Assembly: GCA_017517765.1 (NCBI GenBank) | Contig: JAFWYE010000010.1 | Span: forward strand, 2,432 to 66,431 | Length of the DNA stretch: 64,000 bases | Direction: 5' to 3' | Origin: Bacilli bacterium | GTDB lineage: Bacteria; Bacillota_I; Bacilli_A; RFN20; DUOF01 | In this document: positions 1 through 64,000 of the stretch, one piece after another | Layout of the letters: each line of letters opens with the position of its first letter | How positions within the stretch are numbered: position 1 is the stretch's first letter | Notes under the pieces: model-generated | What the model was told of the DNA's origin: nothing | Database searches by the model: none | The model's input: only the letters and a program-made list of their open reading frames with translations | Program-made: the position numbers and the translations under genes

Positions 1-429
1 AAACACGATGGTGTTATTTACTATACAATTGGACAAAGAAAAGGTTTAGGAATAGGTGGAATAAAAGGTGTTACGCCTGGTAGTTATTTTGTTGTTAGTA
101 AAGATGTAAATGAAAATATTTTATATGTTGCAAAGGGCGATGATAATGATTATTTATTGGCTGATTCATGTCTAGTTGAAGATCTTAACTGGATCGATGA
201 TGAAGTAGAAATGGATAATTTAGAATGTTGTGCTAAGTTTAGATATAGACAAGAAGATAAAGAAGTAACTTTAAAAAGAGTTGATGATAGTCATGTTATG
301 GTTTATTGCAAGAATCCAATAAAGTCTATTACTAGTGGACAAGCAGCTGTATTTTATTTAGGAGAAGAATGCCTTGGTGGAGGAACTATCTGTAAGGTGT
401 ATCGTAATGGAAAGTTGTTAAAGTGTTAG
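1..429 (+). CDS. mnmA: tRNA 2-thiouridine(34) synthase MnmA, C-terminal fragment (5' end lies outside the window)
   Basis: Frame 1 is open from base 1. The translation KHDGVIYYTIGQRKGLGIGG... matches the conserved MnmA/TrmU C-terminal region. recD2 follows, as in Bacillus. Confidence 0.75.
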   Translation, partial: KHDGVIYYTIGQRKGLGIGGIKGVTPGSYFVVSKDVNENILYVAKGDDNDYLLADSCLVEDLNWIDDEVEMDNLECCAKFRYRQEDKEVTLKRVDDSHVMVYCKNPIKSITSGQAAVFYLGEECLGGGTICKVYRNGKLLKC

Positions 430-430
430 T

Positions 431-2590
431 ATGGATGAGGTAATTGGAAAATTAAAAGTAGTAGTTTTTCACAATAATGAAAACCTATATAGTGTAATTA
501 AAATAAAAACAGATGAAGATGATAAATACCTTACGGTTGTAGGGAATTTTTCTATACCCAATAATACTAATAATTATAAATATTATGGAGAGTATTATAA
601 TCATCCAAGATTTGGTACTCAATTTGTTGCTACTAGGCATGAGGAATTATTACCATCAAGTAAGGAGGAAACACTTAGATATTTATCTTCTCCATTATTT
701 AAAAGTATTGGATTAAAAACTGCTACAAAAATAGTTGATGCTTTAGGAGAAGATGCGTTAGAACAAATAAAGATAAATCCTAATATTTTGAATAGTATTG
801 TAAGTGCAAAGCAAAAGGAAAGCATTGTTTCTCAACTAACTGAAGCTGATTATTTTGATGAAGCTATCAAATTATTTATGATGGATGGATTATCTATGAA
901 GATGCTACTTAAAATCAGAAGTGTATATCAAGATGAGATGATTTCTAAAGTAAAAGCAAATCCATATAAATTAGTTGAAGATATAGATGGATTTGGTTTC
1001 AAATTAGCAGATGCACTAGCTAATAAACTGGGTTTTGAAGAACTAGATCCTAATAGAATTATGGCTGCATTATTGCATAGTGCTAATCAAGCAACCTTTG
1101 AGAGCAGTTCAACTTATACTAGTTTAGAAGCGATAATATATAATTTCAAAAAGATAATTCCTAATGTTGATGATACTAGTATTGATTATTATATAGCGAT
1201 GCTAATGAGGGATGGGAAACTTTATAAAGAAGATGATAAGTATTATCCATACAAACAATATGAAGCGGAAATCATTAATTCTAAGGTTATATCTAGGTTT
1301 GTAAAAAGAATCATTAATGAAATACCAAGAAGTGATTTAGAAAAGAGTATTTCTGAAATAGAAAAAGATATAAATATCACCTATGATGATGATCAAAAAG
1401 AGTCTATTATAAATTGTATTAATAGTGGTATCTCAATAATTACAGGTGGTCCTGGTACAGGAAAAACTACTATTATAGATGCTATTATTCAAGTGTATGA
1501 TTTATTGTATCCTAAAAATAAAATCATTTTGGCTGCTCCTACTGGAAGAGCTAGTAAAAGGCTCTCTTTAATTACAGGACATAAAGCTGCTACTATTCAT
1601 AGCCATTTGAAATGGGATTTACATTCCAATACATTCTCTATTAATAAAGATAATCCTCTTCAGGGAGATTTATTAATCATAGATGAATTTTCAATGGTAG
1701 ATAATATTCTTTTATCTAAATTATTAGATGCAAGTATGAACATATCACAAATTATTATAGTAGGAGATTCTGATCAATTACCATCAGTAGGCCCAGGAAA
1801 TGTATTACATGATTTAATCGATTCAGATTTAATTAATGTAATTAAGTTAAATAAGATATATAGGCAAGATGAGGTATCTAATATTATAAAACTTGCTCAT
1901 CATATAAAAAATAGTGAAGATATAAGTGAAGATTTTGAAAATGATGTAACATTTTATGAGACAAATAATATTAATATTAAAAATACAATTTTAGAATATA
2001 TAAAGCTTGCCAATAAAAAAGGATATACTCAAGATGATATTCAAGTAGTTGCTCCTATGTATAGCGGGGTAAATGGTATAGATAATATTAATATGATGTT
2101 ACAAGAATACTTTAATCCTAGAGATGAATTTAAACTAGAAATTAAACATGGTAGTGTTATATATAGAGAAGGAGATAAGATACTTCAATTAAAGAATCAA
2201 AATGAAGATGATGTATATAATGGGGATATTGGAACTTTAATTAGTATTGAGGATGATAAAGACAGTAAGGGTAAAAAGTTAGTAGTAGATTTCGATGGTA
2301 ACTTAGTAGAGTATAGTAAGGGAGATTTAATTAATATTAGACATGCTTATTGTATAAGTGTACATAAGTCTCAAGGAAGTGAGTATCCATTAATTATTGC
2401 TCCATTTAGTTATAACTATCAAAGAATGTTAGCTAAAAATCTTGTTTATACTGCTATTACAAGAGCAAGAAAGAAACTTGTTTTAGTAGGTGATTATAAT
2501 TCATTTTTATATGGTGTTAATAATGAAAAGTATCAAAAAAGATATACTGGGTTAAAAGAAAGATTAATAAAAAGTGTAAATAATTTATAA
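431..2590 (+). CDS. recD2: ATP-dependent RecD-like DNA helicase (RecD2/YrrC type)
   Basis: 719 aa. Walker A GGPGTGKTT, Walker B LLIIDEFSMVD, SF1 motifs VGDSDQLPSVGPG and a C-terminal SVHKSQGSE...YTAITRARKKL. Confidence 0.85.
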   Translation: MDEVIGKLKVVVFHNNENLYSVIKIKTDEDDKYLTVVGNFSIPNNTNNYKYYGEYYNHPRFGTQFVATRHEELLPSSKEETLRYLSSPLFKSIGLKTATKIVDALGEDALEQIKINPNILNSIVSAKQKESIVSQLTEADYFDEAIKLFMMDGLSMKMLLKIRSVYQDEMISKVKANPYKLVEDIDGFGFKLADALANKLGFEELDPNRIMAALLHSANQATFESSSTYTSLEAIIYNFKKIIPNVDDTSIDYYIAMLMRDGKLYKEDDKYYPYKQYEAEIINSKVISRFVKRIINEIPRSDLEKSISEIEKDINITYDDDQKESIINCINSGISIITGGPGTGKTTIIDAIIQVYDLLYPKNKIILAAPTGRASKRLSLITGHKAATIHSHLKWDLHSNTFSINKDNPLQGDLLIIDEFSMVDNILLSKLLDASMNISQIIIVGDSDQLPSVGPGNVLHDLIDSDLINVIKLNKIYRQDEVSNIIKLAHHIKNSEDISEDFENDVTFYETNNINIKNTILEYIKLANKKGYTQDDIQVVAPMYSGVNGIDNINMMLQEYFNPRDEFKLEIKHGSVIYREGDKILQLKNQNEDDVYNGDIGTLISIEDDKDSKGKKLVVDFDGNLVEYSKGDLINIRHAYCISVHKSQGSEYPLIIAPFSYNYQRMLAKNLVYTAITRARKKLVLVGDYNSFLYGVNNEKYQKRYTGLKERLIKSVNNL

Positions 2591-3631
2591 TTGATAAAAA
2601 TAATATGGGTGATTATTATAAAAAGAATAACAAACATATTATTTTTTATTTTACTTTTAATAGGAATAGTTTACTTATTAGATACACTAGGAATTATTGG
2701 TTTTATATCTGGATTATTTAAGGTGGTTATGCCTATTATTGTAGGGCTATTTATAAGTATTGTTATAGAAAGTGTAATATCGAGATTTGTAAATAAAGGA
2801 TATCAAAGAAAGTGGGTTGTAATAATAACCTATATATGTATGATATTATTACTAATCTTATCTATAGTGCTTGTTTCACCTAGTATAATTAAACAAGTTA
2901 AGGTGTTTTTAACTACATTGCCTTTACTAATAACTAATATTAATAATTTGTTAGTACAATATCATATTGATTTAACTAATCTAATAAATTTAACTGACTT
3001 TAAATTTGATAAGATTATTAGTTATGTAGGAGGTGGATTTTCTATTATTTTTAATATTGGTATAACTATTTCGAGTGCTTTTTTTATTTCTTATGATTAT
3101 CCAAAAGTAAAAGAAAAAGTAAAAGGATTAATACCAAATATCATAAAAAAAGAAGTTATATATTTCTTTTCTAAATATTTACCTTTTTTTTCAAAATATA
3201 TTTATTCATTACTAATTGATAGCTTAATAACTTTTGCAATTTCATTTTTACTATTTATATTATTTGGAATAGATTATTCTCTTATTGGGGCTCTTATTAT
3301 AACTATTACTAATTTAATTCCTTATATTGGTCCTATATTAGGAACCATACCACTTTTTATTATAGGATATAGTGTCTCTCCATATTTTGCTGTTACAAGC
3401 TTAATAATTGTTTTAATAGTGCAAATTATTGAATCTAATATAATTCAACCTCTTATATTTAGAAACGTAATCAAGATTCATCCACTTGAAGGAATAATTG
3501 GAGTTTTAGTTTTTTCTTACTTGTTTTCAGTAATTGGTATGATATTATCTCCATTACTAGTGGTTGCTTTCAAATTGCTATTTATTGAGAAATATAATAG
3601 TGAGTCACATCTTGGGGAGGAAAGCATATAA
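2591..3631 (+). CDS. AI-2E (PerM/UPF0118) family membrane transporter
   Basis: 346 aa and polytopic. The C-terminal LIPYIGPILGTIP...IQPLIF pattern is typical of the family. The start (TTG 2591 or GTG 2609) is uncertain. Confidence 0.7.
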   Translation: MIKIIWVIIIKRITNILFFILLLIGIVYLLDTLGIIGFISGLFKVVMPIIVGLFISIVIESVISRFVNKGYQRKWVVIITYICMILLLILSIVLVSPSIIKQVKVFLTTLPLLITNINNLLVQYHIDLTNLINLTDFKFDKIISYVGGGFSIIFNIGITISSAFFISYDYPKVKEKVKGLIPNIIKKEVIYFFSKYLPFFSKYIYSLLIDSLITFAISFLLFILFGIDYSLIGALIITITNLIPYIGPILGTIPLFIIGYSVSPYFAVTSLIIVLIVQIIESNIIQPLIFRNVIKIHPLEGIIGVLVFSYLFSVIGMILSPLLVVAFKLLFIEKYNSESHLGEESI

Positions 3632-3659
3632 TAGAGTGAAAACAAAGGAGGTACTAGTT

Positions 3660-3779
3660 GTGAATAATACAGGTTGTGGATGTCAAACTTATGGCGGAAA
3701 TAGTAGTTATGGAAATGGCTTTTTAGTAATCTTAATATTGTTTATTTTACTTGCTATACTTGGCTGTTATTTCTTATAG
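3660..3779 (+). CDS. YjcZ-like tiny sporulation membrane protein (39 aa)
   Basis: GTG start 8 nt after the RBS AAAGGAGG (3644-3651). The product VNNTGCGCQTYGGNSSYGNGFLVILILFILLAILGCYFL has a Gly/Tyr-rich head and the FILLxI tail of the tiny-TM YjcZ family. A terminator follows. Confidence 0.45.
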   Translation: MNNTGCGCQTYGGNSSYGNGFLVILILFILLAILGCYFL

Positions 3780-3800
3780 TTTGTAGAATTGAAGTTATAT

Positions 3801-3825
3801 AAGAGGTAGGAATACCTCTTTTTTA
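3801..3825 (+). terminator. Rho-independent terminator
   Basis: Stem aagaggta / tacctctt, loop ggaa, followed by a T-run. Confidence 0.7.
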
Positions 3826-3874
3826 ATTGATTATACATTAATTTAGTTGTATCCTTATTGTGGGTTGTGAATAT

Positions 3875-5455
3875 ATGTATATAGTGAGTAATGTAAAAAT
3901 TGAAATAAATGAGAATAATATTAAAGAAGTTATTTCTAAAAAATTAAAAGTATCTTCTAATGATATTATTTCTTTTTCTTATTATAAAAAAGCAATTGAT
4001 GCAAGAGATAAAAATCATGTTTTCTATATATGTCATTTTTTAGTAGATGTAAAGAAAAATGTTATAGGAAAAGTAAGTAAAAACAAAGATGTAAAAATTT
4101 ATAAGCCATATATTTTAGAAACTTCTAAGATAACTACAGACAAGAAAATATATATAATAGGCAGTGGCCCTTCTGGATTATTTACCAGTTATGTATTAGC
4201 TCTTAATGGAATAAAAAATATAGTTATTGAAAGAGGAAGTAAGGTAGAAAAAAGAATCAATGATGTAAATGAAATATTTACTACTGGCATAATTAATCCA
4301 AATAGTAATCTTCAATTTGGTGAGGGAGGGGCTGGAACATTTAGTGATGGTAAACTAACTACAAATATAAATGATGAAAGAATAGAGTTTATCAAAAATA
4401 CTTTTATAAAATTTGGGGCTCATGAAGATATTTATTATATGTCAAAGCCTCATATTGGTAGTGATGTACTAGTAGAGGTAGTAAAAAATATGAGAGAAGA
4501 ACTTATCAAAATGGGAGTGGAATTTCATTTTGATACAACTCTTGTAGACTTTAATATAGATGAAGGTAAGATTAGTGATATATATTTAAAAAATAATGAA
4601 ACTGGTACCATATCAAACAAGAAATGTGATCTTTTGATTTTGGCTACCGGTCATAGTGCTAGAGATATTTACTACATGTTAGATAAACATAATATATATC
4701 TAGAGAAAAAACCATTTTCTATTGGAGTGAGAATTGAACATAAAAAAGAAGATATTGATAAAGCTCAATATGGAGAGAAGTACTATAAATATTTACCTGC
4801 TGCAGATTATAAATTGGCTGTTCATTTGGACAACAATAGATCCTTATATTCTTTTTGTATGTGCCCTGGAGGAGTTGTGGTAGCTAGTGGTAGTGAAGAT
4901 GGCTATATTGTTACAAATGGTATGAGTTATAATGCTAGAAATAAAGAGAATTCAAATAGTGCACTATTAGTGAATGTAAATGAAGATGATTTGGAAGAAG
5001 ACCTTTTTGGGGGTATTAGATTTCAAGAAAAATATGAAAAACTAGCATATGAAATATCAATGAGTAATAAAGCTCCATGCCAATTGTTTGGCGATTTAAT
5101 TAATAATGTTAGTTCAACAAACTATAAGAGTATTAAGCCTTCCTATCTTCCCGGTGTTACATTTACAAATTTAAGAAATTGTTTGCCTGATTTTGTTATT
5201 GATACTCTGATTAAAGGAATTCCTCTTATGGATAAGAAAATAAAAGGATTTGCTAATCCTGATGCCTTGTTAACTGCTCCTGAAACTAGAAGTAGTAGTC
5301 CAATAAGAATTGTTAGAGATGAATCATATCAAACTAATATTAAAGGAATATTTCCATGTGGTGAAGGAAGTGGATATTCTTCAGGAATTACTACAAGTGC
5401 ACTAGATGGAATAAGAGTAGCTAATAAAGTAATAAAAGATATATTAAATAATTAA
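3875..5455 (+). CDS. FAD-dependent oxidoreductase (COG2509-type uncharacterised dehydrogenase)
   Basis: Dinucleotide-binding motif IIGSGPSGLF and the family-typical FCMCPGGVVVASGSEDGYIVTNGMS. ATG 3875 is preferred over the upstream GTG 3860. Confidence 0.7.
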   Translation: MYIVSNVKIEINENNIKEVISKKLKVSSNDIISFSYYKKAIDARDKNHVFYICHFLVDVKKNVIGKVSKNKDVKIYKPYILETSKITTDKKIYIIGSGPSGLFTSYVLALNGIKNIVIERGSKVEKRINDVNEIFTTGIINPNSNLQFGEGGAGTFSDGKLTTNINDERIEFIKNTFIKFGAHEDIYYMSKPHIGSDVLVEVVKNMREELIKMGVEFHFDTTLVDFNIDEGKISDIYLKNNETGTISNKKCDLLILATGHSARDIYYMLDKHNIYLEKKPFSIGVRIEHKKEDIDKAQYGEKYYKYLPAADYKLAVHLDNNRSLYSFCMCPGGVVVASGSEDGYIVTNGMSYNARNKENSNSALLVNVNEDDLEEDLFGGIRFQEKYEKLAYEISMSNKAPCQLFGDLINNVSSTNYKSIKPSYLPGVTFTNLRNCLPDFVIDTLIKGIPLMDKKIKGFANPDALLTAPETRSSSPIRIVRDESYQTNIKGIFPCGEGSGYSSGITTSALDGIRVANKVIKDILNN

Positions 5456-5462
5456 ATAGTAC

Positions 5463-5491
5463 TTGCATTAACTATCTAAATTTGGTAGTAT
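5463..5491 (+). promoter_or_regulatory. Candidate sigma-A promoter of rplS
   Basis: -35 TTGCAT (5463-5468), 17-nt spacer, extended -10 TGgTAGTAT (5483-5491). Confidence 0.4.
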
Positions 5492-5575
5492 ATTAACGCT
5501 TTGTGCTGCAGGTGGTCCGCTTATAGTCACATTAATGAACACCCTAAGATATGGATGAATGGGAGGATGTAATTT
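5492..5575 (+). promoter_or_regulatory. rplS 5' leader, possible L19 autoregulatory leader
   Basis: About 85 nt of structured, relatively GC-rich untranslated RNA (gctgcaggtggtccgc...) between the promoter and the RBS GGGAGG. Firmicutes carry an L19 leader at this position. The fold was not verified. Confidence 0.3.
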
Positions 5576-5926
5576 ATGAATATGAATTTAGTAAATGAAA
5601 TTACAGCTAGCCAAATTAGAACTGATATCCCTGAGTTCTCATCTGGAGATACAGTTAGAGTTCATGTAAAAATCATCGAAGGAGACAAATCTCGTATCCA
5701 AGTATACGAAGGTGTAGTTATGTCTACTAGAGGTAGTGGAGTTAGTAAAACTTTCACTGTTAGAAAGATTTCTGCTGGACAAGTTGGCGTTGAAAGAACT
5801 TTCTTCTATAACTCACCAGTAATTGCTAAGATTGAAGTAGTAAGAAGAGGTAAAGTTAGAAGAAATAAGATTTCTTACTTACGTAAGTTATCAGGTAAAG
5901 CTGCAAGAATTAAAGAAGAACAATAA
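5576..5926 (+). CDS. rplS: 50S ribosomal protein L19
   Basis: 116 aa. The [26 protein letters not shown]...VRKIS.GVGVERTF pattern is unmistakable. Confidence 0.95.
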
Positions 5927-5933
5927 AAGTGAC

Positions 5934-5966
5934 AAAGAAACCCATGGTTGGGTTTCTTTTTTTTTC
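5934..5966 (+). terminator. Rho-independent terminator after rplS
   Basis: 11-bp stem aaagaaaccca / tgggtttcttt, loop tggt, long T-run. Confidence 0.8.
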
Positions 5967-5999
5967 TTATTTATATTATAATTTTATTGGGTGACACTT

Positions 6000-6542
6000 A
6001 TGGAAAAATATTGTGAGATAATCAGTAAATCATTAATCGATTTTGAAGAAATTAAAATGATACTAGCGAATAATAATGTGATGCTAATAAGTGGTAACCA
6101 AATTAATGATAGGGTATTTTTAAAAAATGGAGTTTCTTTATCTAGTTCTAATTATAAAACTATCGTAGATAATTCTATTGTTATTTCTAGTGTAAATGAC
6201 AAAAAATACCTTTTATATACAACTGGAGACTCTTATAATAAGCAAAGTAGTAAAATTGAAATTGTTAATGAAAAAGATTGCGAAGAATTTTTAAATCATA
6301 TTGGATTTAAAGAAACATTTGAAGTTGATGCTGATTGTTATACTTATTCAGATGGAAATAATAGTTTAAATATTATTAATCTTATAAATATTGGGCTATA
6401 TGTAAGTGTGAGAAAAGAAAATGCAACAGTAGATGAACTAAGGGAAATATTATCTTCATTTAATATTCCTTATGATGAGGCAGTTGTTGATGAGTCTATT
6501 GAAAAATTATGTGTAAATAAATTAAGGAGGCAGATGAAATGA
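6000..6542 (+). CDS. Hypothetical protein (about 180 aa), possibly a degenerate CYTH-like fold
   Basis: Clean ORF overlapping the lepB start by 4 nt (ATGA). No diagnostic motif. The C-terminal FLNHIGFKETFEV...LYVSV only loosely resembles CYTH domains. Confidence 0.5.
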   Translation: MEKYCEIISKSLIDFEEIKMILANNNVMLISGNQINDRVFLKNGVSLSSSNYKTIVDNSIVISSVNDKKYLLYTTGDSYNKQSSKIEIVNEKDCEEFLNHIGFKETFEVDADCYTYSDGNNSLNIINLINIGLYVSVRKENATVDELREILSSFNIPYDEAVVDESIEKLCVNKLRRQMK

Positions 6543-7255
6543 AAAAAACTTGTTCTGTATGTAATGGGAGAGTTAAATTTGATGTCGAAACTCAAAAATA
6601 TAAGTGTATAAAGTGTGGCCAAGAATATTTGGAATCTGTTACAAGTGAAGTTAAAGAAAAGGAATCTAAAGAAGAAAAAGATCCTAAAGAAATGATTAAA
6701 TCTATAGTTAGTTGGGTATTAACTATTGTTATATGTTTAGTTAGTGCTAAATTATTTACTACTTTTGTAATAAGTAGTGTTGAGGTAGATGGTACATCAA
6801 TGTATTCAACTTTGGATGATGGTGATAAGGCATTAACTGATGCATTATTTTATAAAATGGGTAAGATTAATAGATTTGATATTGTAATTATAAAAATGGA
6901 TAGTGGTCCACATAAGGGTGAAAAACTAGTTAAAAGAGTTATTGCATTACCTGGGGAGACAATAGAGTATAAAAATAGCACTTTATATATAAATGGTGAA
7001 GTTGTTGAGGAAGACTTTATTGTTGATTTAGCTAAAGAAGCTACGGGTACTATAATTGAAACAAAATTAGGTGAAGATGAATATTTTGTTTTAGGAGATA
7101 ATAGAGGGGCTTCAAGTGATTCTAGAAGATTTGGAGCAGTTGAAAAAAGTGAAATTAAGGGTAGAGGTCTTTTAAGATTTATGGTTTGTACTAAAAAGGA
7201 TAGTAATGGAGAGTGTAGCAAACGTAAGTTTATTTGGCCTAGTGTAGTAGATTAG
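6539..7255 (+). CDS. lepB: Signal peptidase I (S26) with an N-terminal CxxC...CxxC zinc ribbon
   Basis: Catalytic boxes GTSMYSTL, VKRVIALPGE and GDNRGASSDSR. One TM segment follows the N-terminal CSVCNGRV...CIKCGQ. Confidence 0.85.
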   Translation: MKKTCSVCNGRVKFDVETQKYKCIKCGQEYLESVTSEVKEKESKEEKDPKEMIKSIVSWVLTIVICLVSAKLFTTFVISSVEVDGTSMYSTLDDGDKALTDALFYKMGKINRFDIVIIKMDSGPHKGEKLVKRVIALPGETIEYKNSTLYINGEVVEEDFIVDLAKEATGTIIETKLGEDEYFVLGDNRGASSDSRRFGAVEKSEIKGRGLLRFMVCTKKDSNGECSKRKFIWPSVVD

Positions 7256-7281
7256 TAGATTTAAAATTGGAGGTGAATATA

Positions 7282-8139
7282 GTGAGTGAACAAAATGCAT
7301 CAAAAATGAATATAAATTGGTTTCCAGGGCACATGTCTAAATCGTTAAGAGAAATAGAAACTAATTTGAAACTTGTAGATATTATTATAGAAATTGTAGA
7401 TGCCAGAGCTCCTGTATCTAGTAGAAATCCAGAGATTATAAAATATAATAAGCCAAGATTACTTATTTTATCTAAGAAAGATTTAGCGGATGAAAATAGT
7501 GTTAAAAAATGGTTAGAATATTTTAAAAGTGATAATAGTCTTGCAATTGCTATGGATTTAAATAAAGGATTTAATGAAAAAGTTGTTATAAATAGCATTA
7601 ATACTTTAATGAAAGAAAAAATAGAAAAAGATTTAAAAAGAGGAATAAGAAATAGAACTATTAGAGCACTAGTTGTAGGAATTCCTAATGTAGGAAAATC
7701 TACTTTTATAAATAAAATGGCACATAAAAAGGCTGCAGGAGTTGGAAATACTCCTGGATTCACAAAGAGTTTAAAATGGGTTAATACTGCAAATGTAGAT
7801 TTACTTGATACTCCTGGTGTTTTATGGCCAAAATTTGATGAGAGTACTGGTATTAAGTTAGCTCTTATTGGAACTATAAAAGAAGAAATATTAGATCAAG
7901 ATACCTTATCAAATTTACTTATTAATCTATTAATTGATAAATATGATAAAGAACTTGAGAAAAGATATAATTTGAATGAATATTCAAAAGAAAATATATA
8001 TGAATGTATTTGTAGGAGCAGAGGACTATTACTAAAAAATAATGTTTTAGATATTTCTCGTGCTAAATATCTAGTATTAAAAGAATTTAAAGAAGGGTTA
8101 ATTGCTAAAGTATGTTTAGAGTTACCAGGTGAACAATAA
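7282..8139 (+). CDS. rbgA: Ribosome biogenesis GTPase A (YlqF)
   Basis: NWFPGHM signature and a circularly permuted GTPase (KKDL...GIPNVGKST...DTPG). GTG 7282 follows the RBS GGAGGTG. Confidence 0.85.
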   Translation: MSEQNASKMNINWFPGHMSKSLREIETNLKLVDIIIEIVDARAPVSSRNPEIIKYNKPRLLILSKKDLADENSVKKWLEYFKSDNSLAIAMDLNKGFNEKVVINSINTLMKEKIEKDLKRGIRNRTIRALVVGIPNVGKSTFINKMAHKKAAGVGNTPGFTKSLKWVNTANVDLLDTPGVLWPKFDESTGIKLALIGTIKEEILDQDTLSNLLINLLIDKYDKELEKRYNLNEYSKENIYECICRSRGLLLKNNVLDISRAKYLVLKEFKEGLIAKVCLELPGEQ

Positions 8140-8762
8140 TGGCTTCAATGGAATATGAAAATAAGTACTATGAACTTGGTTACAAAAGTGTTATGGGAAT
8201 AGATGAAGCAGGTAGAGGGCCTCTTGCTGGTCCACTTGTAGTTGCAGGTGTTATATTTCCTAAGGGTTATGAAAATAGCCTTATAAATGATTCTAAGCAG
8301 TTAAGTGAAGCAAAAAGAGAATCATTATATGAAGTGATTAAAAAAGATGCATTACATATTATAGTCAAAATTATTGATGAAAGAACTATTGATAAATTAG
8401 ATATTTATCATGCAACCAAATGGGCTATGGAAGAAATAGTTAAAGAAGCTAATGATAAATGTGATGCAGTATTAGTAGATGCAATGAAAATAGAGGTCAA
8501 GGATAAAGAGATATTACCACTAGTTCATGGTGATGCTCTTTCAACTTCAATTGCAGGAGCTTCAATTATTGCTAAAGTTACTAGGGATCATATAATGTAT
8601 GAGTTAGATAAAAAATATCCTGAATATGACTTTAAAAATAATAAAGGGTATGGAACAAAAAAACATATGGAAGCGATTGATAAGTATGGTATAAGAGAAT
8701 GTCATAGAATGTCTTTTGCTCCGGTATATAAAGCAGCAAGTCAAATGAAATTAGATATATAA
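8139..8762 (+). CDS. rnhB: Ribonuclease HII
   Basis: GIDEAGRGPLAGPLV active-site motif. The rbgA-rnhB order is conserved in Bacillota. Confidence 0.9.
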   Translation: MASMEYENKYYELGYKSVMGIDEAGRGPLAGPLVVAGVIFPKGYENSLINDSKQLSEAKRESLYEVIKKDALHIIVKIIDERTIDKLDIYHATKWAMEEIVKEANDKCDAVLVDAMKIEVKDKEILPLVHGDALSTSIAGASIIAKVTRDHIMYELDKKYPEYDFKNNKGYGTKKHMEAIDKYGIRECHRMSFAPVYKAASQMKLDI

Positions 8763-8775
8763 GAAGGTGATTTAG

Positions 8776-9864
8776 GTGAAAATAGAGTTTGAAACAAAAA
8801 TAAATGAACTATTAAACTATTTTCATTCTAATAATATAGAGGCATATCTTGTAGGTGGATTTATTAGAGATTATTTAACTAATAAAACTTGCTATGATTT
8901 AGACTTTTGCCTTGTTTCCTCTTATAAAGAAGCCTTGGATGCATTGAAATCTAAATATAGACTTGAACATATCGATGAATATGGTTGTATCAAGTTTAAA
9001 ATAGGTGAATATGATATTGAGATTACTCATGCAAGAAAAGAAAGAGAGTATCTTGATTATAGACATCCATATGTAATTGAATTTACAAGTGATTTAAGTA
9101 TAGATTGTTTGAGAAGAGATTTTACTATTAATGCTTTGTATTATAAAGATGGAGAGTTTTATGATTTTTGTGGTGCAATGGAAGATATAAAAAGTAAAAC
9201 TCTAAGAGTAATAGGTGATACATTAACAAGATTTAAAGAAGACCCATTAAGAATACTTAGAATGATAAGATTTTCTTGTTATGATTTTGATATATCTATC
9301 AATGATAAACAAATTATTAAAGATAATGCTTATTTATTAAAAGAACTTAGTGAAACATCTTTTAATAAAGAATTTGATAAGATATTAATGCTTAATAATC
9401 TATATATAATTAATGAATATAAAGATCTATTTGAAAATTATTTTGACATTAAAATAAAAAAACTAATTAATCTCAATAAACTAACTTCCCTAGAAGAAAA
9501 GAAGACTTTTTTAGGTATTAAAAATAAATCTAATTTGTATAAATATCGTGATTTAAAATTATATAAAGATAAGTTTGAAATTAATAAACTTATTTACAAA
9601 TATGGTGATACAGTAATTAAGGAATTATTATCTTATGATGATAAGCTTAATGAAAGAGGGCTAATGAGCATTTATAATGATATTATTCTTAATGGATATT
9701 ATTCGAAAAAGGATTTAAAGATAAATCCTAATAAGATAATAGAACTAACTAATAAAAAAGAGTTAACAAGCTATTACATTGATATGATTTCCTATGAGAT
9801 TATGAAAGGAAACTTAATTAATGAAGAAAAAGAAATAATAAAATTTTTAGAAAGGTTGATATAA
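8776..9864 (+). CDS. cca: CCA-adding enzyme / poly(A) polymerase-family tRNA nucleotidyltransferase
   Basis: YLVGGFIRDYL...DLDF head-domain motifs and RRDFTINAL. Confidence 0.6.
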   Translation: MKIEFETKINELLNYFHSNNIEAYLVGGFIRDYLTNKTCYDLDFCLVSSYKEALDALKSKYRLEHIDEYGCIKFKIGEYDIEITHARKEREYLDYRHPYVIEFTSDLSIDCLRRDFTINALYYKDGEFYDFCGAMEDIKSKTLRVIGDTLTRFKEDPLRILRMIRFSCYDFDISINDKQIIKDNAYLLKELSETSFNKEFDKILMLNNLYIINEYKDLFENYFDIKIKKLINLNKLTSLEEKKTFLGIKNKSNLYKYRDLKLYKDKFEINKLIYKYGDTVIKELLSYDDKLNERGLMSIYNDIILNGYYSKKDLKINPNKIIELTNKKELTSYYIDMISYEIMKGNLINEEKEIIKFLERLI

Positions 9865-11009
9865 TGGAGTTTATTTATAAGTTATTTATAAAAGATAGCA
9901 AAACAGTTACAGAAAGTAATAGAGAGAAGTTTGGAATAGTATGTGGAGGAGTTGGAGTTTTTGCCAACGTTTTACTAGTTGTTTTAAAACTTATTATTGG
10001 AATTATTACTTCTAGTATCTCAATTATTGGTGATGCCATTAATAATATGAGTGACTCTCTAAGCTCTATTATTAATGTTTTCTCATTTAAAATAAATGCT
10101 AAACCTGCGGATAAAGAACATCCATATGGACATAGAAAAAGTGAGTACATAGGTGGTCTACTTGTATCTGTGCTTATTTTGTTTGTTTCATTTGAATTAT
10201 TTAGTTCATGTATATCAAGAATAATAACTCCAGTAGAAACTACAATCAATTTAGCTTTATTAATTGTTCTTATTATTAATATAATCATTAAGTTATTTAT
10301 GACTATCTTATATAGAAATACTTATAAGAAAATTAATTCAATTTCTCTTAAAGCTGCATATAAAGATTCATTAAATGATATATTGACTACATTTATTATT
10401 GTTGGTGGTTTATATACTGGTAGTCTATTTAAGGTAAATGTAGATGCATACTTAGGTATATTATTATCTATTTATATTTTTATAAGTGGTATTAATTTAG
10501 TTAGGGAGTCTATTGGAAAATTAATGACTGATACACTTAGTGGTGATCTTGTTGAAGAAATCATTGATAAAATTAGAGCTAATGAGCATGTCATTACAAC
10601 TCATGATGTGTTAACACATAAGTATGGAGAAGGAAAAGCATTTATGTCAATTCATGTTGAAATGGATGCATCTTATTCTTTGCTTAAAGCTCATAATATT
10701 GTAGACAAAATTGAAAGAAAAATAAAAGATGAATATGATATAGATATTTTAATTCATATTGATCCTGTGGATTTAAGCGATGATGAACTAGCGAGCGTTA
10801 AAACTATTGTAGAAGAAGCACTTAAAGATATAGATGAATCCTTTTCTGCTCATGATATAAGATTAGAAAAAAGTGAAAATAGACTTTATTTTGATTTAGA
10901 AATGCCTTATAAATATCACACTAGAAGTAAAGAATTTTTAGATTTAGTTAAAAATGAAATAAATAGAAAAGTAGATTATAAGTTATCTATAGATATCAAT
11001 TACAAATAA
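9864..11009 (+). CDS. Cation diffusion facilitator family transporter
   Basis: Six TM segments with DAINNMSDS and HPYGH motifs, plus a C-terminal cytoplasmic domain. Confidence 0.8.
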   Translation: MEFIYKLFIKDSKTVTESNREKFGIVCGGVGVFANVLLVVLKLIIGIITSSISIIGDAINNMSDSLSSIINVFSFKINAKPADKEHPYGHRKSEYIGGLLVSVLILFVSFELFSSCISRIITPVETTINLALLIVLIINIIIKLFMTILYRNTYKKINSISLKAAYKDSLNDILTTFIIVGGLYTGSLFKVNVDAYLGILLSIYIFISGINLVRESIGKLMTDTLSGDLVEEIIDKIRANEHVITTHDVLTHKYGEGKAFMSIHVEMDASYSLLKAHNIVDKIERKIKDEYDIDILIHIDPVDLSDDELASVKTIVEEALKDIDESFSAHDIRLEKSENRLYFDLEMPYKYHTRSKEFLDLVKNEINRKVDYKLSIDINYK

Positions 11010-11013
11010 AAAA

Positions 11014-11039
11014 AGGTTGGGAATCCAACCTCTTTTTTT
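11014..11039 (+). terminator. Rho-independent terminator
   Basis: Stem aggttgg / ccaacct, loop gaat, T-run. Confidence 0.75.
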
Positions 11040-11263
11040 GATAATTGGTAACTTAAGGTATAAAACAACATTTAGTTAATCACTGGAAAGGGGTATCTTT
11101 CTATGAAAAAGTATTTTAATAAAGCAATTACCACTTATCTACCTACATTATAAGTCTAGGGCAAACAAAATTCAATAATTATTTTTTTAGTGGTGGAAAG
11201 ATAAAAAATTTTTTATTGAAGGTGTTTTGTAAATGATATATTATATAGATGTGAGGTGTTTGT

Positions 11264-11686
11264 ATGAGAAAGTATTCAAGTAAAGTATTTAGAAAATTAT
11301 TAGCTAATAGAATAATTAATGAATGTGAAAGATTAAGAAAGTTTGATATAAGGGCTTCTTTTGGTGAAGAGTGTGATCACTATGATTCTAAACAAGATAT
11401 TTTTATTTATAGAGAAAAAGATAGTAATGATTTTGTTGGAGTAGTAAAAGGAATTGCATTTGAATATAAAGCAAACACTATTTATTGTTTTGCTAAGGAT
11501 AAAAAATATCCAAATTCTTTAGGGGTATTTAGAGTAATAACTGACGGAAACTATAGTGATGTCTCAAGTGAAATTAAATTCTTTGAAGCAGATTCAAAAA
11601 GAGGACAAGAATTATTGAGCAAGTATGAAGAAATTACTACATTAAAAGATAAATTTGTATCTAAAAGTAATAGTGTGAAAAGGTAA
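11264..11686 (+). CDS. Hypothetical protein (140 aa)
   Basis: RBS GTGAGGTG upstream and its own terminator (11679-11705). No recognisable motif. Confidence 0.5.
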   Translation: MRKYSSKVFRKLLANRIINECERLRKFDIRASFGEECDHYDSKQDIFIYREKDSNDFVGVVKGIAFEYKANTIYCFAKDKKYPNSLGVFRVITDGNYSDVSSEIKFFEADSKRGQELLSKYEEITTLKDKFVSKSNSVKR

Positions 11687-11705
11687 TGAAAATTACCTTT
11701 TTTTA
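11679..11705 (+). terminator. Rho-independent terminator
   Basis: Stem aaaggtaat / attaccttt followed by a T-run. Confidence 0.7.
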
Positions 11706-11818
11706 TTCTTGGTATAAGAAAATTGTCGAGTGGAAGTTAATGAATTTGCTTACATGAAAAATTTTTGAATGTTAAAATATAAGTGTTGAATTAATGGCTA
11801 GAGAGGAGATACTTATAA

Positions 11819-12307
11819 ATGAAATATAAAATAAATGATCATGTAATACATAAAAATGAAGGACTATGTGTAGTTAATGATATAGTTGTAATGGTAGGTA
11901 GAGAATATTATAAAATGAATGTCATAAATAAAAGCGAAAATACAACGATTTATTTACCAATAAGTAAAGAAGATGAAATGCTTATGGAACTTATGACAAA
12001 AAATGAAGCAGATATATTATTAGACTATATGAAGAGTCTAAAAGAGGAGATAGTAGAGTCTAGTAAAGAGAGAAGAAACGAATTTACTAAATTGTTATCT
12101 AGCGGAGATAAAAAAGATTTAGTTTATATAATTAAGTATTTATATCTTTTAAAAAAGGATAAAGATAAAAAGAATGTAAAACTAGGGGAACAAGATACCA
12201 ATACATATAATAAAGCATGTGATTTATTATACGATGAGTTAGCAATAGTATATGATATAAGTAGAGATAAAGTAGAAGAATTTATTGCAAATAGAATGGA
12301 AAGTTGA
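11819..12307 (+). CDS. CarD/CdnL/TRCF-domain family protein (putative RNA-polymerase-interacting regulator)
   Basis: The N-terminal YKINDHVIHKNEGLCVVNDIV...YYKM fits the CarD_CdnL_TRCF Tudor-like pattern. The C-terminal half is helical. Confidence 0.6.
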   Translation: MKYKINDHVIHKNEGLCVVNDIVVMVGREYYKMNVINKSENTTIYLPISKEDEMLMELMTKNEADILLDYMKSLKEEIVESSKERRNEFTKLLSSGDKKDLVYIIKYLYLLKKDKDKKNVKLGEQDTNTYNKACDLLYDELAIVYDISRDKVEEFIANRMES

Positions 12308-12333
12308 ATAAGTAATTGCTTATTCAATTTTTT
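12304..12333 (+). terminator. Rho-independent terminator
   Basis: Stem ttgaataag / cttattcaa, 6-nt loop, T-run. Confidence 0.65.
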
Positions 12334-12386
12334 AATATTAGTGACTTTAAAGCGTTTAAATTGTATAATTACTATGTGGTGATAAT

Positions 12387-13769
12387 ATGAAAAAGATAAA
12401 GGTAATGGTAAAAGATAAAAATACATTAATTTTGCTTGAGGATGCAAAATGTGATGATGTAATTGATTTAAGTGATCTAAATGAATTGGATTATGATCAA
12501 ATTGAGTTACTTATAGAAAAAGGAAAAGATACTATATACTTAAAGAAACTTGAAGAATATAGAAAAGTTATAGATTTAGAAAACCAAAAGGTATTAAATT
12601 CAAAAGTTAATGAATTAAATAATATAATTAGTACCCTAAATAATAAGATTGACTCTATGAATAAAGAAAAGATATTTTTACTTAAAGATAAAGAAAATGA
12701 AGTAGAAAAAAGATTTATTGATGAAATAAATAAACTAAAGAATGAATTAGAAAGAGCCAAACTTAATAAAGACTATGAAATTACCTCAATTAAAAACGAA
12801 CATAATTTAGTTATTAGTGATCTAAATAATAAAATTAATAATCACTCTGTTGAGTTAACTTATAAAGTAAAAGAAAAGGAAAGCGAAATTACTTCTTTAA
12901 AAGATAAAGAAATAGGAATTTTAAAAGAGGAATATGAAAATAAAATAAAAGAAAAGGATGAAATGATTAATTTACTTCAAAGACAAAAGGCTAGCTTAAA
13001 TGTTAAACAAACTGGAGAAGATTTAGAGTCTTGGTGTAATAATGAAGTTATTTCATATATGCAAAATGGGTTACTTAATTGCAAATGGATTAAAGATAAT
13101 GAAGTAATTAAAGACGAAGGGGAAAGTAAGGGAAGTAAAGCTGATTACATCTTTAAAATTTATGCTGGTGAAGATAAGAATGAAGAAGATTTATTGACTA
13201 GTATATGTATGGATATGAAAGATGAGAATCCAGATTCAGTTAATAAAAAAAGCAATGCTGATTATTATAAGCAATTAGACAAGAATAGAATTAAGAAGAA
13301 TTGTAAATATGCCCTTCTTGTTTCTAATTTAGAAATTGATAAACCTAATGATTTGCCTATGTTTAAGGTTAGTGACTATAAAGATATGTATGTAGTAAGA
13401 CCTGCTTATTTAATGACGTTTTTAAATATGATTGCTTCTCTTGTTTCTAGATTTGCAACACTTGTAAAAGCTGATAAACAAAGTAAGTTAGATCTTAAAA
13501 ATGCAATTGACTTATCAAATCAATTTGACGAACTTAAATTAACGTATTTAGATAAACCACTTTCTAATTTAGAAAGTCATGTTAATGATATTTTAAAGCA
13601 AAATGAAGTTATAATGAATGCTAGTAATAAAGTTAGTGAATCGTGTAATAAAATAATTAATTCTTATATAAATCAAATTCATGATAAGTTAAGTAAATTT
13701 GAAATTAAAATTAATAAAGAATATAAAAAGTATGATAGGTTAGAGATGAATAATGAGACTAGTAATTAA
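12387..13769 (+). CDS. DUF2130-family protein (N-terminal coiled coil plus C-terminal restriction-endonuclease-like core)
   Basis: GEDLESWC...GSKADYIFKIY...ICMDMKDE...NADYYKQLDKNRIKKNCKYALLVSNLE follows the DUF2130 pattern as I recall it. Confidence 0.65.
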   Translation: MKKIKVMVKDKNTLILLEDAKCDDVIDLSDLNELDYDQIELLIEKGKDTIYLKKLEEYRKVIDLENQKVLNSKVNELNNIISTLNNKIDSMNKEKIFLLKDKENEVEKRFIDEINKLKNELERAKLNKDYEITSIKNEHNLVISDLNNKINNHSVELTYKVKEKESEITSLKDKEIGILKEEYENKIKEKDEMINLLQRQKASLNVKQTGEDLESWCNNEVISYMQNGLLNCKWIKDNEVIKDEGESKGSKADYIFKIYAGEDKNEEDLLTSICMDMKDENPDSVNKKSNADYYKQLDKNRIKKNCKYALLVSNLEIDKPNDLPMFKVSDYKDMYVVRPAYLMTFLNMIASLVSRFATLVKADKQSKLDLKNAIDLSNQFDELKLTYLDKPLSNLESHVNDILKQNEVIMNASNKVSESCNKIINSYINQIHDKLSKFEIKINKEYKKYDRLEMNNETSN

Positions 13770-15639
13770 TAATGGCAAGATTGAGTTTGCTGGTAATGCA
13801 ATAATTGAACATATTAATTTTGATATTAAAGATAATTCTAAAATTGCTATAATTGGTAGTAATGGTAGTGGGAAGACTAGTTTACTAAAAGTTATTGAAG
13901 GAGAATTAGATTTAACTTTTGATAGTAGTAATCTAGATGGCTATATTTCTAAGAGTAATGATTTTGATTTGGGATATTTAAAGCAAATATCTTTTAGTGA
14001 TGATAGTATAACTTTAGAAGAAGCAATGCTAGAGTGCTATAAAAAAGTTATTGCTTTAGAAAATAGATTAAGAGAATTAGAAGAAATATTACAAACTGAT
14101 ATGAGTGATAAGGTTATAAGTGAGTATTCTAAAACACAAGAGCTATTTGAAAATATGGATGGATATTATTATCAAAAAGAATATAGTACTGTGCTAAAGA
14201 AGTTTGGGTTTACTAAAGATATGTTTAGTAAGCCTCTTTCTTCGTTTTCTGGAGGAGAGAGGACAAAGATTGCTTTTGTTAAATTATTACTATCTAAGCC
14301 TGATTTATTACTTCTTGATGAACCTACTAATCATCTTGATTTGGAAGCGATAGAATGGCTAGAAGAATATTTAAAGAATTATAAAAAGGCATTTATTGTA
14401 GTAAGCCATGATAGAGAGTTTATTAATCATGTGGCTAAAGAAGTATATGAAATTGAATATAATACTTTAAATAAATATAGTGGTAACTATGATGAGTATT
14501 TAATAGAAAAAGAAACTAGACATAAAACTTTAGTTAAAGAATATGAAAAGCAACAAAAGGAAATTGCACATCAACAAGAACTTATAGATAGGTTTAGATA
14601 TAAGGCTACTAAGGCTAAAATGGTGCAATCAAGAATCAAACAACTAGATAAAATGGATGTTATAGAAGCGCCCAAAGAGACTAAGAAGAAGACTTTTAAA
14701 ATGAATATTAATCCAGTTAGTGAAAGCGGTAAGGAAGTACTTTCTATTAGAGAACTATCAGTTGGATATAATAGCGAATTAGCAAAGATAAGTTTAGATA
14801 TATATAAAGGGGAAAAGTTAGCTATAATTGGAGAAAATGGTAGTGGTAAGTCTACAATATTGAAAACAATTATGGGTATGATTTCTCCTCTTTCTGGAGA
14901 ATATAAATATGGATTTAATGTTAAGATAGGCTATTTTGATCAACAAGTTGCTAGTAAAACTAGTGATAAAACCATTTTAGAAGATTATCAAGATACATTT
15001 CCTTTTTTAACTAATCAAGAGGCTAGAAACGATTTAGGATGTTTTCTTTTTAGTGGTAAAGATGTAGATAAGAAGATTAATGTTTTATCCGGGGGAGAGA
15101 TAGTTAGATTATCTTTAGCTAAAATATTTAAAACTAGACCTAATCTATTGATTTTAGATGAACCTACTAACCACATGGATATAGTGAGTAAAGAAACTAT
15201 TGAAAAGATGTTAAAGTCATATAAAGGAACTGTTATTTTTGTGAGCCATGATAGATATTTTGTTAGAAAGATTTCTGATTCATTGCTTGTTTTAAAGGAT
15301 GGGGGAGTTAACTATTATCCATATGGATATAGTCAATACATGTCTAAAAAGGAAGATAAAACATTTATTGTTAAAGAAGAAGTAAAGAAGGAAAAACCGG
15401 TTGAAAAAAAAGATAGAAACACACTAAAAAAGGAGCTATCTAGTTTAGAGAAACTTATTAATGAAAAAGAAAATAGAATAAAGGAAATAGAATTAGAATT
15501 TGAAAAAGAAGAAGTATATTCTGATTTTATGATTATGCAAGAATTAGAAAATGAAAGTGAAGAGTTAGAAGATGAGATACAATCTTTGACTTTAAAATGG
15601 GAAGAGGTAGTTGTTCTTTTAGAGGAAAAAGGTATTTAA
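13753..15639 (+). CDS. ABC-F family ATPase (two ABC domains plus a C-terminal coiled coil)
   Basis: Walker A GSNGSGKTS and GENGSGKST, signatures LSGGERTK and LSGGEIVR, no TM domain. Confidence 0.85.
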   Translation: MRLVINNGKIEFAGNAIIEHINFDIKDNSKIAIIGSNGSGKTSLLKVIEGELDLTFDSSNLDGYISKSNDFDLGYLKQISFSDDSITLEEAMLECYKKVIALENRLRELEEILQTDMSDKVISEYSKTQELFENMDGYYYQKEYSTVLKKFGFTKDMFSKPLSSFSGGERTKIAFVKLLLSKPDLLLLDEPTNHLDLEAIEWLEEYLKNYKKAFIVVSHDREFINHVAKEVYEIEYNTLNKYSGNYDEYLIEKETRHKTLVKEYEKQQKEIAHQQELIDRFRYKATKAKMVQSRIKQLDKMDVIEAPKETKKKTFKMNINPVSESGKEVLSIRELSVGYNSELAKISLDIYKGEKLAIIGENGSGKSTILKTIMGMISPLSGEYKYGFNVKIGYFDQQVASKTSDKTILEDYQDTFPFLTNQEARNDLGCFLFSGKDVDKKINVLSGGEIVRLSLAKIFKTRPNLLILDEPTNHMDIVSKETIEKMLKSYKGTVIFVSHDRYFVRKISDSLLVLKDGGVNYYPYGYSQYMSKKEDKTFIVKEEVKKEKPVEKKDRNTLKKELSSLEKLINEKENRIKEIELEFEKEEVYSDFMIMQELENESEELEDEIQSLTLKWEEVVVLLEEKGI

Positions 15640-15672
15640 ATATAATATTGATTATTAAATTAGGAGGAAAAT

Positions 15673-16419
15673 ATGATTTTTAAAAAAGCAAAATTTGATA
15701 TAGATTATAATAATATTCCTAAGCATGTTGCTTTTATAATGGATGGTAATGGTAGATGGGCAAAGAATAAAGGATTAATGAGGAGTGCAGGACACAAAGC
15801 TGGAGCAGAAACATTATTTTCTCTAGCTAAAGATGCTAAAGAACTAGGAGTTGAAGTTGTTACTGTATATGCTTTTTCTACTGAAAACTGGAAAAGAAAT
15901 AAGGAAGAGATAAATTATATATTTAAGTTAATGGAAACTGTATTTGAAGAAAAATACGAAGAAATGCAAAAAAATAATATTAAAGTTAGAATGATAGGAA
16001 CTCTAGATAGATTAGTTGGTGAATATGATTCATTAAAGAAAAAAATAGAAAAGATTATTGATGATACTAAAAATAATGATGGCATAACTTTAAATATCGC
16101 ATTTAACTATGGAAGTAAAGATGAAATAATTAGAGCGGTTAGAAATATAAGTAAAGATGTTAAAGAGGATAGGATTAAGATAGATGAGATAAATGAAGAC
16201 TTATTTGAAACATATCTTATGACACATGGATTGCCTAAAATTGACTTAATGATTAGAACAAGTGGTGAACAAAGATTATCTAACTTTTTGTTGTGGCAAC
16301 TAGCTTATACTGAGATGATTTTTACCTCTACATACTGGCCGGATTTTAATTCAAAAGAATTGAAAAAGTGTATTTTAGAGTATCAAAAACGAGATAGAAG
16401 ATACGGAAATGCTAAATAA
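15673..16419 (+). CDS. uppS: Undecaprenyl diphosphate synthase (isoprenyl transferase)
   Basis: HVAFIMDGNGRWA, FSTENWKR and RTSGEQRLSNFLLWQ. Confidence 0.9.
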   Translation: MIFKKAKFDIDYNNIPKHVAFIMDGNGRWAKNKGLMRSAGHKAGAETLFSLAKDAKELGVEVVTVYAFSTENWKRNKEEINYIFKLMETVFEEKYEEMQKNNIKVRMIGTLDRLVGEYDSLKKKIEKIIDDTKNNDGITLNIAFNYGSKDEIIRAVRNISKDVKEDRIKIDEINEDLFETYLMTHGLPKIDLMIRTSGEQRLSNFLLWQLAYTEMIFTSTYWPDFNSKELKKCILEYQKRDRRYGNAK

Positions 16420-16493
16420 TAAGAAACATAATTAATCAAATATAATGTAAAAAAAAGTAAAAAATAATATACTTTAATTAAGTGGTGATTAAT

Positions 16494-18068
16494 ATGAAAA
16501 AGTGTATTATTTTTTTATTGTCAATATTTATGATAACTATATCGGGTTGTACTATTGATTATAAAGCTTATTTTGCTTTTTATGGAGATGATATATTAAA
16601 TGGTGAAACCCCAGGGGGGCAAACGCCTCCAGAGAGTGGAACTACCCAACCTGGCCAAACTCCAGGAGGAGAATCAGGAAGTGGAACTACTCAACCTGGC
16701 CAAACTCCAGGAGGAGAATCAGGAAGTGGACAAACTCCAAGTGTATCACCAGGGACTTTAATGAGTACGATTATTCCTGATGGAGTATTATCATATCCTA
16801 GTAATAACTCGGCTTTGATTGCAGAAAGAGGAGATTATTATGAGTATGCAACAGATATTAGTGTGTACTCAAGTTATTATTCAAGTGAGTATGACACATT
16901 ATATATTGCCTACACTAAGAATGGAGCAAACACTCAAACTTTAGATGCTAGAGATTTAGCTTTAATTGAAGAACATATATTATATTATTTTGTAAGTGAT
17001 GCTAGAAAAAGCGAATATAGGGATTATATTAATGTAATAAGAATTTATTCGGATTATGCTACAAGTGCATGTAGATCACCAATGGATCCTAGTTATTCTC
17101 AAATCATGGGGTGCGCAGATTATGATCAAGTTGATGCAGCGATTAATTTAAATGGTGTTAACTCAATGAATGAGTTTTTAAACGATACAATGGGATATCA
17201 ACCAAAACGTGATACATTTGCTCATGAATATGGTCATGTATCTACTTATTATCATATGATTCTAAAAAATAGAGGAAATTATGAGGAATATCTAAAAATT
17301 AGATTAGGGGATCAATATGATGTGATTTATCCTGATGGTTTATTACAAGAGTATGATAGTAATGATACATATTATATTCAGCCTTCAGAGATTTTAGCAG
17401 ATGATTATGTAGATATGTATTACGATGTAAGTCAAAAGGCTGTTACAGATCAAAATGATTATGATATATCATATACTGATGAAAGAAACTCTTTAACAGG
17501 TACTAGTGCAGTAAAAGATTTAAATACAAATCCTACTTTGTATGCTAAAGTAAAAGCTTACTATAACAATTATTTAAATAAAGAGGAAAATGTACTTTCT
17601 ACCCCAAAAGTTGTAAATGCTACAGGAAAAGTTTATGGATCTATTAAAGCGGTAACTGATGGAAGTGCTATTCTTACATTATCTGCTAAAAAAGCGATTG
17701 TAATATCTGAAGTGATAATTAATGGAGTAACATATTACAAAATTATCTTGTCTAATATAACTAAAGCATCTGAAAGAGGCGGAGATTTAAGAGATTACAC
17801 AAAGAACGTTGGATATATATTAAAATCTAATTGTACAATCACTAGTGGTAGTGTCTTAAAATTCACAAGATTTAATGGAAGTACTATAGAATCAAATTCT
17901 TATATACCATTAAATTCCTCTCATATATCTGGATTGCCTTATTCAGTAGACTTGCTTCCTCACTATGAATTCTCGTATTTTGTTGAGACAAGCGGCAAGT
18001 TAGAATTATATAATTTATTTGATTCTACATTTGGAATTCAAAAATTCTCATCTAGTCAATTCAAATAA
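16494..18068 (+). CDS. Lipoprotein with an HExxH zinc-metallopeptidase motif and a Pro/Gly/Thr-rich repeat linker
   Basis: Lipobox ITISGC, tandem GTTQPGQTPGGESGS repeats, and HEYGH at 17223-17237. Confidence 0.7.
   Translation: MKKCIIFLLSIFMITISGCTIDYKAYFAFYGDDILNGETPGGQTPPESGTTQPGQTPGGESGSGTTQPGQTPGGESGSGQTPSVSPGTLMSTIIPDGVLSYPSNNSALIAERGDYYEYATDISVYSSYYSSEYDTLYIAYTKNGANTQTLDARDLALIEEHILYYFVSDARKSEYRDYINVIRIYSDYATSACRSPMDPSYSQIMGCADYDQVDAAINLNGVNSMNEFLNDTMGYQPKRDTFAHEYGHVSTYYHMILKNRGNYEEYLKIRLGDQYDVIYPDGLLQEYDSNDTYYIQPSEILADDYVDMYYDVSQKAVTDQNDYDISYTDERNSLTGTSAVKDLNTNPTLYAKVKAYYNNYLNKEENVLSTPKVVNATGKVYGSIKAVTDGSAILTLSAKKAIVISEVIINGVTYYKIILSNITKASERGGDLRDYTKNVGYILKSNCTITSGSVLKFTRFNGSTIESNSYIPLNSSHISGLPYSVDLLPHYEFSYFVETSGKLELYNLFDSTFGIQKFSSSQFK
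16635..16730 (+). repeat. In-frame 45-nt tandem repeat (2.1 copies) inside the lipoprotein gene
   Basis: Units at 16635-16679 and 16680-16724 differ at one base (c/t). A third copy begins at 16725. Confidence 0.9.
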
Positions 18069-18075
18069 AAATAAG

Positions 18076-18100
18076 AAAACCAATTTTTGGTTTTTTTATT
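18076..18100 (+). terminator. Rho-independent terminator
   Basis: Stem aaaacca / tggtttt with a T-run. Confidence 0.6.
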
Positions 18101-18147
18101 TTACTTTTATGCTATACTAAATAACGTAGTTAAAGGGGTAGATGTAG

Positions 18148-18495
18148 ATGAAGGGATTAATAATTAAATCGCCATGGATTGATTATATTCTAGATAAAGA
18201 AAAAATATGGGAAATAAGGGGTAGTAGTACTACCATTAGAGGTCCTATTTTACTTATAAAGAGTGGTACTGATAAAGTATATGGAGAGTGTAATTTAGTA
18301 GATTGTATAGAACTTGATTATACTGGCTATAAAAATAATGTGAGTAAGCACCATATTACACAAATAACAAGTGATATTTTGCCATATAAGAGAACTTATG
18401 CTTGGGTATTAAAAGATGTAGTTAGATATGACACACCTAAAAAATATACCAAAAAACCAGGAGCTATTGTTTGGGTGAATGTTGAAACATTCTAG
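18148..18495 (+). CDS. ASCH (PUA-like) domain protein
   Basis: 115 aa. IKSPWIDYILDKEKIWEIRG...ILLIKSG resembles ASCH domains. Confidence 0.55.
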   Translation: MKGLIIKSPWIDYILDKEKIWEIRGSSTTIRGPILLIKSGTDKVYGECNLVDCIELDYTGYKNNVSKHHITQITSDILPYKRTYAWVLKDVVRYDTPKKYTKKPGAIVWVNVETF

Positions 18496-18504
18496 GAGAA
18501 ATTA

Positions 18505-19452
18505 ATGAAAACACATTACAAAAAAGATTTTAATAGGGACAAAACAAATCATAAAAATGAAAATACTAGTAAAGATTACGTCGTAAGAAATAAGACAATC
18601 CTACTAGATTTTTTGCTTGCTAATGTAAAAGGACAATCTAGAAATAATATAAAAAATTTATTGACTAGAAAATACGTTTTGGTAAATGGGAGTGTTGTGA
18701 GCCAATATAACTATGAATTATCTGTTAAAGATATTGTTTCTATTTGTAAAAATCCAGTTAATACAAATCAAAAAGAGAGTGTTCGCTATAGCAAAAATAA
18801 GAGTAATTTAGATATTATTTACGAAGATGAAAATATAATTGTAATAAATAAACCTGCAGGATTACTATCGATTGCAAGTGATAATGAAAAAGTAGAAACA
18901 GCTTACAGATTGGTTTTGGACTATGTTAAGAAAAATAACCCGAGAAGTAGAGTATATGTAACTCATAGAATTGATAAAGAAACTTCAGGAGTTTTAATGT
19001 TTAGCAAAAGTGAAAAGTTAAGAGATGAACTTCAAGATAACTGGAATGATATAGTTTCTAAAAGAGGTTATTATGCCCTAGTAGAAGGAAAACTAGAGAA
19101 AAATGAAGATACCATAGTAAATTATTTAATGGAGACTTCTACTAATGTTATGTATGCTAGTAATGACAAAAAACATGGCAAAAAAGCTGTGACTCATTAT
19201 AAAGTTATTAAGTCTAGTTCTAAATACAGTCTTTTAGATGTAAATATAGATAGTGGAAGGAAAAATCAAATTAGGGTGGCACTATCTAACATTAATCATC
19301 CAATAGTTGGAGATGATAAATATGGTAATAAAGTTAGTGTTATTAAAAGATTAGGACTTCATGCATATGAATTAGATATTACTATATCTAACAAAGAGTA
19401 TAAATTTGTTGCAAAGATGCCGTCTATTTTTAATAGTGTCTTTTCTAAATAA
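18505..19452 (+). CDS. RluA-family pseudouridine synthase with an S4-like N-terminal domain
   Basis: Catalytic HRIDKETSGVLMFSKS and SGRKNQIRV. Confidence 0.8.
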   Translation: MKTHYKKDFNRDKTNHKNENTSKDYVVRNKTILLDFLLANVKGQSRNNIKNLLTRKYVLVNGSVVSQYNYELSVKDIVSICKNPVNTNQKESVRYSKNKSNLDIIYEDENIIVINKPAGLLSIASDNEKVETAYRLVLDYVKKNNPRSRVYVTHRIDKETSGVLMFSKSEKLRDELQDNWNDIVSKRGYYALVEGKLEKNEDTIVNYLMETSTNVMYASNDKKHGKKAVTHYKVIKSSSKYSLLDVNIDSGRKNQIRVALSNINHPIVGDDKYGNKVSVIKRLGLHAYELDITISNKEYKFVAKMPSIFNSVFSK

Positions 19453-19537
19453 AAATATATTTTTTTTATGGATTTATATAGAATCATGATATAATTTTTA
19501 TATCGAATATACTTGAATTCTTTTAGGGGGAGTAGTT

Positions 19538-20065
19538 ATGGTAAGAAGATTAGATGATACTAAGGTTGGAGAGTATAAAAATAGTTGGTTTTTTGAACTT
19601 GTACAATTACTTATTTCAATACTTGGATGTATAGCGGTTTTTTTAATTCCTATAACATATAATGTTGTTAAAGGGGAAAGTGAAACAACAATGACAGCTA
19701 TGTCACCTGTGAACTATTTGTTCTCTGATCCAGCTGGTTGCTATACTAAAGTTTTATCAATAGCAATACTGGTGTTTTTTGGCTTTTTATTGCTTAATAT
19801 ATTTGCTTTGCTAGCAATACCAAAAGTTAGCAAGTCTGTCTATGTGAAAGTTTCAAAAATCATTGAGGGCATTTTGGCTCTTGTGTGCATTGCTCTACTT
19901 TCATATTATATGGTTCATTTATTCAATAGTAGTTATTTTGTGAATATGGATCATGTTGAGGGAATGTATAAATTAGTTATAATTTATATTGGCATAATAG
20001 GTTTTGCGCTTATTAATTCAATATTTGTTTGCTTTACTTCAAAAAAAGTATCTATTTATGACTAA
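19538..20065 (+). CDS. Hypothetical polytopic membrane protein (175 aa)
   Basis: Four to five hydrophobic segments. RBS GGGGGAG upstream. Confidence 0.55.
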   Translation: MVRRLDDTKVGEYKNSWFFELVQLLISILGCIAVFLIPITYNVVKGESETTMTAMSPVNYLFSDPAGCYTKVLSIAILVFFGFLLLNIFALLAIPKVSKSVYVKVSKIIEGILALVCIALLSYYMVHLFNSSYFVNMDHVEGMYKLVIIYIGIIGFALINSIFVCFTSKKVSIYD

Positions 20066-20126
20066 TTTCTAGTATTTATTAAAAATATTATTGTATAATT
20101 TTATTGTGACTTAGGGGGAATTAACG

Positions 20127-20378
20127 ATGGATAAGAAAGTAATTCAAGAAGAAATAGATGTATGTAACAGTATCCTTGCAAAGTTTAAAGATGAAATGGC
20201 TGATTGCAAGGCAGATTATGATAAATTAAAAGAGTTAGAACCAATTGATGGAAATAACCCTAATTTTAAGAAGGCTTTTATTGCAGTTAAGGAAAGACAT
20301 GATGATATTGCGCTAAGTGTAAAATTAATTAGAAATAGACTTGATAAATTAGCTGAAGATTTAAAGAATGCTGAATAG
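20127..20378 (+). CDS. Hypothetical small helical protein (83 aa)
   Basis: RBS AGGGGGA upstream. The stop lies 3 nt before the next gene. Confidence 0.45.
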   Translation: MDKKVIQEEIDVCNSILAKFKDEMADCKADYDKLKELEPIDGNNPNFKKAFIAVKERHDDIALSVKLIRNRLDKLAEDLKNAE

Positions 20379-20381
20379 TTT

Positions 20382-21446
20382 ATGAATGTCATTGATTTTA
20401 TAAAAATTAATGGTCATAAAAGTTTTTCTGTATTACCTTTTAGTGAGATTGATGCTCTTGCTTTAGCTCAACTCTCATACATGAATTATAATGAATTAAT
20501 TACTAGTTTTGATGACGTTATAGATGGAAGTAATCTAGATGCCTACGAAACTAGTATTTTATTATCCTCTAGAAATATGGGTGATACAAAAAATGATGAA
20601 AAATTAGTAAAGGAAATATTGTCTTCAAAAAGATATCAAGACCTAAAATTTGCACATTACATAAACGATCATAGTGAGAAACAATTCTGCGCAATAACAT
20701 TTATTTTTAAAGATTTTATTTGTGTTTCCTATATGGGAACAGATGATACAATTGTCGGTTGGAAGGAAGATTTTGCTCTGTCTTATTTACCTGAAATAGC
20801 TAGCCACAAAGAAGGACTTTCCTACCTTGAAAAGATAGCTTGTAAGTATGATTTACCGATAGTATTAACAGGGCATTCTAAAGGTGGCAATGTTGCGATT
20901 TATTCATATCTTAATTCAAGTGAAAATATAAAGAAGAGAATTACTAAAGTGTATACCTATGATGCACCGGGATTCAATAAAGAAACCATTGATAAAATTA
21001 TTGATGATACACTAATTGATTCTTATATACCTGAATCATCTTTTATTGGACTTATAATGCATCAAGTAAAGGATTGTAAGATTGTTGCCTCTAATAAACC
21101 ATTCATGTTTCAACATAATATTTATAATTGGTTATTAGATGAAAACGGATTTTTATATGAAGAAAAACTTGCCAAAAAATCTGTTGCCTTTGCAGAATCT
21201 AATAAGGCTTGGATTGATAGTTTTACTAATGAAGAAAGACAAGTTTTTTTTGAAACTGTCTTTGATTTATTTGAAAATAATGACATAGATTCTTTTTTAG
21301 AATTAAAAAAGAACTCTAAAGAGAAGATTACTAAAATAATAGATAGTAGTGCCAAGATAAGTAAAGAGCACAAAGAACTAATGAAATCAATTATAAAAAG
21401 TTTGATTTCCTTGTATTTGAAGATACTATTTGATAGAAAAAACTAA
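20382..21446 (+). CDS. DUF2974 (Mbeg1-like) alpha/beta-hydrolase family protein
   Basis: Nucleophile elbow LTGHSKGGNVA in the family-typical context. Confidence 0.6.
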   Translation: MNVIDFIKINGHKSFSVLPFSEIDALALAQLSYMNYNELITSFDDVIDGSNLDAYETSILLSSRNMGDTKNDEKLVKEILSSKRYQDLKFAHYINDHSEKQFCAITFIFKDFICVSYMGTDDTIVGWKEDFALSYLPEIASHKEGLSYLEKIACKYDLPIVLTGHSKGGNVAIYSYLNSSENIKKRITKVYTYDAPGFNKETIDKIIDDTLIDSYIPESSFIGLIMHQVKDCKIVASNKPFMFQHNIYNWLLDENGFLYEEKLAKKSVAFAESNKAWIDSFTNEERQVFFETVFDLFENNDIDSFLELKKNSKEKITKIIDSSAKISKEHKELMKSIIKSLISLYLKILFDRKN

Positions 21447-21489
21447 TAATTAGTGATATAATGTAAAAGTTTTAAGGGAGTGTGTTAAA

Positions 21490-23208
21490 GTGAAAGCGTC
21501 AAAAATGTTAATTTCAACACTAAAAGAAGCACCAAACGAGGCTATTATTGATAGCCATATTTTATTGTTGCGTGCTGGTATGGTTAGAAAACTTGTTTCT
21601 GGAGTATATAACTACATGCCCATGGGAAAAAGAGTACTTAATAAAATTCAAGAAGTAATAAGAAAACATATGGATGAAGCAGGAGCTTTGGAAATACTAT
21701 GTAGCGCTGTTCAACCTAAAGAGTTATGGGAAGAAAGTGGAAGATGGTATAAATATGGTCCTGAACTTATGAGATTTAAGGATAGACATGATCGTGATTT
21801 TTGCTTAGGTCCTACTCATGAAGAAATTTTTACAGACATTATAAAAAATGAGGTTAAGTCATATAAAAATTTACCTTTAAATATTTATCAAATTCAAACT
21901 AAATATAGAGATGAAATGAGGCCAAGATTTGGACTTATAAGAAGTAGGGAATTCTTAATGAAAGATGCATATAGTTTTGATGTAGATGAAGAAGGACTAG
22001 ATAAGTCATATGAGTTAATGAAAGAGACTTATAAAAAGATTTTTGATGAACTTCATTTACATTATCAAATAGTATTAGCAGATACTGGTGCTATTGGGGG
22101 AAATGGTTCACATCAATTTATGGCCTTAAGTGATGTTGGAGAAGGAAACATTGTATATTGTGATAGTTGTGGCTATGCTGCAGATGAAGAAAAAGCAGAG
22201 TCTAAAATGGAACCATATAATACTGATGTTGTTGTTCAAGATTTGGATGAGGTACATACACCTAATGCAAGAACTATTGAAGAAGTTTCTAGTTTCTTAA
22301 ACATTAGTGAAAAAGACTTAGCTAAATGTCTTATTTATTATGCTAGAGATAAGTATGTTTGTGTTCTTATAAGAGGAGATAGAGATGTTAATGAAATCAA
22401 ATTAGGCCATGCATTAGACGTTGCTGAGTTTGAACTTAGACTAGCTAGTGATAGAGAAATTGAAGAATTAGGTTTAGTAAAAGGATTTATGGGTCCTAGG
22501 GGAATGCCTTTAGAGATTATCATGGATCTTGAAATAGCTGAGCAAAAGAATTTTGTTACAGGTGCTAATAAGGCAGATTATCATTTAATTAATGCTAATT
22601 TAGATAGAGATTTTAAGGTTAATAAAATTGCAGATATTAGACTTGCTAAAGATGGAGATATATGCGCAATTTGTGGTAAGCCAATGAAAGGTGAAAAAGG
22701 TACTGAAGTTGGCCAAATCTTTAAATTACAAGACAAATATAGTAGTTCTATGAATTGTACTTATTTAGATGAAAATGGAGTTAATAAACCAATGATTATG
22801 GGCTGTTATGGTATTGGGGTTAGTAGAACTCTTCAAAGTATTATTGATCAATATCATGATGAATATGGTATTAAATGGCCAGTTAATGTTGCTCCATATC
22901 ATTTGGTTGTAGTTCCTGTTAACTATAAAGATGAAGAAATGAAAAAACTAAGTGATGAAATCTATAATGAATATAAAAAATTAGATAACGAAGTAATTTT
23001 AGATGATAGAGACTATAAACCTGGATTTAAGTTTAAAGACTGGGATTTGATTGGTATACCATATATGATTATCGTTGGTAGAAGAGCAAATGAAGGTATA
23101 GTTGAAGTAAAAGATAGGTATACTAATGAAAAAGTAGAAATGTATGCTAATGATGCAATTGAAATGGTAAATAGGATGATTAAGTATCAATTAGGGGAGG
23201 AAATGTAA
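21490..23208 (+). CDS. proS: Proline--tRNA ligase (bacterial type with INS editing domain)
   Basis: 572 aa. The N-terminal region is typical of bacterial ProRS, and class II motifs include FRDE-like YRDEMRPRFGLIRSREFLMKDAYSF. Confidence 0.95.
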   Translation: MKASKMLISTLKEAPNEAIIDSHILLLRAGMVRKLVSGVYNYMPMGKRVLNKIQEVIRKHMDEAGALEILCSAVQPKELWEESGRWYKYGPELMRFKDRHDRDFCLGPTHEEIFTDIIKNEVKSYKNLPLNIYQIQTKYRDEMRPRFGLIRSREFLMKDAYSFDVDEEGLDKSYELMKETYKKIFDELHLHYQIVLADTGAIGGNGSHQFMALSDVGEGNIVYCDSCGYAADEEKAESKMEPYNTDVVVQDLDEVHTPNARTIEEVSSFLNISEKDLAKCLIYYARDKYVCVLIRGDRDVNEIKLGHALDVAEFELRLASDREIEELGLVKGFMGPRGMPLEIIMDLEIAEQKNFVTGANKADYHLINANLDRDFKVNKIADIRLAKDGDICAICGKPMKGEKGTEVGQIFKLQDKYSSSMNCTYLDENGVNKPMIMGCYGIGVSRTLQSIIDQYHDEYGIKWPVNVAPYHLVVVPVNYKDEEMKKLSDEIYNEYKKLDNEVILDDRDYKPGFKFKDWDLIGIPYMIIVGRRANEGIVEVKDRYTNEKVEMYANDAIEMVNRMIKYQLGEEM

Positions 23209-24806
23209 TGGCAAAGAAATTTTATATAACTACTCCAATATATTATCCAAGTGGTAATTTTCATATTGGTAATGCTTATACTACAGTTATTGCTGATTGT
23301 ATTAAAAGATATAAACAAAATAGAGGCTATGATGTATTCTTTTTAACTGGTACAGATGAGCATGGTGAAAAGATTGCCACTAAAGCTAGTGAAGTAAATA
23401 AAACACCTCAAGAATATGTAGATGATATTGTTTCTAGAGCTAAAAAATTATGGGCTGAACTTGGCATTAATTATGATGATTTCATTAGAACTACTGACGA
23501 AAGACATGTTAAGGTTGCTCAAGATGTATTTTCTAAATTTTTGGCTCAAGATGATATTTATAAAAGTAGCTACAAAGGGTTATATTGTAGGTCATGTGAA
23601 GCTTATTGGACTCCTACACAAGTTGGAGAAAATAATGAATGTCCTGATTGTGGTAAGGTAACAGAAGTTAAAGAAGAAGAAGCATATTTCTTTAGAATGA
23701 ATAAGTATGCTCCTTGGCTTATTAATTATTACAAAGAACACCCTGATTTTGTAGTGCCTCATGCTAGAATTAATGAAATGCTAAATAACTTCTTATTGCC
23801 TGGTTTAAATGATTTGTGTGTATCTAGAACTAGCATTGATTGGGGAATTGAAGTAAAAGAAGATCCAAAACATGTTATTTATGTTTGGATTGATGCTTTA
23901 ACTAACTATATTAGTGCATTAGGTTATAATAGTGATGATGATTCTAGATTTAAGAAATATTGGGAAGATGAAGATTGTGAAGTTGTTCATCTTATGAGTA
24001 AGGAAATTATTAGGTTCCATACTATTTATTGGCCAATTATGCTTAAACAATTAGGATTAAGATTACCATCAAAAATCTATTCTCATGGATGGGTTTTAAT
24101 GAAGGGCGGTAAGATGTCTAAGAGTGTAGGTAATGTGGTGTATCCAGGATATTTAATTAATAAATATGGAGTTGATACATTAAGATATTACATGACTAAG
24201 ATAGTTCCATTTGGACAAGACGGTACATTTACTCCAGAAATGTTTATTGAAAATATTAATACTGATTTAGTGAATAATATTGGAAATTTATTATCTAGAA
24301 CAGTAGCAATGATTATTAAGTATTTTGATGGAGTTGTTCCTAGTATTGATGAATCTTGTATAAATGAATATGACACTAAGTTAACTAGTGCTATAAACAA
24401 TCTAGTAGACAAGTTTGAATCTAATATGGATGAGATGAAGTTGACTGAAGGTATTACTAATATCTTTGAAATTGGAGATTACGCTAATAAATATATTGAT
24501 GAAAAAACTCCTTGGATTTTAGCAAAAGATGAATCTAGAAGAGGAGAACTTGCTAATTGTATGAACTTGCTTGCAGAAGCATTAAGAAAGATTGCAATTA
24601 TGTTTACTAGTTTCTTTGTAGAAACTCCTGAAAAGATGTTTGCTCAACTTGGTACAAAAGAAGAAAATAAAGCTTATTCTACATTAAGGGAAAATTTAAG
24701 TGCTGGATGTAATGTGAGTAAACTTGAACCTTTATTTACTAGATTAGATGTAAATGTTGAAGCTGAATATATTGATAATAAAATGAAAGAAGGATTACCT
24801 TATTAA
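23208..24806 (+). CDS. metG: Methionine--tRNA ligase (short form, no C-terminal tRNA-binding appendix)
   Basis: HIGN (HIGH) motif, KMSKS, and a CxxC...CPDC zinc knuckle. Confidence 0.95.
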   Translation: MAKKFYITTPIYYPSGNFHIGNAYTTVIADCIKRYKQNRGYDVFFLTGTDEHGEKIATKASEVNKTPQEYVDDIVSRAKKLWAELGINYDDFIRTTDERHVKVAQDVFSKFLAQDDIYKSSYKGLYCRSCEAYWTPTQVGENNECPDCGKVTEVKEEEAYFFRMNKYAPWLINYYKEHPDFVVPHARINEMLNNFLLPGLNDLCVSRTSIDWGIEVKEDPKHVIYVWIDALTNYISALGYNSDDDSRFKKYWEDEDCEVVHLMSKEIIRFHTIYWPIMLKQLGLRLPSKIYSHGWVLMKGGKMSKSVGNVVYPGYLINKYGVDTLRYYMTKIVPFGQDGTFTPEMFIENINTDLVNNIGNLLSRTVAMIIKYFDGVVPSIDESCINEYDTKLTSAINNLVDKFESNMDEMKLTEGITNIFEIGDYANKYIDEKTPWILAKDESRRGELANCMNLLAEALRKIAIMFTSFFVETPEKMFAQLGTKEENKAYSTLRENLSAGCNVSKLEPLFTRLDVNVEAEYIDNKMKEGLPY

Positions 24807-24832
24807 GGGATAGCTAAGGCTATCCTTTTTTG
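24805..24832 (+). terminator. Rho-independent terminator after metG
   Basis: Stem aagggatagc / gctatcctt with a T-run. Confidence 0.75.
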
Positions 24833-24882
24833 TTGTTCTAAAAAATGTTGTATTTGAATATATACAATTAGGGGGAATAATA

Positions 24883-25383
24883 ATGAAGGCTAAAAAAATA
24901 ATTTCTTTTTGTTCTATGTTTAGTTTGGTATTAATTTTATCTGTATATTATGTTTTATCACCAATTGGAGTAACTGATCAAAGTGTTTCTAATATTGAAA
25001 ATAACGAAGGAGTTAATGTTGAAATTGTGGATGGGGAGAGTGCTTATTTTAAAAATTTAGATGTTTTAAAAGAAAGTGCTTACCTAGAGGAGATTAAGGC
25101 TCTTGATGCAATTGTGGCAAGCAAAGATGCAACAAGCGAAGAGAAAGTGGCGGCACTTGAAGCAAAAAATAATAAAGCTAAATTAAAAGAAAGTGAGAAG
25201 TCTTTAACTAAGGTTATAAAAGATAAAGGATATGAAAATGCTTATGTAGAGTATGAAAACAATACAATTAATATTCTTGTTTCTAAAAAAGATGCTACAA
25301 GTAGTGATGCGCAATTAGTTATAGAATCTATATATCCACTTATTGATATAAATAAGACACCTATTGTAACTTTTAAAGGGTAA
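24883..25383 (+). CDS. SpoIIIAH-like protein
   Basis: N-terminal TM segment. YFKNLDVLKES...EEKVAALEAKN...KDKGYENAYVEYENNTINILV...PIVTFK follows the SpoIIIAH family layout. Confidence 0.5.
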   Translation: MKAKKIISFCSMFSLVLILSVYYVLSPIGVTDQSVSNIENNEGVNVEIVDGESAYFKNLDVLKESAYLEEIKALDAIVASKDATSEEKVAALEAKNNKAKLKESEKSLTKVIKDKGYENAYVEYENNTINILVSKKDATSSDAQLVIESIYPLIDINKTPIVTFKG

Positions 25384-25406
25384 TAATGTAAATTTGACTA
25401 CTTTTG

Positions 25407-25435
25407 TTGCAAGATTGATAGTCTTTTAATATAAT
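25407..25435 (+). promoter_or_regulatory. Candidate sigma-A promoter
   Basis: TTGCAA, 17 nt, TATAAT. Confidence 0.4.
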
Positions 25436-25459
25436 TAAACCTGAAGGTAGGGATATATT

Positions 25460-25777
25460 ATGGCACAAGCAGATTATCATTATATTGAAAACTATTCTAA
25501 TGTAGGAAAAATTGGTATTTCTTATACAGCAATGGGAGAAATGCTAAAAGAAAATATTAAAGACATTGAACATGTAACAATTTCTAAAGGTATTACTTTT
25601 GAAGTTGGTAAAGATAAAGTTTTAAATGTTAATATTGGATTAAAAGTTGATTATGGGACAAATATTAATGATGTTAGTGAACTAATTCAAGAAAGAATTT
25701 GTACTGCATTAGCTAATATGTGTGAGATTACAAACGTTAAAACAAATATTAAATTAGAAGGGATAATAGTGAAATAA
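25460..25777 (+). CDS. Asp23/Gls24-family envelope stress protein
   Basis: 105 aa. The pattern and its position upstream of nusB match other Bacillota. Confidence 0.7.
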   Translation: MAQADYHYIENYSNVGKIGISYTAMGEMLKENIKDIEHVTISKGITFEVGKDKVLNVNIGLKVDYGTNINDVSELIQERICTALANMCEITNVKTNIKLEGIIVK

Positions 25778-25799
25778 TAACTCATTTGAGTTATTTTTT
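25776..25799 (+). terminator. Hairpin plus T-run (terminator or attenuator)
   Basis: aataactca / tgagttatt followed by ttttt. Confidence 0.5.
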
Positions 25800-25812
25800 A
25801 CTTGGATAAAAA

Positions 25813-26865
25813 ATGAAAAGACTAGATAAATTAAGAGGTTTTTTATTAGGAAATAATGCAGATGGAATTATTGTGAGTAGTTATCCAAATATCTTTTATT
25901 TTAGTGAATTTACTAGTGAAAATGCGCTTCTTTACATAACTAGAGAAAAAGCATATTTGATTACAGATTCTAGATATACAATACAAGCAAAAAAAGAGGC
26001 AAAAGGATATGATGTTATAGTCTTTAAAAATGGATTTTTAAAAGAATTAGAAAAACTTATTATTAAAGGAAGTAATATTCTTTTTGAAGAATCTATGACT
26101 TATGCTAGATATAATGCCTATTCTAGTAATTTAGAGTGTAATTTGGTCGCCACAAATATTGATTCATTAAGAAATATAAAAGATGAAAAAGAGATTAAAA
26201 ATATTAAAAAAGCATGTGATATTGCTAGTAAAACATATGATCATATAATAAATTTTGTTAAACCTGGAATGAAAGAAAAAGAAGTTGCAAATGAAATGAT
26301 TCATTATATGAAAAGTTTAGGTGCTAGTAAAGAGTCTTTTGAAACAATAGTGGCTAGTGGTAAAAGAGGAGCAATGCCTCATGGGACTGCCTCTAATAAA
26401 GTGATTAGAGATGGAGATTTTGTGACACTTGACTATGGTTGTATATATAATGGGTATTGTAGCGATATAACTAGAAGCTTTTTAGTTGGTAATGACAATA
26501 AAGAAATGATTAAAATATATAATATTGTAAAAAAAGCTCAAGAGTTAGCTGTTAAATCGGTTAAAGCAGGAGTTAGGGCTAGTGAAGTTGATAAAGTTGC
26601 TAGAGATTATATTACAAGTAAGGGATATGGAAAATATTTTACTCATTCAACTGGGCATGGACTAGGAATAGAGGTGCATGATCCTATATCAGTTTCTTCT
26701 AGAAGTGATATGGTTTTAGAAGAAAATATGATTATTACAATTGAACCAGGTATTTATATTAAAAATCTTGGTGGTATAAGAATAGAAGATGATGTTTTAG
26801 TTACTAAAGACGGCTATAAAATATTAACTAAAGCGAGTAAGAAACTTATAAAAATAACTGAATAG
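25813..26865 (+). CDS. M24-family Xaa-Pro aminopeptidase
   Basis: Metal ligands in DYGCIYNGYCSDITR, HSTGHGLGIEVHD and EPGIY...GGIRIED. Confidence 0.85.
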   Translation: MKRLDKLRGFLLGNNADGIIVSSYPNIFYFSEFTSENALLYITREKAYLITDSRYTIQAKKEAKGYDVIVFKNGFLKELEKLIIKGSNILFEESMTYARYNAYSSNLECNLVATNIDSLRNIKDEKEIKNIKKACDIASKTYDHIINFVKPGMKEKEVANEMIHYMKSLGASKESFETIVASGKRGAMPHGTASNKVIRDGDFVTLDYGCIYNGYCSDITRSFLVGNDNKEMIKIYNIVKKAQELAVKSVKAGVRASEVDKVARDYITSKGYGKYFTHSTGHGLGIEVHDPISVSSRSDMVLEENMIITIEPGIYIKNLGGIRIEDDVLVTKDGYKILTKASKKLIKITE

Positions 26866-26890
26866 GTATGTATAACATACCTTTTTTTTC
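26864..26890 (+). terminator. Rho-independent terminator
   Basis: Stem aggtatgt / acatacct, T-run. Confidence 0.75.
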
Positions 26891-26960
26891 ATTTAGATGA
26901 TTTTATAGTTTATTTAAATATTATTTTGTGATAGAATTTCTAAGGATTGAGGTGAGAATT

Positions 26961-27365
26961 ATGGCTACTAGTAGAAGTAAATTACAAGAATTATCAGTAT
27001 TTGCCATATACCAATACTTATTTTATTATGAATATGAACAAAGACCTGGATTAAAAGAAATAATCGAAGGTGTTTTTGGTTGCCCTAGTAAAGAATGTGA
27101 TGAATTTGCTAAGGAATTAATAAAGGCTGCAATTAAGAATGCTGATTCTAGTATTAAAGAAATCAGTGTTTATTTAAATAATTGGCAATTTGAAAGATTA
27201 AATTATGTTGAGCAAGCTATACTTTTATCTGCTTATACTCAAAATAAATATCTTAATCAACCTAAGCAAATTGCAATTAATGTTGCAGTAGATTTGGCTA
27301 AAAAATACGGTGATGAGAATTCATATAAATTTATAAATGGAGTATTAGATAACTGCTTATGCTAA
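26961..27365 (+). CDS. nusB: Transcription antitermination factor NusB
   Basis: MATSRSKLQE...W.FERLNYVEQAILLSAY...INVAVDLAKKYGDENSYKFINGVLD. The ATG at 26961 follows the RBS GAGGTGA. Confidence 0.8.
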   Translation: MATSRSKLQELSVFAIYQYLFYYEYEQRPGLKEIIEGVFGCPSKECDEFAKELIKAAIKNADSSIKEISVYLNNWQFERLNYVEQAILLSAYTQNKYLNQPKQIAINVAVDLAKKYGDENSYKFINGVLDNCLC

Positions 27366-28642
27366 ATCACAATGTTAATGTCATTAGTGTTAGCCAATTA
27401 AGTTTTTATTTAAAAAATGTTTTAGATAATGATGTTGTTTTAAATAATCTTTTAGTAAAGGGAGAAATAAGCAACTTAAAATATCATCCTAGTGGACACG
27501 TTTACTTTTCGCTTAAAGATCAAGATAGTGTAGTTAAATGTGTCATGTTTTCTAGTTATGCCTCTAAATTGACTGTTACGTTAAAAGAGGGAGAAAAGAT
27601 TATTGTAAATGGAAGTTTAAGCTTATATCCAGCTTCAGGGTCTTATCAAATATATGTAAAAGGATTAGAAAAAGATGGAATAGGTAATTTGTATTTAGAA
27701 TTTGAAAAGCTAAAGAAAGAACTAGAGCAAAAAGGACTATTTTCTCCATTACATAAGAAAAAATTAAAAGAATTCCCTTTTACTATAGGAGTGATTTCAG
27801 GAAAAACAGGTGCTGGCTTAAGAGATATATTAACTATTATTAAAAGAAGATGGCCAATAGCAGAAATTATAGTCTTTCCATGTCTAGTCCAAGGTAATGG
27901 TGCAAGTGAATCTATTATTAGAGCATTAGATGAAGCTAGCAAATTTAACCTTGATTTAACTATCTTGGCTAGAGGTGGGGGTAGTCAAGAGGACTTATGG
28001 TGCTTCAATGATGAAAAATTAGCATATGCAATTTATAATTATAAGACACCTATTATTACAGGAATTGGGCATGAAATAGATTTTACAATAGCAGATTTTG
28101 TAAGTGATTGTAGGGCTCCAACTCCAAGTGGGGCAGCAGAAATGTCAACTCCTGATATTGAAGAGGTCAAAACACTTATAAAAAATTATAATGAAATCAT
28201 AAAGCATAGTTCTAAAAAGCTAGTTATGGATAAGCGAAATATATTACTTGACTATGAATCATATTTAACAAAAGAATATTTTGATAAATTATTAGAAAAC
28301 AAAAGAGAAACACTAAAAGATAGAAAAGAGCAATTAAGAATCAGTTATTTAAACTTTAGTAAGTTTTATAAAGGAGAAATAGTGGATCTTAATAAGACTT
28401 TAAAGGTTGAATATAGTCATTATTTGGCTAATGTAAGAAATATATTAAGCAGTGAAATTAAAATATTAGATAACATATCGCCACTTAAAGTACTTTCTAG
28501 AGGATATAGTTTAGTAAGTGGTGTTGAAGGTGTTATTAACAGTGTAAATAAAGTAAATGTTGATGATGTAGTTAAAATAACTATGTCAGATGGAAAAGTA
28601 TATGCATGTATTACTAGAAAGGATGATAGCAATGGAAAATAA
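27359..28642 (+). CDS. xseA: Exodeoxyribonuclease VII large subunit
   Basis: OB-fold N-terminus (VKGEISNLKYHPSGHVYFSLKD) and ARGGGS.EDLW.FNDE. Confidence 0.9.
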   Translation: MLNHNVNVISVSQLSFYLKNVLDNDVVLNNLLVKGEISNLKYHPSGHVYFSLKDQDSVVKCVMFSSYASKLTVTLKEGEKIIVNGSLSLYPASGSYQIYVKGLEKDGIGNLYLEFEKLKKELEQKGLFSPLHKKKLKEFPFTIGVISGKTGAGLRDILTIIKRRWPIAEIIVFPCLVQGNGASESIIRALDEASKFNLDLTILARGGGSQEDLWCFNDEKLAYAIYNYKTPIITGIGHEIDFTIADFVSDCRAPTPSGAAEMSTPDIEEVKTLIKNYNEIIKHSSKKLVMDKRNILLDYESYLTKEYFDKLLENKRETLKDRKEQLRISYLNFSKFYKGEIVDLNKTLKVEYSHYLANVRNILSSEIKILDNISPLKVLSRGYSLVSGVEGVINSVNKVNVDDVVKITMSDGKVYACITRKDDSNGK

Positions 28643-28847
28643 GACATTTGAAGAAAATTTAGCAAGGCTTAAGGAAGTCGTAAGATTAATTCAAAGTGGT
28701 GAACTTAATTTAGATGAATCTATTGAGGTTTTTAAAGAAGGAATAGAGCTTAGCAAATATTTGGAAGAAAAACTTTCTAGTATTGAAAATAAAGCAATAA
28801 AACTATTTGAAAATAATGAATTAAAAGATTTTAATGGTGAGGAGTAA
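28632..28847 (+). CDS. xseB: Exodeoxyribonuclease VII small subunit
   Basis: [43 protein letters not shown]. This internal ATG overlaps the xseA stop. The longer ORF in the track is an upstream extension. Confidence 0.85.
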
Positions 28848-28852
28848 TTAGT

Positions 28853-30655
28853 ATGGATAAGTCTAAGATTAGAAACTTCTCTATCATAGCACATATTGAT
28901 CATGGAAAATCTACTTTAGCAGACCGTATCATTGAGTATACTGGTACAGTAAGTAAAAGAGATATGAAAGCACAACTACTTGATAATATGGATATTGAAA
29001 GAGAAAGAGGAATAACAATTAAATTAAATACGGTAGCTTTGACTTATTTAGCGGATGATGGAAATGAGTATACATTTCATTTAATTGATACTCCAGGCCA
29101 TGTTGACTTTGCCTATGAAGTTAGTAGATCACTTGCTGCATGCGAAGGTGCATTATTAGTTGTAGATGCAGCGCAAGGTATTCAAGCTCAAACAATTGCT
29201 AATGTGTATTTAGCCCTTGATAATAACCTTGAGATAGTACCAGTTATAAATAAGATTGATTTACCTGCGGCTAGACCAGATGAAATTAAATTAGAAATAG
29301 AAAATGTTCTTGGCATACCATGTGATGAAGCTCCACTTATTAGTGCGAAAACAGGTCTTAATACAAAAGATGTTTTAGAAGCTATTGTTAAATATGTACC
29401 TGCTCCAACAGGTAGGGATGAAAATCCTTTACAAGCGCTTATTTTTGACTCTTATTATGATGCCTATAGAGGAGCAATTGTTTTTGTAAGGGTAAAAGAA
29501 GGAACAATTAAAGTTGGAGATAAAATTAAAATGATGGCTACAGGACAAGAATATGATGTTCTTGAACTTGGTATTAGAACTCCAGGAGAAGTAAAAAAAG
29601 ATCAATTAGTCGCAGGAGAAGTTGGATGGATTGGTGCATCAATTAAACAAGTTAGAGATGTAAGAGTTGGTGACACAATAACTTCAGCAGCTAACCCATG
29701 TAAAGAACCACTTCCTGGATATAGAGAAATGGAACCGATGGTTTATTGTGGTATTTATCCAATTGATAATGCTAAATATAATGATTTAAAAGAGGCGTTA
29801 GAAAAATTGAAATTAAATGATGACTCTTTAGTGTTTGAACCCGAAACATCTCAAGCTTTAGGATTTGGTTTTAGATGTGGTTTTTTAGGATTGTTGCATA
29901 TGGATGTAACTCAAGAGAGAGTAGAAAGGGAATACAATATTCCTCTTATTGCTACAGCTCCTTCAGTTATTTATCATGTATACCTTCATGATGGTAGTAT
30001 GATAGAAATAGATAACCCTAGTAAGTTACCTGATATGACAAGGATAGAACGTATTGAGGAACCAATTGTTAGAACAACTATTATGACTCCAAATGAATAT
30101 GTAGGTCCTTTAATGGATTTGTGTCAAAAGAAAAGAGGAGTGTATAAAGATTTAATTTATATTGATTCTAATAGAATGGAACTAGTATATGAATTGCCAC
30201 TATCAGAAATTGTTTACGATTTCTTTGATAAATTAAAATCATCTACTAAAGGTTATGCTTCTTTTGACTATGAACTATGTGGTTATAAGGCTAGCAAACT
30301 TGTTAAGATGGATATTTTAATTAATGGTGATACTCTAGATGCTTTATCTGTTATTGTTCATAAAGATAGTGCTTATTATAGAGGAAACTATATCTGTGAA
30401 AAATTAAAAGAATTGATTCCTAGACAACAATTTGAAGTTCCTATTCAAGCGGCTTTAAATGGTAAAGTAATTGCTAGAAGTACAATCAAAGCAATGAGAA
30501 AAGATGTACTTGCTAAATGTTATGGTGGAGATATTTCTAGAAAGAAAAAACTATTGGAAAAACAAAAAGAAGGTAAAAAGAGAATGAAGTCTGTTGGTAG
30601 TGTAGATGTGCCACAAGAGGCATTCATGGCTATTTTATCAGTTGATGATGAATAA
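28853..30655 (+). CDS. lepA: Elongation factor 4
   Basis: [20 protein letters not shown]...DTPGHVDF and the LepA C-terminal domain. Confidence 0.97.
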
Positions 30656-30671
30656 AAGGAGAGGGTAAAAC

Positions 30672-31763
30672 ATGAGTGAGGTAAAATCAATGTATGTGCA
30701 TATACCATTTTGTAAAAGTATTTGTTCATATTGCGATTTTACTAAAGTGTTTTACTCCTTTTTGTATGAAGAAAAATATTTGGATAGTTTAGAAAATGAA
30801 ATAGTAAATGATAATCCAAATAAATGTGATACTATTTATATAGGTGGAGGAACTCCTAGTGTATTATCTTTAAATGGATTAGAGAGATTATTATCTTTTT
30901 TATCTAAGTATTTAGAAAAAGAATATGAGTTTACAATCGAAGTGAATCCAGAAACTATAGATGAAGAAAAGGTTAAACTATTTGCTAAGTATGGAGTAAA
31001 TAGAGTTAGTATTGGGGTAGAATCATTTAGTGAAGAAATGCTAATGTTTTTATCTAGAAAACATAAATATGAAGATATTAAAAGATGTGTAGATTTACTA
31101 AATAAATACAATATCATAAATTATTCATTTGACTTTATATATGGAATAAAAGGTCTGAAAATAAGCCATATCAAAAATGATTTTAAATATATAGATATAC
31201 TAAAACCTAAGCATTTATCTTTTTATAGTCTAATATTAGAGGATAACACCTGTCTTAAAGCACAAAAATATGTAGAAGAAGATGAAGAAGTTGTTGTGGA
31301 TCAATATAATTATATATTTAAAGAATTAGAAAAAAGAGGATTTAATCAATATGAGGTTAGTAACTATTCTCTAGAAGGATATAAATCAAAACATAATTTA
31401 GTGTATTGGAATGCCAAAGAATATTATGGATTTGGATTAGGGGCAAGTGGTTATGTAAATGGAATAAGATATATTAATACTAGAAACTTAACTAAATATT
31501 TACATAAAGAAAATATTAGGATTAAAGAAGAATTATCCTATCAAGATAAAAAAGAAGAGTATATCATGCTTAAGTTAAGACTAAACGAAGGATTTCTATT
31601 AGATGAGTATCAAAATCTATTTAATGAGAATCTATTAGATACTAAAAAAGAGGAAATAAAATCATTGATTGAAAGAAATTTAATAAAAATTGAGGAAAAT
31701 AGAGTAACTCCTACCTATCAAGGTATGTTATTATTAGATACGGTTGTAGTTAAATTAATATAA
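30672..31763 (+). CDS. hemW: Radical SAM heme chaperone HemW
   Basis: HIPFCKSICSYCDF cluster motif. The lepA-hemW-hrcA order is conserved. Confidence 0.85.
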   Translation: MSEVKSMYVHIPFCKSICSYCDFTKVFYSFLYEEKYLDSLENEIVNDNPNKCDTIYIGGGTPSVLSLNGLERLLSFLSKYLEKEYEFTIEVNPETIDEEKVKLFAKYGVNRVSIGVESFSEEMLMFLSRKHKYEDIKRCVDLLNKYNIINYSFDFIYGIKGLKISHIKNDFKYIDILKPKHLSFYSLILEDNTCLKAQKYVEEDEEVVVDQYNYIFKELEKRGFNQYEVSNYSLEGYKSKHNLVYWNAKEYYGFGLGASGYVNGIRYINTRNLTKYLHKENIRIKEELSYQDKKEEYIMLKLRLNEGFLLDEYQNLFNENLLDTKKEEIKSLIERNLIKIEENRVTPTYQGMLLLDTVVVKLI

Positions 31764-31777
31764 AAGGAGGGGAAAGA

Positions 31778-32191
31778 ATGTTAACGCATGAAAGAAAATT
31801 TTTGGCAGCGCTTATTGATATTGCTGTTGTATTAGTACTTACTGTAATATTATATTTATTTGTTCCTAAGCTAGATTATGCTAATACGTTTTTGTTTGCT
31901 CTTATATATGCAATAGTGGCATTCTTATACTTCTTTATATTTATGCTTGTTAGTAAGGATACTACTTTAGGATTAAAAATTATGGAATTAAAGATTTTAA
32001 ATAAAGATTGGAGTAAACCAACACTAAAATCTATTCTTCTAAGAAGTGTTTCATATACAACAATAGTTATATATATATTAAATCTATTATATTTATTTAT
32101 TAATAAAAGTGAAGTTACTTTATTTGATGAATTGAGTGATTCATTTGTGGCTCCTATTGGGGATGCTTATAAGGTGAATAAAAATCAATAA
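31778..32191 (+). CDS. RDD-family membrane protein
   Basis: 137 aa, with the R..A.LID topology of RDD domains and three TM segments. Confidence 0.55.
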   Translation: MLTHERKFLAALIDIAVVLVLTVILYLFVPKLDYANTFLFALIYAIVAFLYFFIFMLVSKDTTLGLKIMELKILNKDWSKPTLKSILLRSVSYTTIVIYILNLLYLFINKSEVTLFDELSDSFVAPIGDAYKVNKNQ

Positions 32192-32208
32192 TATTACATA
32201 TTATTAAA

Positions 32209-32232
32209 GGTATGCATTTGCATACTTTTTTT
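32209..32232 (+). terminator. Rho-independent terminator
   Basis: gtatg / catac stem with a T-run. Confidence 0.55.
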
Positions 32233-32257
32233 ATTAATTTTAATATAAAAATAAATT

Positions 32258-32284
32258 TTAGCACTTTTTTGTTGACTCTGCTAA
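32258..32284 (+). promoter_or_regulatory. Degenerate CIRCE-like element overlapping the -35 box
   Basis: TTAGCACTT-N9-CTCTGCTAA, compared with the consensus TTAGCACTC-N9-GAGTGCTAA. Confidence 0.45.
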
Positions 32285-32299
32285 AAAAGAGCATATAAT
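32272..32299 (+). promoter_or_regulatory. hrcA operon sigma-A promoter
   Basis: TTGACT, 16 nt, TATAAT. Confidence 0.65.
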
Positions 32300-32303
32300 G
32301 AAA

Positions 32304-32330
32304 TTAGCAATTCTAAAACAAGAGTGCTAA
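32304..32330 (+). promoter_or_regulatory. CIRCE operator (HrcA binding site)
   Basis: TTAGCAATT-N9-GAGTGCTAA. The right arm is perfect and the left arm matches 7 of 9 positions. It lies between the -10 box and the hrcA RBS. Confidence 0.85.
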
Positions 32331-32344
32331 AAGAGGTGAAAATA

Positions 32345-33364
32345 GTGGGTCTAACTAGAAAAGATACTATCTTGAAATATATAGTTGAACAATTTGTAAA
32401 GAGTGCTCAACCAGTTGGTAGTAACACTTTACTTGAAATATATAATTTACCTTATTCTAGTGCTACAATTCGTAATGATATGCTAGAACTTGAAAATATG
32501 GGAATGCTAGAAAAAACTCATACTTCTAGTGGCAGAGTTCCTAGCGCAAAGGGTTATAGATATTACATTGATCATCTAAGAGAAGAATTTAATGATGAAG
32601 AAAATTATGGCAAGCTTAGAAGATTAGTTAATGATTCTACAAGCCATGTTAGTGATGTTTTAAGACATAGTTGTGCGATTTTAAGTGAAATGACTTCGCT
32701 TACTACAATAATGCTTGGTCCTGATGAACTTGGGGAATTATTATCTCAAATTCAATTAATACCAATTAATACTAATAGTGCTGTATGTATATTCATAACT
32801 AGTAATGGTCATGTAGAGCATAAAACATTCAATGTCCCTAATGGCATTGATGCAAAGGACTTAGAAAAGTGTGTTCAAATATTAAATGATAGACTTGTTG
32901 GTACTCCACTTTATGGATTGGTAGAAAAAATGGTAACATTAAAACCTGTCTTGTCGCTTCAAATTGAAAAATATGAATTGCTAATTGCGGCATTTAAAGA
33001 CTTATTTAAAGATATGTCTAATGAGAAAGCAAGTGCTTGGGGAACTACACATTTGTTTAACCAACCCGAGTATAGTACTGATATAGAAAAACTAAAGAAT
33101 GCAGTTAAACTTATTGAGACTAATAGTGTTTGGAAGTTTATTGGAAATGAAGGAAAAGGAAAAATAAATGTTCAAATTGGTGTTGATGATGAGTTTAATG
33201 ATATGAGTGTTGTAAGTGTTGATGTAAATGTTCGAGGAAAAGAAGAAGCTAAAATTGCTCTTGTTGGTCCTAAAAGAATGGACTACTCTAAAGTTATTGG
33301 AATTATGGAATATTTATTATCGCAACTAGATGAAGCTTATGGGGAGGAAAATGAAGATGAGTGA
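32345..33364 (+). CDS. hrcA: Heat-inducible transcription repressor HrcA
   Basis: GTG 32345 follows the RBS AAGAGGTG. SNTLLE...PYSSATIRNDMLELENMGMLEKTHTSSGRVPS. The upstream part of the tracked ORF overlaps CIRCE. Confidence 0.9.
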   Translation: MGLTRKDTILKYIVEQFVKSAQPVGSNTLLEIYNLPYSSATIRNDMLELENMGMLEKTHTSSGRVPSAKGYRYYIDHLREEFNDEENYGKLRRLVNDSTSHVSDVLRHSCAILSEMTSLTTIMLGPDELGELLSQIQLIPINTNSAVCIFITSNGHVEHKTFNVPNGIDAKDLEKCVQILNDRLVGTPLYGLVEKMVTLKPVLSLQIEKYELLIAAFKDLFKDMSNEKASAWGTTHLFNQPEYSTDIEKLKNAVKLIETNSVWKFIGNEGKGKINVQIGVDDEFNDMSVVSVDVNVRGKEEAKIALVGPKRMDYSKVIGIMEYLLSQLDEAYGEENEDE

Positions 33365-33950
33365 TGAAACACTACAAGAAGAACTAGAAGAAGCTACTAG
33401 TGAAGAAGTTAAAGATAAGAAAAAGAAAAAAGAAAAGAAAAAGGATATAGTAAGTGAACTTGAGGACAAGTGTGCTGAACTAAATGAAAAATATTTATAT
33501 GCCTTAGCACAAATGAGGGACTTACATAAAACATATGAAAAAGAAAATGCTATTGCAGTTAAGTATGTTACCTATGATTTAATGGAAGAGTTACTTCCTA
33601 TAGTAGATATCTTTGGAATGGTGCTTGAAAATACAAATGTTCCAGATGAGGTTAAAGCATATTTTAAAGGATTTGAATTAGTATTTAATCAATTTAAGCA
33701 AGTTATGGATAACCATGGTGTGGTTGAGATTGTAACTAATAAAGGAGACAAGTTTGATCACAATGTACATAATGGAGTAGAAAAAGTAGAAATTGAGGAA
33801 GGCGAACATGATACAATCGCTGAAGTATTACAAAAAGGGTATAGAATTGGGGACAAGATTCTAAGACCTGTATCAGTTAAAGTTTACAGTTTAAAGGAAA
33901 CTAATGTTGAACAAGAAACTGCCGAAGTTAGTGAAGATAAGGGGGAATAA
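33351..33950 (+). CDS. grpE: Nucleotide exchange factor GrpE
   Basis: Acidic and Lys-rich N-terminus, then the GrpE core (FDHNVHNGV...GYRIGDKILRPV.V.V). The start is 33351 or 33357, after the RBS GGGGAGG. Confidence 0.9.
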   Translation: MKMSDETLQEELEEATSEEVKDKKKKKEKKKDIVSELEDKCAELNEKYLYALAQMRDLHKTYEKENAIAVKYVTYDLMEELLPIVDIFGMVLENTNVPDEVKAYFKGFELVFNQFKQVMDNHGVVEIVTNKGDKFDHNVHNGVEKVEIEEGEHDTIAEVLQKGYRIGDKILRPVSVKVYSLKETNVEQETAEVSEDKGE

Positions 33951-35786
<1,836 letters not shown>

Positions 35787-35808
35787 TTAAATATTAGGGA
35801 GGGGTATT

Positions 35809-36957
35809 ATGGCACAAAATAAAAGAGACTATTATGAAGTCTTGGGTATAGATAAAAGTGCGGATCAAGATACAATAAAGAAAGCATATAGAACACTTGC
35901 TAAAAAATACCACCCTGATATTAATAAATCTGAGGATGCAGTAGAAAAATTTAAAGAAGTACAAGAGGCTTATGAAATATTAAGTGATGAGAATAAAAAA
36001 TCTCTGTATGATCGTTATGGTCATGCAGGGGTTGATCCTCAAGCTAATGGTGGCTTTGGTGCTGGTGGATTCGGTGGAGCCAATGGTTTTAATTTCGGCG
36101 AATTCGATATGGGAGATATTTTCTCTTCTTTCTTTGGGGGAAGAGGTGCATCTCAGGGCGCTAGACGAACTTCACCTATGCAAGGAGAAGATAAATATCT
36201 TCAAATGGAAATTGACTTCTTAGAGGCGGCTTTTGGATGTAAAAAAGTTATTGCTTTAAATGTTGATGAACGTTGTAACGAGTGTAAGGGAACTGGTGCT
36301 AAAAATGGTACTGAGTTTGAAACTTGTCCTGATTGTCATGGTCATGGTAGTGTAAGAACACAACAAAGAACAATGTTTGGTGTATTTGAAACAACAACTA
36401 CATGTCCAAAATGTAATGGTAAAGGTAAAGTTATAAAAACTAAATGTGATGCATGTCATGGAGAAGGATATAACAGAAGAAAGGTTAATGTTGATGTAAA
36501 TGTACCTGCGGGTATAAATTCTGGACAACAACTTAGAATTGCTGGTAAGGGTGAAAGAGGAATTAATGGAGGTCCTAATGGGGATTTATATATCGAAATT
36601 CTTGTTTCAAACCATAAGCATTTTACTAGAAAAGGTACTGATATATACGTGACAATTCCTATATCATATGTCGATGCTGTTCTTGGATGTAAGATAGATG
36701 TTCCTACAATTCATGGTGATGTAAGTGTTGAGGTGCCATCTGGTATTCAAAATGCACAACAACTTAGAATTAAAGGTAAGGGTATAAAAGACTTAAGAAG
36801 CAATTCGATTGGTGATGAATATATAATTTTGGATATCAAAGTTCCTACTAAGTTATCTAAAGATGAAAAAGAATTATATAAAAAGCTTAAAGGAATTGAA
36901 GAAAAGCAAGGAGATAGTATCTTTGCAAAGTTTAAAAAAGCATTTAAATTAAAATAA
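35809..36957 (+). CDS. dnaJ: Molecular chaperone DnaJ
   Basis: J domain with HPD, a G/F region and four CxxCxGxG repeats. Confidence 0.97.
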
Positions 36958-36986
36958 GAGTTGAGTTTACTTAACTCTTTTTTTTC
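36956..36986 (+). terminator. Rho-independent terminator after dnaJ
   Basis: 10-bp stem aagagttgag / cttaactctt, loop ttta, 8-T run. Confidence 0.8.
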
Positions 36987-37105
36987 TTATTAGTATAATA
37001 AGAATATGTAGTTAATTGTAAAAAATTGTAAATCAGTGTTATTTTTTTAAAATTATAAGTTAATTTATGGTTTAAAATAACAATCTTTTTAAAAGAAAAG
37101 TTCAA

Positions 37106-37137
37106 TTATTGATTTAACAATCAATAAAAAGTATATT
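37106..37137 (+). promoter_or_regulatory. Candidate promoter plus inverted-repeat operator upstream of the four-gene cluster
   Basis: The inverted repeat ttattgat-N6-atcaataa (37106-37127) overlaps a -35 TTGATT (37109-37114). A 17-nt spacer leads to the -10 TATATT (37132-37137). Confidence 0.35.
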
Positions 37138-37146
37138 GGAATATAG

Positions 37147-37857
37147 GTGGAGGGGATTAGTATTAGTAAGAGATATTATTGGAAGAAAATCAGAGTGGCA
37201 TTGCTAATTCTAGCTTTTGCTATTACTTGGTTTTTACTTGTCCTTGCAATTAATGACAATACAAATGGTAATATGACTATTTATGTAGATAAAACTACTG
37301 CTAAAAAAACGCTTAGTTTATCTGAGTCTAGTCAGCTTACTGATCCAACAGGATTATTATATGGTCCATCAATGACTGGGGCTTGGGATCAAGATCCAGG
37401 TGCATTACCAGATTATTCGGATTTAATTGATGGAGACCAAAGTAGATTTGATGGTGCAATTTATGATTCTAGCCCTTCTGTAAATAAATATGTTGGTCAA
37501 AATTATTTGGCTTACACTTTCTATTTGTTTAATAGTGGTAGCGAGTCACTTGATTATTCTATGAAATTTAATATAGAACATGAAGAAAAATCTTTAGGAG
37601 ATGCCATTAGAGTTAGAGTATATGAAGATAGCGAAATTCCTACAACATATGGAAGAGAAGATTCTAGAGCAAGTGACGTATTTACTAATTTTGAAAATTC
37701 TACAACTATATTTACTAGAAACTATGAGGATTTTGAGGTGAATCAAGTCAGAAAATATAGTATTGTAATTTGGATTGATAAAAATGACATAGATACAACT
37801 AATGAAAAGATTGGTGGATCAATTAACTTGTCTATCCAATTTACGGTTACAGGATAG
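37147..37857 (+). CDS. Cluster gene A: signal-anchored or secreted protein (236 aa), paralog of gene B, possibly a TasA/camelysin-like beta-sandwich
   Basis: Basic n-region KRYYWKKIR plus a hydrophobic segment VALLILAFAITWFLLVLAI. The C-terminal motif is KYSIVIWIDKNDIDTTNEKIGGSINLSIQFTV. The start is uncertain because the GTG at 37147 lies inside an SD-like AGGTGGAGGGG. Confidence 0.6.
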   Translation: MEGISISKRYYWKKIRVALLILAFAITWFLLVLAINDNTNGNMTIYVDKTTAKKTLSLSESSQLTDPTGLLYGPSMTGAWDQDPGALPDYSDLIDGDQSRFDGAIYDSSPSVNKYVGQNYLAYTFYLFNSGSESLDYSMKFNIEHEEKSLGDAIRVRVYEDSEIPTTYGREDSRASDVFTNFENSTTIFTRNYEDFEVNQVRKYSIVIWIDKNDIDTTNEKIGGSINLSIQFTVTG

Positions 37858-37870
37858 GGGAGTGAGTGAT

Positions 37871-38698
37871 ATGAATTTTTTGAAAAAGTTATCTCTCTAT
37901 ATATGTATATTTGTTTTGACTATTAGTGTTTCATCTGTTGTTTATGCTGGGTTTACTAGACAATATACTCCTCAAGTAAAATCGTTTGGTATTACTGTAG
38001 CAACTCAAGAAAACATGCTTATCTCTACAACAGGAGATCCTTCAACATTTGCTGATATGGTTCAATTTTCTGATTTGGTTTCTAGTACAGATACTAATAT
38101 CCAACCATTAGAAGCAACAATTGAAGAAACTGGTAATGATTATACTAATCTTATTTTGAAAGATGGCGGAGGAAATACGGTATATACAAGTAAAACATCT
38201 GATGATAACGTTAATGTTAATGAAAAATATATAGAATTCAATTTGTATTTTATTGGAAGTAGCGATATGAATTTATATCTAGGGAATGATAGTGTTAGAA
38301 ACATTATTACATTAGATGAAAGTTCTACTGCTAATTTGAGTTTTACTGCAACTCAAAAGCAAACTTTATTATCTAGTATGAGAATAGCATTTCTAACATA
38401 TGCTACAACTTATCCTGAAGATTATACTGGTATTAATATAAGATATAGCGATTCGCCTGTATCTGCAAATATTTACTCAGTTTCTGCAACTGGAGATACA
38501 TATGAAGATTATATGTTTACTGAAGTTGGATATAACACAACTACTAGAGAAGGAACTATACTTGCTGAAACAATAAAAAATGAAACAACAAAGATAAAAG
38601 TTGTTATTTGGCTTGAAGGTGCCAATTTGGATACATCAATACTTAGCGCAATTGCTGATTTGAAATTTAATATAGCATTTCAAGCTGTTAAAGTTTAG
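37871..38698 (+). CDS. Cluster gene B: secreted protein (275 aa), paralog of gene A
   Basis: The ATG follows the RBS GGGGAG. The signal peptide MNFLKKLSLYICIFVLTISVSSVVYAGFT ends like SipW/TasA-type signal peptides. The C-terminal motif KIKVVIWLEGANLDTSILSAIADLKFNIAFQAV aligns with that of gene A. Confidence 0.65.
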   Translation: MNFLKKLSLYICIFVLTISVSSVVYAGFTRQYTPQVKSFGITVATQENMLISTTGDPSTFADMVQFSDLVSSTDTNIQPLEATIEETGNDYTNLILKDGGGNTVYTSKTSDDNVNVNEKYIEFNLYFIGSSDMNLYLGNDSVRNIITLDESSTANLSFTATQKQTLLSSMRIAFLTYATTYPEDYTGINIRYSDSPVSANIYSVSATGDTYEDYMFTEVGYNTTTREGTILAETIKNETTKIKVVIWLEGANLDTSILSAIADLKFNIAFQAVKV

Positions 38699-38712
38699 AA
38701 GGGAGAATAGAT

Positions 38713-40599
38713 ATGTCTGGATTTACAAAATTTTTTGGAAGAATAATGTCGGTTTTATGGAAAGATATCATAGCTTTCTTTAAGAGCATATTTGATTTTA
38801 TTGTAGGTATATTTCAAAAACTTATTAGTGATTTTTCTTACTATAAGTCAGTTTTTGATTTATATTCACAAGATTTCGATGCTTTAGGATGGATATTATT
38901 TGTTTTATCTATTTTATTAGTTTTAGGTTTATTTGCTCTTTTAGTTTGGGGTATCTATAAGATAAGTAAAAGAAGGTACGTTGCTAAAAGAAAAGTTAAA
39001 GATAAAATTGTTCTTTTAAGAGAAATAGATAAGTTAAATAATAAAGTTATTGACTTGATGGATCAAAGAAGCCAATTATTAGCATTAAAAACAGCTGAAC
39101 TTGGGTATGCTCCAACTAAAGAGGATTTAAAGAAAATTGAAGCAGCTAGAAAAAGAGCACAAGAAGCAATTGATAATCCTGAAGAAAATAAGTATGTTGG
39201 ATTTAAATTTAAAACAACTAAGAAAGGTGCCCCTGTATTTGATAAAAGAGGATTACCTGTTATTGAGCTTGAATATAAGCTTGGAGAAGATGGAAAACCT
39301 TTATTAGATGAAAATAAAAAACCTATACCTTTAATTGAATTTAAAACAGATAAAAAAGGTAAAATTTTATTTGATGCTAATGGATTACCAATTCCTGTTG
39401 ATCCAGTTGCTGCAGAAAATCAAATTGAAGCAGATAAAGCACTTGAAGGTGAAGGAAATCAAGAAGTTGGTGAAGATGGAGAAGCAATTCCTAGTGACTT
39501 AATTGCTAAAGCTAGATTCCCTAAACTTATTCGTATTGACTGGGACTATAGAAACTATGAATTTCCTGGTATGACAGAAGAAGATAAAAAGATGAATTTA
39601 AAAGAACTTGTAGATCGTTTTAGAAATTTCGCTGCAGGAAAATTACATCTATACTATAGTTTTAGAACTTTAGCATTATTCTTCTCTGGAATGGGAACAA
39701 CAAGATTTGCTATTCTTGAGGGTATCTCAGGTACAGGTAAAACTTCACTTCCATATGCATTTGGTAAATTCTTTAGAAATAGAAGTCCTATCGTTGCTGT
39801 TCAACCTTCATGGAAGGATAGATCAGAACTTATTGGATATCTAAATGAGTTTACTAAGAAGTTTAATGAATCTGTTTTCCTTGAAGAATTATATAAAATT
39901 GCTAAGCAAAAGGACCCACATATTTTGGTTCTAGACGAAATGAACTTGGCTCGTATTGAGTATTATTTCGCTGACTTCCTATCTATCATGGAAATGCCTA
40001 GTATGGATGAATGGATTATTGAAATTGTTAATACTGACCTTGAAGGTGACCCTGTGTTACTAGACCATGGTAAGTTCCTTATTCCAAAGAATGTTTGGTT
40101 CCTTGGAACAGCTAATAACGATGACTCTACATTCTCAATTACAGATAAGGTTTATGACCGTGCTATGAGTATGTCACTTAATAAAAAGACTGAAGTATTC
40201 GAACCTGAATGGGATGCAGATAGTATGTATATGGACAATGAGTTCTTTGTACAACTATTTGAAGATGCTAAAGCTAAATATTCAATTAGTGAAGAGGCTT
40301 TATCTAAGTTAGCTGCAATTGATAAATATATGGTACAAAACTTCAAGATTTCTTTCGGTAACCGTATCATGAAACAATTCAGATTATTTGTTCCTTGTTA
40401 TATTGGTTGTGGAGGAGAAGAATATGATGCGCTAGACCACCTTATTACACGTAAGATTTTACATAAACTAGAAGCATTGAATATTTCATTCATTAAGAAT
40501 GAATTAAAAGGATTAATTGTAGAAATTAATAAACAATTTGGAAAAGATGCATTTAGCGATGCAAAAGAATATATTAATGACTTATTGAAACAAGTATAA
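38713..40599 (+). CDS. Cluster gene C: membrane-anchored McrB-family AAA+ NTPase (628 aa)
   Basis: TM segment at aa 57-82, followed by a basic cluster. Next come a coiled coil, three 20-aa repeats, and Walker A GISGTGKT (39721-39744). Walker B and the McrB signature read LVLDEMNLARIEYYFADFLSIME (compare E. coli McrB DEINRANLSKVFGEVMMLME). GTANNDDST corresponds to GTMNTADRS. Confidence 0.7.
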   Translation: MSGFTKFFGRIMSVLWKDIIAFFKSIFDFIVGIFQKLISDFSYYKSVFDLYSQDFDALGWILFVLSILLVLGLFALLVWGIYKISKRRYVAKRKVKDKIVLLREIDKLNNKVIDLMDQRSQLLALKTAELGYAPTKEDLKKIEAARKRAQEAIDNPEENKYVGFKFKTTKKGAPVFDKRGLPVIELEYKLGEDGKPLLDENKKPIPLIEFKTDKKGKILFDANGLPIPVDPVAAENQIEADKALEGEGNQEVGEDGEAIPSDLIAKARFPKLIRIDWDYRNYEFPGMTEEDKKMNLKELVDRFRNFAAGKLHLYYSFRTLALFFSGMGTTRFAILEGISGTGKTSLPYAFGKFFRNRSPIVAVQPSWKDRSELIGYLNEFTKKFNESVFLEELYKIAKQKDPHILVLDEMNLARIEYYFADFLSIMEMPSMDEWIIEIVNTDLEGDPVLLDHGKFLIPKNVWFLGTANNDDSTFSITDKVYDRAMSMSLNKKTEVFEPEWDADSMYMDNEFFVQLFEDAKAKYSISEEALSKLAAIDKYMVQNFKISFGNRIMKQFRLFVPCYIGCGGEEYDALDHLITRKILHKLEALNISFIKNELKGLIVEINKQFGKDAFSDAKEYINDLLKQV

Positions 40600-40620
40600 T
40601 TAACAGTTAGGAGTGTTATA

Positions 40621-42306
40621 ATGGCTACTGATATAATTAAGAAATTTTGGGATAAATTAAGCCGTAGGCATGATAATCTTGGCAGAGATGATTCTTTTTA
40701 CGCACTTTTTTCTAATGGCTTTGATAGAGCTAAGATTAAGCTAGATCATATCACTAGAGTTGTAGTTAGAGAGTATGATGAAGAAACATTAAAGAAAATA
40801 GAAGATGGATTAGTAGCCATAGACACAATTGTAAGAAATCCTAAGCAATTCCTGAAGGTTGATGATGAAATCATCCCAGTAGAACTTGCTAAAAAAGTAA
40901 ATCAAGATTCTATTAAACATTTATCTAGCCATTCTCATCTTATTAATAGAGTTGAAGATGATGGAATGGTTATGCCAACTAGAATTCTTACTGGATTAAA
41001 AGATGACACTATTAATTTGTATGAGAACAGATTTGTTAGATCTCTTATTATTAACTTAGTTACTTTCTTTGATAGAAGATTTAGTGAGTTTTTAGATGAT
41101 GTAGATTTTTCATCTATGACTAAATTAGATAATAAAACTGCTTTTGTAGTAAGAAATTCTCAAATTAATTTAGATTTGCAAATGACTATTGTTACAGATA
41201 ACTTCAATAGAGATGACATTATTCAACTTGATGACTTATTTAGAAGAGTTGCTTGGATTAAGCATACTCTAGCTAAGTTATATGACTCTGATTTTATGAA
41301 GAGGCTTAATGGAGAAAAATTGGTAGTAGGTGAAATAAAAAGAACTAATACTATTAAAGGACACCCTCAATACAATATTTGCTATCATTTATGGAATCAC
41401 ATCATGAACTATCAAGGCATGGTTTTAGATTTTAGGGTAGAAGAAATTCCTATTGTTTTAAGCGATAAATATAAAAAGAAAATGAATAAGGCTTTCATGT
41501 ATCTTCATGGGGCAATTGATGCAGCTCAAAAAGATAATGAAAAATATGTTGAAGCATTAAATAAATCTTTAAATCTTAATATTAAACAGGGTAAAGTTAA
41601 GCTTATCAAGGATACTATTGATAGAAGCCAAGTTGAAGTTGTTAAAGAGGAACTTGATAAAACTATCTTTAAACCCGAACAACAAAAAGCTCTTGATAAA
41701 CTTTATGCAGAAAAAGAAAAACTTGAAACTCAACTTTCAGAGATGAAAGAAAGACATAGAGAAAAAGAAAGAGAAAATAGGGAAATGGAAGCTAATAAGA
41801 AAGAGTTCATTATCCTTAAAGAAAGAGAAATTAAAGATTTATTGAGAATGAAGCAATATGCCAAGGATAGTGCTGTTGTTAGAGCAAGAGATAAGAAAGA
41901 AAAAGAAATCGCTGCTCAAGAAGCTAAAAAAGTTGCGATTGTTAGAAATAAGAAATATGATGTTGTTTCTAAACTTGTTTCTTGGGAAGATAAGAAGAAA
42001 ATTAGTGAAAGAAGTATTGAGAAAGCTAATGGAAGTAAAGTTCTTCTTAATAGAGAAATTAAAGCTGGTATTAGAGTGGAAGAAAATACAGCTGAATTAA
42101 AGAAGATTGAGGCAGATATTATTCAATGGAATAAAACTATTGAAATGGCTAAGAAAAAGCGTGTTATTTTAGAGCAAGAAGAAGAGAGACTACAAGCTCA
42201 AATTGATAAAATTAATGCTTCTAATAAAGCTAGAAGAGAGAAACGTAGAGCAATATTGAAAGAAAAGAATAATCGTTTGATGTCTCAATATGAAGATTTA
42301 AAATAG
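40621..42306 (+). CDS. Cluster gene D: McrC/DUF2357-like N-terminal domain fused to a roughly 220-aa Lys/Glu-rich coiled coil (561 aa)
   Basis: It sits immediately downstream of the McrB-like gene. The LYENRFVRSLIINLVTF motif (41020-41040) resembles the xENRF[VIL] motif of DUF2357/McrC-like partners. No clear PD-(D/E)xK motif is visible. aa 335-561 carry a heptad-like K/E/R-rich sequence. Confidence 0.55.
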   Translation: MATDIIKKFWDKLSRRHDNLGRDDSFYALFSNGFDRAKIKLDHITRVVVREYDEETLKKIEDGLVAIDTIVRNPKQFLKVDDEIIPVELAKKVNQDSIKHLSSHSHLINRVEDDGMVMPTRILTGLKDDTINLYENRFVRSLIINLVTFFDRRFSEFLDDVDFSSMTKLDNKTAFVVRNSQINLDLQMTIVTDNFNRDDIIQLDDLFRRVAWIKHTLAKLYDSDFMKRLNGEKLVVGEIKRTNTIKGHPQYNICYHLWNHIMNYQGMVLDFRVEEIPIVLSDKYKKKMNKAFMYLHGAIDAAQKDNEKYVEALNKSLNLNIKQGKVKLIKDTIDRSQVEVVKEELDKTIFKPEQQKALDKLYAEKEKLETQLSEMKERHREKERENREMEANKKEFIILKEREIKDLLRMKQYAKDSAVVRARDKKEKEIAAQEAKKVAIVRNKKYDVVSKLVSWEDKKKISERSIEKANGSKVLLNREIKAGIRVEENTAELKKIEADIIQWNKTIEMAKKKRVILEQEEERLQAQIDKINASNKARREKRRAILKEKNNRLMSQYEDLK

Positions 42307-42314
42307 GTGATTAT

Positions 42315-43037
42315 ATGCAAGAGTATTTTGCGATTAATAAAATAAATGAAAAATTTATCTTGTCTGAACAAGATAATTTTCATATTGAAAGAGTTTTAAG
42401 AATGAAAAATGGTGATCATATAATAGTCACTTATGAATCTAAAAAATATGATTGTATTATTGATTTTAAAAACGGATTAAATGTTACGTATTTTTGTGAG
42501 TTAGAAGTTTCTAATGAGTTAGAATGTGAGGTTACTTTAATATATGGATTGCCAAAAAAAGATAAATTTGAAATGGTAGTACAAAAAAGTTGTGAACTAG
42601 GTGTTACTTCTATTGTCCCTTTTTTAGCTAAAAGAAGTATTCCTGTACTTGATGATAAAAATACAAATAAGAAGTTAGAAAGATGGAATATGATTGCTAA
42701 AGAAGCATGCGAACAATCAAAAAGAAATGAACTAGTTAAAGTTGTTCAACCAGTGAAATTAAAAGATCTATTAAACTATAAAAGTGAACTTAATTTGATT
42801 GCATATGAAGATTTAAATTGTGTTGGTAGTAGTCATTTATATTCACTTCTTGGAAATAATCCTAAAAGTATTACAATAGTTGTTGGACCTGAGGGTGGAT
42901 TTGATAAAGGTGAAGTAGATTTCTTAAGTGAAAATGGATTTATTTCTGTATCTTTAGGAAAAAGAATACTAAGAAGTGAAACTGCACCTTTATATATGCT
43001 TAGTGTCATTGGATTTATGAATGAGAGGAATAAGTAG
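42315..43037 (+). CDS. rsmE: 16S rRNA (uracil1498-N3)-methyltransferase
   Basis: RsmE layout with a C-terminal GPEGGF...E......G...VSLG.RILR.ETA. Confidence 0.85.
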   Translation: MQEYFAINKINEKFILSEQDNFHIERVLRMKNGDHIIVTYESKKYDCIIDFKNGLNVTYFCELEVSNELECEVTLIYGLPKKDKFEMVVQKSCELGVTSIVPFLAKRSIPVLDDKNTNKKLERWNMIAKEACEQSKRNELVKVVQPVKLKDLLNYKSELNLIAYEDLNCVGSSHLYSLLGNNPKSITIVVGPEGGFDKGEVDFLSENGFISVSLGKRILRSETAPLYMLSVIGFMNERNK

Positions 43038-44351
43038 ATGAAAAGTTTCTTAACTGTAAATTTAGGATGTAAAGTTAATGCATATGAGTGTGATGCTATT
43101 GCTAATATTTTAGAAGATAATGGATATATACTAGATGAGAATAATCCTGATCTTATAGTCATTAACACTTGTAGTGTTACTGCTACAAGCGATAGTAAAT
43201 CTAGGCAAAAAATACGAAGAATAATAAAGGAAAACCCAAATTCAATTATTTGTGTTATGGGATGTTATAGTCAAATTGCTCCAGAAGAAGTAAGTGCAAT
43301 CGAGGGAGTTAGTATTGTTATAGGTACTAGATATAGAGACAGAATTTTAGAATATGCACTTGAATTTGAAAAGAATAAAAAGCAAATTATTAAAATTGAT
43401 AATGCTAGAGAAAATAGTGAGTATGAAAACTTAACTGTATATAATTTTTATGATAATACTAGAGCATACTTAAAAATTCAGGATGGTTGTAATAATTTTT
43501 GTAGTTATTGCATAATTCCCTATACTAGAGGGTTAGTGAGAAGTAAGCCTAGAGAAACGGTATTAAAGGAAGCTCAAATATTAGCAGATAAAGGATACAA
43601 GGAACTTGTATTAACTGGTATTCATACGGGTGGATATGGGTTGGATTTTGAAAATTATAGATTTTATGATTTATTAAAAGACTTAATTAATGATGTGAAA
43701 GGAATTAAAAGGATCAGAATTTCTTCGATTGAAATTAATGAGCTTACAAATGAGGTTATAGAACTTATTAAATCTAATAATATTATTGTTAATCATATAC
43801 ATATTCCTATTCAATCTGGTTGTGATAAAACCCTAAAAGCAATGAATAGAAAGTATAACCTTGCTCAATTTGAAGAAAGAATAAAAATATTAAAAGACAA
43901 TATTGAAGATTTAAGTATTACTACGGATGTAATTGTAGGTTTTCCAAATGAGAGTGATGAGGATTTTGAAATTACTTATAATACACTTAAAAGAATCGGA
44001 TTCTCTAGACTACATGTATTCCCATTTTCATCTAGAAAAGGAACTGTTGCTAGTAACATGAAGAATCAAATTCATGGAGATATCAAAAAAGAACGCGTAA
44101 ATAGGCTAATTTTGCTTTCTAAGGAGCTAGAGAAGGAATATTACTCTAAGCATCTAAATAAGTCTGTAGAGGTCTTATTTGAGGAAAATAAGGAGGGTTA
44201 TTATAAGGGACTTACCACTAATTATTTGAAAGTTAGAGTTAAGAGCGATGAAAATGTTTCCAAATGCTTTAAACAAGTTAAACTAAATAAGATAATAGAT
44301 GTAGGAATGGACTATGAAATAGAGGGGGAAATTATAGATGAATTATGCTAG
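43038..44351 (+). CDS. mtaB: tRNA threonylcarbamoyladenosine methylthiotransferase MtaB
   Basis: UPF0004 N-terminal domain, radical SAM motif CNNFCSYCIIP, and a TRAM domain. It follows rsmE as in Bacillus (yqeU-yqeV). Confidence 0.85.
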   Translation: MKSFLTVNLGCKVNAYECDAIANILEDNGYILDENNPDLIVINTCSVTATSDSKSRQKIRRIIKENPNSIICVMGCYSQIAPEEVSAIEGVSIVIGTRYRDRILEYALEFEKNKKQIIKIDNARENSEYENLTVYNFYDNTRAYLKIQDGCNNFCSYCIIPYTRGLVRSKPRETVLKEAQILADKGYKELVLTGIHTGGYGLDFENYRFYDLLKDLINDVKGIKRIRISSIEINELTNEVIELIKSNNIIVNHIHIPIQSGCDKTLKAMNRKYNLAQFEERIKILKDNIEDLSITTDVIVGFPNESDEDFEITYNTLKRIGFSRLHVFPFSSRKGTVASNMKNQIHGDIKKERVNRLILLSKELEKEYYSKHLNKSVEVLFEENKEGYYKGLTTNYLKVRVKSDENVSKCFKQVKLNKIIDVGMDYEIEGEIIDELC

Positions 44352-45015
44352 TTTTATAGATCACACTGTTTTGAAAGCAGATACTAAATTAAGTCAGATT
44401 AAAAAGTTATGTAAAGAGGCTATAGAATATAAGTTTTGTAGTGTTTGTGTTAATCCAGTACATGTTAAATCATGTGCTAAATATTTAAGTGACTCAGATG
44501 TTAAGGTTTGTACAGTAATTGGTTTTCCTTTAGGAGCTAATTCTAGTAAAACTAAGCTATTTGAAGCAAAGCAAGCTATAAAAGATGGAGCTAGTGAAAT
44601 AGATGTTGTGATAAATGTAGGTAAGCTTAAGGATAAAAAGTATACTTACGTAGAAAAGGAACTTGCTAATATAGTAAAAATAAGTAAGGGTAAAGCTTTA
44701 GTTAAAGTTATTATTGAAACATGTTTATTGACTCCAGATGAAATAAGAAAAGCTTGCGAAATAGTAGTTGCAAGTGGTGCTGATTTTGTAAAAACATCTA
44801 CAGGATTTAGCAAATATGGCGCTAGAGTAGAAGATGTAGAAATTATGAAAGATACAGTTAAAGATAGAATTCTTATTAAAGCTAGTGGCGGAATTAGTGA
44901 TTTTGAAACTATGAAAGCTATGATTAATGCTGGTGCTAGTCGTATTGGAACTAGTAAAGGAACCATTATTATGGAAGAAATCAAACAAAATTCTACTAAA
45001 GTAGGGGAATTATAA
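44338..45015 (+). CDS. deoC: Deoxyribose-phosphate aldolase
   Basis: IDHTVLKADT, VCTVIGFPLG and FVKTSTGF (Schiff-base Lys). Confidence 0.9.
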   Translation: MNYASFIDHTVLKADTKLSQIKKLCKEAIEYKFCSVCVNPVHVKSCAKYLSDSDVKVCTVIGFPLGANSSKTKLFEAKQAIKDGASEIDVVINVGKLKDKKYTYVEKELANIVKISKGKALVKVIIETCLLTPDEIRKACEIVVASGADFVKTSTGFSKYGARVEDVEIMKDTVKDRILIKASGGISDFETMKAMINAGASRIGTSKGTIIMEEIKQNSTKVGEL

Positions 45016-45094
45016 TAATTTTTATTGATTTTTTCTTCAAACTATATTATTATTTAACAGGATTAGCTAGTGTGCTTCAGGGGGAGGGAAATTG

Positions 45095-45280
45095 ATGGCA
45101 AAGGTAGCAGTACGTGAAAACGAAAATGTAGATGACGCATTAAGACGTTTTAGACGTTCAGTTAACAAAGATGGAACTCTTGCTGCAGCAAAGAAAAAAG
45201 AATGTTACATTCCAAAAGGCTTAAGACGTAAATTAAAGTCTGAAGAAGCAAGAAAAAATTCTAAAAGAAAGAAATATTAA
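45095..45280 (+). CDS. rpsU: 30S ribosomal protein S21
   Basis: [21 protein letters not shown]... Confidence 0.95.
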
Positions 45281-45286
45281 TAAGTG

Positions 45287-45316
45287 AAAAGTCCTAAAGT
45301 TAGGACTTTTTTCTTT
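45287..45316 (+). terminator. Rho-independent terminator after rpsU
   Basis: Stem aaaagtccta / taggactttt, T-run. Confidence 0.8.
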
Positions 45317-45346
45317 TCTGGTTTATAATAGTTATAGGTGATTTAA

Positions 45347-46612
45347 ATGGAAGATAAATCAAAAGTAGTAATAGTTGGGGCTAATGTTAATGAACAAGAG
45401 TATTTTCTTGAGTCTATGATAGAACTCGCTTCATTATGCGATGCACTTAACTATGAAGTTGTTAATTCGTATTCGCAAAATTTAAAGGAAATTAATAAAA
45501 ATTTCTATATTGGAGAGGGAAAAGCTAAAGAAATTGCTGTTAAGATAAAAGGTAAAGATTTAGATTATGTTGTTTTTAATAATGAACTTTCTCCTTTACA
45601 ATTACAAAATTTAGAGAATGTTTTAAATGTTAAAGTTATAGATAGAACTATGCTTATTTTAGATATTTTTAGTATTAGAGCTAAAACTAAAGAAGCAAAA
45701 TTACAAGTAGAACTAACTATGCTTGAATATATGATGCCTAGAATGCTTACTATTTCTCATGTTGCTGATAAACAACGCGGAGGCAATAAGAATAAGGGAC
45801 TAGGAGAAAAATTATTAAATCTAGATAAAAGAAGAATTACTAATAGAATCTTATCTTTAAAGAAAGAACTACAAGAAATAGAAAAGCAAAAGATAGTTAC
45901 TAGCAAACAAAGAAATAAAAGTGATACTCCTAAAGTTTGTTTGGTTGGATATACAAATGCTGGAAAATCTAGTTTAATGAATACTTTAATTGAAATGTAT
46001 GGTGTAAAAGAAGATAAAAAAGTATTTGAAAAAGATATGCTATTTGCTACTCTTGATACCTCTACTAGAAAAATAGTTATCAATAAAAAAGATATTATTG
46101 TTTCTGATACCGTAGGGTTTGTATCTCTATTACCTCACTCTCTGATTGAGTCATTTAAATCTACTCTAAGTGAACTTAGGAATGCAGATTTATTAATTCA
46201 TGTTATAGATTCTAGTAATCCTAATTATTTAGTAGAGAAAAAAGTTTGTGAAGATACTATTGAGGGAATACTACAAGGGGAAGAGAAGAAAATAATTAAT
46301 GTGTATTCTAAGATAGATTTACCTACTAATAATCTTATTGAAATTGAAGATAATGAGGTGTTTGTCTCTAGTAAAACTAGGGAAGGTATGAATGACCTTG
46401 TAGAACTTATTTTTACCACCTTATATCCAAATATTGTTTACCATAAATTATTTATTCCTTATAATGAAATTAGCGAATATTATAAAATTGATAAATTAAT
46501 ATTCGAAATTATTAAAAATGAGGAAGAGGAAGGTATATATATAGAGGCATATTGCCCTAAGGAATATTTTGGGCATTATGGTAAATATATTATAGAAGAC
46601 TCTGCTATATAA
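45347..46612 (+). CDS. hflX: GTPase HflX
   Basis: HflX N-terminal domain plus VGYTNAGKSSL and DTVGF. Confidence 0.9.
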   Translation: MEDKSKVVIVGANVNEQEYFLESMIELASLCDALNYEVVNSYSQNLKEINKNFYIGEGKAKEIAVKIKGKDLDYVVFNNELSPLQLQNLENVLNVKVIDRTMLILDIFSIRAKTKEAKLQVELTMLEYMMPRMLTISHVADKQRGGNKNKGLGEKLLNLDKRRITNRILSLKKELQEIEKQKIVTSKQRNKSDTPKVCLVGYTNAGKSSLMNTLIEMYGVKEDKKVFEKDMLFATLDTSTRKIVINKKDIIVSDTVGFVSLLPHSLIESFKSTLSELRNADLLIHVIDSSNPNYLVEKKVCEDTIEGILQGEEKKIINVYSKIDLPTNNLIEIEDNEVFVSSKTREGMNDLVELIFTTLYPNIVYHKLFIPYNEISEYYKIDKLIFEIIKNEEEEGIYIEAYCPKEYFGHYGKYIIEDSAI

Positions 46613-46624
46613 GGAGGATAAGAT

Positions 46625-47077
46625 ATGAAGGCTATACTAAAAAACTCAACGTATTTGTCTATGATTATTGGAATACTAATAGCATTTATAACTTGTATTA
46701 CATTTATTTTCATTAAATCTACAGTGTATTTTACAATTGGATTATTGATTAATATAATTTCAAATTTTGCAGTTATTGGATACAACATGATTAAATATGA
46801 TAATGAATCTTCTGGATTTAAGTCATTAACTCAGGCTGGTTATTCTGGAATTACTTTATTTTTTATTATTCTAGATATGTATATTGCATATTGGGTTTGG
46901 GATATGAGTATTTATACAAATGTGATGTATTTAACTAATACAAGAATGTATGTTGTGTTCTATGCAGTGTTTGTACTATCAATGCTACTTATGAATTTAT
47001 ATGCTACTATTAAAGAGAAAGTTGATAGACATAATTCGACAAAAGTGATACAAAAAGATAAAAAAGAGGATTTATAA
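46625..47077 (+). CDS. Hypothetical membrane protein (150 aa, four TM segments)
   Basis: Hydrophobic segments. RBS AAGGAGGA upstream. Confidence 0.55.
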   Translation: MKAILKNSTYLSMIIGILIAFITCITFIFIKSTVYFTIGLLINIISNFAVIGYNMIKYDNESSGFKSLTQAGYSGITLFFIILDMYIAYWVWDMSIYTNVMYLTNTRMYVVFYAVFVLSMLLMNLYATIKEKVDRHNSTKVIQKDKKEDL

Positions 47078-47089
47078 TCCTTTTTTTTA
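47066..47089 (+). terminator. Rho-independent terminator
   Basis: Stem aggatt / aatcct with an 8-T run. Confidence 0.6.
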
Positions 47090-47120
47090 TTTATATGACC
47101 CTTTGCGACATATTTTTTGT

Positions 47121-47149
47121 TTGTAATAGTAGAATGATGCCATTATAAT
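47121..47149 (+). promoter_or_regulatory. Candidate sigma-A promoter of spo0A
   Basis: TTGTAA, 17 nt, TATAAT. The palindrome TTCGCGAA at 47154-47161 and TGCGACA at 47104-47110 are imperfect 0A-box-like sequences. Confidence 0.4.
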
Positions 47150-47174
47150 AGAGTTCGCGAAAGGGGTTGCAATA

Positions 47175-48005
47175 ATGCAAGATAAAATAAATGTAATGGT
47201 GTGCGATGGTAACCAAACTCAAAAAGAAGAGTTAGAGAAAAGAATGAGTAGTATTACAAGCATTAACTATCTAGGGTTTTATAGCGATGGTAAAGAAGTT
47301 GTCGAAGTATTAGAAAATAATAGAGTAGATCTTTTAATTATAGATGTATTATTAACTGGGATTGATGGTTTTGAAATCATAAGAAGAATTAAAAATGATT
47401 ATAATAAATATAATGTAAATAGAATTGTTGTAACTACTGCCATTGTAAATGATAGTATATATTCATTTTTCAATACTTATGGTATTGATCTTATGATTAT
47501 GAAACCATATGATTTAGATTCATTGTTCATGAAGTTAGAGCATTTAACTGCTCATGATTTTACTAATTCTAATAGATGCATTGTAAATAATACTGTTAAT
47601 AGCGATGGCATCACAGAAAATAAATTAATGAATGATGTAACTTACATATTACACGAGATAGGAATTCCTGCTCATATTAAAGGATATAACTATTTAAGAA
47701 GTGCAATTATAGAAATGTTCTTTTCTGAGGGTGGGATGAATGGAAGAATTACTAAAGAGTTATATCCTAATATTGCAAAGAAATATACTTCTACCTCATC
47801 AAGAGTAGAAAGAGCAATTAGACATGCAATAGAAGTTGCATGGAGTAGAGGAAATATTGATGTTATTGATTCAATATTTGGATATACAGTAAGTGCTTAT
47901 AAAGCTAAACCTACTAACTCTGAATTTATTTCAATGATTACTGATAAACTTAAATTATCATATTCGTCTAAAGAGAGTGATAAATACATTAAAGCTATTT
48001 GCTAA
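47175..48005 (+). CDS. spo0A: Sporulation master regulator Spo0A
   Basis: Receiver domain ([18 protein letters not shown]) plus the Spo0A-specific C-terminus [19 protein letters not shown]...[18 protein letters not shown]. Confidence 0.9.
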
Positions 48006-48045
48006 TGTTCTTTAAAAATAAATAATTAAAGAAAATATGTAAATA

Positions 48046-48077
48046 AAGGATATAGGTACGTATATATCCTTTTTTTG
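48046..48077 (+). terminator. Rho-independent terminator after spo0A
   Basis: Stem aaggatata / tatatcctt, T-run. Confidence 0.7.
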
Positions 48078-48092
48078 TTATAATTTAGTTGG

Positions 48093-49274
48093 GTGATTGA
48101 TGTGGGAAGGGTAATAGTTCATATAGATTTAAATGCGTTTTTTGCATCAGTTGAAGAAATTAAAAATCCTTTATTAAAAAATAAGCCTATAGCAGTTGGA
48201 GGAAAAGGTAGAAGGGGAGTAGTATCTACTGCTAACTATGTTGCTAGAAAATATGGAGTACATAGTGCTATGCCAATATCACAGGCATTAAAATTATGTC
48301 CTCAGCTAATTATAGTAGAAGGTAATCATGAAGATTATTATAGGTATTCAAATGAGTTTTTTAAACTTATTAGAAGTTATTTGGGAGACAAAATAGAAGT
48401 TGCATCAATTGATGAATGTTATGTAGATTTTAGTGATTATAAGGCTAAATGTAATGATCCAATACTTCATCTAAAAACTATGCAAAAAGAAGTTAGTGAA
48501 AAATTAGGGTTGGGTTGCTCAGTTGGTGTTTCCTATAACAAATTTTTAGCTAAAATGGCAAGTGATTTAAAAAAACCAATGGGATTTACAGTAATTAGAA
48601 ATAAAGATGTATCATCGCTTATATGGCCTTTACCTATTGCTGATATGTATGGGGTGGGCAAGAAAACAGCTCCTAGATTAATAGAGCTAGGTATTAAAAC
48701 TATTGGTGATTTAGCAAATTATGACGATAGATATACATTAAAGGCGGTTTTAGGAAAAAACTATATATTTTATAAAGAAAATGCAAATGGAATTGATAAT
48801 AGTGAAGTTATATATCAAAAAGTGGATGCTAAATCTATTGGGAACTCCACCACATATGAGAAAGATTTAGAAGATGAAAGTGAGATAAGAATGGCATTAA
48901 AGGCACTTTCAAAAAGTGTGAGTGAGAGTGTTATTAGCCAAAATATGCTTGGTTTTACTGTGTCTATCACTATCAGATACACAGATTTTTATACTATTAC
49001 TAGATCTGTTACTTTAAAAGAGCCTATATGTAATGATGAAGAAATATATATGAAAGCAGTATCCTTATTTGAAAAAAATTATGATAATAGACCTGTAAGA
49101 TTATTAGGGGTTACATTATCCTCATTAAAGGAGAAAAAAGAAGTATTACAACAAATGAGTATCTTCGACTTAAACATTAATAAAAAGACTACTACTGAGA
49201 TTATTAATGATTTAAATAAACTTCTTGAAGGTAATTATTTGATGAAGGCCAGTGAGGTAAAAAAAGATGAATAA
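48093..49274 (+). CDS. dinB: DNA polymerase IV
   Basis: HIDLNAFFASVE, SIDECYVD and the Y-family layout. Confidence 0.9.
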   Translation: MIDVGRVIVHIDLNAFFASVEEIKNPLLKNKPIAVGGKGRRGVVSTANYVARKYGVHSAMPISQALKLCPQLIIVEGNHEDYYRYSNEFFKLIRSYLGDKIEVASIDECYVDFSDYKAKCNDPILHLKTMQKEVSEKLGLGCSVGVSYNKFLAKMASDLKKPMGFTVIRNKDVSSLIWPLPIADMYGVGKKTAPRLIELGIKTIGDLANYDDRYTLKAVLGKNYIFYKENANGIDNSEVIYQKVDAKSIGNSTTYEKDLEDESEIRMALKALSKSVSESVISQNMLGFTVSITIRYTDFYTITRSVTLKEPICNDEEIYMKAVSLFEKNYDNRPVRLLGVTLSSLKEKKEVLQQMSIFDLNINKKTTTEIINDLNKLLEGNYLMKASEVKKDE

Positions 49275-50106
49275 GTATATAGAATTATATAGAGATTATA
49301 TGATTGTTACTAAAGGATATAGTATCAATACAGTAAATTCTTATTTAAGGGATATAAGACAATATTTTGAACTAACTAAGGGTAGGGGAGTAGAATATTA
49401 TTTTGAATATTTAGCAAAGAATAATTATAGTAGTGCAAGTCAAAATAGAAAGATCAGTGCACTTAATAACTATTACACTTACTTAATTTCATTTAATTAT
49501 TGTGATTATAATCCTTTTTATGGGGTTGAATTTGCTAAAAGGGAAAAGAAACTTCCTGAATATTTAAGTTATGACGAAGTACTAAGATTATTAGAAGTTG
49601 TAGAAGATAATTATTTAAATAGAGTTATATTAGAAGTTTTGTATGGCTGTGGTCTTAGAGTTAGTGAACTTTGCTCCTTAAAGATTAGTGATATTCATTT
49701 TGAAGAGTCACTTATTGAATGTTTTGGTAAGGGAAATAAACAAAGATATGTCCCAATTAATGAAGCTGCATTATTTGCGATAAATGATTATTTAGTCAAA
49801 TTTAGAAGTAAACTCGAATATAAAGAGAGTAATGATGTCTTGCTTTTAAATAAAAAGGGAAGAGTAATAAAAAGAGAATATATAAATAAAATGTTAAATA
49901 AAGCTAGTAAAAAAGCAGGTATTAATAAAAGAATACATCCACATATGCTAAGGCATACTTTTTCTACTCATTTATTAGAAAATGGTGCTAATTTGAGAAG
50001 TATTCAAACTATGCTAGGGCACAAAAATTTGTCTACAACTGAGATATATACGCATATAGATAAGAAAAAATTAATAGATGACTATAATAAATACTTTAAA
50101 GAATAG
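49267..50106 (+). CDS. xerD: Tyrosine recombinase XerD (RipX-like)
   Basis: C-terminal HMLRHTFSTHLLENGANLRSIQTMLGHKNLSTTEIYTH. The xerD-deoB neighbourhood matches B. subtilis ripX-drm. Confidence 0.8.
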   Translation: MNKYIELYRDYMIVTKGYSINTVNSYLRDIRQYFELTKGRGVEYYFEYLAKNNYSSASQNRKISALNNYYTYLISFNYCDYNPFYGVEFAKREKKLPEYLSYDEVLRLLEVVEDNYLNRVILEVLYGCGLRVSELCSLKISDIHFEESLIECFGKGNKQRYVPINEAALFAINDYLVKFRSKLEYKESNDVLLLNKKGRVIKREYINKMLNKASKKAGINKRIHPHMLRHTFSTHLLENGANLRSIQTMLGHKNLSTTEIYTHIDKKKLIDDYNKYFKE

Positions 50107-50150
50107 GTATTTTTAAAGATTTGATTTAAAATATTAGAGGTGATTTATTT

Positions 50151-51335
50151 ATGTATAAGAGAATATTTTTAATAGTGTTTGATTCACTTGGAATTGGAAA
50201 TGGGAAAGATGCTAAAAAGTTTGATGATGTAGGTAGTAATACTTTAAATAGTGTATTAGGAGCAGGGAAGTTTAATTTGCCTTGTCTTTCTAAATTGGGG
50301 TTTTTAAATTTGTCTAGTGATAGAAAGTATCATCAAAATGGTTATGAAGGTATTATTTGTAAATTAAATGAAGTTAGTGCAGGAAAAGATACATTAACTG
50401 GACATTATGAAATAATGGGATTAAAAGTAGAAAAACCTTCAGTTACTTTTACTGAAACTGGGTTCCCAGATGAGCTAATTGAAGAACTTGAAAGAAGATG
50501 GGGAAGAAAGATTATTGGTAATAAGAGTGCAAGTGGTACTGAAATTATTAAAGAATTAGGTGAAAGACATATGAAAACTGGTGAAGCTATAGTTTATACT
50601 AGTGCGGATTCAGTTCTTCAAATTGCTGCTAATGAAGCTGTAATACCATTAAAAGAATTATATAAGATGTGTGAGATAGCTAGAGAAGTTACTTTAAAGG
50701 ATGAATGGAAAGTAGATAGAATTATTGCTAGACCATTTATTGGTACTAATGCTACTAACTTTACTAGAACAAGTAACAGACATGACTATGCAACTTCACC
50801 ATTTGCTCCTACATATATGGATAATTTAAAAGAAGCTGGATATGATGTCATTGCTATTGGAAAGATTAATGATATCTTTAATGGTCAAGGAATAACTTAT
50901 TTTGAAAAAACTAAATCTAATATTGATGGCATGGAAAAAACTATTAGAATTGCTAAGGATGTAGATTTTACAGGACTATGTTTTGTTAACTTGGTTGAAT
51001 TTGATAGCGAATATGGTCATAGAAGAAATCCTATTGGCTATTTAAGATGCTTGGAAGATGCTGATGTGAAAATGAGAGCATTAGTTAATTCAATGAAAGA
51101 TGATGATTTATTAATCATTACTGCAGACCATGGAAATGATCCAACATACAAAGGAACAGATCATACACGTGAACAAGTTCCATTTGTTGCATATTCAAAA
51201 TCTCTTGTTAATAAAGGACATATGATTTCTAGTCAAGATACATTTGCTTGTATTGGTGCTACTATCATTGATAACTTTAATGTGGATGCAAAAGATCATC
51301 AAATTGGTAAATCTTTATTATCAATGATTAAATAA
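50151..51335 (+). CDS. deoB: Phosphopentomutase
   Basis: The N-terminal DSLGIG, the TADHGNDPT motif, and the length fit DeoB. Confidence 0.9.
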   Translation: MYKRIFLIVFDSLGIGNGKDAKKFDDVGSNTLNSVLGAGKFNLPCLSKLGFLNLSSDRKYHQNGYEGIICKLNEVSAGKDTLTGHYEIMGLKVEKPSVTFTETGFPDELIEELERRWGRKIIGNKSASGTEIIKELGERHMKTGEAIVYTSADSVLQIAANEAVIPLKELYKMCEIAREVTLKDEWKVDRIIARPFIGTNATNFTRTSNRHDYATSPFAPTYMDNLKEAGYDVIAIGKINDIFNGQGITYFEKTKSNIDGMEKTIRIAKDVDFTGLCFVNLVEFDSEYGHRRNPIGYLRCLEDADVKMRALVNSMKDDDLLIITADHGNDPTYKGTDHTREQVPFVAYSKSLVNKGHMISSQDTFACIGATIIDNFNVDAKDHQIGKSLLSMIK

Positions 51336-51363
51336 AAATCACATAATGTAAATTATGCGAAGT
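51336..51363 (-). other. dif: Candidate dif site (XerC/XerD chromosome dimer resolution site)
   Basis: The minus-strand 28-mer reads ACTTCGCATAA-TTTACA-TTATGTGATTT. It shares ACTTC with the B. subtilis dif left arm and CGCATAA with the E. coli left arm. It shares TTATGT with the XerD arm of both (consensus sequences recalled from memory). It lies at the gene-orientation switch, 1.2 kb from xerD. Confidence 0.6.
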
Positions 51364-51384
51364 TATAAAAAATAAATTTATTAA

Positions 51385-51414
51385 GGTGGTATTACTTGAA
51401 TATCGCCTTTTTTT
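51385..51414 (+). terminator. Rho-independent terminator after deoB
   Basis: Stem ggtggtatt / aatatcgcc (two G-U pairs), loop acttg, 7-T run. Confidence 0.65.
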
Positions 51415-51465
51415 ATTCCCTTCCCTACAATTTTACACAACTTTATTTTTTATCTTCTCATTAAG

Positions 51466-51494
51466 TTGAAGCTCTTGCCTTGCTTTTATATAAT
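51466..51494 (+). promoter_or_regulatory. Candidate sigma-A promoter
   Basis: TTGAAG, 17 nt, TATAAT, about 30 nt upstream of the RBS GAGGTGA. Confidence 0.45.
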
Positions 51495-51525
51495 AGGTTT
51501 ATACGGATTATTGAGGTGATTTACT

Positions 51526-51921
51526 ATGAAACACACTACATTAGATGTAAAGGCTATCGTTACCAAGGAAACTCTTGATAGAATGGCTGAAAAACAAAAA
51601 ACAGATAAGCCTATAACTCCTGAGGATGCTCCTACTAATGCTGAAATTACTGAAGGACGATCTAGAGAAAATTTAACTAGAGGCCAAAGATGGAGAATTA
51701 AGTTAAAGGCTGCTGGTGGTATGCTTGTTAAAGGATTAATTGCAGCAGCAGCAGTTATTGGTGTTATTAAACTATTTAATCCTGCTTTTGCTATACCTGC
51801 ATTACTTGTAGGTGCTGCTAACATGGGTACAATCGCTGATTTTGCATGTAAAGCAGTAGCGGCCTTCAAAGATGGTGCCACTGCCCTATTTACTAAAGCA
51901 ATGCCAGCAGGAGCGAGGTGA
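51526..51921 (+). CDS. Ala/Gly-rich small protein (131 aa): polar N-terminal half plus two hydrophobic or amphipathic helices
   Basis: Good RBS and promoter. The C-terminal half reads GGMLVKGLIAAAAVIGVIKLFNPAFAIPALLVGAANMGTIADFACKAVAAFKDGATALF. It is locally GC-richer than its surroundings. Confidence 0.6.
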   Translation: MKHTTLDVKAIVTKETLDRMAEKQKTDKPITPEDAPTNAEITEGRSRENLTRGQRWRIKLKAAGGMLVKGLIAAAAVIGVIKLFNPAFAIPALLVGAANMGTIADFACKAVAAFKDGATALFTKAMPAGAR

Positions 51922-51927
51922 AATTAA

Positions 51928-52188
51928 TTGGATAACGTAATTCAAAAAGATGATGTTGTTGTATTATCAGATAACAAAAGTTATTCTGTTTTGAGAGTTT
52001 TTGAATATGAGGGAGATTCATATGTGGTGTTTCTTCAAAGAACTGACTATGATGAAAAAAATCCCGTTGTTTTGTTTGCTAGGGAAAGAGTAGACGATGA
52101 AAAAGTTTCAGTAGACATTATTTTAGATGAAGATTTTATACGTGAACTTTCTGCTCACTTACAAAGCATTTCAGATGATAATGAATAA
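51928..52188 (+). CDS. DUF1292-family protein
   Basis: 86 aa. VVLSDNKSYSVLRVFEYEGDSYVVFLQ...VLFARE...DEDF fits the DUF1292 pattern. The TTG start follows the RBS GAGGTGA. Confidence 0.55.
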   Translation: MDNVIQKDDVVVLSDNKSYSVLRVFEYEGDSYVVFLQRTDYDEKNPVVLFARERVDDEKVSVDIILDEDFIRELSAHLQSISDDNE

Positions 52189-52214
52189 AGAGATCGATTG
52201 ATCTCTTTTTTTAT
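52188..52214. terminator. Hairpin between convergent genes (probably a bidirectional terminator)
   Basis: Stem aagagatc / gatctctt, loop gatt, T-run on the plus strand. Confidence 0.6.
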
Positions 52215-52666
52215 ATAGATAAAAGTAGTGTTTTTAAATCAAATGATATATTAGAGAGAACATTTATTGTATCATAGTCCCCTGCCTCACTAGTTTTGGA
52301 TATGATATCTTTAATTATATCTAGTATTATTTCTATTTCAGTATTTATATTCTCTATAATACTCTCCTCTTTGTAATCTTGTGATACGTAGGTTTTTATA
52401 GGACTAGTTAATTCTAAATCATCTAATTTAAATATTGGATATCCTTTTTTGATTTTTATTAAATTTTTTACTTTTTCTAAAGAATCATCTATTAAATAAG
52501 ATAATTCTTCTAGATTGGATGGTAATCCCAAGTTTTTCTCTATTATTGCATTACTAGAATAGTTCATTATATTTATTTTTTCAGTTAAAAAAGCTGCAAA
52601 TAGCTTATTTAAGGAAGATAGTTCATTCACTTCCCTATACATCGAATAATAATCATAATTTTTCAA
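52211..52666 (-). CDS. Hypothetical helical protein (about 151 aa), possibly a degenerate Dps/ferritin-like four-helix bundle
   Basis: The TTG start at 52666 lies 7 nt after AGGAGTGA (alternative ATG at 52702 has no RBS). The C-terminal EAGDYDTINVLSNISFDLKTLLLSI resembles the Dps C-terminal helix. No ferroxidase ligands are recognisable. Confidence 0.45.
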   Translation of the reverse strand: MKNYDYYSMYREVNELSSLNKLFAAFLTEKINIMNYSSNAIIEKNLGLPSNLEELSYLIDDSLEKVKNLIKIKKGYPIFKLDDLELTSPIKTYVSQDYKEESIIENINTEIEIILDIIKDIISKTSEAGDYDTINVLSNISFDLKTLLLSI

Positions 52667-52710
52667 ATAATCACTCCTAGTTATGTATATGAAAAAAAGC
52701 ATAACGTGTG

Positions 52711-53298
52711 CTATGCTTTAAAAAGTGATAAGTAATTTTGTACTTTATGACTTACTTTTAATAATTTAGAGTAATCTAATAGCTTATGATAATCTATATC
52801 ATCTTTATTGAAATAATAATTAATTAGCTTATTATATTCTCTATGATCAAATCTATTTTCATTTTTTATTATGTCACAAATAGAACGTTCTAGCTCATAA
52901 ACCTTTATATAACCATCATTAGTTTTTATTTTTGTTATTCCAATGTTATAATTGACACTAGAATTATAGAAAATCATGCAATTTTGGTACCTAGAAGCGT
53001 TGTAACCTTGTGGGACACTTATTTCTACCATCTTGGGTGCTTTCTTTAAAAAACCAAGCAAATTTAAGGCGGTAAAGCATGAATAGATTATTTGCTTATT
53101 ATTTTTTTGAAATTCATATAAAGGATTAATACTGTATTCTTTGTTAATACTATATACTCCCCTACCTATTTTGTAAATTCTATTTTGTTTTAATAGGAAA
53201 GTTAGATATATCCTGTGATAACCTAATTCGGTTACCTTTTTAGATGTAATCTTTCCTTCTTTTTTAATAATTTCATATAAATAATCTTCTTTTTTCAT
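52711..53298 (-). CDS. AbiEi-like (type IV toxin-antitoxin antitoxin family) wHTH protein
   Basis: The N-terminal GKITSKKVTELGYHRIYLTFLLKQNRIYKIGRGVYSI fits the AbiEi_4 pattern (G.vt...l..lG.....l..l...G.l.r..rGvY). Confidence 0.55.
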   Translation of the reverse strand: MKKEDYLYEIIKKEGKITSKKVTELGYHRIYLTFLLKQNRIYKIGRGVYSINKEYSINPLYEFQKNNKQIIYSCFTALNLLGFLKKAPKMVEISVPQGYNASRYQNCMIFYNSSVNYNIGITKIKTNDGYIKVYELERSICDIIKNENRFDHREYNKLINYYFNKDDIDYHKLLDYSKLLKVSHKVQNYLSLFKA

Positions 53299-53423
53299 CT
53301 TATACCTCTTTTCTTTAATTGTTTATCAAAAAAGAAAAAAAGTAAATACTATGCGAGCATAATTTTTATATATTACAAATATTCTTTAAATGATGACATG
53401 AAAAGAAAAAAAGTAATTTCATA

Positions 53424-53451
53424 AAAAAGAAAAAAGGATCAACTAGATCCT
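53424..53451 (-). terminator. Rho-independent terminator of the yqeG-nadD operon
   Basis: On the minus strand: aggatc-tagtt-gatcct followed by a T-rich run. Confidence 0.6.
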
Positions 53452-53523
53452 ATCTCCAAAAAAATTATTATATGCGCTAATATCTTTCATCGTAATAAGC
53501 TCCTATATTTTGTTATATATTGA

Positions 53524-54606
53524 TTATTTATTGGCTAAATAATATTCAAAACATTCAATAGTATCTTTATCTTTTATAACCTCTTTTGACTCTAAATATT
53601 CTTTATTAGTTTTTAAAACTTCGATGAATCCTTTTTCAAAGTCTTTGCAACATAATTCTATTAAATGAGTTGTATCAAAATTTCTATTTGGTTCTATCTT
53701 ATCTGCTACATAGATTAGTTTTTCTAGTGTAGACATATTCGCTCTACCAGTAGTATGATGTTTAATAGAGTTTAATATATCTTTATCATTTATATGAAAA
53801 TGATTATTAGCGATATACTCACCTGTATATTGATGTACTATTTTCTCATCTACATCTAAATATTCTATATAATAATTATTCATTATTTCATTTTTAGTAT
53901 CTTCATCTAAATGTTTAGCAATATCATGTAATAAAGCAGCTTTTTCTACTTTATTCTTTTTAATTCCTAATTTTGCTTCTTTATTTATTAAAAGTGCAGT
54001 ATCACTAACAGCAACAACATGATGAAATCTAGGGCCACTTAAATACATTGAAACTTGTTCTTTTAAGTACAAGTTAGTAGCTAATATATATTCTTTTATA
54101 GTTTTATCTGTGTACTCATATTCTCCTCTTTTAATAAGTGAACTAGATATGTCTTTATAGGCATGATTTATAAAAATATAATTAGGATTTACTAAATCCT
54201 CTTTATGACAAACTACACCCTCTCTTCTTGCTACAATAAACTTGAATCTAGAATAGAGCATATCAAACTTATACCATTCTTTTATATGACATAATTGATC
54301 TGCTCCTAGTAAGATATAGGCGTTATCATCTTCATTTAAAAGAGAAAATATATTATTATATGTAGTTTCCATATCACTATAGTTAAAATAAAAATCTAAT
54401 AATTTAATATTATCTTTATCTTTGCAAAATTTAGTTAACATTGTTTTTCTAATAGAAAAAGGGGTTAATTTTCCCTTTTTTGAAGTCTTATTTAATCCTA
54501 AGTATACAATGTCCCCTTTTACTTTTTTTATGGCATTTTCAATCATTGAAACATGTCCTAAATGAAGAGGATCAAAGCTACCAAAAAATAAAATTACATT
54601 TCTCAT
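53524..54606 (-). CDS. nadD: Fused nicotinate-nucleotide adenylyltransferase NadD and YqeK HD-domain hydrolase
   Basis: N-terminal GSFDPLHLGH and ISSSLIKRG (NadD). The C-terminal half has HHVVAV...LLHDIAKH (YqeK HD domain). Confidence 0.8.
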   Translation of the reverse strand: MRNVILFFGSFDPLHLGHVSMIENAIKKVKGDIVYLGLNKTSKKGKLTPFSIRKTMLTKFCKDKDNIKLLDFYFNYSDMETTYNNIFSLLNEDDNAYILLGADQLCHIKEWYKFDMLYSRFKFIVARREGVVCHKEDLVNPNYIFINHAYKDISSSLIKRGEYEYTDKTIKEYILATNLYLKEQVSMYLSGPRFHHVVAVSDTALLINKEAKLGIKKNKVEKAALLHDIAKHLDEDTKNEIMNNYYIEYLDVDEKIVHQYTGEYIANNHFHINDKDILNSIKHHTTGRANMSTLEKLIYVADKIEPNRNFDTTHLIELCCKDFEKGFIEVLKTNKEYLESKEVIKDKDTIECFEYYLANK

Positions 54607-54890
54607 TATAATTTAATAAGTTTCTTTTTACTTTCTCTATATAAAACAATGTTTCTTCCAATTATTTGAATAAGCTCACTATTAGTAGCGCTAGTTATAT
54701 CATATGCTATTTGATTAAGCGGTGAGCTTACATTTTTTAGTACACTTATTTTGATTAATTCATGTGCCTCTAAAGCTAAATCAAGCCCTTTAATTAAATT
54801 ATTAGTAATTTCTTCTTTTCCTACTTGATAGATAGGTTTTAAAGTCATTGCCATAGATCTAAGCTTAACTTTTTGTTTAACAGTAAGCAT
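54606..54890 (-). CDS. yhbY: Ribosome assembly RNA-binding protein YhbY (CRM domain)
   Basis: LRSMAMTLKPIYQVGKEEITNNLIKGLDLALEAHELIKISV. Confidence 0.85.
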   Translation of the reverse strand: MLTVKQKVKLRSMAMTLKPIYQVGKEEITNNLIKGLDLALEAHELIKISVLKNVSSPLNQIAYDITSATNSELIQIIGRNIVLYRESKKKLIKL

Positions 54891-54891
54891 A

Positions 54892-56004
54892 TTAAATCAT
54901 GGCCTCCCTAACATATACATTACAACAAGAAGGAACTTGTAATTCTAATTCTTGTTTGTTACCTTCAAAACTTAGCCATCCATATCCAGAAATCACTACA
55001 TCAAGTTTTCCTTCTTTTTCAATAGTTAAGTTGACTGTTTTTAAGTCTTTAATACTATTTATATTATTGCTTATTGGATGAATGTTTTTAGTTTTTACTA
55101 AGTTATTAAATGTATTGCTTTTTTTATCTTCCTTACATCTTACTACATTAATAAAGTTAGATAAGTATGAAGTAAAGTTAGTATCTTCTCCACCCTTAAA
55201 AGTAAATGTAGCCAATCCTCCTAAAATAAGAGTTTGCTTATTTTTTAGTTGGAATGTAGTAGGCTTAATTTCTTTTCTAGGTAAGATGTACTTTAATACT
55301 TTAGGCTCTACTGCATAATAAATAGAATTTTTAGTTATAATACCTGGAGTATCATAAATATAACTCTTTTTATCTAAAGGTATATTGATTACATTTAATG
55401 TAGTACCTGGGAAATAAGAAGTAGTAATTAATTTATCTGTGAAATTTGAATAATTCTTTAATAATGAATTTATAAATGTAGATTTACCTACATTAGAATT
55501 TCCAATAATATATACGTCTCTTCCATTTCTTAGTTCTTCAATTTTATCAAATATTAAATCTGTATTATAGTTAGTTTGACCACTTGAAAGTATTACATCT
55601 ATAACATGAGAAATACCTAAAGTATTTAATCTAGATTTAATCCATGTTTTTAATTTATTATCTTTAACAGATGCAGGAATTAAGTCTCTTTTATTAGCTA
55701 AAATAAGAATAGGTTTATCAAGTAAATAAGAAGATAGGTTTTCTATAACAGATGATTCAAAAGCAAATAAATCAATTACATATACTACTAATGCATCATG
55801 TTTTCCTACATTTTTTAAGATATTTACAAAATCTTCTGCTACTAATTGTATCTCACTATTAGTATTGTAATGTTGTAATTTGAAACAACGTTGACATAAT
55901 ATATGTTCTCTAGACTCTAAAATCTTAGCAGGCACATATCCAGCCTCATTCTCATTATTACTATGTAATACATTACCACAACCATAACATCTTAATTCAC
56001 TCAT
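54892..56004 (-). CDS. yqeH: Ribosome biogenesis GTPase YqeH
   Basis: N-terminal CYGCG...CQRC zinc finger and a circularly permuted GTPase (NKRDL...GNSNVGKST...DTPG). Confidence 0.9.
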   Translation of the reverse strand: MSELRCYGCGNVLHSNNENEAGYVPAKILESREHILCQRCFKLQHYNTNSEIQLVAEDFVNILKNVGKHDALVVYVIDLFAFESSVIENLSSYLLDKPILILANKRDLIPASVKDNKLKTWIKSRLNTLGISHVIDVILSSGQTNYNTDLIFDKIEELRNGRDVYIIGNSNVGKSTFINSLLKNYSNFTDKLITTSYFPGTTLNVINIPLDKKSYIYDTPGIITKNSIYYAVEPKVLKYILPRKEIKPTTFQLKNKQTLILGGLATFTFKGGEDTNFTSYLSNFINVVRCKEDKKSNTFNNLVKTKNIHPISNNINSIKDLKTVNLTIEKEGKLDVVISGYGWLSFEGNKQELELQVPSCCNVYVREAMI

Positions 56005-56522
56005 TTTCCTACACCCCTATCTATTTTTTCTACACTATTTAAATTATATTTCTTTCTGAAATAATTATCTAACTTCCTATTAAAAAAAGTAACAAATGAT
56101 TCTTCTTTTGATAATGGTTCAGTTAAAACACACTTTATTTTTAATCTATTAGCACATAATATATCAGTCATCATCTGATCTCCAATAAGTACACATTCAT
56201 CCAAATTTATATTATTTTTTAGTAAATATTTTCTTAAAGTAGTAGCAAAGGGTTTTTTAGCACCCGAAACACAATTAATTTCTAACATATTTGAATATGC
56301 AGTAACTCTTTTTCCAGTATTGTTAGAAACAATAATAACTTCAAATCCTTCCTTTTTTAATTCCTTAAAAAACTCTATTGTCTTTTCATCAGGCAATGGA
56401 ACATTATATGGGGCAAGAGTATTATCTAAATCTGTTAAAATATATTTAATATTGTTTTCCTTTAAGAAATTTAAATCTATTTTATAAATATTTGTGCAAC
56501 ACCATGTAGGTAAACGTGCCAT
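56001..56522 (-). CDS. yqeG: YqeG-family HAD-IIIA phosphatase
   Basis: LTDLDNTL nucleophile motif, SNN and GDQMMTD. Confidence 0.85.
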   Translation of the reverse strand: MARLPTWCCTNIYKIDLNFLKENNIKYILTDLDNTLAPYNVPLPDEKTIEFFKELKKEGFEVIIVSNNTGKRVTAYSNMLEINCVSGAKKPFATTLRKYLLKNNINLDECVLIGDQMMTDILCANRLKIKCVLTEPLSKEESFVTFFNRKLDNYFRKKYNLNSVEKIDRGVGK

Positions 56523-56605
56523 TAATAATCACCCATAGTAATTTTACTTTAAATTATAGTAATTTAAAATACTTTAAGAGCATTAATTTAACTAGGAGGA
56601 ATTAA

Positions 56606-57292
56606 ATGTTTGAATTTATTATAAATGCCCTTAAAGAAATATCAATTTTTGTAGGGTATATTAAAAATAATACTTACCCCTTACCCCTAGATGAAAAAGA
56701 AGAAGCACATTACATTTCTATGCTTAAAGGAAAAGATAATGACATAGCTAGAACAAAATTAATTGAACATAATTTAAGATTAGTTATGCATATTGCAAAG
56801 AAATATGTAGGAAATAATGAAAGAGAAGACGATTTATTCTCGATTGGAACAATTGGATTAATAAAAGCCATTGATTCTTACTCAATTGAAAAAGATGTTA
56901 AATTAGCCACTTATGCTGCTAAATGTATAGAAAATGAAATATTAATGCATATTAGAAGCAATAAAAAGAATTATCAAGTCATGTCTTTGAGTGACACTAT
57001 AAGTGAAGATAAAGATGGAATAGAGTTATCTTTAGTAGATATTTTAGCTAGTGATGATGAAACCCTAGATGATAAATTAACTAGAAAAAATAGGTTATAT
57101 AAGTTAATTGATAATTTATGCATATTAGATGAAAAAGAAAAAGAAATTATTAACTTAAGATATGGGATAACAGGAAAAGAATATACTCAAAAAGAAATAG
57201 CTAAAAAATTTAAAATATCTAGATCATATGTTTCTAGAATAGAAAAAAGAGCTCTTATCAAGCTCTTAAATCAAATTAAAAAATCTGAATAA
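56606..57292 (+). CDS. sigK: Sporulation pro-sigma factor, SigK-like
   Basis: The pro-sequence is followed by YIKNNTYPLPLDEKEE (compare B. subtilis VKNNAFPQPL). Also IEHNLRLVMHIAKKY, ATYAAKCIENEILMHIR and ISRSYVSRIEKRAL. The gene is uninterrupted, with no skin-like insertion. Confidence 0.75.
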   Translation: MFEFIINALKEISIFVGYIKNNTYPLPLDEKEEAHYISMLKGKDNDIARTKLIEHNLRLVMHIAKKYVGNNEREDDLFSIGTIGLIKAIDSYSIEKDVKLATYAAKCIENEILMHIRSNKKNYQVMSLSDTISEDKDGIELSLVDILASDDETLDDKLTRKNRLYKLIDNLCILDEKEKEIINLRYGITGKEYTQKEIAKKFKISRSYVSRIEKRALIKLLNQIKKSE

Positions 57293-57299
57293 TATTATA

Positions 57300-57659
57300 T
57301 TATCTTACAATTGCTCTGATTGATCTTTCAAGTTTGAATCTTGCCATAGTCATATCAGCAGTAGTTAAATGTTTAGGATTATATCTTGATTGAGTAATAG
57401 CAACGTTTCTGATTCTTAATAAATTACGTAATTTAATACTTAAAGCTAATGCATAAACATCTCTTTCAGAATAAATTCTAGTTTCTTTTTCTTTTTTAAT
57501 TTCTGCTACTTTTTGTTCATATAATCTATAAAGATATGCTATTTCCTTTTTTGTTAATTTCTTAAAAGTCTCAGTCTCTGTTTTTTCTATGATACTATCA
57601 TATAATTCCTTATACTCATCACTCAAATTATTGTATAAACCTCTTGCTTTAATATACAT
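57300..57659 (-). CDS. Hypothetical helical protein (about 119 aa)
   Basis: It has its own promoter (57681-57709) and an AGGAGA RBS. Candidate starts are 57659, 57665 and 57668. No recognisable family. Confidence 0.5.
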   Translation of the reverse strand: MYIKARGLYNNLSDEYKELYDSIIEKTETETFKKLTKKEIAYLYRLYEQKVAEIKKEKETRIYSERDVYALALSIKLRNLLRIRNVAITQSRYNPKHLTTADMTMARFKLERSIRAIVR

Positions 57660-57680
57660 CTCCATCACTCTCCTGAAGAT

Positions 57681-57709
57681 ATTTTAATATAGTTTAAATA
57701 CCATTTCAA
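57681..57709 (-). promoter_or_regulatory. Candidate sigma-A promoter
   Basis: Minus strand: TTGAAA, 17 nt, TAAAAT. Confidence 0.4.
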
Positions 57710-57729
57710 TAATTATTTTTCTCTCTAAT

Positions 57730-57754
57730 AAAAAAACTTCATCAGTTGATGAAG
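57730..57754 (-). terminator. Rho-independent terminator after pncC
   Basis: Minus strand: cttcatca / tgatgaag palindrome followed by a 7-T run, starting 3 nt after the stop codon. Confidence 0.65.
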
Positions 57755-57756
57755 CT

Positions 57757-58254
57757 TTATTTTTGATAATTATCAATTGCTAATAATTTTATTAAGTCTT
57801 TTGCAATAAATTCTACAATTGCTTCTTTAGATTTTTCCCTGTTTGGAGATTTTACATTCACTACTTTAGTTATAAATTCTTTAGTTTCTCTATTATAGAT
57901 ACTTATGCAAACTTCTCCACCTCTACTACCATCAGTGGTATTAAGACTTAAGTTTCCTGTAACTCCAATTCCAATATTACTATCAGCATATCTAGAAATG
58001 CATTTTGCCATTTCTTTGCTAACTTGAGTACTAAAAACAGTATGCTTTTCTATAGTTCTAGGATTAACTCCAAATTTGATCTTAAAATCAGTGCCATAAG
58101 TAACAGCACTAAACTTTAAAACTTCACTACTACCGCTAACATTAGTAATAGCACTAGCAACACTACCACCAGTACAAGACTCCATAGTAGCAATTGTATA
58201 TCCAAGTTGCCTTAACTCACTTACAATCTTTTCATAATCATTATTTCTAGCCAT
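57757..58254 (-). CDS. pncC: CinA C-terminal domain protein / nicotinamide-nucleotide amidohydrolase PncC
   Basis: TIATMESCTGGSVASAITNVSGSSEVL pattern. Confidence 0.8.
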   Translation of the reverse strand: MARNNDYEKIVSELRQLGYTIATMESCTGGSVASAITNVSGSSEVLKFSAVTYGTDFKIKFGVNPRTIEKHTVFSTQVSKEMAKCISRYADSNIGIGVTGNLSLNTTDGSRGGEVCISIYNRETKEFITKVVNVKSPNREKSKEAIVEFIAKDLIKLLAIDNYQK

Positions 58255-58301
58255 ATATAATCTACCTTCTTCTTATATTTATTATACTCTTATATAAATA
58301 A

Positions 58302-61300
58302 TTAATCTATCTTTTTAGCCTCTCCTTTGAATAAAGAATATAAATATAAATTAATTGGTTTATTTACCATTTTTGATAGGTAATTTTTATATCCTTTTAA
58401 TTGAGATATATAGTTATCATCTTCAATATTAGATAATTTATAATCTATAATTCTATATTCATTTTCATATTCTACAACTAAGTCAATAAATCCATGTTTA
58501 TCACTATCAATAAACTCTAATTCTTTAAAAATATTTAAGCTATTTTTAATATTTAAAATGTCTGAATTTATGAATCTATTAATAATAAATTTATCATTAT
58601 TATCAATACCAGTATAATCAGGATTTTTAAAGTCTATTTCAAATAACAAGTTATGTAATTTATTACCCTTTATTAAAATAGAATCATCTGCATCTTCAAG
58701 TTTCAATTCTTTTGAATACTTACTTGTAATTACCTCTTCTTTACAATTAGGAATACTAATATAATTAAAATTACTAAATTTATTACTTAGTTTCCTATTT
58801 GCAACATATTTTTTATAGTCTTTATTTATATCTAACTCATCAATATTAACAGGTTTAATATATTTATTTAATTGTTCTAAAATATTGATCATAAAGTTAT
58901 TAAAACAAGATGATTTTTCCATATCTTTTTTCTCAGCCTTATCAAAGTCAGTTACTATTATCATCTTTTCTTTACTACGTGTTAAAGATACATAAAGTAA
59001 TCTAATTTTTTCACTTACCTCTTCGGTTAAATAAGAATTTTTATAACTATATAATTCTACATTTGGATACCTATACTTATCAGTATAGAAAGGAATAATA
59101 ATGCCATTTTTAGTTAAAATAAATGTATCTTTTGTTTCACTAGTATTAAATTTATTATTGAATCCCAGAAAATAGCAAACAGGGAATTCTAGGCCCTTTG
59201 AGTTATGAATGGTCATAAATCTAACAGCATCAATATCTTCTGAAGACATAGGTATTTCTATACTTATTTCTTTTTTCTCTATTACATCAAAATAGTTAAT
59301 AACAGTTTCTATAGTATATTCTAATTTATCTAGATTACTAGCTAAATTTATTAGATAAGATAACTTAGCTTCACTACTCTTAGCATCTCCTTTAATGATA
59401 AGTTTTTCATACCAATTGCTAAGGAATATCAATTCATTAAAGATATCTTTTAAAGACATAAAATCTAGTTTACTAATAATAGATTCATACGTTTTGTATA
59501 TAGTATTATCTTTGAAATTCTTTTCTAATATTAAATTATAAATTTCATTATCAGTATAAGAAAATAAATATGATCTAGCCACACTATAAAATGCATGAAT
59601 AAAATTAGTATCAAAATTATTATTTTTATATGAATTTACTAGGACTAATAAACTCTTAAAAATATACATATCATCTTGACCTACTATATTTTCATTTTCA
59701 TACATAATTGTAGGAATTGAAAAATATTCAAATATTTTTTTATAATTACTAAAATCACTTCTTTTATCTACTAAAATAACAAAATCTTTATAACTAGCCA
59801 CATAACTTTTTCCATCTTTTTTATTTACAAGTTTATAACCGGATTTGATTTTATTAATTATGTCATTAGCAGTAATAAATGCTTCTATTTCTCCTGCATT
59901 CAATCCACCATAATCTTTTTTATTATAAGTATAAATTTCAAGATCATGACTCTCTTTTAGTGGCTCCTTTAAATAATTAAGATTACCAAACTCAATCATA
60001 TGATCTTTTTTATAATTAGCTCCTCCAATATCCTCTTGCATAATTCTAGAAAATATTTCATTTACATTATCTAATACTTCTTTTCTACTTCTAAAGTTGG
60101 TATTTAAATCTATTAAGTAACCACCATTATGCTCTTTATAGTTTTTATATTTGCTTTTAAATAAATCTGGATTTGCATATCTAAATCTATATATTGATTG
60201 CTTAATATCTCCAACCATATACATGTTATTATTGCTAATATATGACATAAACTCTTCTTGTAATGAAGAAGTATCTTGATATTCATCAATCATAATTTCT
60301 TTTAATGAAGATCTTATTTCACTAGCAATATTTGGGTTTTTCTTAAAAATTTCAATAGCAAGTTTAGCTATATCCATAAAAGAATACATTTTATTTTCTT
60401 TTTTAAATGAGCTATATTTAAGATATATTTCCTTTAATAATTTAAAAATAATTTGTGATAATTGATAGCTTTCTTTATATTTGGTTTCAATAAATTCTTC
60501 ACTTTCATAAAGACAAATCTTTTTAAGTTCCCCATAGGCCTCACTTACAGCTTTTTTTAGTTCATTTATGTCAGAATTAGCTATTTTACCTGTATACAAA
60601 GTTGGGGAATTATTAATAAAATTAATAATATCATTGTATGATTTTGCCTCTAGTAAAATAGAATAATGATCACTAATTTTACTAACTAATTTCTCATCTT
60701 TTTCTCCCTCGATAAAATCCTCCATTGAAGCAATATTATCTTCTATATTTCTTATTAGAGTGAATAAAGTAGACAAATACCCCTCATATATAATTTTAAA
60801 TCTTTCATTATTGTCTACTTTTGATATATTGTCTAAATATTTGTTTGTATCTATTTCTAAATCAATTTTATCGAGTAATGAGTCTAATCCGTTAACTAGT
60901 AAATCATCATCTTTTCTAAGTAATGTTTTAATAAGAAAAAGGATATCTTCATCATTATTGCTATAATACTTTTCAAGTACTGATCTTATAATTCTTTCTT
61001 TTTCAATAGCAAGTATTGAAGAGTCCATTATTGATATATCCTTATCAACATTTACAAGATAATGATATTTTTTTACCATACTTAATGCAAAACTATCAAA
61101 AGTAGTAATATAGCTAGAGTCAATTAAATCTAGTTCTTTATCTAGTTTAGCACTAATGATGTTATCTCTTATTCGCTCTTTCATCTCTTCACTTGCAGCT
61201 TTAGTAAAAGTCAAAATAAGCAATTCATTAATATGAGCCCCATCTTTTAGTATTCTTATAACTCTTTCAGATAAAATAGCAGTTTTACCACTACCTGCTC

Positions 61301-61376
61301 CTGCACTAACTAAAATATTTTCTCCAGAGTGATTAATAGCTTCCAATTGATCATTCGTCCATTTCATCATCATCAC
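58302..61376 (-). CDS. addA: Helicase-nuclease AddAB, subunit AddA
   Basis: UvrD-like motifs (WTNDQ..AI, AGAGSGKT, DEYQDTS) and a C-terminal RecB-type nuclease (IDLVVEY...IIDYKLS). Confidence 0.9.
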   Translation of the reverse strand: MMMMKWTNDQLEAINHSGENILVSAGAGSGKTAILSERVIRILKDGAHINELLILTFTKAASEEMKERIRDNIISAKLDKELDLIDSSYITTFDSFALSMVKKYHYLVNVDKDISIMDSSILAIEKERIIRSVLEKYYSNNDEDILFLIKTLLRKDDDLLVNGLDSLLDKIDLEIDTNKYLDNISKVDNNERFKIIYEGYLSTLFTLIRNIEDNIASMEDFIEGEKDEKLVSKISDHYSILLEAKSYNDIINFINNSPTLYTGKIANSDINELKKAVSEAYGELKKICLYESEEFIETKYKESYQLSQIIFKLLKEIYLKYSSFKKENKMYSFMDIAKLAIEIFKKNPNIASEIRSSLKEIMIDEYQDTSSLQEEFMSYISNNNMYMVGDIKQSIYRFRYANPDLFKSKYKNYKEHNGGYLIDLNTNFRSRKEVLDNVNEIFSRIMQEDIGGANYKKDHMIEFGNLNYLKEPLKESHDLEIYTYNKKDYGGLNAGEIEAFITANDIINKIKSGYKLVNKKDGKSYVASYKDFVILVDKRSDFSNYKKIFEYFSIPTIMYENENIVGQDDMYIFKSLLVLVNSYKNNNFDTNFIHAFYSVARSYLFSYTDNEIYNLILEKNFKDNTIYKTYESIISKLDFMSLKDIFNELIFLSNWYEKLIIKGDAKSSEAKLSYLINLASNLDKLEYTIETVINYFDVIEKKEISIEIPMSSEDIDAVRFMTIHNSKGLEFPVCYFLGFNNKFNTSETKDTFILTKNGIIIPFYTDKYRYPNVELYSYKNSYLTEEVSEKIRLLYVSLTRSKEKMIIVTDFDKAEKKDMEKSSCFNNFMINILEQLNKYIKPVNIDELDINKDYKKYVANRKLSNKFSNFNYISIPNCKEEVITSKYSKELKLEDADDSILIKGNKLHNLLFEIDFKNPDYTGIDNNDKFIINRFINSDILNIKNSLNIFKELEFIDSDKHGFIDLVVEYENEYRIIDYKLSNIEDDNYISQLKGYKNYLSKMVNKPINLYLYSLFKGEAKKID

Positions 61377-63657
61377 CCTCTCTTAAATCAATATAATTCT
61401 TATATGTATGAAAACAAATATCTTTAAATTTACAATATTTACATGTAGTAGAATTATCTTTTAATATTTTAGGATTAATTTCAAAACTAACATTATTAAT
61501 GCTTTGGATCATGTTATTTATGTTTACTTCCATCTTTTCAATGATTTCATCAAATAAAGCTTTATCAAATAATTTAGCATATGTACCTAAGCCTTTACTA
61601 TTAGGGCTAATACCTTTAAGGTAGCTACCACTATTATATAAGGTATCAATACAAGCAATAATTTCTTCATTATTGTAGCTATATCCTTCAAGCAACATTT
61701 CTTTTTTTACTTGTGTTATAGATTGAATTTTATAATTAAGAAGTTGAAGGTAACATCCTACCAAAAAGATATCTGCATATTCTTTACTTTTATTAATTAA
61801 GTAAAAATAGAATGGGAGTTGTATCTCTAATCCATGATTTAAATATGATAATGTTAGCTTTTTATTACCAGTCTTATAGTCTACTACAATTGCCCTGTTG
61901 AATTCATCTATCATTAATTTATCAATGTAACCATGGATATTTATCGATAATTCTGTTTTTTTATTAATTGATATATGTGTCTCTAATTTAACTTTTTTAA
62001 ATTTAGTGCGCTCATATTGTTCTTTTATAATATCTACTTTTTCCTTAAAATCATTAATTGAATTTTTTAACAAAATCTTTTCTAGATCAGTAGGCACGTA
62101 GTCACTAACATAGTTATTAATTCTTTCATCAAAATTAAAGTTTTCTTCATATACTTTTTCCAAAACATGATGAAAGAGTGAACCTAAGTAAGTAGAAAAA
62201 GTAGTATTAGGTTCTTTTATGATGCTATTAAGATAATATTTAAAATTACATTCATTAAATCTTTCTAAAGATGAGGCAGAGATACTAATTTCATTATTTA
62301 AAGTTGCATCATAATATCTTTGTTTATCAATACTAGTATAACTATTATCATACTTTTTATATTCTTCCTTATTTAAAATATTTAATAAATACTTTAATTC
62401 CTCACTTTGAGAATTATATTTGTAATATGTATCTAATTCTCTTGTAAACTTTAACTTATTATACTCATTAGAATATATATTTTCTTTTTTACTATCTTTA
62501 ACAATATTATTACTAATATAACTTACTATATCACTAGCACTATATTTATTAAAATAATCAGCTTTTCTATAAGAAATAGTCAAATTAACATTCGATTTTA
62601 ATTTATTAATATAAAATTCTTTCATAAATTTGTTTGAATTGTAACTTGCAAAATAACCCATATCTATTTTATTTAAATCACTAAAATAATCTTCATCTTT
62701 TTTATATTTAGGAAAAACTTTATTATTTAAACCAATAAAGAAATAGTAATGATCATTTAAAAAATAACCTATATCAGTATCAAAAGATACTACATTTTTA
62801 TATTTAGGATATTTAATTTTAGTATTTTTTAATAAATATAAAAGAAACTCATTTCTACTATCTTTGTCTTCTATAAAAGATGAGGAATTAATACACTCTA
62901 TAACAAGATTATTGATTGAATCACAAGTATCTATAAAAGGAATATCTTCTTCATTTATATAGCAAGTATATAAATCTTTTACATATTTTAAATCATATAA
63001 ATATGACTCATTATTCAAAGAAAAAGGAATATTATATAAAGTAAAAATTTTATTTATATAATTAAAATAATCACTTGAATAATTTAAAATATGAATTTTA
63101 TCAGGGCTTATATTATTAGTTAATAAGTTTCCTATTTTATTAGCTAAATCCTCTATTTCATTTTCACTATCTTTATATTCATAAATTATTGTTTCTTCAT
63201 TGAGCTCATTTTTCATTACTTCAATTTTATTATTTAGTAATTCATTTATTTTATTAATTAAAGGTGATGATATATCTAAGTCTGTTACTATTCTATAATC
63301 ATTTAAATACTTTAAAAATTTATTATCATATTGAAGTAACCCTAGACTATCTAAGTAATTCTTCATTTCTAATAAACGTATATATTTTTCATCATCAATT
63401 TCTTTTGAATATACTAGATATTTCATTTCATTAATAAATGATTTTGCATTAGAAAAACTGATGTTATATTTTTTTGAAAGTTCATAGATTGATTTATAAT
63501 CAAAATCAAAGTAACATCTTTTTATAAATTCCATTAATGAAAAGAAATGAATATCTAAAATCATTTTTTGATCATTAAGATAAGATAATATCTCTTTTTT
63601 TACTTCATTTGAAACAATGTATATAGTTTTATTTAATATATATTTTTTCATCATCAT
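61351..63657 (-). CDS. addB: Helicase-nuclease AddAB, subunit AddB (short form, 768 aa)
   Basis: It lies upstream of and overlaps addA. The C-terminal nuclease motif is VVDYKTG, and the Fe-S cysteines are CNFKYY...CKYCKFKDIC. No Walker A motif is visible. Confidence 0.8.
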   Translation of the reverse strand: MMMKKYILNKTIYIVSNEVKKEILSYLNDQKMILDIHFFSLMEFIKRCYFDFDYKSIYELSKKYNISFSNAKSFINEMKYLVYSKEIDDEKYIRLLEMKNYLDSLGLLQYDNKFLKYLNDYRIVTDLDISSPLINKINELLNNKIEVMKNELNEETIIYEYKDSENEIEDLANKIGNLLTNNISPDKIHILNYSSDYFNYINKIFTLYNIPFSLNNESYLYDLKYVKDLYTCYINEEDIPFIDTCDSINNLVIECINSSSFIEDKDSRNEFLLYLLKNTKIKYPKYKNVVSFDTDIGYFLNDHYYFFIGLNNKVFPKYKKDEDYFSDLNKIDMGYFASYNSNKFMKEFYINKLKSNVNLTISYRKADYFNKYSASDIVSYISNNIVKDSKKENIYSNEYNKLKFTRELDTYYKYNSQSEELKYLLNILNKEEYKKYDNSYTSIDKQRYYDATLNNEISISASSLERFNECNFKYYLNSIIKEPNTTFSTYLGSLFHHVLEKVYEENFNFDERINNYVSDYVPTDLEKILLKNSINDFKEKVDIIKEQYERTKFKKVKLETHISINKKTELSINIHGYIDKLMIDEFNRAIVVDYKTGNKKLTLSYLNHGLEIQLPFYFYLINKSKEYADIFLVGCYLQLLNYKIQSITQVKKEMLLEGYSYNNEEIIACIDTLYNSGSYLKGISPNSKGLGTYAKLFDKALFDEIIEKMEVNINNMIQSINNVSFEINPKILKDNSTTCKYCKFKDICFHTYKNYIDLREGDDDEMDE

Positions 63658-63681
63658 TACCTCATAACTATTATATCAAAT

Positions 63682-63709
63682 AAAAAAAAGATAGTCATTA
63701 AGACTATCT
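63682..63709 (-). terminator. Rho-independent terminator after spoIVB
   Basis: Minus strand: agatagtc-ttaat-gactatct followed by an 8-T run. Confidence 0.7.
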
Positions 63710-64000
63710 ATATACTTTCTGATTCTAAAAGCATCCAGTCTATAAATACACCATACCCATATTTAACATTGTCTACTACTACATGAGTAACAGCACCGAT
63801 TAGCTTGTTATTTTGTACAATCGGAGACCCACTCATACCTGCCACTACTCCATTTGAAATATTAAGTAATCTTTTATCTGTTATTTTAAAAGTTATTCCT
63901 TTTACATCTTTAGTATCTTGCCTTTTAGCTTTAGTAATCTCTATTTCAAACTTATCTATCTTATTATCATCTACTACTGTATAAATATATGCCTTTCCTT
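63708..64000 (-). CDS. spoIVB: SpoIVB peptidase (S55), C-terminal fragment (5' end lies outside the window)
   Basis: My own reverse-strand translation is ...ITDKRLLNISNGVVAGMSGSPIVQNNKLIGAVTHVVVDNVKYGYGVFIDWMLLESESI*. This matches the catalytic-Ser region of B. subtilis SpoIVB (GMSGSPII...GAVTHVFV). It is absent from the ORF track because it has no in-window start. Confidence 0.85.
   Translation of the reverse strand, partial: GKAYIYTVVDDNKIDKFEIEITKAKRQDTKDVKGITFKITDKRLLNISNGVVAGMSGSPIVQNNKLIGAVTHVVVDNVKYGYGVFIDWMLLESESI

Follow-up and report, generated by a model that had tools for sequence, protein, structure and literature searches.

A probable reduced CoCoPALM locus: a nuclease-free McrBC-derived NTPase pair encoded with exported beta-sandwich proteins

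Layout and transcription of the locus

Four tightly packed ORFs, here called A to D, lie between the dnaJ terminator and rsmE in the window, the whole 64-kb stretch of DNA that was analysed; they occupy the positions at which the sequence-only reading had placed them (Table 1). The gaps that separate them from one another, and D from rsmE, measure 13, 14, 21 and 8 nt, and B, C and D are preceded by good ribosome-binding sites. The upstream flank has the order lepA-hemN-RDD-hrcA-grpE-dnaK-dnaJ and the downstream flank rsmE-mtaB-deoC-rpsU-hflX, in a Spo0A-bearing host of the Bacillota. All four are real genes, since every one of them has numerous, clearly conserved homologs; with a GC content of 0.30 the cluster does not differ from its flanks, nor does it in GC3, and neither tRNAs nor mobility genes lie close by. 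None of the four proteins matched a methyltransferase, and a regular-expression search detected no PrmA-type SAM motif throughout the window, in agreement with the earlier remark that the cluster holds no PrmA-like ORF.

The terminator-like hairpin predicted behind dnaJ, which had also been noticed initially, is followed by a leader carrying sigma-70-like promoter candidates (TTAACT-17-TATAAT at 36971-36999 and TTGATT-17-TATATT at 37109-37137), although their number shows no excess over the shuffled expectation. No terminator was predicted in the gap between D and rsmE, the next one being at 45286; given this and the 8-nt spacing, rsmE-mtaB is probably co-transcribed with the cluster.

Table 1. 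Features of the locus, in positions of the window.
Feature	Position	Strand	Basis or remark
Intrinsic-terminator-like hairpin 3' of dnaJ, upstream transcription boundary	36956..36979	+	10-bp stem, T-run
AT-rich 190-nt leader, promoter candidates	36971..37137	+	consensus matches only
Gene A, secreted or membrane-anchored beta-sandwich protein	37147..37857	+	paralog of B
Gene B, secreted beta-sandwich protein	37871..38698	+	SipW-type signal peptide
Gene C, membrane-anchored McrB-family (NxD-branch) NTPase	38713..40599	+	628 aa
C, single TM helix, residues ~60-82	38890..38958	+	hydrophobicity, homolog alignment
C, short heptad-like helical segment, residues ~96-130	38998..39102	+	sequence inspection
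C, clade-specific insertion, residues ~141-250, cytoplasmic linker	39133..39462	+	homolog alignment
C, McrB-like AAA+ NTPase module, residues ~262-628	39496..40596	+	motifs, McrB 6HZ4/6UT6 matches
C, Walker A, G337-T344	39721-39744	+	
C, Walker B, L407-N411	39931-39945	+	
C, signature N468-N-D470-D471	40114-40125	+	
Gene D, soluble McrC-like partner without nuclease	40621..42306	+	561 aa
D, DUF2357 (McrC N-terminal domain), residues 64-171	40810..41133	+	Pfam
D, C-terminal charged helical tail, ~220 aa	41641..42303	+	composition
rsmE-mtaB, 8 nt 3' of D	42315..44351	+	context, outside the functional system

Exported proteins A and B

A has one hydrophobic segment (residues 13-39), with an N-terminal TM or signal-anchor helix at residues ~17-34. 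It lacks a canonical ATG start, and its true start may be the ATT at 37162, behind a GGAGG at 37149-37153. The ORF of B opens at 37802 and its RBS-backed ATG is at 37871; B has a single hydrophobic segment (residues 3-29) and a predicted cleavage site, VVYA26/G27-F28. The P2' residue is then Phe, the same as in TasA, where this Phe sets the SipW requirement (PMC10269814). The mature N-terminus of B is highly conserved, with F28, R30, Q31, P34, V36 and F39 invariant. Comparison of A with B revealed homology (hhalign 98.8%, E 1.4e-16), which bears out their description as extracytoplasmic paralogs. B also aligned with f3, a family of secreted proteins at related loci (99.3%), and the profile TIGR04088, 'SipW-dependent-type signal peptide' (cognate_SipW), was matched by 9 of the 63 f3/B members. 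The accessory secreted families either reach an hhalign probability of 92-99% against B/f3 or have the signal region T[FY]A[WY]F in common with them.

The AlphaFold2 model of A (pLDDT 83) consists of a helix at residues 8-37 followed by an all-beta domain, and that of B (pLDDT 75) is a beta-sandwich. Foldseek matched A to the donor-strand fibre proteins FimA, TasA (fibre, 8AUR) and AbpA (7UEG) with probabilities of 0.97-0.99 and a TM-score of about 0.3; for B the top match was again AbpA 7UEG, with a probability of 0.66, and TM-scores for the two proteins were only 0.2-0.4. At the level of sequence, the profile of A was borderline against AbpX (E=0.064), A, B and f3 gave no matches to Peptidase_M73, and hhalign against a TasA sequence aligned the signal peptide only, at 3% probability. 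Homology of A, B and f3 to TasA is thus not established by these comparisons.

The McrB-like and McrC-like pair

The one hydrophobic segment of C (residues 53-86) contains its TM helix; the 59 aa before the helix form a conserved amphipathic N-terminal stretch rich in Phe, in which 80 of the 81 homologs have residues, and a basic cluster at residues 83-98 comes directly after the helix (the sequence following the helix is KISKRRYVAKRKVKDK). The proposal that C is membrane-anchored is upheld, and by the positive-inside rule the NTPase would lie on the cytoplasmic side. The heptad-like segment that comes next, KDKIVLLREIDKLNNKVIDLMDQRSQLLALKTAEL, is conserved in all homologs and appears to be the 'FtsB-like' coiled coil of the published CoCoPALM description; a crude scan for heptads missed it, and it gave no match to Pfam DivIC. 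The insertion that follows, 110 aa with about six K/D-x-x-G-x-P-[VIL] repeats, occurs in only 3 of the 81 homologs (the window's, L001 and L002) and is a gain in the window's copy.

As a single sequence, C matched AAA_5 and McrB weakly. When its family profile was compared with the PDB, E. coli McrB provided the only sequence matches (E about 1e-5), and hhalign aligned the two at 96% over 270 columns, so that the original assignment of C as McrB-like stands. The GxSGTGKT, LDExN and N-x-D-D motifs are invariant across the 81 C sequences. Among the best 148 C representatives the signature is N-x-D-[D/E], for example NRDE or NKDE; the N-x-D-E of these relatives puts the conserved Asp at position 3, which assigns C to the NxD branch.

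D has no hydrophobic segment. Its match to DUF2357 (E 5.8e-9; 36 bits versus a Pfam cut-off of 23.3) spans the invariant motifs H100-L101 and Y134-E-N-R137, and 26 of the 36 members of the D family match the same domain. No nuclease domain was matched by any of the 36, and the D alignment contains no conserved D...(D/E)xK columns; the view of D as a nuclease-less McrC-like protein was confirmed. Similarity between the D family and McrC of E. coli was not detectable. Its supposed 220-aa coiled coil is sustained as a charged helical tail of that length (48% E/K/R/Q and 3 Pro+Gly), which could form a coiled coil or else stand as one single alpha-helix. Tail length is very variable among homologs, with D sizes of 352-2331 aa, and D of the variant-2 loci (~370 aa) is without it. 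In canonical McrBC, the N-terminal domain of McrC inserts into the hexamer of McrB, whose hydrolytic activity it stimulates.

Related loci, class and possible function

Homologs of C occur in 571 or more species-level genomes, all from one broad lineage, and 80 related loci, mostly of Acholeplasmatales, Izemoplasmatales and gut Bacilli, were compared. C and D are adjacent in 68 of 76 loci, the other 8 having no recognisable D. The four genes do not make up the full system, contrary to what had been assumed: typical loci add one or two SipW-type peptidases, further secreted paralogs and GGDEF-EAL proteins. Within 9 kb, 40 of 43 loci encode a SipW-like signal peptidase; small secreted SipW-dependent families are likewise present in 40 of 43, and GGDEF-EAL proteins in 23 of 43. 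The peptidases exceed the TIGR02228 cut-off, and among the 121 with a C-terminal TM helix, 97 carry a tail of at least 25 aa behind it (median 43 aa, about 57% charged); the motif EKERIRxELLEEL recurs in these tails. The accessory genes vary greatly, giant surface proteins occur at some loci, and some genomes carry two loci; variable accessory genes and two-locus genomes occur in conflict systems too, and this counts against a role in fibre formation.

The position in the prmA slot of the dnaK operon, taken initially as a trait of the system, is shared only by the nearest relatives (L001, L002 and L083), and the other ~76 loci lie elsewhere; L081 has only the downstream rsmE side in common with the window. 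The rsmE-mtaB junction 3' of the locus is kept in all four, with two extra genes between in L081 and L002. A-B-C-D without SipW recurs outside this genome, in L001 and L083. Across this SipW-less clade, identity is 81-97% for C, 57-99% for B and 55-100% for A. No SipW-type peptidase was found anywhere in the window, whereas L002 and L081 (C identity 72% and 70%) have A-B-SipW-C-D upstream of rsmE. Since the peptidase gene is present in these orthologs and absent from the SipW-less clade, the window's copy appears to be a reduced variant that has lost it from the locus, in which case either some peptidase from outside the locus would have to do the processing, or the system would be partly degenerate.

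We assign a probability of about 0.6 to the reading that A-D is, by descent, a reduced member of CoCoPALM: an McrBC-derived, nuclease-free NTPase pair joined to a Sec/SipW-dependent surface-fibre system. The sequence-only reading knew of no such system, yet the architecture had already been named, in three sentences in passing, by Bell et al. 2024 (section 7; PMC11090510): an McrB carrying a TM helix and a coiled coil, an McrC that also has a coiled coil, and partners of the signal-peptidase or pilus-assembly kind. The locus shares with that class the NxD-branch McrB-like GTPase with N-terminal TM and coiled coil, the DUF2357 McrC homolog with a long helical tail and no nuclease, and, in orthologous and related loci, linkage to the signal-peptidase family; it departs from it in having no peptidase gene, in the repeat insertion of C, and in its place between dnaJ and rsmE in a Spo0A-bearing host. 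We found no follow-up paper in the literature searched, and the class is still uncharacterised. Its published description mentions neither secreted, SipW-dependent paralogs with a beta-sandwich fold, nor a link to GGDEF-EAL proteins, nor charged tails on the peptidases.

On this reading the locus is not a DNA restriction system. It resembles McrBC of E. coli K-12 (PDB 6HZ4, 6UT6) in that C has the fold and motifs of an AAA+ GTPase, D carries a domain of the McrC N-terminal family, and the two genes adjoin in B-then-C order; unlike in McrBC, C has a TM helix and coiled coil in place of the N-terminal DNA-reader domain and an NxD rather than NxxD signature, and D has no PD-(D/E)xK nuclease. Among the roles suggested at the outset, an NTPase-driven apparatus that assembles or anchors a TasA-like fibre is the one favoured by the evidence, and a putative NTPase-coupled platform of this kind is our best reading; the motor of a restriction enzyme has seemingly been put to new use in building cell-surface fibres. 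B would polymerise into a donor-strand fibre of the TasA/Abp type, and A, which is single-copy, first in the gene array and equipped with an N-terminal signal-anchor, would serve as its membrane-proximal anchor or initiator. A complex of a C hexamer with D would form a membrane-embedded cytoplasmic platform at which the fibre is assembled, anchored or released in a step coupled to GTP/ATP hydrolysis; in complete systems it probably works via the flanking SipW-type peptidases, whose long charged helical tails would also be cytoplasmic, under upstream control by c-di-GMP (GGDEF-EAL) proteins.

The loci closest to this reading are those of the TasA superfamily (tapA-sipW-tasA of B. subtilis, sipW-bsaABC of C. 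perfringens, and archaeal AbpA/AbpX/Tafi), in which, according to the literature, fibre genes typically stand with a TIGR02228 SPase I, anchors and second-messenger genes. The likeness extends to secreted beta-sandwich subunits with fold-level matches to the TasA fibre and AbpA, an aromatic P2' residue, a dedicated archaeal-type SPase I in loci related to the window's, several paralogous subunits with a putative anchor, and c-di-GMP genes nearby. It ends at sequence-profile homology to Peptidase_M73/TasA, which our comparisons did not demonstrate, at the missing peptidase of the window's locus, and at the McrBC-like NTPase pair, which none of those described possesses. No cytoplasmic NTPase is known to be required by donor-strand fibres of the TasA, Abp or chaperone-usher type; precedent therefore does not account for a motor, which speaks against the fibre reading. 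Type IV pili and Tad systems (PilB/TadA ATPases) are similar by functional analogy only: a membrane-side cytoplasmic hexameric NTPase is coupled to an extracellular filament, with a dedicated signal/prepilin peptidase and frequent c-di-GMP control; the ATPases are unrelated (secretion ATPases versus McrB AAA+), and neither the class III signal peptides, cut cytoplasmically, nor the required polytopic platform protein is found in the window's locus.

McrBC relatives are overwhelmingly defence systems, and the best library match of C is a PADLOC defence candidate; both count against the fibre reading, as do the lack of a SipW-type peptidase in the window, the unestablished homology of A, B and f3 to TasA, and the 8 loci in which C has no recognisable D. 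An envelope-linked, CoCoNuT-like anti-phage or conflict system, with the secreted proteins as surface sensors or decoys and the tethered NTPase signalling an abortive response through membrane perturbation or an effector encoded elsewhere, is nevertheless improbable. McrBC ancestry, an NxD branch that also holds CoCoNuTs, the PADLOC match of C, strongly diversified accessory genes, the giant surface proteins of some loci, genomes with two loci and an RmuC gene directly upstream of A in L083 agree with it. CoCoNuTs (types I-III) share coiled-coil fusions and an McrC homolog often without an active PD-(D/E)xK domain, but they are cytoplasmic and in every case associated with RNA-binding domains and with nucleases, HEPN or other (PMC11090510); the window's locus is membrane-anchored with secreted partners, and neither A-D nor their conserved partners contain a nuclease, HEPN, toxin or other effector domain. 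The best library match of C, the PADLOC candidate PDC-M26A (4e-38; about 1e-37 for C and homologs), for which we found no literature, is confined to the NTPase core, its best stretch covering ~125 residues of a 724-position profile, and D, the SipW-like peptidases, A and B/f3 match no PADLOC model. Native-like composition, absent mobility genes, a broad, lineage-wide rather than patchy distribution, and conserved partners with a biofilm/surface-structure signature (signal peptidase, cognate substrates, c-di-GMP enzymes) also argue against defence.

Equally doubtful is a secretion or quality-control module, modelled on FtsH or Cdc48-type membrane extraction, in which the AAA+ ring with D as adaptor would extract, unfold or gate A, B, their paralogs or the SipW peptidase and build no polymer. 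The intact AAA+ chemistry of C, its TM tether and conserved, possibly extracytoplasmic N-terminal segment, the charged helices of D and SipW on the same cytoplasmic side, and the adjoining dnaK chaperone operon fit such a module; that neighbourhood, however, is kept only in the nearest relatives, we know of no polypeptide threading by McrB-type rings, whose pore McrC occupies (structures 6HZ4, 6UT6), and several paralogous substrates per locus together with the fibre-subunit fold matches fit a polymer better. Least probable is that the four genes are a non-functional or functionally shifted relic carried by read-through into rsmE-mtaB: the peptidase gene of the 70-72% orthologous loci is absent from the 82-100% clade and A has its non-canonical start, but none of the four ORFs is disrupted and the SipW-less clade has conserved every one of them, the signal, cleavage motif and mature N-terminus of B are invariant, and the catalytic motifs of C are all intact.

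Genomic setting and the NTPase pair

Four co-directional genes, A to D, were called between dnaJ and rsmE with gaps of 13, 14, 21 and 8 nt, and clear ribosome-binding sites precede B, C and D; the ORF call thereby bore out the arrangement and spacing put forward in an earlier, sequence-only reading of this DNA. The order lepA-hemN-RDD-hrcA-grpE-dnaK-dnaJ lies 5' of the cluster and rsmE-mtaB-deoC-rpsU-hflX lies 3' of it, where the first predicted terminator is at 45286. The cluster has a GC content of 0.30 and resembles its flanks in both GC and GC3; no tRNA, integrase or other mobility gene was present at the locus, and composition gave no sign of recent horizontal transfer. The claim that the locus lacks a PrmA-like ORF also held, as neither a methyltransferase-like ORF nor a PrmA-type SAM motif was detected in the 64-kb window. 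Because Spo0A is encoded in the window, the host is a Spo0A-bearing Bacillota, probably with a cell wall, unlike the mostly wall-less carriers of the C-D system. Farther upstream, the first of two short ORFs 5' of lepA (166 aa) matched only the C-terminal half of the exonuclease VII large subunit (Pfam Exonuc_VII_L positions 168-313); xseA may be split or truncated here, or the start of the ORF mis-called.

Features of the window (coordinates are those of the window)
Feature	Position	Strand	Basis or remark
Two short ORFs	28142-28847	+	5' of lepA
RDD-family membrane protein gene	31778-32191	+	between hemN and hrcA; also in related loci L002 and L083
Terminator-like hairpin	36956-36979		closes the dnaJ side, 5' of the cluster
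Gene A	37147-37857	+	ORF call
Gene B	37871-38698	+	ORF call
Gene C	38713-40599	+	ORF call
Insertion in C, residues ~141-250	39133-39462		110 aa, K/G/P-rich, about six K/D-x-x-G-x-P-[VIL] repeats; between coiled coil and NTPase
Gene D	40621-42306	+	ORF call
Spo0A ORF	47175-48005	+	Pfam Spo0A_C 8e-41 and receiver domain

C and D encode an intact, membrane-tethered McrB-type NTPase and a nuclease-free partner with a McrC N-terminal domain. As a single sequence, C gave marginal matches to AAA_5 and McrB models and matched the PADLOC candidate PDC-M26A at 4e-38; when a profile of the C family (40 sequences) was searched against the PDB, E. coli McrB was the sole find (E about 1e-5), and alignment of the two with hhalign gave 96% over 270 columns. 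All 81 C homologs share, without variation, Walker A (GxSGTGKT), Walker B (LDExN) and N468-x-D470-D471. The best 148 representatives of an exhaustive search carry N-x-D-[D/E] at the last of these sites, including NRDE, NKDE and NQDE, so that the conserved aspartate occupies position 3; judged by this signature, C is a member of the NxD branch of Bell et al. and not of the NxxD type. The gapless HMMER alignment of NNDD with the NTAD of E. coli is an artefact of the second aspartate.

The N-terminal 260 aa of C consist of an amphipathic segment, a transmembrane helix, a coiled coil and a repeat linker, and domain library scans of this region matched no DNA-binding domain. Hydropathy revealed one hydrophobic segment (residues 53-86), and the transmembrane helix at ~60-82 is followed by a basic cluster, KISKRRYVAKRKVKDK; by the positive-inside rule, the NTPase should therefore be on the cytoplasmic side. 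The ensuing heptad-like helix of ~35 aa is conserved throughout the homologs; it was not flagged as a coiled coil by a crude heptad scan, and Pfam gave no match of C to FtsB/DivIC. The repeat insertion was seen only in the window and in its relatives L001 and L002 when the 81 homologs were compared.

D matched DUF2357, the N-terminal domain of McrC, above the Pfam cut-off (E 5.8e-9), as did 26 of 36 D-family members, and none of the 36 matched a nuclease model. The family alignment contains no conserved acidic/lysine triad, its only invariant columns being H100, L101, Y134, E135, N136, R137 and T242. Direct profile comparison of the D family with E. coli McrC indicated no similarity (0.1% probability), so that it is DUF2357 by itself that links D to McrC; against the PDB, the D profile produced only low-complexity coiled-coil matches. 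The last ~220 residues are 48% E/K/R/Q and almost devoid of proline and glycine, and hydropathy revealed no hydrophobic segment anywhere in D.

The exported paralogs A and B

A and B encode two homologous exported beta-sandwich proteins, one of which carries a SipW-type signal. Each has a single hydrophobic segment (residues 13-39 in A, 3-29 in B), and their families are homologous by hhalign (98.8%, E 1.4e-16). The anatomy previously proposed for all four proteins, with paralogous A and B, a McrB-like C and a nuclease-less, McrC/DUF2357-like D, was accurate.

Neither A nor B had a usable match in Pfam, NCBIfam, PADLOC or PHROGs. In AF2 models, an N-terminal helix is followed by an all-beta domain (pLDDT 83 for A, 75 for B). 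In Foldseek searches of the PDB, subunits of donor-strand fibres ranked near the top for both proteins. With A these were FimA, the fibre form of TasA (8AUR) and AbpA (7UEG), an archaeal bundling pilin, with probabilities of 0.97-0.99 and TM-scores of only 0.2-0.4; the TasA fibre match had probability 0.98, E 1e-3 and a TM-score of only 0.33, and the AbpA match probability 0.97. With B, AbpA ranked first at probability 0.66, again with TM-scores of only 0.2-0.4. At the level of sequence profiles, A gave a borderline match to AbpX in the PDB (E 0.064), and the profiles for B (A1), for f3/B (A5; f3 is the family of B in related loci, 99.3% by hhalign) and for A in its broad form (A6) found nothing meaningful there. 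No match to Peptidase_M73 (PF12389) was obtained in Pfam for A, B or 63 f3/B members, the last giving scattered noise only, and hhalign of the A and f3/B profiles with B. subtilis TasA was not significant, the signal peptides alone aligning.

The predicted cleavage site of B lies between VVYA and GF (...VVYA/GFTRQ), which places an invariant phenylalanine, F28, at P2'; the mature N-terminus, FTRQYTPQVKSFGITV, is highly conserved. TasA depends on SipW, its dedicated peptidase, because of the phenylalanine at P2' (PMC10269814). The model for SipW-dependent-type signal peptides, TIGR04088, matched 9 of the 63 f3/B members (best E 3e-5), and the window's own B gave no detectable match. The signal-anchor of A lacks the SipW-type aromatic residue at P2'. 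In the region 37145-37164, the GTG listed as the start of A (37147) falls within a strong Shine-Dalgarno-like sequence, AGGTGGAGGGG; the N-terminus of the orthologs, MSKRFYWKKIR, lines up with an ATT codon at 37162, placed 8 nt past GGAGG, and A may initiate at this rare start.

Related loci and loss of the peptidase gene

Relatives of C were confirmed in at least 571 stretches (600 candidates) in a genome scan, and the exhaustive search yielded 713 clusters at 50% identity with E<=1e-30. Among the matches listed, carriers were mostly Acholeplasmatales, Izemoplasmatales, Coproplasma and unnamed 'Bacilli' MAGs. ORFs were called and clustered in 80 loci, of which 76 served to score C-D adjacency and 43, being fully covered, to score partner genes. 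C and D were adjacent in 68 of the 76 loci. The relatives are tightly linked to SipW-type peptidases, cognate substrates and c-di-GMP enzymes: a SipW-like peptidase lay within 9 kb in 40 of 43 loci, small secreted families were present in 40 of 43 and GGDEF-EAL proteins in 23 of 43. The commonest order was GGDEF-EAL, TM-GGDEF-EAL, A, f3, f3, f0, C, D, f0. Family f4 is GGDEF plus EAL, and f0, which exceeds the TIGR02228 cut-off, is accordingly an archaeal/SipW-type signal peptidase I. Some loci instead have other families of small secreted proteins, or giant proteins made of repeats, and most substitute families have in common with f3 either full-length homology or the signal region T[FY]A[WY]F.

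Of 121 SipW-like proteins with a C-terminal transmembrane helix, 97 extend at least 25 aa beyond it. Long, charged and helical (median 43 aa, charged residues about 57%, EKERIRxELLEEL recurring), these tails suggest helical coupling of the peptidases to C/D. The coiled coil of C and the tail of D are on that side of the membrane too. Examples of tailed peptidases flanking C-D are at L016:6784-7524 and L016:11180-11845. In 8 of the 76 loci (L019, L038, L052, L055, L062, L066, L075 and L079), C has no recognisable D and is followed by small SipW-signal proteins (families f12, f14 and f15) and a giant protein of ~1950 aa (f7); f12 was ruled out as a replacement for D (hhalign 0.1%).

Among the close relatives of the window's locus, A-B-C-D co-occur in L001 (84% identity in C; A-B-C-D-rsmE) and L083 (82%; dnaJ-RmuC-A-B-C-D-rsmE). 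In L002 (72%; dnaJ-...-A-B-SipW-C-D-(two genes)-rsmE) and L081 (70%; A-B-SipW-C-D-(two genes)-rsmE, with a different upstream context), a SipW-type peptidase gene lies between B and C (L002:7467-8000, L081:9464-10000). This gene is cleanly missing from the window, L001 and L083; the window keeps a gap of 14 nt (38699-38712), and when its 64 kb were searched by tblastn, using as queries 123 SipW-like proteins of related loci, no SipW-like gene was found. From these gene orders, we infer that the peptidase gene was lost recently in the window's sub-clade while the operon was otherwise conserved.

The junction with rsmE is conserved only inside the window's clade and that with dnaJ is not conserved. 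The dnaK-operon location, pointed out in the earlier reading, was therefore rejected as a functional feature; it is incidental and does not persist beyond the closest relatives. The RmuC-family gene inserted between dnaJ and A in L083 (L083:7082-8344) marks the dnaJ-to-A interval as a variable spot in the lineage.

Class assignment and a possible fibre machine

The locus had been thought unprecedented, which it is not: Bell et al. (PMC11090510) coined the name CoCoPALM for an NxD GTPase fused to an FtsB-like transmembrane helix and coiled coil, with coiled coils usual on the McrB and McrC homologs alike, and postponed its analysis to a forthcoming paper. A search for follow-up literature returned only the original paper and its preprint, and the text of the eLife supplements has no CoCoPALM entries; the class, though named, is essentially unstudied. 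The window shares with it an NxD-branch McrB-like GTPase, an adjoining McrC homolog with a long helical tail and, in architecture, the transmembrane helix and heptad-like helix of C, FtsB/DivIC being unmatched in Pfam; it differs in lacking a signal-peptidase-family gene, which its orthologs L002 and L081 retain. Assignment to the CoCoPALM class is highly probable, and, since one defining feature, the linked peptidase, is missing, the locus is a member by descent in the form of a reduced variant.

The locus does not belong to the CoCoNuTs, since C is membrane-bound and no associated nuclease (HEPN, PD-(D/E)xK, PLD or similar) was found in A-D or the conserved neighbours. Nor is it a canonical McrBC system, since the DNA-reader domain of McrB is missing from C and the PD-(D/E)xK domain of McrC from D, and C bears NxD where canonical McrB has NxxD. 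B shares a SipW-dependent-type signal with its aromatic P2' residue with the TasA superfamily; no sequence-profile homology of A and B to the Peptidase_M73, TasA or Abp families was detected beyond the borderline match of A to AbpX. The TasA/Abp literature describes dedicated TIGR02228 peptidases, anchors and second-messenger genes and does not mention a McrBC-like NTPase; co-mentions of McrB and TasA were confined to strain genotypes.

The McrBC chassis comprises a hexameric GTPase and a pore-plugging activator, and McrBC-family GTPases are, to our knowledge, described solely as defence motors that target nucleic acids. TasA-type fibres are generally taken to assemble by themselves outside the cell, with no energy source, and wall-less bacteria have no peptidoglycan in which to anchor them. 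Among the roles proposed from sequence, the fibre hypothesis is the best supported, by the SipW-type signal, the beta-sandwich folds and the linked peptidases and c-di-GMP enzymes. We reasoned that B would polymerise into a TasA/Abp-like donor-strand fibre for which A would serve as membrane anchor or initiator, and that a C-hexamer/D complex would act as a cytoplasmic platform tying nucleotide hydrolysis to fibre assembly, anchoring or release; in full systems, coupling would probably run through the charged tails of the peptidases. Such coupling is consistent with the model for BsaA of C. perfringens, where the subunits keep their signal-anchor during polymerisation and are then cleaved by SipW (PMC11580942). 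Taken overall, class assignment and fibre-machine function have a probability of about 0.6; the odds on the function by itself are even. The specific proposal that a McrBC chassis was exapted to drive or regulate, from the cytoplasm, a TasA-like donor-strand fibre that depends on Sec and SipW, through coiled-coil contacts with peptidase tails and under c-di-GMP control, is tentative.

An envelope-linked defence system is improbable. C shares with PADLOC PDC-M26 the common NTPase core only (component A), and the other PDC-M26 components were unmatched by D, A, B or the partners in related loci; a literature search on PDC-M26 found nothing. A membrane extraction or quality-control module, in which the tethered NTPase would act without a fibre, is equally improbable. 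A decaying remnant, to which the lost peptidase gene might point, is the least likely given the intact NTPase motifs.

If this specific proposal is correct, these loci would represent a class of surface-filament machinery coupled to NTP that had gone unrecognised and is common among gut Bacilli and the wall-less Acholeplasmatales and Izemoplasmatales, and the window's peptidase-less version would imply a motor able to work directly with the signal-anchored subunit A. The conserved physical linkage of McrBC-type and TasA-type components in hundreds of species, cultivable Acholeplasma among them, suggests one of two things: that the assembly, anchoring or release of fibres includes a hitherto unrecognised step that consumes energy, which would matter most where a cell wall is missing, or that the loci form a new conflict system coupled to the envelope. 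Two separate fields, that of McrBC motors and that of TasA-type fibres, are unexpectedly joined here, with the window's locus as one reduced instance. To the description of CoCoPALM are added cognate SipW-type beta-sandwich paralog substrates, c-di-GMP linkage, charged peptidase tails and a minimal four-gene variant.

Cultured carriers of C include Paracholeplasma vituli, Acholeplasma granularum ATCC 19168 and A. oculi ATCC 27350 (loci L016, L029 and L070), and the system is experimentally accessible in Acholeplasma. The A. oculi locus (L070:264-6710) is of a third type, also seen in L005 and L043, in which C-D follows a protein of ~2100 aa, built of tandem beta-sandwich repeats and anchored by a transmembrane segment at its C-terminus, accompanied by one TM-GGDEF/EAL-like protein and without SipW or small subunits. 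Several genomes (CAZRJV01, JAHISX01 and DOYO01 contigs) contain two C-D loci of differing architecture, so that several CoCoPALM-type systems can coexist per cell. About 3 kb 3' of the A. oculi locus lies a TnpA and TnpB pair (L070:14374-15904), IS200/IS605-like as judged by sequence features.

Follow-up and report, generated by a model that had tools for sequence, protein, structure and literature searches.

Membrane-anchored and exported paralogs, predicted from sequence, cluster with McrB-like and McrC-like partners in a SipW-less Bacilli genome

CoCoPALM systems were named in 2024 in two sentences that deferred a full description (Bell et al. 2024). The class is defined by the association of McrB, McrC and signal-peptidase genes; "pilus assembly" was inferred from the peptidase only, and the subunit families were not described (Bell et al. 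2024). The terms CoCoPALM, signal peptidase and TasA are absent from the text supplementary files of Bell et al., and we found no follow-up literature linking McrB with SipW or TasA; in PMC11580942, mcrB occurs only within an E. coli genotype. For surface fibres already described, loci of the TasA superfamily typically have links to a TIGR02228 peptidase, to accessory anchors and to c-di-GMP genes. They include Bacillus subtilis tapA-sipW-tasA (fibre structure 8aur), where the accessory protein TapA starts or anchors the fibre, and Clostridium perfringens sipW-bsaA-bsaB-bsaC, whose BsaA oligomers are reported to be anchored to the cytoplasmic membrane and not to peptidoglycan (PMC11580942). 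Archaeal filaments of this superfamily (AbpA 7ueg, AbpX 9sj2, Tafi, cannulae CanA) are donor-strand fibres that acidic jelly-roll subunits form without a chaperone, and a TIGR02228 peptidase is often encoded next to them.

The window analysed here, a stretch of 64,000 nucleotides from a Bacilli bacterium, carries a cluster of four genes with a single copy of each subunit and with neither a giant adhesin nor a dedicated peptidase. The features discussed below are, in window coordinates:

6539..7255, + strand: LepB-type signal peptidase I (Ser-Lys), 136 bits on TIGR02227
36956..36989, + strand: dnaJ intrinsic terminator, which bounds the cluster's transcription unit on the upstream side
37108..37137, + strand: candidate promoter TTGATT-17-TATATT, from a promoter scan
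37147..37857, + strand: gene A, ORF of 236 aa from GTG, predicted membrane-anchored beta-sandwich paralog
37871..38698, + strand: gene B, ORF of 275 aa, predicted exported paralog
38713..40599, + strand: McrB-like GTPase gene, weak AAA_5 and McrB matches
40621..42306, + strand: McrC-like gene, PF09823 (DUF2357) match

The A/B pair is placed in the CoCoPALM class because McrB-like and McrC-like partners lie downstream. As in that class, the GTPase has an FtsB-like N-terminus, with one transmembrane segment (about residues 58-82) and, after it, a basic stretch and a heptad-rich coiled coil; it also contains Lys/Gly/Pro repeats. Its AAA_5 and McrB matches fall at residues 334-488, and its GTANNDDS motif fits the NxD+D signature of Bell et al., which would put it in the NxD clade. 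The McrC-like protein likewise joins DUF2357 (E 5.8e-9, residues 64-171, its only Pfam match) to a charged, heptad-like coiled coil of about 220 aa on the C-terminal side. The cluster differs from the published definition in having no signal peptidase, and its subunit families, absent from Pfam/NCBIfam and from Bell et al. 2024, are defined here. Since a SipW gene is present in the orthologous clusters of sister clades, this genome holds a derived, peptidase-less CoCoPALM variant.

The same partnership recurs elsewhere. Among 44 species loci with at least 7.5 kb of downstream flank, A is accompanied by a B-family gene (famB) in 41, by SipW in 41, by the McrB-like gene in 42 and by the McrC-like gene in 40, with all five genes together in 37/44. 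In Bacilli, Clostridia and Acholeplasmatales, the families of A, B and the McrB-like and McrC-like proteins occur together, in almost all cases accompanied by one or two SipW-type peptidases (in L001, 84 bits on TIGR02228 against a cut-off of 51.85), and related loci hold up to three B paralogs. Peloplasma aerotolerans M4Ah and Lachnoclostridium sp. MSJ-17 are cultured carriers of the full cluster. EAL and GGDEF/EAL genes are neighbours of one locus, L003. The McrB-like GTPase and the McrC-like protein are obligate partners of A and B that the original prediction, which had considered the pair as possible TasA/camelysin-like fibre subunits, overlooked.

With a probability of about 0.58, A and B form the extracytoplasmic pair of a minimal four-gene CoCoPALM, in which A would be the base in the membrane and B the subunit that polymerises into a TasA-like donor-strand fibre. 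It is rather unlikely that they are instead non-polymerising surface proteins (an adhesin, a coat layer or a sensor/receptor) working with or signalling to the membrane GTPase derived from McrBC, perhaps in envelope defence or surveillance, with no fibre at all. McrB/McrC relatives are overwhelmingly defence systems (Bell et al. 2024), and this clade has a single A, a single B and no SipW, all of which would suit such a role; yet no nuclease domain was matched by Pfam in the McrC-like protein, and the near-universal SipW-type peptidases and multiple B paralogs of related loci are typical of TasA-type fibre loci. Known fibres, too, combine an anchor with a major subunit, as this locus does in joining a membrane-anchored to a secreted paralog.

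The paralogy of A and B is well established at the profile level. A pairwise BLASTP aligns only the C-terminal motif (E 0.009), whereas hhalign of the A family (76 sequences) with the B family (67 sequences) gives a probability of 99.1% (E 5.3e-19) over 121 columns, and a second run gives 98.4%. The aligned region corresponds to the three blocks proposed in the original prediction: NYLAYTFYLFNSGSES (A) with KYIEFNLYFIGSSDMN (B), AIRVRVY (A) with SMRIAFL (B), and KYSIVIWID..IGGSINLSIQFTV (A) with KIKVVIWLEG..ADLKFNIAFQAV (B). Across the whole genome, an HMM of the B family matched only B (2.5e-43) and A (7e-9). The shared C-terminal motif is present as claimed; its earlier coordinates were 2-3 nt off, as the codon of K203 starts at 37753 in A and that of K241 at 38591 in B. 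The motif cysteine co-varies across the two families, occurring in both proteins at 44 loci, in neither at 20 and in a mixed state at 14, a pattern compatible with a common or contacting A/B site. A and B are confirmed as conserved paralogs, both acidic beta-sandwich proteins, with ectodomains of pI 4.2-4.3 and 12-16% Asp+Glu.

Both open reading frames and their N-terminal hydrophobic segments, as first described, are real: the genes lie on the + strand, and AF2 models and Kyte-Doolittle scans place a helix at residues 6-37 of A and 2-30 of B. Protein A (AF2 pLDDT 83) runs from a basic N-terminus (SKRYYWKKIR), a predicted cytoplasmic tail of 16 residues, through a transmembrane helix at about residues 17-35 to an acidic ectodomain (residues 38-236) of pI 4.3 that ends in V-I-W-I-D-x-x-D-x-D-T...IGG. 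Its topology is predicted to be N-in/C-out, with the ectodomain outside, from the AF2 helix and the positive-inside N-terminus. Every member of the A family shows a cytoplasmic tail, a transmembrane segment and then G-x-F-x-V; the family was found in 176 species genomes, with AYTFY, R155, W209 and D214 invariant or nearly so. Translation of A may start at ATT 37162 instead of GTG 37147.

For B, the Shine-Dalgarno sequence GGGGAG and homologues that all begin MKFLKK place the start at ATG 37871, and the ORF-opening ATG at 37802 was rejected on the same grounds. The protein (AF2 pLDDT 75, pTM 0.77) carries a predicted Sec-type cleavable signal peptide, MNFLKKLSLYICIFVLTISVSSVVYA, with the predicted cleavage site directly before GFTRQ, leaving residues 27-275 as the predicted mature chain, and is predicted to be exported. 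An acidic beta-rich domain of pI 4.2 follows and ends in V-I-W-L-E-G-x-x-L-D-T...FNIAFQAV. An exhaustive profile search yielded 3082 cluster representatives of the B family at E<=1e-3. Predicted topology and signal peptide together support the earlier division of labour, in which A looked like an uncleaved membrane anchor and B like the exported unit. No class III (G/FTLIE-type, slash marking cleavage) prepilin leader occurs in A, which begins with a classical signal anchor, or in B, which begins with a signal peptide, and LPXT[GAS] is absent from both. Sortase-pilin identity was rejected because LPXTG is lacking; likewise, B contains no HExxH, and its identity as a camelysin protease or spore-coat protein was rejected, leaving the earlier spore-coat idea without support.

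Purifying selection acts on all four genes in the SipW-less clade, with dN/dS of 0.09 for A, 0.08 for B, 0.03 for the McrB-like gene and 0.05 for the McrC-like gene, next to 0.05 for dnaJ; these ratios are approximate because dS is near saturation (0.7-1.2). The selection on A and B, together with the profile-profile E of 5e-19, counts against the idea that their similarity is a chance or low-complexity artefact, and the missing LPXTG and class III leader count against sortase-dependent or type IV pilins. A generic Ig-like fold is the only feature that favours these readings, which were rejected by the tests of motif, leader, profile and selection and to which we give almost no credence.

Membership in the TasA/camelysin family, the central proposal of the original prediction, fails at the sequence level. 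Pfam and NCBIfam scans gave no match to PF12389 or to the NCBIfam TasA models in A or B at E<=1; none of the 67+ family members reached the cut-off of PF12389, NF046066 or TIGR04088-04090, and TasA-family HMMs matched none of the 67 B-family members at E<=0.01. The suggested check with the SipW-signal model also came out negative, as TIGR04088 (cut-off 19 bits) did not match B and gave at best 15.5 bits in the family (L013), while a TasA control in the same scan scored 38 bits on TIGR04088 and 509 bits on NF046066. Compared with an alignment of 36 TasA sequences that started from a verified TasA, the A and B families reached hhalign probabilities of 0.2-2.9%. The best of these insignificant pairings set TNEKIGGSINLSIQFTV on TasA QNKYQGNSIKLQFSFEA and TYAWFS on TWAAFN. 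These pairings, the likeness of the signal-peptide motif and the SipW linkage of relatives would be expected if A and B were diverged true members (Peptidase_M73, PF12389), but every HMM and HMM-HMM test stands against it, so that true but diverged membership is very improbable and, on profile evidence, refuted.

Other parts of the TasA comparison fare better. By eye, the end of the B signal peptide is SipW-type-like, as had been noticed: VVYA/GFT resembles GTWA/AFN of TasA, whose mature 8aur chain begins AFN, and the B-family consensus is [AV]-T-[YF]-A-W-F-[ST], or [TS]-[YF]-A/W-F-[ST] when the alternatives around the cleavage point are included. Searched with Foldseek against 350,542 PDB chains, the B model retrieved the TasA fibre 8aur first (E 1.1e-3, probability 0.69) and AbpA pili 7ueg second (0.66), while the A model retrieved self-complemented FimA (0.99), the TasA fibre 8aur (0.96) and AbpA 7ueg (0.95). 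The TM-scores of these matches are low (0.21-0.38), their E-values only about 1e-3, and GH31 domains, integrin domains and adaptin mu2 are interleaved with the pilin matches at similar scores. The proposed TasA likeness is thus partly supported, by the structural top ranks, the cleavage region and the SipW linkage of relatives, and is not supported by family HMMs and hhalign. The same results bear on whether a fibre is formed at all: weak fold matches shared with many non-pilin beta-sandwiches, and a lack of sequence homology to any known fibre subunit, fit surface proteins that do not polymerise, whereas the top rank of TasA and AbpA for B points to the fibre.

Set beside the B. subtilis system, the locus shares an exported beta-sandwich with a T-aromatic-A/x-F cleavage region (in the B family), SipW in relatives and an accessory, paralog-like protein comparable to TapA. 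It differs in that sequence homology is not detectable, A, truly paralogous to B, is predicted to be an integral membrane anchor, SipW is absent, and the McrB/McrC-like pair has no counterpart in TasA loci. The bsa operon resembles it in having SipW-dependent TasA-like subunits in paralog pairs; unlike A and B, which match none of those models, BsaA belongs to TasA HMM families (TIGR04090) and is isopeptide-joined, and the operon has no McrBC-like genes. The acidic ectodomains of A and B are like those of AbpX-type matrix proteins, and Tafi loci also include a membrane anchor, but the present subunits come from bacteria and have a partner derived from McrBC. A marginal match of the A-family profile to the AbpX sequence in the PDB (E 0.08) disappeared with the 76-sequence profile and is not counted because the broader profile lost it; B-family profiles searched against PDB sequences gave nothing or noise (pectate lyase, E 0.07). 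The chaperone-usher pilin FimA in self-complemented form is the best match of A, which would fit an Ig-like fold that is incomplete until a donor strand fills it; in contrast to FimA systems, this monoderm-type genome has no chaperone or usher, and the TM-score is only 0.29-0.38.

As the original prediction stated, the window contains no SipW, only a LepB-type enzyme, and the genome-wide search that it suggested is equally negative. Neither the window nor the rest of the genome (97% complete) encodes a TIGR02228 peptidase: the LepB-type enzyme at 6539-7255 scores 13 bits on this model and nothing else in the genome matches, while the same enzyme is the sole genome-wide match of TIGR02227. SipW is likewise missing from the genome of the closest species and from loci L087-L091; it has been lost from the whole genome in this clade. 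In the same clade, the -3 residue of B has shifted from T/S to V/A (T-Y-A to V/A-Y-A), giving a canonical (A/V)-x-A site. Processing of B has therefore probably been taken over by the one housekeeping peptidase, of LepB type. The two changes amount to one clade-level evolutionary event and not to statistical evidence, and LepB-type enzymes accept T at -3 as well. The organism is not wall-less, an idea rejected on the presence of mraY.

In the preferred reading of a donor-strand fibre, B would be exported and then cleaved after YA, and its N-terminal strand (about residues 35-45) would insert into the sandwich of the next subunit, by analogy with TasA, AbpA and AbpX. A would accept or donate the first strand and, because it cannot leave the membrane, would tether the fibre to the cell, a role like that of TapA or a membrane anchor. 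The McrB-like/McrC-like complex may gate or power assembly from the cytoplasmic face.

To our knowledge, no role beyond that of a restriction or defence motor is known for GTPases of the McrBC type. In hundreds of species from the gut, the rumen and the Mollicutes, such a GTPase shares an operon with pilus-like surface proteins, and its fixed place beside them implies that it has been re-used for cell-surface assembly. Beyond the naming of the class in 2024, this analysis defines two subunit families, shows them to be paralogous, with one anchored and one secreted by prediction, and adds fold and context evidence toward TasA-type donor-strand fibres where TasA sequence membership fails. A broader proposal, possible but tentative, is that A and B represent a new and very large Gram-positive/Mollicute surface-filament family (>3000 cluster representatives) of an anchored base and secreted polymerising paralogs, with assembly gated or driven by a domesticated McrBC GTPase and the SipW-less operon as its minimal self-sufficient form. 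If true, GTPase-gated filament assembly would be a principle without studied precedent, and the dedicated peptidase would be dispensable where the GTPase pair is not. The four-gene version may be the most tractable yet; with one copy per subunit, no giant adhesin, no dedicated peptidase and strong purifying selection, it could be expressed as one small operon in a laboratory Gram-positive host.

The layout of the locus is compact. From A through B, the McrB-like gene and the McrC-like gene to rsmE, the successive gaps measure 13, 14, 21 and 8 nt, and in a scan of 36800-43200 the dnaJ terminator was the sole terminator-like site, with none seen between these genes. The candidate promoter comes from a scan in which promoter-like sites showed no enrichment over shuffles. 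A perfect palindrome at 37108-37125, ATTGATT-TAAC-AATCAAT, encloses its -35 hexamer and may act as an operator. Loci L087, L088 and L006 keep this palindrome together with the -10 hexamer.

Genomic context is the strongest evidence on genes A and B, which are predicted to encode a membrane-anchored protein and its exported paralogue. They head a four-gene cluster in a window of about 28% G+C, from an uncultured Bacilli bacterium of gut type whose 1.55-Mb genome is 97% complete:

36956-36989, dnaJ terminator, the sole terminator-like site within 36800-43200 (upstream neighbours hrcA-grpE-dnaK-dnaJ)
37147-37857, + strand, gene A
37871-38698, + strand, gene B
38713-40599, + strand, McrB-like gene, 628 aa
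40621-42306, + strand, McrC-like gene, 561 aa
from 42315, rsmE, directly after the four-gene cluster

Since the gaps from A through B, the McrB-like gene and the McrC-like gene to rsmE measure 13, 14, 21 and 8 nt, co-transcription of the four cluster genes is almost certain. The slot between dnaJ and rsmE is filled in the sister clade by A, B, SipW (a dedicated ER-type signal peptidase, 84 bits on TIGR02228 against a cut-off of 51.85 bits), the McrB-like gene and the McrC-like gene. Of 44 species loci whose sequence runs on for 7.5 kb or more 3' of A, 41 contain B-family genes (one to three copies in the 37 complete loci), 41 a SipW-type peptidase (two copies in 23 of the 37 complete loci), 42 an McrB-like gene and 40 an McrC-like gene; 37 are complete, with the five families together. 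Four loci from some Eubacteriales (L013, L014, L022, L084) carry a second block, two B-family genes plus SipW, 3' of the McrC-like gene. In a library of 1.8 billion proteins, the B family accounts for 3082 cluster representatives (E<=1e-3).

The 628-aa McrB-like protein has weak AAA_5/McrB matches, a transmembrane segment and the sequence GTANNDDS, while the 561-aa McrC-like protein combines DUF2357 with a coiled coil and shows no match to a nuclease domain. Both fit the definition of CoCoPALM, a class already named, in which NxD-clade McrB GTPases are fused to an FtsB-like transmembrane/coiled-coil domain and coiled coils occur on McrB and McrC homologues alike (Bell et al. 2024). These authors infer a role in pilus assembly solely from the associated signal-peptidase-family genes and leave the description to a later paper, and neither their text nor their supplementary text mentions subunit proteins; a literature search found no follow-up paper on CoCoPALM. 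Because the adjoining proteins fit this definition, A and B supply the "pilus" component that CoCoPALM was missing. The pair thus belongs to a named but unstudied class, and the cluster in this genome is its minimal, peptidase-less variant. With four genes, the operon is a compact model in which this unstudied surface system linked to McrBC could be tested.

The observation behind the original prediction, two divergent secreted paralogues sharing a C-terminal motif, is confirmed. Pairwise BLASTP aligns A and B only at the C-terminal V-I-W motif (E 0.009). Word-indexed searches supplied 14 homologues for B and 96 for A, and a degenerate-pattern scan located A-family genes in 176 species genomes. 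Over successive rounds, the probability of the A-family versus B-family profile alignment rose from 85% to 93%, 98.4% and finally 99.1% (E 5.3e-19, 121 columns), and the alignment pairs precisely the three blocks first proposed. A whole-genome scan with the B-family HMM finds B (2.5e-43), A (7e-9) and no further match. On these profile comparisons, the paralogy is real. It spans the C-terminal two-thirds of the two domains; R155 (A)/R171 (B) and a W-x-E/D-x-x-D motif are conserved in both families. The N-terminal thirds share no significant sequence similarity, and their predicted strands are collinear in the AF2 models, which are usable (A, pLDDT 83; B, pLDDT 75 and pTM 0.77).

A starts with a basic N-terminus (SKRYYWKKIR); a hydrophobic helix of 19 residues (Kyte-Doolittle 2.94) then leads into an acidic domain rich in beta-strands (pI 4.3). 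From Clostridia to Acholeplasmatales, every A-family member examined in locus ORFs has a variable cytoplasmic tail, a transmembrane segment and G-x-F-x-V, and all of them lack the cleavage motif seen in B. The most fitting reading of A is thus an N-in/C-out anchor that stays uncleaved, in line with the uncleaved look first noted for it. In B, an acidic domain (pI 4.2) follows a signal peptide of classical n-h-c build with the end VVYA↓GFT (c-region at 37937-37951). Cys, LPXTG and HExxH are absent from both sequences. In most A- and B-family members, the residue eight positions after the motif Trp (W-x-E-G-x-D-x-D-C; 37771-37779 in A, 38609-38617 in B) is Cys, which is lost jointly from A and B in this clade and in Acholeplasmatales. 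Across loci L006-L091, 44 have this Cys in both proteins, 20 in neither and 14 are mixed, counts that ignore phylogeny; the covariation may reflect a site that couples A with B, for instance a disulfide or a metal site.

The earlier remark that the window holds a LepB-type signal peptidase and no SipW type extends to the whole genome: SipW is absent from both the cluster and the 97% complete assembly. The closest species genome lacks it as well, whereas in sister genomes the copy inside the cluster is the only one. The A-B-McrB(-McrC) order without SipW persists in metagenomic relatives with B identity as low as 40%. Against the SipW-less locus L089, dN/dS is 0.09 for A, 0.08 for B, 0.03 for the McrB-like gene, 0.05 for the McrC-like gene and 0.05 for dnaJ, with dS near saturation; these ratios indicate purifying selection on all four genes in the SipW-less clade. 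Position -3 of the predicted B cleavage site is T or S in 60/67 B-family members, nearly all with SipW. In SipW-less sequences it is V or A (VYA↓G, AYA↓G), so that the site conforms to the canonical (A/V)-x-A pattern. The genome encodes a single type I signal peptidase, the LepB-type enzyme at 6539-7255. B processing thus appears to have been handed from SipW to this housekeeping enzyme, a single evolutionary event and not proof. The enzyme has an N-terminal CxxC...CxxC zinc-ribbon-like segment before its transmembrane helix, which is unusual for LepB.

The proposed TasA/camelysin kinship holds in spirit, as exported SipW-type beta-sandwich paralogues comprising an anchor and a subunit, but not as family membership, which is wrong on the sequence tests. 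Pfam and NCBIfam scans match neither A, B nor 67 diverse B-family members. The SipW-type signal model TIGR04088 finds nothing on B, and its top score within the family, 15.5 bits, falls short of the cut-off (TasA, as positive control, 38 bits). With hhalign, the probabilities against a 36-member TasA alignment, seeded with a sequence verified identical to PDB 8aur, are 0.2-2.9%. A first A profile matched AbpX marginally (E 0.08), a match that disappeared with a broader profile. In a fold comparison with 350,542 PDB chains, the TasA fibre and the AbpA bundling pilus come out as the two best matches of B; A matches self-complemented FimA pilin, TasA and AbpA with probabilities of 0.99, 0.96 and 0.95, all with low TM-scores (0.2-0.4) and other sandwiches intermixed. 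The B-family cleavage region ([AV]-T-[YF]-A-W-F-[ST]; A at -1 in 60/67, W at +1 in 59/67) mirrors TasA G-T-W-A↓A-F-N, whose mature chain begins AFN. Structure and context together suggest that the likeness probably lies at the level of fold and mechanism.

B would be exported by Sec, cleaved after YA and polymerised via donor-strand complementation, with A as a membrane-tethered base built on the paralogous sandwich. At the cytoplasmic side, the McrB-like ring and its McrC-like partner would regulate or drive assembly, with A's short conserved cytoplasmic tail as candidate contact. Hints in favour of this scheme come from the Cys covariation and from the distant, Clostridia-type locus L003, where an EAL gene (323-1021) and a GGDEF/EAL gene (8511-9770) flank the cluster, as would suit a matrix or fibre system under c-di-GMP control. 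Further hints are the acidity of the ectodomains, which recalls Ca-responsive matrix proteins of the AbpX type, and the reported anchoring of C. perfringens BsaA fibres in the membrane (PMC11580942). The main rival casts the pair as surface or sensor proteins that do not polymerise and belong to an McrBC-derived envelope system; it is less likely, with an appreciable share of the probability.

B starts at ATG 37871, as all homologues begin MKFLKK, which excludes the ATG at 37802 that opens the ORF. For A, the start codon may be a rare ATT (37162) instead of GTG 37147: a strong Shine-Dalgarno GGAGGGG (37149-37155) lies 6 nt 5' of the ATT, with which orthologue starts in L009 and the sister-clade locus L001 (ATG and GTG, MSKR...) align exactly, and the GTG overlaps this element and has none of its own. 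Just 5' of A, a perfect palindrome (ATTGATT-TAAC-AATCAAT), kept in L087, L088 and L006, overlaps the -35 hexamer of a promoter-like TTGATT-17-TATATT (37108-37137) and may be an operator for a regulator. The position of the cluster between dnaJ and rsmE (35809-43037) is conserved across this Bacilli lineage (L001, L087-L091), and Clostridial versions of the cluster lie elsewhere; in Bacillus subtilis, this position is presumably occupied by prmA.

Follow-up and report, generated by a model that had tools for sequence, protein, structure and literature searches.

A membrane-anchored CoCoPALM McrB homolog encoded beside secreted-protein genes: a candidate motor for cell-surface biogenesis

Introduction

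To our knowledge, the only known role of McrB-type GTPases is that of a motor in restriction and related defense systems. In McrBC of Escherichia coli (PDB 6HZ4, 6UT6 and 7VSR), the DUF2357 domain of the partner protein inserts into the McrB hexamer, which it plugs, and stimulates GTP hydrolysis (PMC11090510). [quoted passage not shown] CoCoNuTs are soluble and contain nucleases (HEPN, PD-DxK) and RNA-binding domains, with predicted targeting of RNA. The same study described and named the CoCoPALM clade, in one paragraph and without analysis, as a large clade, mainly from Bacillota, of NxD-type McrB homologs with an N-terminal transmembrane (TM) helix and a coiled coil, accompanied by McrC homologs with a coiled coil and by genes of the signal peptidase family; based on HHpred, the TM-plus-coiled-coil module was called FtsB-like (PMC11090510). 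Our literature search found no follow-up on CoCoPALM.

Here we analyze a locus in a 64-kb stretch of bacterial DNA (the window; coordinates are positions in it, and all features given with coordinates lie on the + strand). The target gene (38713..40599) is an intact open reading frame for a 628-aa membrane-anchored AAA+ protein of the NxD type, a predicted GTPase. Judged by its sequence, it is a CoCoPALM McrB homolog, i.e., of a named kind already described, and its architecture is neither rare nor new. It is kept in more than 8000 homologous proteins from at least 587 GTDB species, which qualifies a preceding sequence-only reading of this DNA that called a membrane-tethered McrB-like motor unusual. 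All family members that we encountered are annotated as hypothetical. With E. coli McrBC the locus shares the AAA+ core, the Walker A and B motifs, an Nx(x)D signature and a DUF2357 partner, and McrB is the only PDB family matched by sequence. What is new relative to Bell et al. is the intact dyad of the SipW-type signal peptidases in related operons, the superfamily of secreted proteins, the link to c-di-GMP and PilZ, and the loss of the nuclease.

Results

The AAA+ core of the target

The AAA+ domain, delimited by invariant columns, PDB sequence matches and the structural model, spans residues 270-628 (39520..40596) and includes a helical lid (residues 509-628). The sequence-only reading had recognized McrB signatures in the C-terminal 300 aa; the signatures stand, but the domain is longer, at about 360 aa. 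Walker A (GISGTGKT, residues 337-344; 39721-39744) and Walker B (ILVLDE, residues 404-409; 39922-39939) are invariant in 118 homologs. In the phmmer alignment, DEMNLARIEYYFADFLSIME of the target is collinear at each position with DEINRANLSKVFGEVMMLME of E. coli McrB, and GTANNDDSTFSITDKVYDRA pairs with GLMNTADRSLAVVDYALRRR; the residues of both stretches are likewise invariant in the 118 homologs, and the collinearity with McrB that had been proposed for Walker B and the stretch downstream is confirmed. The N468-x-D470-D471 signature (40114-40125) was located in the homolog alignment, where N468 and D470 never vary and D471 is kept in 90% or more of the sequences (118 homologs), and it is aligned with N-T-A-D of E. 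coli McrB. It reads as NxD followed by D, the form given by Bell et al. and found in CoCoPALM, and not as the NxxD of E. coli McrBC. NNDD does occupy the NTAD position, as the sequence-only reading had it, but not as an NKxD-like determinant of GTP specificity: the signature is of the sensor-1-like NxD type (PMC11090510).

When the target was compared with all PDB sequences using phmmer, E. coli McrB was the only match (E = 1.6e-4), and an hmmsearch of the PDB with the family profile also gave McrB as the sole AAA+ match (E = 2.3e-5), with no MoxR, dynein or MCM chain under E = 1 in these searches. The profile search thus led to McrB and not to MoxR or another AAA+ clade, the competing placement that the sequence-only reading had named. 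The top Pfam match of the target was AAA_5 (E = 2.4e-4, slightly under the gathering cutoff), and the top NCBIfam match was the McrB model PRK11331 (17.6 bits, far under its 637-bit cutoff). AlphaFold2 modeled the AAA+ domain with a pLDDT of 80-93, and Foldseek matched the model to MCM, dynein, BchI, MoxR and McrB chains with similar E values; McrB of T. gammatolerans ranked 11th (E = 3.8e-6) with a TMt of 0.33, below the 0.50-0.58 reached by MoxR-type chains. Because fold comparison alone fails to separate McrB from MoxR, MCM and dynein, the McrB assignment is based on sequence together with the partner gene, a DUF2357 neighbor (E = 5.8e-9), and the two support membership of the AAA+ core in the McrB family, as first read. 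A VWA partner is typical of MoxR systems, and none of 84 related loci contains a VWA-domain gene; nor was there any MoxR sequence match in the PDB or in Pfam beyond the generic AAA_5. By sequence and partner gene the target does not match a MoxR-type AAA+, the resemblance being one of fold only.

The membrane anchor and stalk

From the N-terminus, the target consists of an amphipathic helix, a TM helix, a basic flank, a stalk helix, duplicated repeats and the AAA+ domain. The N-terminal helix (residues 1-52; 38713..38868), which had been described as an amphipathic head, is borne out by a helical hydrophobic moment of ~0.5 across residues 1-40, by an AlphaFold2 helix at residues 2-52 and by conserved aromatic residues (F4, F22/F23, Y44 and F55). 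The TM helix, identified by hydropathy, lies at residues 57-82 (38881..38958), exactly where it had been placed; its Kyte-Doolittle mean over 19 residues (KD19) peaks at 3.02 (residues 61-79), the best KD19 outside it being 1.59 (residues 20-38), and all aligned homologs have a hydrophobic segment at this position. The 20 residues after the TM helix contain nine K/R and one D/E, the preceding 15 residues one K/R and three D/E. Because the flank after the TM helix is rich in K/R, the predicted topology has the C-terminus inside and places the coiled-coil stalk and the predicted GTPase domain in the cytoplasm, while the N-terminal head may be N-out or form a helical hairpin.

The basic cluster KISKRRYVAKRKVKDK leads into the predicted cytoplasmic coiled-coil stalk (together 38959..39174, from charge counts and AlphaFold2 helices). 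In the AlphaFold2 model, TM helix and stalk form a single uninterrupted helix (residues 57-128), followed by a low-confidence break at 124-134 and a further helix at 136-154; this is how the model shows the coiled coil proposed for residues 95-155. Conserved stalk residues include L101, E104, N109, L115, K126 and G131. A heptad-periodicity heuristic for coiled coils was noisy and was excluded as evidence. Self-alignment of the target revealed a duplicated repeat module (residues 164-226; 39202..39390) of short (D/K)xxGxP(I/V) beta units, in which KFKTTKKGAPVFDKRGLPV (residues 164-182) aligns with EFKTDKKGKILFDANGLPI (residues 208-226) with a score of 60. Shuffled sequences scored 20.3 +/- 4.6 and reached 60 in 0 of 500 cases, so the repeat noticed in the sequence-only reading is real. 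It appears in the AlphaFold2 model as short strand pairs, and it is restricted to the close clade of the target, other family members having a low-complexity linker instead.

N-terminal to the AAA+ core, neither Pfam nor NCBIfam gave any domain match, and no DNA or RNA reader domain was found, unlike E. coli McrB with its DUF3578/ADAM DNA reader. In all sampled homologs TM helix and stalk stand in place of a nucleic-acid reader, and the proposal that a membrane anchor replaces the reader thus extends to the whole family. Family-wide conservation of the architecture led us to reject an artifact of gene fusion. Neither Pfam nor PDB profiles reproduced the FtsB homology reported for the CoCoPALM anchor: five N-terminal modules gave no DivIC/FtsB match in Pfam at E values up to 10, and no FtsB chain was retrieved by the family-profile search of the PDB. 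The coiled coil of FtsB also has the opposite topology to the cytoplasmic stalk predicted for the target. Homology of the anchor to FtsB has no support from the Pfam and PDB profiles or from the predicted topology.

The McrC-like partner

A gene for a McrC homolog without a nuclease (40621..42306) follows the target gene after a gap of 22 nt. Its DUF2357 core (residues 64-171; 40810-41133) is recognized by Pfam with the E value given above, as are the cores of 25 of 40 McrC-like family members. When the McrC-like family profile was searched against the PDB, low-complexity coiled-coil matches swamped the result and McrC itself was not retrieved, so that the McrC assignment was made from Pfam DUF2357 by itself. 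A second conserved block lies at residues 203-284, and residues H100, L101, P119, Y134, E135, N136, F149, R153, I239 and T242 are invariant in the family.

The remainder of the protein, from residue ~300 to 561 (41518-42303), is by composition a K/E-rich helical tail: its C-terminal 261 aa consist to 51% of K/E/R/Q/D, with just four P and G. In each of the 40 aligned homologs this tail is a variable, charged region, and its PDB matches are coiled-coil proteins only. None of the 40 McrC-like members matched a nuclease family (0/40), and no conserved acidic/lysine triad of the PD-(D/E)xK type was found past the DUF2357 core, where the P238-I239...K/T/N block misfits the motif. A long charged helical tail thus appears to stand in place of the PD-(D/E)xK nuclease that distinguishes the McrC of E. 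coli. A coiled coil on the McrC homolog is a point of likeness to both CoCoPALM and CoCoNuT systems, whereas the nucleases and RNA-binding domains of CoCoNuTs are absent here.

The cluster in the window

In the window, the cluster has a reduced four-gene form, in which two genes for secreted paralogs precede the McrB-like and McrC-like genes, and is located between dnaJ and rsmE. Right after dnaJ, a terminator-like hairpin with a T-run overlaps a promoter-like TTAACT-17-TATAAT (36956..36999; pattern match from a consensus scan only), where transcription of the unit containing the cluster probably begins. Gene 1 (37147..37857) encodes a protein of 217-236 aa with an N-terminal signal anchor, the exact start codon within 37147-37204 being uncertain. 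It belongs to a secreted family that we call fam5 (profile E = 1.1e-63; blastp to the fam5 protein of locus L041, E = 1.9e-21), whose genes usually open the secreted-protein part of related operons and which is homologous to a second family, fam0 (hhalign 98.6%); Pfam, NCBIfam and PHROG gave no match for gene 1.

Gene 2 (37871..38698) encodes a secreted beta-rich protein of 275 aa, a divergent member of fam0 (hhalign 99.2%, E = 1.5e-19). The open reading frame starts mechanically at 37802, and the likely start is the ATG of MNFLKK at 37871. The signal helix ends V-Y-A↓G-F-T (the arrow marks the end of the signal), the C-terminal motif is IWLEGxxLD, and E249 is invariant across the secreted superfamily. 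The AlphaFold2 model (pLDDT 78.5, pTM 0.78) shows a helix at residues 2-29 followed by beta strands. Foldseek found no significant fold for it in the PDB (best E = 4e-3, TM at most 0.24), the match to the TasA-like archaeal bundling pilin 7UEG having E = 0.034 and a probability of 0.21, and no secreted neighbor matched a camelysin/TasA model of Pfam or NCBIfam. A TasA-like or pilin-like identity, prompted by the signal motif, was therefore dropped as unsupported after Foldseek; the end of the signal peptide alone looks similar.

PHROGs and NCBIfam searches with the four cluster genes gave nothing useful. Searching all six reading frames of the 64 kb with the profile of the signal peptidase family (fam1), we found no signal peptidase, and the window holds no c-di-GMP gene. 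The locus thus differs from CoCoPALM as described in having no copy of the signal peptidase that names the system, and because peptidase and c-di-GMP genes are both absent from the 64 kb, the window is linked to processing and regulation only by homology to fuller operons.

Operon context and inheritance in relatives

We then compared the operon context in 84 related loci. In 49 of 55 loci, a DUF2357 gene occupied position +1 or +2. Among the 37 loci flanked by 4 kb or more on each side, a SipW-type peptidase was present in 35, the secreted superfamily in 35 and GGDEF/EAL enzymes in 21. The peptidases exceed the TIGR02228 cutoff and match the SipW model NF046067 (E = 3e-20), with the Ser/His dyad intact in 79-80 of 80 sequences. 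The secreted beta-rich proteins of related operons, one to four paralogs in each, have the signal end T-[YF]-A↓W-F and belong to mutually homologous families; some operons also carry a PilZ protein, and some a giant adhesin-like protein of 2672 aa with cadherin-like repeats. Relatives at 70-72% identity have the peptidase directly upstream, and the four-gene form is common to relatives at 82-93% identity. Secreted proteins take the place of the methyltransferases that are operon partners of E. coli McrBC. In view of the McrC partner without nuclease and of an operon of peptidases, secreted proteins and c-di-GMP genes, the target is likely not a restriction enzyme, and the earlier argument against a classical type IV function is upheld.

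The McrB-like gene has a dN/dS of 0.058 in comparison with locus L088, and the values for the McrC-like gene and dnaJ are 0.064 and 0.073; purifying selection on the two motor genes is as strong as on dnaJ. The secreted genes have values of 0.13 (gene 1, versus L088) and 0.24 (gene 2). Synteny between dnaJ and rsmE is kept across relatives at 70-97% identity, and the cluster is vertically inherited in the lineage of the window, within a dnaK-dnaJ/rsmE-mtaB housekeeping region. A prophage or mobile island was rejected because this synteny is maintained.

Discussion

On balance, we consider it probable that the target works in the cytoplasm as the GTPase motor or platform of a surface fiber or matrix, and not in restriction. 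Six McrB-like subunits would assemble into a ring tethered to the membrane, its pore occupied by the McrC-like stalk, and GTP hydrolysis would be converted into conformational work that is relayed via the coiled coils and TM helices. This work would help to export the secreted proteins encoded alongside, to extract them from the membrane or to polymerize them into a surface fiber or matrix, and in many species the assembly would be placed under c-di-GMP control.

Two known kinds of surface assembly offer partial parallels. The tapA-sipW-tasA operon of B. subtilis resembles the related operons in that a dedicated signal peptidase of the ER/archaeal type is encoded beside secreted beta-rich substrates, and the signal end T-aromatic-A↓x-F of the secreted proteins recalls that of TasA, TWA↓AFN. 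In contrast, TasA fibers are not known to need an NTPase, and the secreted proteins described here match no camelysin/TasA model, the modeled one having no significant fold match to TasA-like proteins. With PilB/GspE of type IV pili and type II secretion the analogy is functional only, a cytoplasmic hexameric NTPase acting at the membrane on subunits with a hydrophobic N-terminal helix and a beta-rich domain; those NTPases are of the PilT/VirB11 class and not McrB-type AAA+ proteins, a prepilin peptidase is used where the related operons have one of the SipW type, and the related loci contain no PilC-like platform gene. It is conceivable, though we offer this only tentatively, that an McrBC-derived GTPase ring with six TM-stalk helices and a nuclease-less McrC shaft is the motor of a previously unrecognized class of surface-fiber or pilus biogenesis, an exapted restriction motor whose subunits would form a new fold family with SipW-type processing and c-di-GMP control, and which would occur widely among monoderm and wall-less groups (Acholeplasmatales, Izemoplasmatales, Erysipelotrichaceae, Lachnospiraceae, Oscillospiraceae and Collinsella).

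Anti-phage or anti-plasmid defense would assign the same parts differently: a membrane-bound type IV derivative would sense nucleic acid or a perturbation of the envelope and respond by abortive infection or exclusion, with the secreted proteins as a shield or decoy. The characterized members of the McrB family are restriction motors and most McrB relatives are defense proteins, and the target is nearest to the NxD branch, home of the defense-like CoCoNuT systems (PMC11090510). All tested McrB-like members moreover match the defense candidate model PDC-M26A of PADLOC, with the AAA+ core only (~130 bits, E = 1e-37 to 1e-41); CoCoNuT systems are probably close to this model, and our literature search found no mention of PDC-M26. 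The McrC homologs, however, match no PADLOC model and have neither a nuclease nor another recognizable effector, and the target has no DNA or RNA reader domain. Vertical inheritance in a housekeeping region and dN/dS values like that of dnaJ are unlike a mobile defense island, and the partners conserved with the pair encode peptidases, secreted proteins and c-di-GMP functions. We therefore regard a defense role as improbable.

The same adverse standing applies to an envelope housekeeping machine unrelated to fibers, such as a membrane unfoldase or extraction motor or a division complex, which would handle membrane or secreted proteins at large and for which the neighboring secreted proteins would be just some of the clients. 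It would suit the FtsB-like label that Bell et al. gave to the TM-plus-coiled-coil module (PMC11090510), the position of the window cluster next to chaperone genes, its constraint at the level of dnaJ and its having no dedicated peptidase, as well as an ATPase fold as close to MoxR-type, chaperone-like AAA+ proteins as to McrB. Against it, similarity to FtsB/DivIC is undetectable with Pfam and PDB profiles, the coiled coil is predicted to be cytoplasmic, the opposite of FtsB, and no locus has a VWA partner. Outside the lineage of the window the position of the cluster varies, whereas association with the secreted superfamily and with SipW is near constant (35 of 37 loci), and we think this alternative unlikely.

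A decaying, functionless CoCoPALM remnant, its peptidases and downstream genes lost, might account for the four genes left in the window, for the 64 kb without a SipW-type peptidase or c-di-GMP gene and for the upstream peptidase that relatives at 70-72% identity keep, but it is highly improbable, since all four open reading frames are intact, the identical four-gene form is retained at 82-93% identity, the catalytic motifs are all invariant, and the dN/dS values (0.06 for each of the two motor genes, 0.13-0.24 for the genes of the secreted proteins) argue strongly against it.

If the favored role as a motor or platform for surface structures is true, this large conserved branch, membrane-anchored, without its nuclease and tied to signal peptidases, secreted proteins and c-di-GMP, would represent a defense motor re-used for cell-surface biogenesis, and could account for the way in which adhesive structures are made by many Gram-positive and wall-less bacteria of the gut and the environment. 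Because some carriers of the family can be cultivated, for instance Acholeplasma granularum ATCC 19168 and Collinsella sp. TF11-5AC, this can be put directly to the test.

A Predicted McrB-Type GTPase on a Membrane-Anchored Stalk

The McrB-like gene (38713-40599, forward strand) is an intact open reading frame of 628 aa, in which we found all the sequence features listed by the sequence-only reading. Its proposed transmembrane (TM) segment spans aa 57-82 (nt 38881-38958), where Kyte-Doolittle hydrophobicity averaged over 19 residues reaches 3.02. Nine K/R and one D/E fall within the 20 residues that follow this segment, against one K/R and three D/E within the 15 that precede it; given the positive-inside rule, the K/R-rich C-terminal flank predicts that the protein C-terminal of the TM segment lies in the cytoplasm. 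The head is indeed amphipathic (hydrophobic moment of ~0.5 over the first 40 residues), and the top hydrophobicity window in these 40 residues, at 1.59, is borderline for a second TM segment. An AlphaFold2 model computed from 118 homologs (mean pLDDT 77.5) comprises an N-terminal helix (aa 2-52), a single unbroken helix containing the TM segment and stalk (aa 57-128), a further helix (aa 136-154), short paired strands (aa 164-228), and a confidently predicted AAA+ domain (aa 270-628). The suggested repeat module proved to be a true duplication, as aa 164-182 align to aa 208-226 with a score of 60, a value reached by none of 500 shuffles (20.3 ± 4.6). It occurs only in the window's close clade, and other family members have a low-complexity linker at that place. 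In one homolog (P0046, 646 aa), ~130 aa of the AAA+ domain are present in two exact copies (EWVVDIIPNSW...PAYVGTG), which is probably an assembly artefact.

The AAA+ domain carries its Walker A motif at aa 337-344 (GISGTGKT) and its Walker B motif at aa 404-409 (ILVLDE). In the phmmer alignment, DEMNLARIEYYFADFLSIME and GTANNDDSTFSITDKVYDRA match DEINRANLSKVFGEVMMLME and GLMNTADRSLAVVDYALRRR of E. coli McrB, respectively, position by position. E. coli McrB was also the sole return when all PDB sequences were searched with the protein by phmmer (E 1.6e-4), and a profile of 11 family members found it at E 2.3e-5, the next matches (E >0.1) being non-AAA+ proteins. The claim of a McrB-family core is thus upheld by the only AAA+ match in both PDB searches. 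Pfam gave the generic AAA_5 alone, slightly below cutoff, and the McrB model of NCBIfam came out on top, far below cutoff. Foldseek comparison of the model with the PDB matched MCM, dynein, BchI, MoxR-type proteins, BrxL, and Thermococcus gammatolerans McrB, the last at rank 11 (E 3.8e-6) and with lower TM scores than MoxR-type chains; since this search does not discriminate, the McrB assignment is based on sequence and the partner gene, not on fold.

N468 and D470 do not vary across the 118 homologs, and D471 is conserved in at least 90%. N468-x-D470-D471 corresponds to the NxD followed by D described by Bell et al. in the branch containing the CoCoNuT and CoCoPALM systems (PMC11090510). The earlier interpretation of this motif as NKxD-like and conferring GTP specificity is outdated, the motif now being regarded as sensor-1-like (PMC11090510).

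The protein search returned at least 8000 homologs, every source-given name being "hypothetical protein", and the head, TM segment, basic flank, stalk, linker, and AAA+ domain are present in every sampled family member. When one genome per GTDB species was scanned, a relative was found in at least 587 species, with carriers including Acholeplasma granularum, Izemoplasmatales, Anaeroplasma, Erysipelotrichaceae, Lachnospiraceae, Oscillospiraceae, and Collinsella. The membrane-tethered McrB-like architecture, which had been called unusual, is real but neither rare nor unrecognised. Four loci of this Gram-positive-type operon (L027, L055, L064, L071) come from bins assigned to Bacteroidales, Bacteroides uniformis, or Paludibacteraceae, and probably reflect binning contamination instead of true occurrence in Bacteroidota.

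A McrC Homolog without a Nuclease

The partner gene (40621-42306, forward strand) begins 22 nt downstream and encodes the McrC N-terminal domain DUF2357 (Pfam, E 5.8e-9), which is also matched in 25 of 40 McrC-like homologs. None of the 40 matches a nuclease family, and the aligned homologs contain no conserved PD-(D/E)xK pattern. Conservation, with H100, L101, P119, Y134, E135, N136, F149, R153, I239, and T242 invariant, does not extend beyond about residue 285. Charged or polar residues make up 51% of the C-terminal 261 aa, Pro and Gly together occur there just four times, and the PDB matches of this stretch are exclusively coiled-coil proteins. The partner is thus a McrC homolog that retains the ring-plugging domain and has exchanged its nuclease for a long helical tail. 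At a Faecalibacillus locus (L059:~9000-15700, fam3 member) the McrC-like ORF extends to 2247 aa, versus ~640 aa in most loci, either because it is fused to a protein encoded downstream or because its coiled coil is greatly extended.

A Recurrent Operon with Signal Peptidases, Secreted Proteins, and c-di-GMP Genes

ORFs were called in 84 loci and clustered into families (fam). The recurrent operon contains, in this order, GGDEF/EAL genes (often two), fam5 (~250 aa), one to four copies of fam0 (~310 aa), fam1, the McrB-like gene, the DUF2357 gene, a second fam1 copy, additional small proteins that share the signal type, and, in some loci, a giant protein. The DUF2357 gene lies within +2 in 49 of 55 loci. 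Among the 37 loci flanked on each side by 4 kb or more, fam1 is present in 35, fam0/5/6 in 35, and GGDEF/EAL in 21. The genomic linkage to active-looking peptidases of the SipW type, to a superfamily of secreted proteins, and to c-di-GMP genes is both tight and widespread.

The fam1 proteins are archaeal/ER-type (SipW-like) signal peptidases I, scoring above the TIGR02228 cutoff and matching the SipW model at E 3e-20. Of 80 sequences, 79-80 have the nucleophile Ser-Met and the general-base His, so that, judged by these residues, the fam1 proteins look like active peptidases. In this they differ from streptococcal SipA, an inactive pilus chaperone.

The fam0, fam5, and fam6 proteins and the window's 275-aa protein form one superfamily (hhalign 98-99.7%); fam8, fam13, fam14, and fam18 have the signal region alone in common with fam0. 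The signal helix ends in T-[YF]-A-W-F-[ST], an end that resembles TWA|AFN of TasA and, its Ala being nearly invariant, fits the -3/-1 rule. A C-terminal IWLEGxDxD motif has an invariant Glu, and the sequences show neither an LPXTG motif nor a C-terminal anchor. The superfamily has 915 homologs, whose sole source-given name is "hypothetical protein", and none of the 120 listed contains a Pfam domain. The AlphaFold2 model of the 275-aa protein (pLDDT 78.5, pTM 0.78) shows a helix (2-29) followed by beta strands and has no significant match in the PDB (best E 4e-3, TM ≤0.24). A TasA-like or pilin fold is unsupported by this search, in which the TasA-like archaeal bundling pilin 7UEG scored E 0.034.

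Several variants were observed. In Oscillospiraceae-type loci (L003:9552-10307 and L004:5151-5906) a stand-alone EAL (c-di-GMP phosphodiesterase) gene is located between the McrB-like and McrC-like genes. Within some operons a PilZ-domain protein, a c-di-GMP receptor (fam37, L033:9709-10386, also L067 and L079; E 3.5e-13), is encoded just before a fam5 gene. Giant proteins of 2000-2700 aa lie beside many operons; the fam27 example (L024:158-8173; 2672 aa; family also in L020, L034, L036) contains six beta-sandwich domains of the cadherin-like type (E 9e-101), and the fam17 example (L022:13675-20952; family also in L029, L043, L056) has no Pfam match at all. In the Erysipelotrichaceae-type variant (L038, L045, L050, L059, L060, L064, L068, L071, L074, L076), fam6 (~350 aa, a fam0 homolog) lies directly upstream of the McrB-like gene, replacing fam0 and the upstream peptidase, with one peptidase, GGDEF/EAL genes, and a phosphorylase-superfamily gene downstream. 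The last operon gene in Izemoplasmatales-type loci, fam15 (L002:12147-12938, also L013, L015, L023, L026, L044), encodes a metallo-beta-lactamase-fold protein of ~263 aa matching the Anti-Pycsar Apyc1 family.

Relation to CoCoPALM and Proposed Function

Bell et al. describe a CoCoPALM GTPase fused to an FtsB-homologous domain with TM and coiled-coil helices, coin the name, and leave its treatment to a later paper (PMC11090510); our literature search found no later CoCoPALM paper, and the text of their supplement has no CoCoPALM entries. The target agrees with this description except that the window lacks the peptidase and that the FtsB homology was not reproduced in Pfam or PDB profile searches. 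It belongs to this named, computationally described, and experimentally untouched system, and we are highly confident that it is a CoCoPALM-type McrB homolog and not a restriction enzyme, in support of the sequence-only reading of a membrane-anchored, non-restriction McrB-family motor.

In E. coli McrBC, the N-domain of McrC enters the McrB hexamer and boosts GTP hydrolysis (PMC11090510). By analogy, the McrB-like protein may form a membrane-tethered hexamer with a McrC-like shaft inside its pore. GTP-driven motion would be transmitted through the stalks and TM helices, perhaps also through the amphipathic heads, and could promote the export of secreted subunits, their extraction from the membrane, or their polymerisation into a surface fibre or matrix, possibly under c-di-GMP regulation where c-di-GMP genes occur. 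We lean slightly towards such a surface-assembly function, and consider its combination with a CoCoPALM-type non-restriction McrB homolog somewhat likely overall.

A membrane-associated defence system is an unlikely alternative explanation. The PADLOC candidate model PDC-M26A is matched by all family members (~130 bits), but over the AAA+ core only, and the McrC homologs match no PADLOC model, which argues that PDC-M26A represents a sister GTPase family in a different system. Equally doubtful is a general envelope or division-related machine; the FtsB homology of the anchor was not reproduced in Pfam or PDB profile searches, and the predicted topology of the target is opposite to that of FtsB.

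The present data add to the paragraph of Bell et al. the nuclease loss in McrC homologs, SipW-type peptidases with intact catalytic residues, a secreted superfamily without known fold, GGDEF/EAL, PilZ, and adhesin links, and a peptidase-less four-gene form in the dnaK-rsmE region.

A Four-Gene Form under Purifying Selection

In the window the cluster comprises four genes only: a fam5-like gene (37147-37857), a divergent fam0-like gene (37871-38698), and the McrB-like and McrC-like genes. It thus differs from CoCoPALM in lacking a signal peptidase, and fam1 and GGDEF/EAL profiles found no match in a six-frame translation of the entire 64 kb. Relatives at 82-93% identity have the identical four-gene set between dnaJ and rsmE; in those at 70-72%, the McrB-like gene is still immediately preceded by a gene for a fam1 peptidase of 177 aa (profile E 1e-45), so the window's sub-lineage has lost fam1 from the cluster. 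The exact protein cluster contains MBR3891714.1, a "hypothetical protein" from a Bacilli bacterium MAG.

Compared with the 93%-identical relative, dN/dS is 0.058 for the McrB-like gene, 0.064 for the McrC-like gene, 0.073 for dnaJ, 0.159 for rsmE, and 0.13 and 0.24 for the fam5-like and fam0-like secreted-protein genes, respectively, values that are approximate because dS (0.75-1.2) is near saturation. The cluster is under strong purifying selection, functional, and vertically inherited; that it is a decaying remnant is contradicted by these data and highly improbable.

The cluster is located in the conserved hrcA-grpE-dnaK-dnaJ ... rsmE-mtaB region (32324-44351). Pattern matches indicate a terminator-like hairpin and a promoter-like site after dnaJ, and rsmE starts only 8 nt beyond the stop codon of the McrC-like gene. 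In many Bacillota this slot is the place of prmA; none of ten ORFs tested between 33954 and 46612 gave a PrmA-like Pfam match. Further downstream (50000-54000), gene orientation flips from + to - at ~52.2 kb, where GC skew changes sign, and cumulative skew reaches its maximum at ~52 kb, the pattern expected at a replication terminus.
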